Source: an uncultured virus (IMG/VR IMGVR_UViG_3300001765_000140) (lineage: Duplodnaviria; Heunggongvirae; Uroviricota; Caudoviricetes). From it: a DNA stretch of 20,000 nucleotides. The position numbers were made by a program, and so were the translations under genes. The DNA is taken from IMG/VR virus record IMGVR_UViG_3300001765_000140; one strand, given 5' to 3'. How positions within the stretch are numbered: position 1 is the stretch's first letter; each line of letters starts with the position of its first letter. This document shows, piece after piece, positions 1 to 20,000 of the stretch. Under the pieces are notes generated by a model. That model saw nothing but the letters and a program-made list of their open reading frames with translations. It did no database searches and was not told the origin of the DNA.

Positions 1-851
1 CATCCTTTGTAATCTACAAAGAAGCACTTTGCCGCCCCAAATCTCCTAACAAACTCATCCCTCAACGCCTTGCCTGCAGCGTCAGTGTCTACAGCTAGAA
101 CAATCTTTCTTAATTTCGGAAGCTTGTTTGCCTGTCTCCACTTATCATCGAACAAATCATAGTGATTGTTCAAATACTCCATGTTATTATTTCCCAACTG
201 AGCTCCGTTTGGCACTGACATCACGTTAGAAACTGATGACTCTATGTAAGACAGAGCATCCATTTCCCCTTCGACAATAATAATCGCGTCATTATCTTCC
301 CTGAGCGCATCTACATTGTAGAATATCAGCCTAGCATCCTTATACATCCGGAAATTCTTCTGACCATCCCTGTATTTAATGTTTGTCAGAACGCCCTTAT
401 CAAAGTAGTTAAACATAATGGTATTCAACTCCTTGTTAGCCTGAGGCATGTAGTTCAGTCCGGAAGTAACCCTCATTTTCTTAAGAGTTTCTATAGAAAT
501 GTGCCTGACATTAAGAAACCAAGCTGCAGTCCGGTCATCTATTTCATTGTACTCTACTTTAGGGGCGGGAAGTTTGTATTCCTTTTCCTTAATCCGGTTT
601 GTTGAGGCATTGAATGCGCTTGCATTAGCATATCTGTCGATAGCATACTTAGCCTCGCATCCGATGTTCTTGCAACTTGCTACCTGCTCTTCTAGATTTA
701 TCGATAAACTTTTATCGGTTTTATTCTTGCGGGTATTGTGACATTTAGGGCAGTGAGCTTTCCATTGACCGCTATTACGTCCAACGGGAACTTCAATACC
801 CAATTCAGCCCAAGATGCACCCACCATTGTTCCGTCTTTCGCTATAAACAT
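1..851 (-). CDS. T7 gp4/Twinkle-like DNA primase-helicase, N-terminal part (runs off the window edge)
   Basis: Hand translation from ATG at 851 (not in the ORF track): MFIAKDGTMVGASWAELGIEVP...HCPKC...SCKNIGC (Zn-binding domain), NIKYRDGQKNF, TOPRIM motifs IIVEGEMDALS, SVPNGA and VLAVDTDAAG; open to position 1. Confidence 0.92.
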   Translation of the reverse strand, partial: MFIAKDGTMVGASWAELGIEVPVGRNSGQWKAHCPKCHNTRKNKTDKSLSINLEEQVASCKNIGCEAKYAIDRYANASAFNASTNRIKEKEYKLPAPKVEYNEIDDRTAAWFLNVRHISIETLKKMRVTSGLNYMPQANKELNTIMFNYFDKGVLTNIKYRDGQKNFRMYKDARLIFYNVDALREDNDAIIIVEGEMDALSYIESSVSNVMSVPNGAQLGNNNMEYLNNHYDLFDDKWRQANKLPKLRKIVLAVDTDAAGKALRDEFVRRFGAAKCFFVDYKG

Positions 852-870
852 AATTAATCTCTATTTTTGA

Positions 871-1434
871 TTACTTCTTTAATTCGTTCAAATATTCGTC
901 AATAGTAACATCGTCAATCTCAATACATAATTCTGAGTTGTGCCATGTCTGAAAGTCTTTGAGAATCTTTTCAATCTCCTCATCCGTAATCTCCTTTGCT
1001 CGGCTATTAGCAAAGCTTTCTCCTGCACAGAAGCCAATATATAAGCCTAAGTGTGCAATATACTCAGGTTCATTCCTACTTTCAAGAACTTCCTTCGTGT
1101 GATTATTTGCATATTCTTCTGCTGTTATCTCCGCCCCCTGTTCACGCTTTGGCTTAACCTGTGAAGCCTTTGACTCCTCTGCCTCAAACGCATAACACTT
1201 ATTTTCATCCATTACTGTTGTATATGACTTAACTGCATCCATTAATCCTAATTTACAATCTGACCAATCATTTTCATATTTTAACGGAATTGCATTCTTA
1301 CAATTAATACAACAATGAATTATTCTTCCCTCAACCTGTGAAGTATCAGGCTTTGGGGAAATAGATTCTTTAGAAAAATATTTATTATAAAACTTTTCAA
1401 CTTGTTCTACGTTTTCACCTATTTTCTTTTTCAT
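871..1434 (-). CDS. hypothetical phage protein (mosaic, Cys-rich central module)
   Basis: 187-aa ORF, co-directional and tightly packed; CCxxC...C...C module; repeated EITxEE and SQV motifs. Confidence 0.75.
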   Translation of the reverse strand: MKKKIGENVEQVEKFYNKYFSKESISPKPDTSQVEGRIIHCCINCKNAIPLKYENDWSDCKLGLMDAVKSYTTVMDENKCYAFEAEESKASQVKPKREQGAEITAEEYANNHTKEVLESRNEPEYIAHLGLYIGFCAGESFANSRAKEITDEEIEKILKDFQTWHNSELCIEIDDVTIDEYLNELKK

Positions 1435-1744
1435 GAATTTTAATATATTCGTTTACTTTATTATGATGAATAAAATCAGCCATACCTGAATTACTATTCC
1501 ACCAATTTGCAAAATGTTGCAATCTTAATTTATCAATAGTTTCCTTCTCTTGCTCTCTTGGCTGTTCAGCCTTAATCAAATCACGTCTAATGATTTTAAG
1601 GTATTCTGAGTTAACAGAATCAGAGTTATTGTCAACATCCCATTTGATAATACATTCAATTATGTCTTTTATCTCTGCGTTGCTTGGCTGTTCAGGTTCA
1701 ATCTGATCAAGTTCATCGGCTATGGTATTTATATTATAACTCAT
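1415..1744 (-). CDS. hypothetical phage protein
   Basis: 109-aa ORF; starts 2 nt after the initiator stop and overlaps the next gene. Confidence 0.75.
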   Translation of the reverse strand: MSYNINTIADELDQIEPEQPSNAEIKDIIECIIKWDVDNNSDSVNSEYLKIIRRDLIKAEQPREQEKETIDKLRLQHFANWWNSNSGMADFIHHNKVNEYIKIHEKENR

Positions 1745-1746
1745 AG

Positions 1747-2562
1747 TTAAATTTTATTAAAGAATCCTTCTTCTGCCTTATCGAACTGAGCCTGAGTGAT
1801 TACTCTAGTCCGACCATATATGTCACGCACCTTAAAGACTGCCTCGTTACTAGGAACGGCATTCTCTTCGGCTGTAGTAACATCGTTTTCAGTAAGCACA
1901 CGCTGAACTCCGCCCTTAGGTATCTCATTCAGATAGGTGTCAAAGTGAGACGGTCTGAATAAGGTATCGGGTCTAATAAATAAGCGCATTTTGTCGTCAG
2001 TACTCCATTGATTGTGCTTCCATGTAATAACCTTTTCAAAATCCTCCTTAGTGTGACCCTCATCAAGCCTGCCCCTTACGAGCTTTCTGTAGGCTTCGGT
2101 CTTTATCTTTAGGTTTTTACGTGTAATTTTGTTGAACATTTCCAATATCTCAGTAATGATCGGTTCTTGTTTTTCTTTTTCCCTGAATTTCTGAGTGCGC
2201 GGAGTCGAGCTCAGCGTAGTATGTTGATATTTTTCCCAATTATTTACCCGCATAAAGCCTTCGTCATCGACGACTAGCAGTCTATAATCGGAACTTGAAA
2301 ATTCGTTTATAATTGTTCTGATGAAGTCAATGCCATGAGTAATAGCGACAACATCAAAAATGGATAGCAGAGATAGATCGTCGTGAGGCTGATCTTCGCT
2401 CTGATTAAAAGCACCGGACATCTTAGTGGCTTGAGTTAAGATCATATGCCACATCCAATAGATCGCGAATACGTCTTTGCCGTATTTGTGATATAATTTC
2501 TTAAACTTTACATCAGTTATCATATCAATTGTACATCTGTAATAAGGTGTGAATAAAGCCAT
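1747..2562 (-). CDS. phage replication initiator (N-terminal wHTH/replisome-organizer-like domain plus Phg_2220_C domain)
   Basis: C-terminal EILEMFNKIT...RGRLDEGHTKEDFEKVI...W..DDKMRLFIRPDTLF..HFDTYLNE matches the Phg_2220_C pattern; NWEKYQ..SSTPRTQKFREK is typical of the N-domain end; near the primase-helicase. Confidence 0.85.
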   Translation of the reverse strand: MALFTPYYRCTIDMITDVKFKKLYHKYGKDVFAIYWMWHMILTQATKMSGAFNQSEDQPHDDLSLLSIFDVVAITHGIDFIRTIINEFSSSDYRLLVVDDEGFMRVNNWEKYQHTTLSSTPRTQKFREKEKQEPIITEILEMFNKITRKNLKIKTEAYRKLVRGRLDEGHTKEDFEKVITWKHNQWSTDDKMRLFIRPDTLFRPSHFDTYLNEIPKGGVQRVLTENDVTTAEENAVPSNEAVFKVRDIYGRTRVITQAQFDKAEEGFFNKI

Positions 2563-2582
2563 TGTCGTGTAGGTTTTAGATA

Positions 2583-2619
2583 AGTTAAATAAGCCCCTCT
2601 CTAATGAAAGAGAAGGGCT
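2583..2619 (-). terminator. intrinsic terminator after the SSB-like gene
   Basis: Minus-strand hairpin AGCCCTTCTCT/AGAGAGGGGCT (11 bp, one G-U) followed by a T-rich tail. Confidence 0.65.
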
Positions 2620-2641
2620 GTAATCTTAAATTAATTTGGGA

Positions 2642-3027
2642 CTAAAATGGAAGATCGTCCTCATTCTGAGAATCATTCTCCGGCAAGCTAGACTTGTTTT
2701 GTTCCGGAGCACTATCACCCGTAGGAAGTGGAGCTGATTTTTTAACTCCGTCAGCCTTAATCCTCCATCCGTTAAGAGAGGTGAAACATCTTTCGCCATT
2801 CTTTGTTTCAGCGACATTGCCCCTGATATTGACGTCAACAGATACCATCTGCCCTTTTTTCAGACCATTAAGGAGCGCACATTTGTCCTTGACAAATTCA
2901 ACTGAAATTGTCTGAGGATATCGATCTCGATCCAAAGCTCACGCTTACTGAATGTGTCACTGATCTGATTAATGTCACAAACCTTTACGATTTTTCCTGC
3001 GAGTGTTAATCCTGTACTTTCTGCCAT
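2642..3027 (-). pseudogene. DUF3127 family SSB-like OB-fold protein, split by a frameshift near 2920
   Basis: ATG at 3027 gives MAESTGLTLAGKIVKV...FSKRELWIEID; the -1 frame continues YPQTISVEFVKDKC...FTSLNGWRI...EDDLPF (acidic SSB-type tail). Real lesion versus sequence error is unresolved. Confidence 0.8.
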
Positions 3028-3065
3028 AATTGAAAATTGTTTTTAGTGTAAATGAATAATTAGTG

Positions 3066-3368
3066 TTAAATATTTCCCAAACGTAAATTGAATTCTGTTA
3101 CAAGTGATCGAGATTTCCCTGTAATCACATGTTGCCTGCTGATTCCTGGCTTGCGGTCTCTTGCTATTTTTACCCATCCGCCTGCAACTAGACGCCTCAT
3201 TGCGTCAATCATTGTTGGCTTAGAAGCCGGAACATGCATCATCACTGCATACTGTGTGAACATTGGATTCTCAGAGCCCCAAAGAATGATGTCCACTTCA
3301 TACTTTTTAAGGCTGTTCTTGTCGGCAAATTCGCTGACCAACTGCTGAAAGCTTCCTATCTTAATCAT
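3066..3368 (-). CDS. winged-helix (MarR-like) DNA-binding protein
   Basis: SKPTMIDAMRRLVAGGWVKIARD...HVIT wHTH pattern; probable start MIKIG at 3368 overlapping the upstream stop. Confidence 0.6.
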   Translation of the reverse strand: MIKIGSFQQLVSEFADKNSLKKYEVDIILWGSENPMFTQYAVMMHVPASKPTMIDAMRRLVAGGWVKIARDRKPGISRQHVITGKSRSLVTEFNLRLGNI

Positions 3369-3984
3369 TGAAATTCCCTTCAACAAAATCACTTATACTA
3401 AGTGTGGACTCATTATAGAGTAATAAAAGAGCTATCAACTCCTTCTTATCAGCAGGATATTTTTTGATCTCTACTATCTCTGCCCATACTCCGCTCTTGT
3501 AAATCGCACCACCATATCCATCGGTAAGATAACTACGATCACTACCATAGTGATAACGCATTTTAGTAAAGTCGCCCACCTGCTTAATCTTACCATCATT
3601 AAGATACTTAGTACCTGTTTTATAACCCTTGTGTTCTGCAATTTCAAGAAGATATGTTGACATGTCTGCTATTTTCATGAACGCATTTTCTCTAGAGAAT
3701 ACAAACACATTTGCTCCCTGACCTACAATGACGGCATTTCTATAGGTTTCTATTGACCTAAACGCCAACACTACGAATGGAATATCTCTCTCCGGATATG
3801 CTCCCGATTTAAACCCCTCGAAATTTTTTCCATATGTATGTGTGGTACATACAGCGCCTTCATTAACACACAGTACATAGTCTCCAACAGAGTAGTTTCC
3901 GCATGAGTTTTTAACTGAACATACTTCCTTTTTTTCATACAATATACCGTCTACCTCAATGTAGTTTTTTTCAATTTTTCGCAT
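3361..3984 (-). CDS. hypothetical phage protein
   Basis: 207-aa ORF in operon with an AT-rich leader. Confidence 0.8.
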   Translation of the reverse strand: MRKIEKNYIEVDGILYEKKEVCSVKNSCGNYSVGDYVLCVNEGAVCTTHTYGKNFEGFKSGAYPERDIPFVVLAFRSIETYRNAVIVGQGANVFVFSRENAFMKIADMSTYLLEIAEHKGYKTGTKYLNDGKIKQVGDFTKMRYHYGSDRSYLTDGYGGAIYKSGVWAEIVEIKKYPADKKELIALLLLYNESTLSISDFVEGNFND

Positions 3985-3999
3985 TTTATTTTTATTAAA

Positions 4000-4842
4000 T
4001 TATTTACTATAAATTCCATCAATATAAACCACTTTTCTTTCCGGAGTCAATCGGCTATAAATACAGCCTGTAAGCAGAGGGCACTTCTTGCATCTTTTCA
4101 TGTTTGGCTTAGGAATGAATCCTTTTTCCATACACTGATTAATGCCGATAAGAGTGGATTCAATAAGCTTCTCTATTTCAGCCATTGCATAGTCAAAATC
4201 ATAGAGATTGACCTGCCAAAACTCGTAATCTACATCGTTAGTAGTTGAATGAATGAGGAAGTAAAACGGCATGTCTCTTACCCCAAGAACCTTCAACGCT
4301 AGGTATTTGTAGAAAACAACCTGAATGGTTAGCTTATTACGGAGATTAAATGAGTTTTCTTCCCATCCGTATTCTTCCCACTGATTACCAATAAGCCCTG
4401 ATGATTTGATGTCCACTATACATGGTTCACCTTTGATTGTTCCGAAGATATCCAAGACACCCTTAACCCGATAATTCATTTCCGGATAGTTTAGCTGCAA
4501 CACCTTACCTGTCTCATATATTTCCAATCCTTCTGTTTGCGCTAGAAGTTTGAAGTTAGCAGCCTGCTGCTCCATTCGTTTTGCTTCTGCTGTAGGTTTT
4601 CCGGTGGAAGTCTGAGGCATTGGCGGCGTGCTACCATCCCTGTTAAGAGCTCCTGTGCATAAATACTCGAAATATTGTCCAAGTAACATGCGGTCAGAAG
4701 GAATGGATGGAACTCGTCTAGTAACATCCGTATCGCGCAATACAATGCCGCAATAAGAACTATCACTATAGTCCCACCATTTCTTAATGAGAGAGGCGGA
4801 GATACTGATCTCTATTTTATCAGCACTCTCCAACCCTAACAT
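4000..4842 (-). CDS. PD-(D/E)XK exonuclease, Cas4/RecB-like, probable Fe-S cluster
   Basis: ISASLIK..C, GVLD..IVDIKS, QVVFY and C-terminal CKKCPLLTGC; probable start MLGLE at 4842, just after the ERF stop. Confidence 0.85.
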   Translation of the reverse strand: MLGLESADKIEISISASLIKKWWDYSDSSYCGIVLRDTDVTRRVPSIPSDRMLLGQYFEYLCTGALNRDGSTPPMPQTSTGKPTAEAKRMEQQAANFKLLAQTEGLEIYETGKVLQLNYPEMNYRVKGVLDIFGTIKGEPCIVDIKSSGLIGNQWEEYGWEENSFNLRNKLTIQVVFYKYLALKVLGVRDMPFYFLIHSTTNDVDYEFWQVNLYDFDYAMAEIEKLIESTLIGINQCMEKGFIPKPNMKRCKKCPLLTGCIYSRLTPERKVVYIDGIYSK

Positions 4843-4858
4843 TTCGCTTATATCCTGA

Positions 4859-5530
4859 TTACTCAGTTGCTGCTCCGGCATCTGTTGATTTTTTATCAGC
4901 CTTTGGGGCTTTGTATTTTCCACCCATCTTAATTACAGCAGCCTTGAAGTCAGAGTCTGTCTGAAAATCTGAGTTAGAAGTCCATAGTGCGGTTACGCTA
5001 GCCAAGTCCTTGCAGGCATTTACGCTTGCAACAAGAGTTTTTACTGCATCAGCACGCTTATCAGCAGCAGCGGCGGGAGTCTCGTTCTTTTCCTGAAACG
5101 CATCCGGATCGTCTTTGTCGGTAGGAATATTGAACTGCTTAAGAACAAAATACTTTTCAGCATAAGTCATAGCCTTTCCAACACCCTTTTCTCCGGCAAT
5201 GTCAACACCCTGACCATACCAAGGAAGTTCAAGAGTTTGTCCGGTCTCTGTATCAATCCATGTGAATGTAATCCAAAGTTCGGTGAAGTAGGTGATACGC
5301 TTTTTCTTTTCATCGCCCTCTTCATGAATAATCAGATTGGAGTTAGTCACCTTGGCTGTCAGAATAAGACCAACCTCATTCATCTTTTCCCTGACAGAAG
5401 TCAGAACCTGAGACGAAGAGGTGTATTTATACTGTGCGCCTTGTGCTACTTTTTGGAGGTAAGCTACTGCTTTTTTAACCTCAAGCAACTTTTTGAACAG
5501 GGAATTGCTATCCTGTTTTGTTTCTGCCAT
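4859..5530 (-). CDS. erf: ERF-family ssDNA annealing protein
   Basis: YKYTS, GQGVD..EKGVGKAMTYAEKYFVLKQFNIPT.DDPD ERF signature; adjacent to an exonuclease. Confidence 0.9.
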   Translation of the reverse strand: MAETKQDSNSLFKKLLEVKKAVAYLQKVAQGAQYKYTSSSQVLTSVREKMNEVGLILTAKVTNSNLIIHEEGDEKKKRITYFTELWITFTWIDTETGQTLELPWYGQGVDIAGEKGVGKAMTYAEKYFVLKQFNIPTDKDDPDAFQEKNETPAAAADKRADAVKTLVASVNACKDLASVTALWTSNSDFQTDSDFKAAVIKMGGKYKAPKADKKSTDAGAATE

Positions 5531-5567
5531 ACATGTAGATTTAAATGAATAAAATTGAAATAGAATA

Positions 5568-5599
5568 CAAAGATAAGTAAAATTTATGACATATGCAAA
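5568..5599 (-). promoter_or_regulatory. Bacteroidota primary-sigma promoter for the recombination/replication operon
   Basis: TTTG-N20-TATCTTTG on the minus strand. Confidence 0.85.
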
Positions 5600-5614
5600 T
5601 ATTTACTCAGTTAT

Positions 5615-5875
5615 CTAGGGTTTAAAAGCACTAGCGTCATGCCAAATAGTTTTGACACCTTTGACAATGTACTTAGTAGCAACATTCTTAGCATGCGAGT
5701 TAGAAAGTCTACCCACCACAATAATATCGGTAGCTATAGATTGCCTAAACATGGTATTGTGAGATTTAAGAGCTCCACGCATTAAGCGTCTTACTGATTT
5801 GCCGGAAATATAACTTCCGCTCTGCTCTTTCATTTTACCTACAAACGGTTTGTTTGGATTCATAGTTTTTGCCAT
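5615..5875 (-). CDS. hypothetical basic protein
   Basis: 86-aa ORF with AT-rich leader. Confidence 0.7.
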   Translation of the reverse strand: MAKTMNPNKPFVGKMKEQSGSYISGKSVRRLMRGALKSHNTMFRQSIATDIIVVGRLSNSHAKNVATKYIVKGVKTIWHDASAFKP

Positions 5876-5887
5876 AGTAATAATAAT

Positions 5888-6037
5888 TTATTGTTTACAA
5901 ACTTTATTAATAAAATCAATTTCATCCTGTGATAAATGCGACTTCTCAAATTGCTCAATAGCCTGCGCATCCGAACTGTCATCGTCTATAATGATATCAT
6001 CTGCTATGATGACGTCATCGTTATTTAGCATGCTCAT
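5888..6037 (-). CDS. small acidic protein (49 aa)
   Basis: Hand translation: MSMLNNDDVIIADDIIIDDDSSDAQAIEQFEKSHLSQDEIDFINKVCKQ. Confidence 0.6.
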   Translation of the reverse strand: MSMLNNDDVIIADDIIIDDDSSDAQAIEQFEKSHLSQDEIDFINKVCKQ

Positions 6038-6174
6038 TATCTGTCTTCCTCAATGCCTTAAGTTTATCTTTATATTTAAATGTTAATTGATAGGATATTT
6101 GTTGAGCCTCAATTTCTTGCGGAAAGAATTCCTCCGGAAGATTCTGATTAACTTTGCGTCCCTTAAACCAAACA

Positions 6175-7062
6175 TCATTCTTTTGGTATAAAGTTTAAAA
6201 TCCAAGCTACTACTTTGGTTGTGAAACCATTTCCGATCATCTTATAACGCTGAGTTTCGCTTATGCCATCCACATCAGTCCATCCGGTAGGCAATGTCTG
6301 CAGTCTCTCGCATTCCCATGGAGTTAATCTTCTACCAAGTTGCTCAATCACACCATACGGAACTCCCTTCCACATGTTTGCGGTAAGCGGTGACGATTTG
6401 TGATCAAGTTTATTCGGCATAAAATTCCATCTAGACTTGCCACCTAATCCTATCCGGCTCATATAAGCTATTGCCTTCTCAGATAGGAAGTATCGAGTTG
6501 CATTCGATATCGGATCGCATTCATTCATGATCACATCCATCAGAACTTCGGCATTAAAATCAGGTAATTGCAGCATATCGACAGGAATGTTTGTCCAATA
6601 CAGGCGATCTCGGTTCTGTGCTGAGAACAGATTTGAGTTGATCCTGATGGGCTGACATCCCATAGCTTCGGACATTTTATCCCTGTCGGATATGCGCATG
6701 GAAGCAACATTCTCCAATAAAAAGTACTTGAAATTTCCCTCATTCTTAATCCGGACGTATTCGTAAAACAATGATGACTGATCGCCTTTAAGCCCCTGAC
6801 CATTGCCTGCAGAACTAAGGTTGGTGCATGGAGAGCCGCCGATAAGCAGATCAAACTGATCAAACTGATATCCACTAACAAGCCTAACATCACCCATGTT
6901 TCTATAAAACGGCACTCTTTCGTCAGCAACATCGCTTGCATAAGGATCGATTTCCGATGCATAGTATTCAATACTGCGACCCTCAGTAAGACCTGCCTTG
7001 CGTAGCGCATCATAAGTCATTGCGCAGCCATCAAATAAACTAAGAACTCTGAAATTTTTCAT
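6175..7062 (-). CDS. DNA (cytosine-5)-methyltransferase, orphan
   Basis: Motifs I LSLFDG, IV GGSPC, VI LLENV, VIII QNRDRLYW, IX RRLTPWECERLQ and X IGNG. Confidence 0.95.
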   Translation of the reverse strand: MKNFRVLSLFDGCAMTYDALRKAGLTEGRSIEYYASEIDPYASDVADERVPFYRNMGDVRLVSGYQFDQFDLLIGGSPCTNLSSAGNGQGLKGDQSSLFYEYVRIKNEGNFKYFLLENVASMRISDRDKMSEAMGCQPIRINSNLFSAQNRDRLYWTNIPVDMLQLPDFNAEVLMDVIMNECDPISNATRYFLSEKAIAYMSRIGLGGKSRWNFMPNKLDHKSSPLTANMWKGVPYGVIEQLGRRLTPWECERLQTLPTGWTDVDGISETQRYKMIGNGFTTKVVAWILNFIPKE

Positions 7063-7081
7063 TGTCGTGTAAATTTATTGG

Positions 7082-7828
7082 TTATTCAAATTCAGAAAAT
7101 ATTACATTGTACTCCGGATTAGGAGCAATATGATCTATTAGGAATGTATGAACCTTTTTGAGAGAGTCCATGCGTCTCACCGGAGGAGCGTTTTTAAGGG
7201 CATAGGTGAGGTGATTGTACAGCGACCATATTGTGCGAGCCTTAAATGAATCAAAGCTCGGAGAACGAAGCTCAGCTATAGCAGCGTTCAATTCTACGCC
7301 TGAAATCAACTCGTGTTCAACATATATTCTCCCAAGCAGTTCCGACTCCGACCTAAGATCGGTATGAAATCTCTGCATGAGGCGAGTATCGTTGATAGCT
7401 TTCTGAAATGCTCCCTCAATAGATTCAACAGCTACTTTGATCAGATTCTTAAGATCAGCACCTATGCCTGAGGTATGTTTCCGGTATGAGAATATTTCAC
7501 CCACAACCATTCCATTGCCACAAACAAATACATGAGCACCGCTAACCAATTTGATAGGCAGGTGTTTGTTATAGCTGTTCATATAGGCAAACATCTGACA
7601 AAACGGCAAACTATCATCAGTGCCTTCCTTGTACAACTTCATATGCCCAACAATCTCATCACCATCCCTTGCTTCGGTAACGTGATTAGTTAATACTGAA
7701 TAACCCTGAGCATTCAGTTCGGCAATAATAGCCGTAATCAAGTCCATGTGAGGAATTGGACAGTAAGATTTCGTAGTAGCAGGCACGAGTGCGCTGTCAG
7801 ACCAATGTAAACCGCGTGATTTTTTCAT
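7082..7828 (-). CDS. DUF932/DUF945 family protein
   Basis: SYCPIPH, NSYNK...GAHVFVCGNGM and TIWSLYNHLT pattern; probable start MKKSRG at 7828. Confidence 0.8.
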   Translation of the reverse strand: MKKSRGLHWSDSALVPATTKSYCPIPHMDLITAIIAELNAQGYSVLTNHVTEARDGDEIVGHMKLYKEGTDDSLPFCQMFAYMNSYNKHLPIKLVSGAHVFVCGNGMVVGEIFSYRKHTSGIGADLKNLIKVAVESIEGAFQKAINDTRLMQRFHTDLRSESELLGRIYVEHELISGVELNAAIAELRSPSFDSFKARTIWSLYNHLTYALKNAPPVRRMDSLKKVHTFLIDHIAPNPEYNVIFSEFE

Positions 7829-7832
7829 AGTG

Positions 7833-7865
7833 CAAATGTATAACAAATTAATTGATTAATCCAAA
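7833..7865 (-). promoter_or_regulatory. Bacteroidota promoter directly abutting the DUF932 ATG
   Basis: TTTG-N21-TACATTTG followed by CACT-ATG. Confidence 0.8.
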
Positions 7866-7872
7866 TTATTTC

Positions 7873-7911
7873 AAAATAAAATCAGGGCATAGCATTAAAA
7901 CCACGCCCTAA
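7873..7911 (-). terminator. intrinsic terminator
   Basis: Minus-strand hairpin AGGGCGTGG/CTATGCCCT followed by GATTTTATTTT. Confidence 0.75.
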
Positions 7912-7920
7912 TTATCATGC

Positions 7921-8880
7921 TTAAGCCTGAGATTTGTATGCATCATAGATAGCTTTCGCCTCTCTAAGCCCAAGACCTGTGCGATCTTTGATATGCTTAA
8001 CGGCTTCAAGATTTCTACCGCTAGCCATCATCATTTTCTCTTCCTGAGTTATGAGGGTGGACGCTGCATCATTAAGCATTACGGCAAACGCTTCAATATC
8101 TCCTTTTACGAGTGTATCAAAAATAGTAGTGCCATCCTTAACATCCTCGATTGAGTCAGCGTGAAACATGTTGTACTTACCATCCTCAAACAAGAAATAT
8201 AGCATTTTACCTATATTAGTTCTTACCTGCTGAGAATGATTGTACATGTTATCGTTCCATGCAAACCCGCGTCTAAATGCAAGTAGTTGAACATACTCCT
8301 GACCTGTTGGAGAACTAGTAGCTATTGCAAATGAAGGACGCTCTTTTTTATTTATAGCGGCTGTCAGTTCTATTATCCGGTTTTTGAGTTTTGTATTCTC
8401 GCATGTTAGCTCGTTTATATCCAACAACAGCCTAGAGCTATTAAGTCCGGCATTTTTTAACTCACCACTTATAGATTCAATACGCTCTCTAGCTTTAGCA
8501 GTATTACTAAGGCTAAGTAAAAGCGCCTCACGTGATGATCTGTACTCTTTTTCAAAATAATTAGCCTTAGTCTGTAGCTCAGAATTATCTTTAGCTGTTT
8601 CTATGCCGTCAATATAAATCCGGTAGCGATCTGCATGAATAAGCGGCACGTTGCTGTCGGTTACATGAAAACCCTGCTCACGCTTACCCTTGCGATCCGC
8701 CTGAGAGCCTCTAACCCTGATACTGTACTTGCTGCCATTCAATGCCTTCTTAAGCATAGCAATAAACAGTTCAGCAATAGGATTCTTTTTGATATTAAAC
8801 ACAAATGCGTGTCCTTCGTCTGTACGACCAACTTCAAGTTGATCAACAATAGCCTGATGAATGTTTCCTAATTTTGTCAT
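7921..8880 (-). CDS. coiled-coil protein with a C-terminal ribosomal L7/L12-CTD-like motif
   Basis: C-terminal GRNLEAVKHIKDRTGLGLREAKAIYD; heptad-rich middle region. Confidence 0.7.
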   Translation of the reverse strand: MTKLGNIHQAIVDQLEVGRTDEGHAFVFNIKKNPIAELFIAMLKKALNGSKYSIRVRGSQADRKGKREQGFHVTDSNVPLIHADRYRIYIDGIETAKDNSELQTKANYFEKEYRSSREALLLSLSNTAKARERIESISGELKNAGLNSSRLLLDINELTCENTKLKNRIIELTAAINKKERPSFAIATSSPTGQEYVQLLAFRRGFAWNDNMYNHSQQVRTNIGKMLYFLFEDGKYNMFHADSIEDVKDGTTIFDTLVKGDIEAFAVMLNDAASTLITQEEKMMMASGRNLEAVKHIKDRTGLGLREAKAIYDAYKSQA

Positions 8881-8883
8881 GGT

Positions 8884-9102
8884 TTATTTATTAAGTATTT
8901 CGTTTACTGATTCCTGATGTAGTATGCATATATGCCAATCAGTCACATTGCCACTGCAATTGCGAGCCGGATTAAACATAAGGGTAAAGGGTTCGTTCTT
9001 ATTGTAAGAACTTATTGCGCTTTCCATAGCCTCATCACAGGTCTTGCACTTGCTCCACCTGTTGATCTGCTTCATTACGATCCTGAGAAATTTAGTTTTC
9101 AT
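8884..9102 (-). CDS. hypothetical protein
   Basis: 72-aa ORF, TAATG-coupled to the upstream gene. Confidence 0.7.
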   Translation of the reverse strand: MKTKFLRIVMKQINRWSKCKTCDEAMESAISSYNKNEPFTLMFNPARNCSGNVTDWHICILHQESVNEILNK

Positions 9103-9260
9103 TAATATCCTTTTTTACGTAAATAGATCATTCCCTTCCAACATAGCACGATGGCTATGATGCCTAGGGTTAATTTCCAAAACTGTCCAATAAAACATAC
9201 AATTAATAACGCTCCAAGCAGCATGTTATAAGCCTCTTCAATTAAAATTTCTATACCCAT
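9102..9260 (-). CDS. small membrane protein (52 aa)
   Basis: Hand translation: MGIEILIEEAYNMLLGALLIVCFIGQFWKLTLGIIAIVLCWKGMIYLRKKGY. Confidence 0.65.
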   Translation of the reverse strand: MGIEILIEEAYNMLLGALLIVCFIGQFWKLTLGIIAIVLCWKGMIYLRKKGY

Positions 9261-9287
9261 TAGTCTACAAAGTTAGAGTACATTTTG

Positions 9288-9632
9288 TCATCCAATTTCA
9301 AAACTATCANNNNNNNNNNNNNNNNNNNNNNNNNNNNNNNNNNNNNNNNNNCTAGTACACTTCCATCTTTCAGCTACATTGCCCCAATTTGGAAAACTCA
9401 ATTCCATTTCGTTTATGAATGACAGCAGTGTATACATGTAACCCTTAGTCATAACCTGCATTCCTGAATACGGATTGCGAATAGGGAAGTAAGCGTCCGG
9501 ATCAAACCGGAATGCTGTGACAATACAGGTAGCAATAAATTTGATATCTGCATCGGTGAGATTCTTTACACTTTTAGCGCAATATGATTTGAGTAATGCG
9601 TCTCTGATTTCCTGATCTTTTTCATGCTTCAT
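9288..9632 (-). CDS. hypothetical protein; 3' end uncertain (spans the N gap)
   Basis: ORF track; gap at 9310-9351. Confidence 0.6.
   Translation of the reverse strand: MKHEKDQEIRDALLKSYCAKSVKNLTDADIKFIATCIVTAFRFDPDAYFPIRNPYSGMQVMTKGYMYTLLSFINEMELSFPNWGNVAERWKCTXXXXXXXXXXXXXXXDSFEIG
9310..9351. other. assembly gap (42 N)
   Basis: Run of n characters. Confidence 1.
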
Positions 9633-9650
9633 AACTTGGCAATTTTATGG

Positions 9651-9802
9651 ATTAATATTAGTATATTCTATTCTATTCTATTCTATTCTATACGTGTTCC
9701 GAACAGTTCTGAAACCGTTCCCTCGCAAACATACACAGGCTGCTGATGTGCGCAAACCTGTGTACCCTGCTATGTTTTCCGTCACGAGTTAAACACGAGC
9801 TC
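9651..9802 (-). repeat. 152-bp non-coding element, copy A, including (TAGAA)5
   Basis: Reverse complement aligns with 16399-16550; TTCTA x5 at 9666-9690. Confidence 0.85.
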
Positions 9803-9807
9803 CACTT

Positions 9808-10314
9808 TTATTCGTATTCTAGGCGTGAAATTAACCGGATAGGCATTTTAAGATTATTCTCTTTAAACCTATCCTTTACTTCTTCACAAATTGCATTAGC
9901 CTTATTCATTAATAAAACGGTTTCTATATTCCTCTCGTACTCTTTTTTAATGGCTTTAGCGCAATAGATAAGTGTGTCTCCTGAGGCAATGAGATCATCA
10001 ACAAAGACTAGATGCATTTCTTTTGGTACTTTGCAATATTCATAGCGATCAGCATGAACATCCATGCCTGTATGTGTTGTCTCATTTTCTTTTCTTACAT
10101 AGATTACGTGCCAACTCAAGCATCGCTGAGCTAATGCTGTAGCAATACACATACCCGAACTGCCTCTACATACAAGACCTAAGTCTCTGTCTCCTAGCTT
10201 TTCTATGAGCACTTTAGCTACGGCATCAATATTTCTAAAGAACGTAGCCATGTTAGCATACACAGGATATTCAACCGGAGTACCAACATATCTGATAATG
10301 TTTGATTTAAGCAT
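9808..10314 (-). CDS. type I phosphoribosyltransferase-like protein
   Basis: LVCRGSSG, YVRK and PRPP-binding loop VFVDDLIASGDT. Confidence 0.85.
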   Translation of the reverse strand: MLKSNIIRYVGTPVEYPVYANMATFFRNIDAVAKVLIEKLGDRDLGLVCRGSSGMCIATALAQRCLSWHVIYVRKENETTHTGMDVHADRYEYCKVPKEMHLVFVDDLIASGDTLIYCAKAIKKEYERNIETVLLMNKANAICEEVKDRFKENNLKMPIRLISRLEYE

Positions 10315-10316
10315 GG

Positions 10317-10562
10317 TTAAAAATGTATAAAGATTAGTTTTCCAAATGACTTTATATCTACTTCTACATAGGTAATGTCTTTTCTTTCCATTTCCTTTTT
10401 AAACTCCTCCTTACTTATGGTAAAGAGAAATGCGTTTCCATTTTTGTCGTAAAGATAGGGACATAATGCATGTCCTGTTACTTTAAGCAAATCAGATACT
10501 TTCACTGTGCCTGTGTTATGCTCTGTTAATCCTACTTTTTCCCTTAGCTGTGTAATTGTCAT
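10317..10562 (-). CDS. hypothetical protein
   Basis: 81-aa ORF in operon. Confidence 0.7.
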   Translation of the reverse strand: MTITQLREKVGLTEHNTGTVKVSDLLKVTGHALCPYLYDKNGNAFLFTISKEEFKKEMERKDITYVEVDIKSFGKLIFIHF

Positions 10563-10643
10563 ATTAAAATCCTCCTGTAAATATTATTTCGATTGTATCA
10601 TTTTTATCATTATCCTCTGCTTCAAATGTTACACCTGATGCAA

Positions 10644-10859
10644 TTAGTTGGTTATTAACATGTAAAATTCATCATCAACCCTTGTTTGAAAGAACTCGTT
10701 AACCTCTCTGAGTGTTTCCATCTTCATTTTTGCCCTTGCCATGCGATTTAAGCCACGATCTACTTTATCGCGTCCCTTTTTAGCTACGTCATTACAACAG
10801 TTGCATTTAATGCCACCAATACCAATTTTGTTGTGCTGTGCTTTTTTAAATAAGTCCAT
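10644..10859 (-). CDS. hypothetical protein (GGIKCNCC motif); possibly extends by frameshift to 10564
   Basis: 71-aa ORF; the -1 frame continues LIASGVTFEA...IIFTGGF. Confidence 0.7.
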   Translation of the reverse strand: MDLFKKAQHNKIGIGGIKCNCCNDVAKKGRDKVDRGLNRMARAKMKMETLREVNEFFQTRVDDEFYMLITN

Positions 10860-10884
10860 TTTAGTATAGTTTTAAATTAGTGTG

Positions 10885-10957
10885 TGATCAGGACGGGACT
10901 CGAACCCATATCTGCCGACTCCAAGAGGCGGTTGCTCAGCCATTAAGCCACCTGATC
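10885..10957 (-). tRNA. tRNA-like gene with a non-canonical anticodon arm (identity undetermined)
   Basis: Acceptor GATCAGG/CCTGATC plus A73; D-arm GCTT-AATGGCT-GAGC; T-arm ATGGG-TTCGAGT-CCCGT; anticodon arm CCGCC-TCTTGGA-GTCGG is mismatched. Confidence 0.8.
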
Positions 10958-10958
10958 T

Positions 10959-11107
10959 GCAGCAAACTATCATCGTTTAGAGTCTCATGCATTTGCAATT
11001 TGTCGATTCGGATGATAATTTACTGCTTGTTTATATCTGCATTTCACAGCCTTGTGCGCCCCTCCGCATTGCGTCCCTGTTTCGTAATATCCAAACAGCG
11101 ATATAAA
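10959..11107 (-). ncRNA. candidate structured RNA directly 5' of the tRNA-like gene
   Basis: 16-bp stem (10959-10974/11011-11026) with G-U pairs only on the minus strand; 8-bp closed multiloop at 11030-11107. Confidence 0.45.
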
Positions 11108-11222
11108 TCTTAGTCCTTTAATTTTATTTGTGTCGAGGACGATATCATGTTCTGAGTTAAATGCTTATGTTACCAAAGTTTTTTCATAGCCTCATTATGT
11201 GTTGGTTAAACAATCGGGTTAA

Positions 11223-11624
11223 TTATTTGCTTAATAGCGGGCTAGTGTATGCAGGCACTGTGCGATTCTTGCACTTAACAGTGACGTTAGCTTCACTACC
11301 GCCTGCACGCTGCAGTTCAGTGAATGAATACCAAACCCCGCCCTGCTTAATACCTGCAATGCCGTCGATAGGAATTGCTTTGTGACCTGCGCCTGCCTCA
11401 TATACAGAGAGCAGACCCTTCTTTTTAAAGCTATAAGCAGCACCTGTGCCTGTTAATCCTTTGCGAACTCCGCACTGACATACCATTGTGCGCATTGTGC
11501 CATCAGTACGCTTCCGGAAGTCTACCCTGAATAACTGACCGTTTGTTCTAACGGTTTCGAGCACATCCATTGCCTGTAAAAAGTTAACATTCACTAACTT
11601 GGTAATCTTTTTTCCGTAATTCAT
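11223..11624 (-). CDS. WYL_2/Sm-like SH3 beta-barrel phage protein
   Basis: FRVDFRKRTDGTMRTM...LSVYE...GHKAI pattern. Confidence 0.6.
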   Translation of the reverse strand: MNYGKKITKLVNVNFLQAMDVLETVRTNGQLFRVDFRKRTDGTMRTMVCQCGVRKGLTGTGAAYSFKKKGLLSVYEAGAGHKAIPIDGIAGIKQGGVWYSFTELQRAGGSEANVTVKCKNRTVPAYTSPLLSK

Positions 11625-11770
11625 AATAGTGTAATTAAAATTGTGTAACTGAATAAGTAAATTTAACGATCTCGATCACTGCCCACCATCCCAATATAGA
11701 GACGATCACAGCTATAAGCAAACCCCAACATAATTTGCGGGGCTGCTTACGATTGGCATTGGTAATGTCA

Positions 11771-11998
11771 CTAGTTGTCACTTTTAGCAAATATTTTAAG
11801 TATAAAATTGAATCCCTTGCCTAAAGCCCAAGCAATAAAGAACATACCTGCAATTGCGGGTATCATCACAATGCCTGTGGGCACTTGCAGAACTATCATC
11901 GCTGCTCCGTATATCAGAGCCATGAGAAAGATGATAAAGAGCACAACCATGAAAGCATAGCCGGAGTAAATCACGAAGTTGTTAATAAATTTTTCCAT
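11771..11998 (-). CDS. small membrane protein (2 TM)
   Basis: 75 aa with long hydrophobic stretches. Confidence 0.7.
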   Translation of the reverse strand: MEKFINNFVIYSGYAFMVVLFIIFLMALIYGAAMIVLQVPTGIVMIPAIAGMFFIAWALGKGFNFILKIFAKSDN

Positions 11999-12287
11999 AA
12001 TTTGATTTGTGGTAAGTTACTATAAATGATACGTCTTTATTATATACATCTACCCATGAATGACCGTCTCTTGTATGTAGAGTAGCCGACATTTCAGGAA
12101 ATGTTTTCTTAAACCAATGCTCAATTACAGGTAAATTTTTGATAGCTGTTTGATAGCGTCTATAGTTGGACTTACTACAGCCATTGCTTACCTTTGCGAT
12201 GATCTTTAATTCAAGTTTAATCCTCTTGTTTATCGCAGTGGCTAATTTATAGGCACTTCTGCTATTCATAATTTTTTTCTTTTTCAT
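11982..12287 (-). CDS. hypothetical basic protein
   Basis: 101-aa ORF in operon. Confidence 0.7.
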   Translation of the reverse strand: MKKKKIMNSRSAYKLATAINKRIKLELKIIAKVSNGCSKSNYRRYQTAIKNLPVIEHWFKKTFPEMSATLHTRDGHSWVDVYNKDVSFIVTYHKSNYGKIY

Positions 12288-12298
12288 TTAGCTTATGA

Positions 12299-12670
12299 TT
12301 AAGTGATATTTAAAAATTCGTTCTCTGATATTTGTATGATTTCAAAGGCTGCTTCGATTTGCTTCCTTGTTTTGTCATGATCATGAATATGTCCACCCCA
12401 ACTATTCATTTCCCAATTCCACCGCTCAACCTTTAACCCTGTCGTGCCGTCGCTGTATTTTATTTGCTGTGTTCTGTATACGCTCACCGGAGTTGTCGAT
12501 GGCTTAACGTAATATTTCACGCTAGGTTTAAATTCTTCAACGGGCTTGCACTCTTCAAATGCTCCGCATACCGGACAAACTTGCTCATCTGATCTGATAT
12601 CAAATTTATACCTCAGATCATCCTCAGTGCCATGCCAACCGCATTCGCACTCAAATTTTTGTTTACTCAT
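12299..12670 (-). CDS. Zn-ribbon-containing hypothetical protein
   Basis: CECGWHG...CPVCG. Confidence 0.75.
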   Translation of the reverse strand: MSKQKFECECGWHGTEDDLRYKFDIRSDEQVCPVCGAFEECKPVEEFKPSVKYYVKPSTTPVSVYRTQQIKYSDGTTGLKVERWNWEMNSWGGHIHDHDKTRKQIEAAFEIIQISENEFLNIT

Positions 12671-12675
12671 TGTCT

Positions 12676-12846
12676 TTAATAATTAACTTTTTTAACATCA
12701 CCAATATTATCGTTAGGTTTCAATCTCTTAGCTATGCTTATTGCATCGATCTCGCTTGTTGCAGAAACCAATATTGTCCGATGACAAAACCCTTTTGCCT
12801 TAGGGAAGCATGGCAGTGCTATTAAATAATTACTTTTATTACTCAT
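12676..12846 (-). CDS. hypothetical protein (56 aa)
   Basis: Hand translation MSNKSNYLIALPCFPKAKGFCHRTILVSATSEIDAISIAKRLKPNDNIGDVKKVNY; fills the gap between neighbours. Confidence 0.7.
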   Translation of the reverse strand: MSNKSNYLIALPCFPKAKGFCHRTILVSATSEIDAISIAKRLKPNDNIGDVKKVNY

Positions 12847-13138
12847 TATTTTCTTTTTTAGCTTGTTTATAACCTTTATTTATTGCTCTCCTTACCCATG
12901 ATAATACGGCAGTCACATCATCCTTTGCTGATAATAGGGTGATATCTTTTATCAGTTTTGGCGAAATACCATTGTATTCCCAATAGACAATTTTGATTCT
13001 TGTTTTTTTCAGTTCAATATACATAAATTCATATGCTGATTCCCATGTGCTATCGGGCTCAATTGCTTGAATTTCATCATGCATTGCCTGTTTAATCAGC
13101 GCATCAATTGCGCATACTCTGCTTAATATTGTTGCCAT
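12839..13138 (-). CDS. hypothetical protein
   Basis: 99-aa ORF in operon. Confidence 0.75.
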   Translation of the reverse strand: MATILSRVCAIDALIKQAMHDEIQAIEPDSTWESAYEFMYIELKKTRIKIVYWEYNGISPKLIKDITLLSAKDDVTAVLSWVRRAINKGYKQAKKENNE

Positions 13139-13150
13139 TAGATGATAGTT

Positions 13151-13336
13151 TTATTTACTTATTTCAATTGCTGTGATTACTTTGAACATGCCTTTATAAA
13201 CCGCTTTTACGCATTCAAATGTATGCATTGCTTCGGCTTCATTATTGGCATTGATTTTATACTTCAATACAGTGATGTCAGCGGGAAGAATTTTACTGAA
13301 ACATGTATAATAATACAACACTATATATTTTTTCAT
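13151..13336 (-). CDS. hypothetical protein
   Basis: 61-aa ORF in operon. Confidence 0.65.
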   Translation of the reverse strand: MKKYIVLYYYTCFSKILPADITVLKYKINANNEAEAMHTFECVKAVYKGMFKVITAIEISK

Positions 13337-13338
13337 GG

Positions 13339-13479
13339 CTATGCTATTTTTAAAACATCTTTGTTATCAATTAACATGCCTGCACAAACGCCGTTTAATA
13401 CCCTTACAAATTTCGGGTAGATAATTGCGCTAGCTTCGAGGACTCTTGATCTGTAGGTAAAAATAACTTTAGTTTTCAT
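13339..13479 (-). CDS. hypothetical protein (46 aa)
   Basis: Hand translation MKTKVIFTYRSRVLEASAIIYPKFVRVLNGVCAGMLIDNKDVLKIA. Confidence 0.6.
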   Translation of the reverse strand: MKTKVIFTYRSRVLEASAIIYPKFVRVLNGVCAGMLIDNKDVLKIA

Positions 13480-13517
13480 TTTCGTGTATATTAATTTGTT
13501 TAAACTCTGCTATAAAA

Positions 13518-13603
13518 CGGCGCAGCAGGTTACATGTGACGTTTTCGCCTGCTGCTCCGGTGTGCTTTTGCTGCCTGTTACGTATGTTGTTTTCACAGGC
13601 TGC
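13518..13603 (-). repeat. tandem hairpins with a shared 18-nt loop
   Basis: GCCTG-TGAAAACAACATACGTAA-CAGGC and GCAGCAGG-CGAAAACGTCACATGTAA-CCTGCTGC. Confidence 0.75.
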
Positions 13604-13610
13604 TTTTTTT

Positions 13611-14225
13611 TTAATGCATTTCACAGAAAATAACTGTGTTTTTAACATGCTGACAAAGATCGCATTTCTTGCAGTCGCCGCAGCAAACCGCTGCTTTTTT
13701 GCCTGTTGCAAGTCTGTACTCAATTGCTGCCTGCTTTGCGTTTTTAATGCCTATGAACTGTGCTGAAATACCTTTGCTTTCGAAGCCTGATGCATTGACC
13801 TGTAAGTATAGGCAATTTGAGAAGTCTAAATCTTTGCGGGCTGTGTACACATAGCACACTATATCGCTTTGCTGTAGCATTTTAGCAATATCTTCCATTT
13901 TATCAACACAATCCTGACTATGAAAATCGCCTGACTCATTGAATCTTAGCGCATTGATTTTGTTTTTACGCTTTGCATTCATAGTTATGATTTCACTTGC
14001 AAACTGCACACTATTTGTGTTGAGCCAATAATTCATTTGCTGCTGTCTGTATGGTAAACATGCAGGGTAAAGTCTTTCTGCTTTTTTTGCATAGCACACG
14101 CCGCAAAGAGCGCATAAACCAAGCTTCTCCGACGGACAGACTGCAGCCGGACTGAGGTTAAAAATTGCGGTAGTTTTTGGAAGTTTTCTATTGCCAAAGC
14201 TAAGTAGTTCAGATAAGTTTTTCAT
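13611..14225 (-). CDS. GP88-family (radical-SAM-like, Cys-rich) phage protein
   Basis: GNRKL..FNL..CP...C..CYA, RFNESGDF, YVYT and CCGDCKKCDLC; probable start MKNLSE at 14225. Confidence 0.75.
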   Translation of the reverse strand: MKNLSELLSFGNRKLPKTTAIFNLSPAAVCPSEKLGLCALCGVCYAKKAERLYPACLPYRQQQMNYWLNTNSVQFASEIITMNAKRKNKINALRFNESGDFHSQDCVDKMEDIAKMLQQSDIVCYVYTARKDLDFSNCLYLQVNASGFESKGISAQFIGIKNAKQAAIEYRLATGKKAAVCCGDCKKCDLCQHVKNTVIFCEMH

Positions 14226-14258
14226 TGCTGTAAATTTTAGATTGTTTGTGTTAGTTGC

Positions 14259-14690
14259 ATCACTCGCAGGTAACGATCCTGGTTTCATTTGCCATCATTC
14301 GAGTGATATTTTTCCTTTGCTTTTAAAACGCATGATTCGGCTTTAATCCGTAGAATCGCAGACAAGCAACCCACCTTTGCTTCTGTTTTACACCCCGTAG
14401 CTATGTATTTGCTTTGCTTTGGCGTGGACGATCTTATGACCGACAATTTGAGGAGTTATTCACTTTGACTTTTCGTGTCCTCTGACGTATTGCTGCTTTA
14501 CTTGCAGCGGGCAATTTTGTTTTTCATTTTCAGGTTTGAAACTGAAACACTGAAGTTTTTATTTGATATCAGGTAAACTTTTAACTGATAACTGAATCGT
14601 GTCACACTGTGTGCAGGCTTGCACTCGGATTGTGTGTGCTCATTCGAGCAGGTGATTCAGTGTTTGAAAGAACGCGTCAATTTGTGGTTG
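14259..14690 (-). ncRNA. candidate large structured RNA or leader ending in a tRNA-like minihelix
   Basis: No credible ORF; many nested stems; promoter-like site directly upstream. Confidence 0.45.
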
Positions 14691-14696
14691 ACTCTG

Positions 14697-14729
14697 CAAT
14701 GATACAACATTCGAATAGCGGTTTGCAAG
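14697..14729 (-). promoter_or_regulatory. probable leftward early promoter (near-consensus)
   Basis: CTTG-N21-TATCATTG, one mismatch in each box. Confidence 0.5.
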
Positions 14730-15191
14730 CCGGAACAATGGGCATTTGCGCTGTTTTGGGTGAAATAATATGTATTGAAACCGCGTGCTCGCATTTCCAG
14801 GCAGGATGGGCGTTTGGAGCAGTTTTGACAGGCTGAAAAACGGCACAATTTGCAGGAAAAAATCACAGGATTTAAGAAAATCGTTATTTAGAATCAGTCT
14901 AAGCGGAGAATGGCACAGGATGCAGTGATCAGAAATAAAATAAAATGAAAATAATTGGAATTAATTGTATTAGTGATATCAAAGCGCTTGAATAGGTGTT
15001 CAGGCAATAACATCGATAGTAACCCGCGGGATGTACTTAGCGCCAGGGCGCGCGTTTAATTATTACGCGGTTGTATAATATGCGCATGTGCTCGCGTATA
15101 AGACAAACCCGCGAAGCATACAGCAAAACAACATGCAGTAAAAGCGCGCAAAACGGCATATAATGCAGACTTGAGCACAGTAAACAGCATG

Positions 15192-15569
15192 AACTAAGTA
15201 AATAGTTTGAACTAAGTGCATAGTTGATTAAACAAATAGCTGAAAAACGGCGGACAACACACGTACATGCGAGCGCATAATGCATGCACATGACATGCAT
15301 ACACACGTACATGACAACATGACATGATACGCAAACGCTGATGCAGTGCAGTGATGCGGATAACTATGAGTTTAGTTGATTACATTGTGAATGTTGGAGC
15401 ACAGCAGCGCGCGACATGCATACATGCGCCAAACATGCGTGCATAATGCGCACATACACGAGCAATTCCGGTAATCGTGAACTACGTTTGTAGTTTTGTG
15501 ACTAGATTCATAGTTGAACGTCGCAAACGTCGACTGCATGCGAGCTTGCGCTGAACTAAGACATTAGTT
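15192..15569. repeat. six palindromic AACTA-N6-TAGTT sites
   Basis: Starts at 15192, 15210, 15362, 15480, 15500 (GACTA variant) and 15554. Confidence 0.85.
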
Positions 15570-15962
15570 GTGTCAGTGTGGAAAAGGATTCGCGGAATTC
15601 ACACCCCCCCGATGCGGGAAAGTGATTTCTGTTCGGAGAGTGATGCCCGTCCCTGTGGCGCGAAAGCACCAAATATCTTCACGCGTGCGGAATTCATAAT
15701 GTAAACTACAATTTACAAATTACATACTTTTTGTAAATTATACCTGATCGCATATAGCTAGGCTGAAAAACGGCATATTATACGCAATCGGGTATAATGT
15801 GTTCAATTATCCTGGGTGTTCACGTAACGTGAAAATTGGCAGGAGTTGAACAAGATGAAAACCTGGGCGACATATAATATACGTTACCGATTTTATATAT
15901 AAGGGGTCGATTTTGCTTTGTTGGTTGATATTGTGGCACTTATATATTGTTTGGAATGTCAA

Positions 15963-16028
15963 CTAGTCTAATACCACTGGTCTACAAGACTAATACCACT
16001 GGTCTTCTAGTCTAATACCACTGGTCTA
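15963..16028. repeat. 3 x 22-bp tandem direct repeat (iteron-like)
   Basis: ctagtctaataccactggtcta / caagactaataccactggtctt / ctagtctaataccactggtcta. Confidence 0.95.
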
Positions 16029-16398
16029 GTGAAAAAAACTTTTACTTCAACACTTTTTTTCGTGCCAAACTTTCATTTTGTCGTATGATTTTTATCATGT
16101 TTGTGCATTTTGTTGATGTAAGGCGCACTACTAGCCATTATCCCAGCTTTAAGTAAAGGCATTAAAAACTGCAAAAGTTAATGTTTGCTGCGAATTCGAC
16201 ATCAAATTGTCGCTATGTCCAATGTTTGCCGTTTTTCGGACATAAGCCGGAAACGTGTATAGAAAAGTGCCGTTTTCTATCCATATCTGTCAGCAATTTA
16301 TACTATATTCCTGACAAATGAAGCGCTTTGATCGCACTAATCATGAAACATAACTAAAATCTTAGTTATAGCCCCATATATATATAGGAGTAAAACAC

Positions 16399-16550
16399 GA
16401 GCTCGTGACTTTCTCGTGTTTCGGGGGAGTATGTAGACAGAGCTTTCCGCAAATCGTTATACAGCCTACATCTCCGAGGGAACGGTTCGCGAACTGTTTG
16501 GAACACCTATAGAATATACTAGAATAGACTAGAATAGAATAAGAATTAAT
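16399..16550 (+). repeat. 152-bp non-coding element, copy B
   Basis: gagctcgtg...cgagggaacggttcgcgaactgtttggaacacctatagaat...(tagaa)n attaat; homologous to the reverse complement of 9651-9802. Confidence 0.85.
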
Positions 16551-16588
16551 GTCGGATTTAAGTGCCAATTTAATCAGATCGTGAATAA

Positions 16589-16657
16589 TACTTACTTTGC
16601 ATGAAAATCATTTAAAACAACCTGCTTTGCATGAAAAGTACTTACTTTGCATAAAAA
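16589..16657. repeat. 3 x CTTTGCATRAAAA direct repeat
   Basis: Copies at about 16595, 16625 and 16645; two extend to TACTTACTTTGCAT. Confidence 0.8.
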
Positions 16658-16834
16658 CAGATATTACCGCTAGTGCGGTGATTATGGCGCATATTCTCCG
16701 CATTATGCCGTTTTCTGACTGAAATATGAGTCATTGTTGTGCCGGAGCGGCAGATAATGCATGATTGCTCGGACACTGCAAGCGTGCAGCCCAGGCTCAA
16801 TCCTGAAAAAAATCGTTACAAAAGATGTTGTTTA

Positions 16835-16866
16835 TTTGCTTTTCTCGCAAATTTTAGTTATCTTTG
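16835..16866 (+). promoter_or_regulatory. Bacteroidota promoter
   Basis: TTTG-N20-TATCTTTG. Confidence 0.85.
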
Positions 16867-16901
16867 TGCATTCATTCATTAACCCTTAAAACTTTTCAAT
16901 T

Positions 16902-17069
16902 ATGCCAGTAGCACAAGCAGAAATTTACGGATGTCCTTCATGCGAGGGAAACTTCGAAGCAACTCCAGTTCCAACAGTATGTCCGCTTTGTGGATATATA
17001 GACAGTCCTAACACTCCAGGATCGAAAGGTGGATTCTCTATCGGTGGCTTTGCTACCCCTTCGGTTTAG
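16902..17069 (+). CDS. small rubredoxin/Zn-ribbon protein (55 aa)
   Basis: Hand translation MPVAQAEIYGCPSCEGNFEATPVPTVCPLCGYIDSPNTPGSKGGFSIGGFATPSV; has its own promoter and terminator. Confidence 0.8.
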   Translation: MPVAQAEIYGCPSCEGNFEATPVPTVCPLCGYIDSPNTPGSKGGFSIGGFATPSV

Positions 17070-17082
17070 TCATTAATTTTTT

Positions 17083-17118
17083 AAAAAAAAAAAGAGAGTC
17101 TAGTTACTCTCTTTTTTT
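17083..17118 (+). terminator. bidirectional intrinsic terminator
   Basis: A-run, GAGAGT-CTAGTT-ACTCTC hairpin, T7. Confidence 0.8.
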
Positions 17119-17134
17119 ATTTATACTGATTCTA

Positions 17135-17166
17135 TTTGGAAATGTCAATTATTTTTCGTATGTTTG
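17135..17166 (+). promoter_or_regulatory. Bacteroidota promoter for the 3-gene operon
   Basis: TTTG-N20-TATGTTTG. Confidence 0.85.
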
Positions 17167-17189
17167 CAGTTCACTAATAAAATTTAATC

Positions 17190-17486
17190 ATGGCTAAAAC
17201 ACTAGACAACACCAACATCGATGATGTTAAAAAGGCAGTTTCTGACGTAAAAGTATTCGGAGACGGTAATTTATTTCAACTTCTAAGCAAAGCCAGCTCT
17301 AAGGAAGAGGGTTGGATGAAAAGCACTAAGGCTATGGAAATTACAGGAGTAGGATGCGTAGTTCAGATTACTACACAGCAGGGTGAAAATATTGCAGAAG
17401 CCCTCATTTTCGTGCCAAAAACAAGAATCATTCCGGTTTTGGATGAGGAAGGAGTCGTAGTTGGTCGCAGGCTAATCGGAGCTTAA
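17190..17486 (+). CDS. hypothetical phage protein (GWMKSTKAMEI motif)
   Basis: 98-aa ORF, first gene after the promoter. Confidence 0.85.
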   Translation: MAKTLDNTNIDDVKKAVSDVKVFGDGNLFQLLSKASSKEEGWMKSTKAMEITGVGCVVQITTQQGENIAEALIFVPKTRIIPVLDEEGVVVGRRLIGA

Positions 17487-17487
17487 T

Positions 17488-17772
17488 ATGACGAGAGATG
17501 AATCTATCAGGGTTATGGAGTTACTGGAAGGCGAAAGGCTGATAAACGTAACTTCCAATAAACAGCTGAGGGTTAATTTAGACGTTCAGCTTCAGATGCT
17601 AAAAGAACTGCCTGCTTCAAGGGAACGTAGCTTGGCAGTAACAAAGCTTCAGGAATGTATTATGTGGATTGGAATGGACTTGAAAAGGCTAGGAGAAGCT
17701 AATCCCTATCCAAATAGCTATAATCCGGAGAATTCAATTGTAGAACCTACAGCAGATGGAATGAAACTATGA
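17488..17772 (+). CDS. Acb2/Tad1-like helical-hairpin protein (candidate immune-signal sponge)
   Basis: SRERSLAVTKLQECIMW resembles the RExxxAxTKLEEAxMW motif of Tad1/Acb2-like proteins. Confidence 0.65.
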   Translation: MTRDESIRVMELLEGERLINVTSNKQLRVNLDVQLQMLKELPASRERSLAVTKLQECIMWIGMDLKRLGEANPYPNSYNPENSIVEPTADGMKL

Positions 17773-18158
17773 AAAAGAAAGTATTCATAATTTGTCCGGT
17801 TAGGTTAGCTAACTCGGAAACAGTTGGTAAATTGGAAGCGTATGCAAGAGGTCTTGAAGAGCTCGGATATGAAGTACACCTACCACATAGGGATACTCAG
17901 CAGGATCAGTCGGGACTCGATATTTGTTTACAGAACGCACACGCTATCTCTGCAGCAGATGAAATTCACATTTTCTATCGAGCCGAAAGTAGTGGCATTC
18001 ACTTCGACATGGGCGTAGCTTTTGCAATGGATATCATCTGTGGAAATAAAAAGGAAGTCGTTATTGTCGAAAATGAGATCGTTCTTCCTGGAAAATCTTT
18101 TCCAAGATTTCTTGAAGAGTGGAAAAATTTCAGAGTAGATATTGATTTAATCGATTAA
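17769..18158 (+). CDS. nucleoside 2-deoxyribosyltransferase-like (NDT/TIR-like fold) protein
   Basis: KVFIICPVR, GYEVHLPHRD, AISAADEIHIF and SSGIHFDMGVAFA; ATGA-coupled to the upstream gene. Confidence 0.75.
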   Translation: MKKKVFIICPVRLANSETVGKLEAYARGLEELGYEVHLPHRDTQQDQSGLDICLQNAHAISAADEIHIFYRAESSGIHFDMGVAFAMDIICGNKKEVVIVENEIVLPGKSFPRFLEEWKNFRVDIDLID

Positions 18159-18160
18159 TA

Positions 18161-18192
18161 TTTGTTTTATTGGAAAATTTTCACTATATTTG
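18161..18192 (+). promoter_or_regulatory. Bacteroidota promoter
   Basis: TTTG-N20-TATATTTG. Confidence 0.85.
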
Positions 18193-18196
18193 CAGA

Positions 18197-18314
18197 GCAA
18201 TTTTCAAAACCTTCAGCTAGCAGCTTAGTCTGCGGCTCATACGGACGAAGAGAGTAGTTCAAGGTGAGTAACAATATTTAGGGGCGGAAGTGCTGATAGC
18301 CGCCCCAACTTTTT
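18197..18314 (+). ncRNA. candidate ~115-nt small RNA
   Basis: Lies between the promoter and a GGGGCGG/CCGCCCC hairpin with T-tract; no ATG; multibranch fold. Confidence 0.5.
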
Positions 18315-18329
18315 AAAAACTAACTAATT

Positions 18330-18797
18330 ATGAAGCCAGGAGATAAGAAGAAGGCAATGTCTAGCAAAGCCAACCCGAAAGTAAATAAGGGAAAGCAAAT
18401 CAAAAAGACAGCTACAAAGAGTACTGCCGGATCGGATAGAGTTCTGATGAAGGTTGCAAGGGAAAGAGATCGTGCTGTTAAGTGGGGAAATAAACTAGTT
18501 GCTAAATCAGAGAAAAAAATAAGCAAACTTAGCTCCAAGCCATCGTCGGAGAGCACTAAGTCTCTAACAGTAAGCGCTAAGGAAGCTAAAGCATTTGGAT
18601 CAAGAGTTGCGTCGGATAGAGCTCATCCAACAAAGAGAAGCATAAATGCCGTTGCGGGAAGGGATCAGTCAGGAAAACTTAATGAAAGAAATAAAAGACA
18701 GACAACATCTCCAAATCCAGGCATAACAGCCAAGCAGCAGAGGTCTAATATATCTCAGGCTAAGAGAGTTAAAAAGGCTAACACGAAGAAGAAGTAG
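18330..18797 (+). CDS. highly basic K/S/A/R-rich protein (possible DNA-condensing protein)
   Basis: 155 aa, low complexity, strongly positively charged. Confidence 0.7.
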   Translation: MKPGDKKKAMSSKANPKVNKGKQIKKTATKSTAGSDRVLMKVARERDRAVKWGNKLVAKSEKKISKLSSKPSSESTKSLTVSAKEAKAFGSRVASDRAHPTKRSINAVAGRDQSGKLNERNKRQTTSPNPGITAKQQRSNISQAKRVKKANTKKK

Positions 18798-18825
18798 ATT
18801 AGAATCTGTATAAATAACACAAAAA

Positions 18826-18857
18826 TTTGCACATCTCATTTTTTTTGTGTATGTTTG
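18826..18857 (+). promoter_or_regulatory. Bacteroidota promoter
   Basis: TTTG-N20-TATGTTTG. Confidence 0.85.
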
Positions 18858-18880
18858 CAGAAACTAATAAAATTGAAATT

Positions 18881-19243
18881 ATGAAAAAGTTACTTGTCAT
18901 TTTAGCAATCATTTTAATGTCGATATCCGCAAACGCCCAAAGAGCAAGAGGCTCGTGGTTTGTGGGAGCAAAGGAGAGCACGGTTGGTATGTGGACTACT
19001 TCTGAACTAATTCCGGCATTAAGAATAGAAAAGCACGAGATCAGCATCAGCGGATGCAAATATGAGGTTCTGTACAGTAAGAAGTGTTTCCTGCGCAGAG
19101 AACATAATCTCATAATGGTCGATAATGTAAATCCTGAGTTAACAGCATCATTGTCAATACGTAAGATCGGTAATAATGAATATTACGTACTTTTAAGAGA
19201 CAATCAAAAGGGATTTCAAGCGCAGTATTTGTATAAATTATAA
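18881..19243 (+). CDS. secreted/periplasmic protein with a Sec signal peptide
   Basis: MKKLLVILAIILMSISANA|Q; ATG lies downstream of the promoter. Confidence 0.8.
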   Translation: MKKLLVILAIILMSISANAQRARGSWFVGAKESTVGMWTTSELIPALRIEKHEISISGCKYEVLYSKKCFLRREHNLIMVDNVNPELTASLSIRKIGNNEYYVLLRDNQKGFQAQYLYKL

Positions 19244-19263
19244 AGGATTCAGTTAAATAATAT

Positions 19264-19294
19264 AAGCCAACTGTATATCCGGTTGGCTTTTTTT
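19264..19294 (+). terminator. intrinsic terminator
   Basis: AGCCAACTG-TATATC-CGGTTGGCT plus T-tract. Confidence 0.8.
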
Positions 19295-19296
19295 AT

Positions 19297-19370
19297 GGGG
19301 TTGGAGCTCGGTTTGGTTGAGCAGGTGCTTTGCAAGCACAAGGTCGAGGGTTCGAATCCCTTCCTCTCCA
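19297..19370 (+). tRNA. tRNA-Ala(TGC), with acceptor-stem mismatches
   Basis: Cloverleaf; loop TTTGCAA; G3-U70; T-loop TTCGAAT. Confidence 0.85.
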
Positions 19371-19373
19371 CAT

Positions 19374-19577
19374 ATGTTAAGGATAAAGGTTTGTAGTTTT
19401 TTATCTAAGGAGCACTTGATTGGAGTAAATTTCAAGTGCTCGTATTGTGGCAAGTGGGTAGAAATTACACCGAATGGTGTTCAGCATTGTGGTCATAAGC
19501 ATACTATATGGAATTCTCTTGGAGAAATATTCCTTATATATTGCAGAGACGGAGGAATGAATGAATACATGTTTTAA
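19374..19577 (+). CDS. small Zn-finger-like protein (67 aa) within the tRNA cluster
   Basis: ATG at 19374; CSYC...CGH motif. Confidence 0.55.
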   Translation: MLRIKVCSFLSKEHLIGVNFKCSYCGKWVEITPNGVQHCGHKHTIWNSLGEIFLIYCRDGGMNEYMF

Positions 19578-19585
19578 AGAGTTTT

Positions 19586-19661
19586 AGCGGGGTAGGCAGA
19601 AGGTGGTTATTGCGCGGTCTCATAAGCCGTACCGTCGTGAGTTCGAGTCTCACCCCCGCTA
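19586..19661 (+). tRNA. tRNA-Met(CAT); fMet/Met/Ile2 identity unresolved
   Basis: AGCGGGG/CCCCGCT acceptor; loop CTCATAA; T-arm GTGAG-TTCGAGT-CTCAC. Confidence 0.88.
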
Positions 19662-19752
19662 CAATAGTACCTCGCCCGCTTCCCACGATCAGCGCGCTCA
19701 GGATAGAAGTAGTGCTGCAGCACGATGTCTTCAACGAGGTCTTTTGCATAAC

Positions 19753-19824
19753 TGCCCTGTAGTGTAATGGCTAACACACTGGACTTTGACTCCGGTAGTT
19801 TAAGTTCGAATCTTAGCGGGGCAA
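19753..19824 (+). tRNA. tRNA-Gln(TTG)
   Basis: TGCCCTG/CGGGGCA acceptor; CTGGA-CTTTGAC-TCCGG anticodon arm. Confidence 0.93.
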
Positions 19825-19834
19825 CAAAGAATAC

Positions 19835-19908
19835 GCTGCGTTGGTGAAGTTGGTTAACACACATGCCTTTCACGCATGGATTCAGGAGTTCGAGCCTCCT
19901 ACGCAGTA
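19835..19908 (+). tRNA. tRNA-Glu(TTC)
   Basis: GCTGCGT/ACGCAGT acceptor; CATGC-CTTTCAC-GCATG anticodon arm. Confidence 0.93.
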
Positions 19909-19921
19909 CTTAAAATATTAT

Positions 19922-19996
19922 ATGTCGTTTGTATTTTCAGTAATAATCATCCTTTATTTAATATATTTGGGGATTAGCAGTAATAAGAAGAAGTAA
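19922..19996 (+). CDS. 24-aa single-TM peptide
   Basis: MSFVFSVIIILYLIYLGISSNKKK. Confidence 0.45.
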   Translation: MSFVFSVIIILYLIYLGISSNKKK

Positions 19997-20000
19997 TGCT

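What the first reader, a model, noticed from the sequence alone, without database searches (positions are those of the whole stretch)
17135..18158. Self-contained 3-gene operon: unknown protein, Acb2/Tad1-like sponge and NDT/TIR-fold enzyme (candidate anti-nucleotide-signal cassette)
Seen: the operon has its own host-type promoter, an upstream terminator, and tightly coupled genes (1-nt gap, then ATGA overlap). Known: Acb2 and Tad1 sequester CBASS/Thoeris signals with a helical hairpin carrying a TKLEEAxMW-like motif, and NDT-fold proteins are N-glycosidases/transferases structurally related to TIR domains. Seen: the NDT-like gene has Asp (HFDMG) where a catalytic Glu is usual. Inference: this is a bind-and-destroy or decoy module against immune second messengers, and the 98-aa first gene may be an uncharacterised anti-defence factor.
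Basis: partly seen in the sequence, partly recalled or inferred. Interest (0 to 1): 0.75.

Follow-up and report, generated by a model that had tools for sequence, protein, structure and literature searches.

The report
Phage operon with two immune-signal sponges
A phage of a Bacteroidota-type host carries a three-gene operon encoding two small proteins from known families that soak up bacterial alarm molecules, followed by a nucleoside-transferase-like enzyme of unknown role.

Summary
Three + strand genes (98, 94 and 129 aa) lie behind a Bacteroides-type promoter and an upstream terminator, with a 1-nt gap and then an ATGA overlap.

- **Gene 1** is not an unknown. It is a Lockin-family sponge: E 8e-17 to the LockinA crystal chain 9p8l, with all six 3'cADPR contact residues kept. 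Its exact sequence is already in the Lockin homolog table of Tal et al. 2025.
- **Gene 2** is an Acb2-family sponge. It passes the Pfam PF24729 cut-off and is modelled as a two-helix hairpin. Its exact sequence is in the Acb2 homolog table of Hadary et al. 2025. Its closest tested relative (47% identity) blocked only a 3'3'-cGAMP CBASS.
- **Gene 3** has an NDT/MilB fold. Asp replaces the nucleophile Glu in 154 of 177 family domains. In other phages it sits mostly among replication and nucleotide genes, and I found no fusion to a sponge domain.

No other sampled locus has all three genes. Sponge genes do recur next to one another. A close relative uses the same promoter but lacks Lockin.

Verdict: a real counter-defence cassette made of known kinds. 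The "bind-and-destroy" role proposed for gene 3 is unsupported but not excluded.

The parts
17087..17118 (+). Terminator-like hairpin with A-run and T-run. It ends the upstream 55-aa zinc-ribbon gene unit.
   Evidence: 13 pairs, loop of 6, T-run.
17135..17166 (+). Bacteroides-type promoter motif TTTG-N20-TATGTTTG (-33 and -7 elements).
   Evidence: 7 motifs in the window against 0.41 expected, 0 of 200 shuffles. The -7 consensus TAnnTTTG is cited from passages of PMC4747536. The region is homologous to the promoter in front of the Acb2-like gene of relative L058.
17190..17486 (+). Gene 1, 98 aa: Lockin-family sponge. Predicted to sequester the Thoeris signals 3'cADPR and possibly His-ADPR.
   Evidence: PDB 9p8l 'Lockin', E 8e-17; 48% identity to LockinA read from its own scaffold. 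K34, K44, S45, T46, K47 and Q59 match LockinA K35, K45, S46, T47, K48 and Q59; the exact sequence is in the authors' Lockin homolog table.
17488..17772 (+). Gene 2, 94 aa: Acb2-family sponge (Acb2/Tad1 hairpin). Most likely binds a CBASS cyclic dinucleotide.
17769..18158 (+). Gene 3, 129 aa: NDT/MilB-fold protein. Asp80 stands in place of the nucleophile Glu and Asn56 in place of CtNDT Asp62. Its role is open.
18161..18192 (+). Next Bacteroides-type promoter motif, directly after the gene 3 stop.
18281..18306 (+). GC-rich hairpin (GGGGCGG...CCGCCCC) followed by AACTTTTT. Probable terminator for read-through from the operon and for the short unit started at 18161.
   Evidence: MFE -34.5 kcal/mol for 18196-18320, z -2.03. 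The scan did not call it.

Best explanation
This is an accessory counter-defence operon of a phage that uses Bacteroidota-type host promoters. One promoter drives three translationally coupled genes. Gene 1 is a Lockin-family sponge. By homology it should form a hexamer whose inter-protomer pockets lock away the TIR-made Thoeris signal 3'cADPR, and perhaps His-ADPR. Gene 2 is an Acb2-family sponge: a two-helix hairpin that oligomerises. It most likely sequesters a CBASS cyclic dinucleotide of the 3'3'-cGAMP type. Together they would blunt two signalling immune systems early in infection. Gene 3 is an NDT/MilB-fold protein with an Asp nucleophile. I take it to be an N-glycosidase or transferase acting on a nucleotide or nucleoside, co-expressed with the sponges but not part of a fixed module with them. 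Shown here: homology, conserved contact residues, fold, promoter motif and gene order. Inferred: the ligands, the oligomer states and every activity.
For: Gene 1. It matches 9p8l at E 8e-17 and is 48% identical to LockinA. All six ligand-contact residues named in section 7 of bioRxiv 10.1101/2025.07.12.664507 are present. Across 20 family members from viral contigs they are kept in 20, 20, 20, 19, 20 and 20 sequences. The exact sequence is listed as a Lockin homolog.

Gene 2. PF24729 scores 30.9 bits against a cut-off of 27. The Tad1 hairpin matches at E 1.1e-5 with the single sequence and 4.4e-7 with the family profile. The AlphaFold2 model has pLDDT 80.8 with helices 3-40 and 45-67 and no strands. 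The exact sequence is in the Acb2 homolog sheet. It is 47% identical (40 of 86, E 5e-22) to tested Acb2 homolog no. 5. That homolog was positive only against the E. albertii CBASS among 7 systems. The four-copy complex prediction scored 0.77 against a best control of 0.00. That mark was reached by 20 of 30 proteins solved as pairs of one chain and by 1 of 23 solved as single chains. Runs agree in at least 88% of contacts and the partner's pLDDT is at least 73. Solved Acb2 and Tad1 complexes exist, so the pass may be from memory.

Sponge genes cluster.
- Of 67 other gene 2 loci with a gene call, 8 have a Lockin, Sequestin (PF21825) or Tad2 (PF11195) gene adjacent.
- Of 76 Lockin contigs, at least 9 have a PF24729 or Acb4 (PF13876) gene within two genes. 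Only 150 of 239 neighbour clusters were scanned.

Gene 3. The model has pLDDT 93.2. Foldseek gives CtNDT at E 9.5e-5, TM 0.64. VIA gives MilB at Z 12.2, rmsd 2.9 over 116 residues. D80 aligns with the catalytic Glu of BcmB, CtNDT (E88), DNPH1 and TbNDT.

Promoter.
Against: No binding, oligomer state or phenotype was measured for any of the three proteins. Neither sponge copy was itself tested in the cited papers.

Ligand choice within both families varies. Ten tested Acb2 homologs inhibited type I Thoeris rather than CBASS (section 5 of bioRxiv 10.1101/2025.08.24.671296). [quoted passage not shown]

Structure searches with the gene 2 model gave no significant match: Foldseek had none at E <= 0.001, and the VIA rows were generic hairpins. 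Only four copies of gene 2 were folded, not a hexamer, and the confident interface is a dimer.

Gene 3 scores below the Pfam cut-off for PF05014 (17.9 against 28.8). Its substrate is unknown.

The host phylum rests only on the promoter motif.
Confidence: 0.72

Rival explanations
1. Bind-and-destroy. Gene 3 is itself an anti-signal factor. It would be an N-glycosidase or base-exchange enzyme that cleaves ADPR-derived or cyclic-nucleotide immune signals, or a SLOG/TIR-like decoy that binds them, working alongside the two sponges.
For: Gene 3 is translationally coupled to gene 2 in one operon. The gene 2 + gene 3 pair recurs in the nearest relative, L021/L058. A second, unrelated phage has a gene 3 homolog, a radical SAM gene and a Lockin gene packed head to tail (L049). 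The fold is shared with TIR NADases (Z 9-10.8) and with the 3'cADPR-binding ThsA SLOG domain (7uxs, Z 8.3). A family-wide, altered but conserved pocket (F79, D80, G82, N56, S74, Q45) suggests a substrate different from classical NDTs.
Against: Only 2 of 36 other gene 3 loci hold a sponge gene within 4 kb. None of 79 further Lockin loci has a gene 3 homolog. Among 124 neighbours of gene 3 homologs, the only known sponge family seen is the L021 Acb2-like gene. The rest are DNA polymerase, ThyX, helicases, methylases, dUTPase and radical SAM genes. None of 48 long family members is fused to a sponge domain. NDT/MilB rank above TIR/SLOG in both structure searches. There is no PADLOC match.
Confidence: 0.18
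2. Gene 2 is an anti-Thoeris Acb2 variant that binds 3'cADPR, like Acb2_43. The operon would then be a double anti-Thoeris device rather than anti-Thoeris plus anti-CBASS.
For: Ten tested Acb2 homologs inhibited type I Thoeris and Acb2_43 binds 3'cADPR. The best solved sequence match for gene 2 is Tad1, a Thoeris sponge. The Acb2_43 chain 9ptq appears among the weak Foldseek rows (rank 32).
Against: The closest tested relative, in the same subclade and with the same C-terminal tail motif (47% identity), inhibited only the 3'3'-cGAMP CBASS. It was negative on types I, II and IV Thoeris. Acb2_43 uses N- and C-terminal beta strands for its pocket. The gene 2 model has no strands. Gene 2 relatives are repeatedly paired with anti-Thoeris sponges (Lockin, Sequestin, Tad2), which fits complementary rather than redundant targets.
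Confidence: 0.22
3. Gene 3 is a catalytically dead NDT-fold protein, a pseudo-enzyme with a structural or regulatory role, because both classical catalytic positions are changed.
For: The Glu nucleophile is Asp, and the residue aligned with CtNDT D62 is Asn.
Against: Both substitutions are family-wide and strongly conserved: D in 154 of 177 domains and N in 140 of 177. A set of other polar pocket residues is conserved with them. That pattern fits a working site better than decay. The family is large, with 1,064 representative clusters at E <= 0.001.
Confidence: 0.1

Closest known systems
Lockin sponge family (LockinA, PDB 9p8l; Tal et al., bioRxiv 10.1101/2025.07.12.664507)
   Same: Gene 1 has the same length class and is 48% identical to LockinA. 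It keeps the KASS..GWMKSTK core and all six 3'cADPR contact residues. It is already listed by the authors as a homolog.
   Different: This copy is untested, with no 'name in paper' entry. It sits in a phage with Bacteroides-type promoters, as the first gene of an operon with an Acb2-like gene. Its choice between type I and type II signals is unknown.
Acb2 sponge family (PaMx33 Acb2; Acb2_43, PDB 9ptq; Hadary et al., bioRxiv 10.1101/2025.08.24.671296) and the shared Acb2/Tad1 hairpin (Pfam PF24729)
   Same: Gene 2 is about 90 aa, has two long antiparallel helices and the TKLQExxMW motif, and is predicted to self-associate. It is listed as an Acb2 homolog and is 47% identical to a tested anti-CBASS member.
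   Different: It belongs to a subclade with a conserved C-terminal tail, NPYPNSYNPxNxxxEPTADGxKL, that the monomer model leaves disordered. It lacks the beta strands of Acb2_43. By HMMER the only solved sequence match is the Tad1 hairpin, not an Acb2 chain. From recall, Tad1 has an extra N-terminal domain, which gene 2 lacks.
Nucleoside 2-deoxyribosyltransferase / MilB-BcmB CMP N-glycosidase / DNPH1 superfamily (Pfam PF05014)
   Same: Gene 3 has the same Rossmann-like fold (MilB Z 12.2; CtNDT TM 0.64). The S-x-G-x-x-x-[E/D]-x-G motif sits in the same place. Most homologs carry PF05014.
   Different: Asp replaces the nucleophile Glu and Asn replaces CtNDT D62, both family-wide. The family has its own HLPHRDTNQ loop. 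Gene 3 itself scores below the Pfam cut-off. No homolog was found in 50,697 isolate phage records at E <= 1e-5.

Membership tests
Lockin | Significant sequence similarity to an experimentally verified Lockin | tested here: met
   PDB 9p8l chain, E 8e-17. LockinA read from its own scaffold: 48% identity, E 1e-24.
Lockin | Ligand-contact residues of LockinA (K35, K45, S46, T47, K48, Q59) | tested here: met
   They correspond to K34, K44, S45, T46, K47 and Q59 in gene 1. They are conserved in 19-20 of 20 homologs.
Lockin | Homo-hexamer with pockets between protomers | not tested
Lockin | Sequesters 3'cADPR and/or His-ADPR and inhibits Thoeris | not testable with these tools
   Needs binding and plaque assays. 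This copy has no name in the paper's table, so it was not tested there.
Acb2 | Acb2/Tad1 hairpin domain above the curated score | tested here: met
   PF24729 scores 30.9 bits against a cut-off of 27. Most of the 120 listed homologs carry it; 3 (P0044, P0070, P0095) have none precomputed.
Acb2 | Short protomer built of two long antiparallel helices | tested here: met
   AlphaFold2 model: helices 3-40 and 45-67, pLDDT above 85 over residues 1-70. The feature is as described in section 5 of the Hadary preprint.
Acb2 | Homo-hexamer | tested here: inconclusive
   Four copies scored 0.77 against a best control of 0.00. The mark was reached by 20 of 30 proteins solved as pairs of one chain and by 1 of 23 solved as single chains. 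Runs agree in at least 88% of contacts and the partner's pLDDT is at least 73. Only a dimer interface is confident. Six copies could not be submitted.
Acb2 | Binds cyclic oligonucleotide (or 3'cADPR) signals | not testable with these tools
   Inferred only, from tested homolog no. 5 at 47% identity.
Tad1 | Full-length similarity, including the part N-terminal to the hairpin | tested here: not met
   The match covers only chain residues 68-116 of 132. Gene 2 has 94 aa and no strands. It is listed under Acb2 in the published table: both hits in the searched supplement file fall in the Acb2 sheet.
Nucleoside 2-deoxyribosyltransferase (PF05014) | Pfam score above the gathering cut-off | tested here: not met
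   17.9 bits against 28.8 for gene 3 itself. Most of its 75 homologs carry a precomputed PF05014 hit.
Nucleoside 2-deoxyribosyltransferase (PF05014) | NDT fold | tested here: met
   Foldseek: CtNDT E 9.5e-5, TM 0.64. VIA: MilB Z 12.2, NDTs Z 10.9-11.4.
Nucleoside 2-deoxyribosyltransferase (PF05014) | Catalytic Glu nucleophile | tested here: not met
   D80 stands in the column of BcmB, CtNDT E88, DNPH1 and TbNDT Glu. In the family, D occurs in 154 and E in 2 of 177 domains.
TIR domain NADase | Best structural match to TIR domains, with the catalytic Glu | tested here: inconclusive
   TIR chains score Z 8.2-10.8, below MilB and NDT. No Pfam TIR hit.

The most novel reading that the evidence does not exclude
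The Asp-type NDT-fold family of gene 3 has 1,064 representative clusters, is mostly viral, and has no homolog in isolate phage records. It could be an undescribed class of phage counter-defence enzyme that breaks or rewires the glycosidic bonds of TIR-derived ADPR signals, or mops them up like a free SLOG domain. This operon and the L049 locus (NDT-like, radical SAM, Lockin) would be its first genomic footprints.
Probability: 0.15. Interest if true: 0.8.

Novelty: new member of a known kind. Interest (0 to 1): 0.42.

Why it matters
The window shows two different signal sponges, one against Thoeris and one probably against CBASS, wired into a single host-type transcription unit in a phage of a Bacteroidota-type host. 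Neither family has been tested experimentally in such a host. It also shows that the slot behind one conserved promoter is exchanged between close relatives: Lockin is present here and absent in L058. Sponge genes of different families tend to sit side by side, which is a practical guide for finding new ones. The third gene flags a large viral NDT-fold family with an Asp nucleophile and no known function. That family is a cheap candidate to test.

Tried and rejected
- **Structure searches with the gene 2 model.** Foldseek against the PDB gave no match at E <= 0.001. Tad1 chains lead the weak rows and Acb2_43 is at rank 32. VIA wide returned only generic helical hairpins at Z about 8. Neither decides anything for a two-helix protein.
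- **A conserved His/Asp metal site in gene 3.** H37, H40, H78 and D80 are invariant among 55 close homologs. H40 and H78 vary in the wider family: H in 62 and 83 of 177 domains. I dropped the idea.
- **Gene 3 as a Sequestin.** Sequestin is the helical family PF21825. Rejected.
- **Gene 3 as kin of defence-side NDT-like effectors.** There is no PADLOC match at E <= 0.01.
- **Gene 3 linked to a radical SAM enzyme in this phage.** No homolog of the L045 radical SAM protein was found in G001, the 54.8-kb record of the same phage. About 10 kb or more of the genome was not available.
- **A six-copy Acb2 model.** Four copies were run instead.
- **Rfam on 18100-18400.** No match.
- **Earlier notes of this scan.** There are none for this genome.
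- **Literature on phage NDT-like anti-defence proteins.** The search with 'deoxyribosyltransferase, phage, anti-defense, Thoeris' found one paper holding all four terms. Its passages mention only the retron Ec86 NDT-like effector.
Full report
**Observation.** The sequence shows TAA-t-ATG between genes 1 and 2, and ATGA at 17769-17772 between genes 2 and 3. A hairpin with a T-run at 17087-17118 closes the upstream unit, a 55-aa zinc-ribbon ORF.

The sigma-70 scan finds no + strand promoter. The motif TTTG-N20-TATGTTTG lies at 17135-17166. The pattern TTTG-N19-21-TAnnTTTG occurs 7 times in the window against 0.41 expected, and 0 of 200 shuffles reach 7. Each copy is upstream of genes on its own strand. 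TAnnTTTG is the Bacteroides -7 consensus (passages of PMC4747536). The -33 TTTG element is from my recall. The window is phage DNA: primase/helicase, replication initiator, SSB, Erf-like annealing protein, C5 methylase and tRNAs. Record G001 (54.8 kb) overlaps window 1-9309 at 100% identity and is the same phage.

**Gene 1 is a Lockin.** phmmer against PDB sequences gives chain 9p8l_A, 'Lockin', at E 8e-17 over residues 3-80. Against LockinA translated from its own IMG/VR scaffold (L142), identity is 48% (40 of 83, E 1e-24).

Section 7 of Tal et al. (bioRxiv 10.1101/2025.07.12.664507; I read sections 5 part 1, 6 and 7, plus passages) describes Lockin as a hexameric sponge that binds six 3'cADPR molecules. 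The contacts come from K35, K45, S46, T47, K48 and Q59. Family members inhibit type I and/or type II Thoeris. All six residues are present in gene 1 as K34, K44, S45, T46, K47 and Q59. In 20 family members from viral contigs they are kept in 20, 20, 20, 19, 20 and 20 sequences. The exact gene 1 sequence, on scaffold IMGVR_UViG_3300002026_000451, is row 125 of the paper's Lockin homolog table. It has no 'name in paper', so it was catalogued but not tested. A 2026 review counts Lockin among seven characterised sponge families (passages of PMC13712596).

**Gene 2 is an Acb2-family sponge.** Pfam PF24729 (Acb2/Tad1 hairpin) scores 30.9 bits against a cut-off of 27. The only solved sequence match is the hairpin of Tad1: 8kbb at E 1.1e-5, or 4.4e-7 with the family profile. 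The word-index search returned 666 proteins at E <= 0.001. Of the best 120 listed, nearly all carry PF24729 and most have 80-110 aa. Their alignment shows a conserved core, SRERSLAITKLQExxMWLGMDLKRL, and a conserved tail, NPYPNSYNPxNxxxEPTADGLKL.

The AlphaFold2 model (pLDDT 80.8) has two long helices, 3-40 and 45-67, and a disordered tail. That is the Acb2 protomer plan as described in section 5 of Hadary et al. (bioRxiv 10.1101/2025.08.24.671296; I read sections 5 and 10). Structure searches were uninformative. The exact gene 2 sequence is in that paper's 'homologs_Acb2' sheet for this same scaffold.

Among its 84 tested proteins, homolog no. 5 shares the subclade's core and tail motifs. It was positive, in both liquid culture and plaque assay, only against the E. 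albertii CBASS (3'3'-cGAMP). It was negative on types I, II and IV Thoeris, the Yersinia CBASS and both Pycsars. I recovered the same protein from a viral contig (L137). Gene 2 is 47% identical to it (40 of 86, E 5e-22).

A four-copy complex prediction scored 0.77 against a best control of 0.00. That mark was reached by 20 of 30 proteins solved as pairs of one chain and by 1 of 23 solved as single chains. Runs agree in at least 88% of contacts and the partner's pLDDT is at least 73. The confident interface is a hairpin-to-hairpin dimer over residues 20-67. Because Acb2 and Tad1 complexes are solved, the pass may only reflect likeness.

**Gene 3 is an NDT/MilB-fold protein with an altered site.** Gene 3 itself is below the PF05014 cut-off (17.9 against 28.8 bits). 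Most of its 75 homologs carry PF05014. The model is confident (pLDDT 93.2).

| Search | Best matches |
|---|---|
| Foldseek | CtNDT E 9.5e-5, TM 0.64; BcmB; SPARTA TIR E 6.5e-4; DNPH1 |
| VIA wide | MilB Z 12.2 (rmsd 2.9, 116 aligned); NDTs Z 10.9-11.4; TIR domains Z 8.2-10.8; ThsB 8.6; ThsA SLOG with 3'cADPR 8.3 |

The family profile aligned to PDB chains puts D80 in the column of the catalytic Glu of BcmB, CtNDT (E88), DNPH1 and TbNDT. It puts N56 in the column of CtNDT residue 62, which is Asp in the wild type; the matched chain is the D62N mutant.

The family is large: 1,064 representative clusters at E <= 0.001 and 130 at E <= 1e-30. In 177 domains from 151 of its best members, the nucleophile column is D in 154 and E in 2. 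N56 is kept in 140, F79 in 173 and G82 in 173. H40 and H78 vary. So the Asp is a family trait, not a local defect. The ESM Atlas neighbours are viral 'NDT family' clusters. No homolog appears in 50,697 isolate phage records at E <= 1e-5.

**Linkage.**

| Loci examined | Result |
|---|---|
| 18 other loci of close gene 1 relatives | 0 have gene 2 or gene 3 homologs within 4 kb |
| 79 further Lockin loci, including LockinA's own scaffold | 0 have a gene 3 homolog; 3 (one layout) have a weak gene 2-profile hit |
| 36 other gene 3 loci | 1 has gene 2 (L021, the nearest relative); 1 has a Lockin (L049: NDT-like 96-452, radical SAM 455-1774, Lockin 1808-2143, all on +) |

Neighbours of gene 3 homologs were taken from 32 loci with a gene call, giving 124 proteins. 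They are DNA polymerase A, ThyX, helicases, DnaB, DNA methylases, dUTPase, NADAR and another NDT-like protein. Radical SAM proteins occur in 6 loci; phrog_9298 is confirmed in L036, L044, L045 and L049.

I checked 48 of the 150 listed family members, all of 190 aa or more (two further members of 258 aa were left out and not checked). They show tandem duplications and fusions to YunG (2), YopX (1), ASCH (1) and DUF1937/DUF4406 (1). None is fused to PF24729, PF11195, PF13876 or PF21825.

The two sponge families, by contrast, keep sponge company. Of 79 other gene 2 loci, 67 have a gene call.
- L060 and L066 have a roughly 200-aa Lockin fusion directly downstream.
- L072 and four loci with identical neighbours have a Sequestin-family gene (PF21825).
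- L095 has a Tad2 gene (PF11195).

For this I scanned 85 of 131 neighbours. Of the 46 left out, 44 are at least 95% identical to a scanned one, and the 2 from L058 had been scanned under L021. Around Lockin genes I took 290 neighbours from 77 loci and scanned 150 of 239 clusters. PF24729 occurs in 6 loci and the Acb4 family PF13876 on 3 contigs.

**Mosaic structure.** In relative L058 (the same contig as L021), a homologous promoter precedes the Acb2-like gene directly. The two promoters read TTTGGAAATcTCA...TATCTTTG in L058 and TTTGGAAATgTCA...TATGTTTG in the window. L058 has no Lockin. A 94-aa ORF of no known family lies between its gene 2 and gene 3 homologs, and a papain-like peptidase gene follows. 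The slot behind this promoter is therefore exchanged between close relatives.

**Mechanism, with odds.** Early host-polymerase transcription from 17135-17166 yields one mRNA. Lockin hexamers lock away 3'cADPR, and perhaps His-ADPR, so ThsA-type effectors stay off (about 0.85 that gene 1 is a functional Thoeris sponge). The Acb2-like oligomer sequesters a CBASS cyclic dinucleotide (about 0.55). Alternatively it binds 3'cADPR (about 0.2). For gene 3 I commit to a nucleotide or nucleoside N-glycosidase/transferase acting on the nucleotide pool (about 0.5). A signal-cleaving or signal-binding role gets about 0.18 and a non-catalytic role about 0.1. All ligands and activities are inferred; none was measured.

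**Novelty.** Genes 1 and 2 are already catalogued members of published families. The operon layout, the host type and the association with the Asp-type NDT family are new details. The overall rating is a new member of a known kind.

Noticed in passing
window 18161-18320: A further Bacteroides-type promoter motif lies at 18161-18192. About 120 nt follow with no ORF. They fold into two hairpins, the second (18281-18306) followed by a T-run. This may be a small RNA or a leader ahead of the 155-aa basic protein gene at 18330. There is no Rfam match.
   Followed up: partly
window 9808-10314 (- strand): A 168-aa phosphoribosyltransferase-like protein. It matches phrog_2068 (E 2.9e-7) and, weakly, the PADLOC family PRTase_III-A (E 2.7e-6). 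It is a phage copy of a domain also used by defence systems.
   Followed up: no
window 19297-19909 and 10884-10957: A tRNA cluster. ARAGORN finds Met, Gln and Glu at 19586-19909, plus Gln at 10884. Rfam adds a tRNA at 19297-19370 that ARAGORN missed, and does not list the Met one at its gathering score.
   Followed up: no
window about 9310-9355: A masked run (X in the translation of ORF 9288-9632). Record G001 of the same phage ends exactly there, at window 9309.
   Followed up: partly
L058 2865-4793 (same contig as L021): The nearest relative has the same promoter directly before the Acb2-like gene and no Lockin. A 94-aa ORF (3251-3535) with no Pfam family lies between the gene 2 and gene 3 homologs, and a papain-family C1 peptidase gene follows the gene 3 homolog.
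   Followed up: partly
L060 3232-3843; L066 3229-3825: Lockin domains fused behind an N-terminal domain of about 100 aa with no Pfam or PHROG match. Each sits immediately downstream of an Acb2-like gene in AT-rich phage contigs.
   Followed up: partly
L036, L044, L045, L047, L049, L050: Radical SAM genes abut gene 3 homologs in 6 of 32 loci; phrog_9298 is confirmed in four of them. This is a recurrent NDT-like plus radical SAM pair of unknown function. No such gene was found in G001.
   Followed up: partly
L152 2816-3481: A 222-aa protein carries the Acb2/Tad1 hairpin at its C-terminus (PF24729, E 1e-21) and lies directly upstream of a Lockin gene. It is a longer, possibly Tad1-like or fused form.
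   Followed up: no
window 18330-18797 and 18881-19243: A 155-aa lysine-rich basic protein and a roughly 120-aa protein with a signal-peptide-like start. Both are conserved in L058 (E about 1e-11) and have no family match.
   Followed up: no
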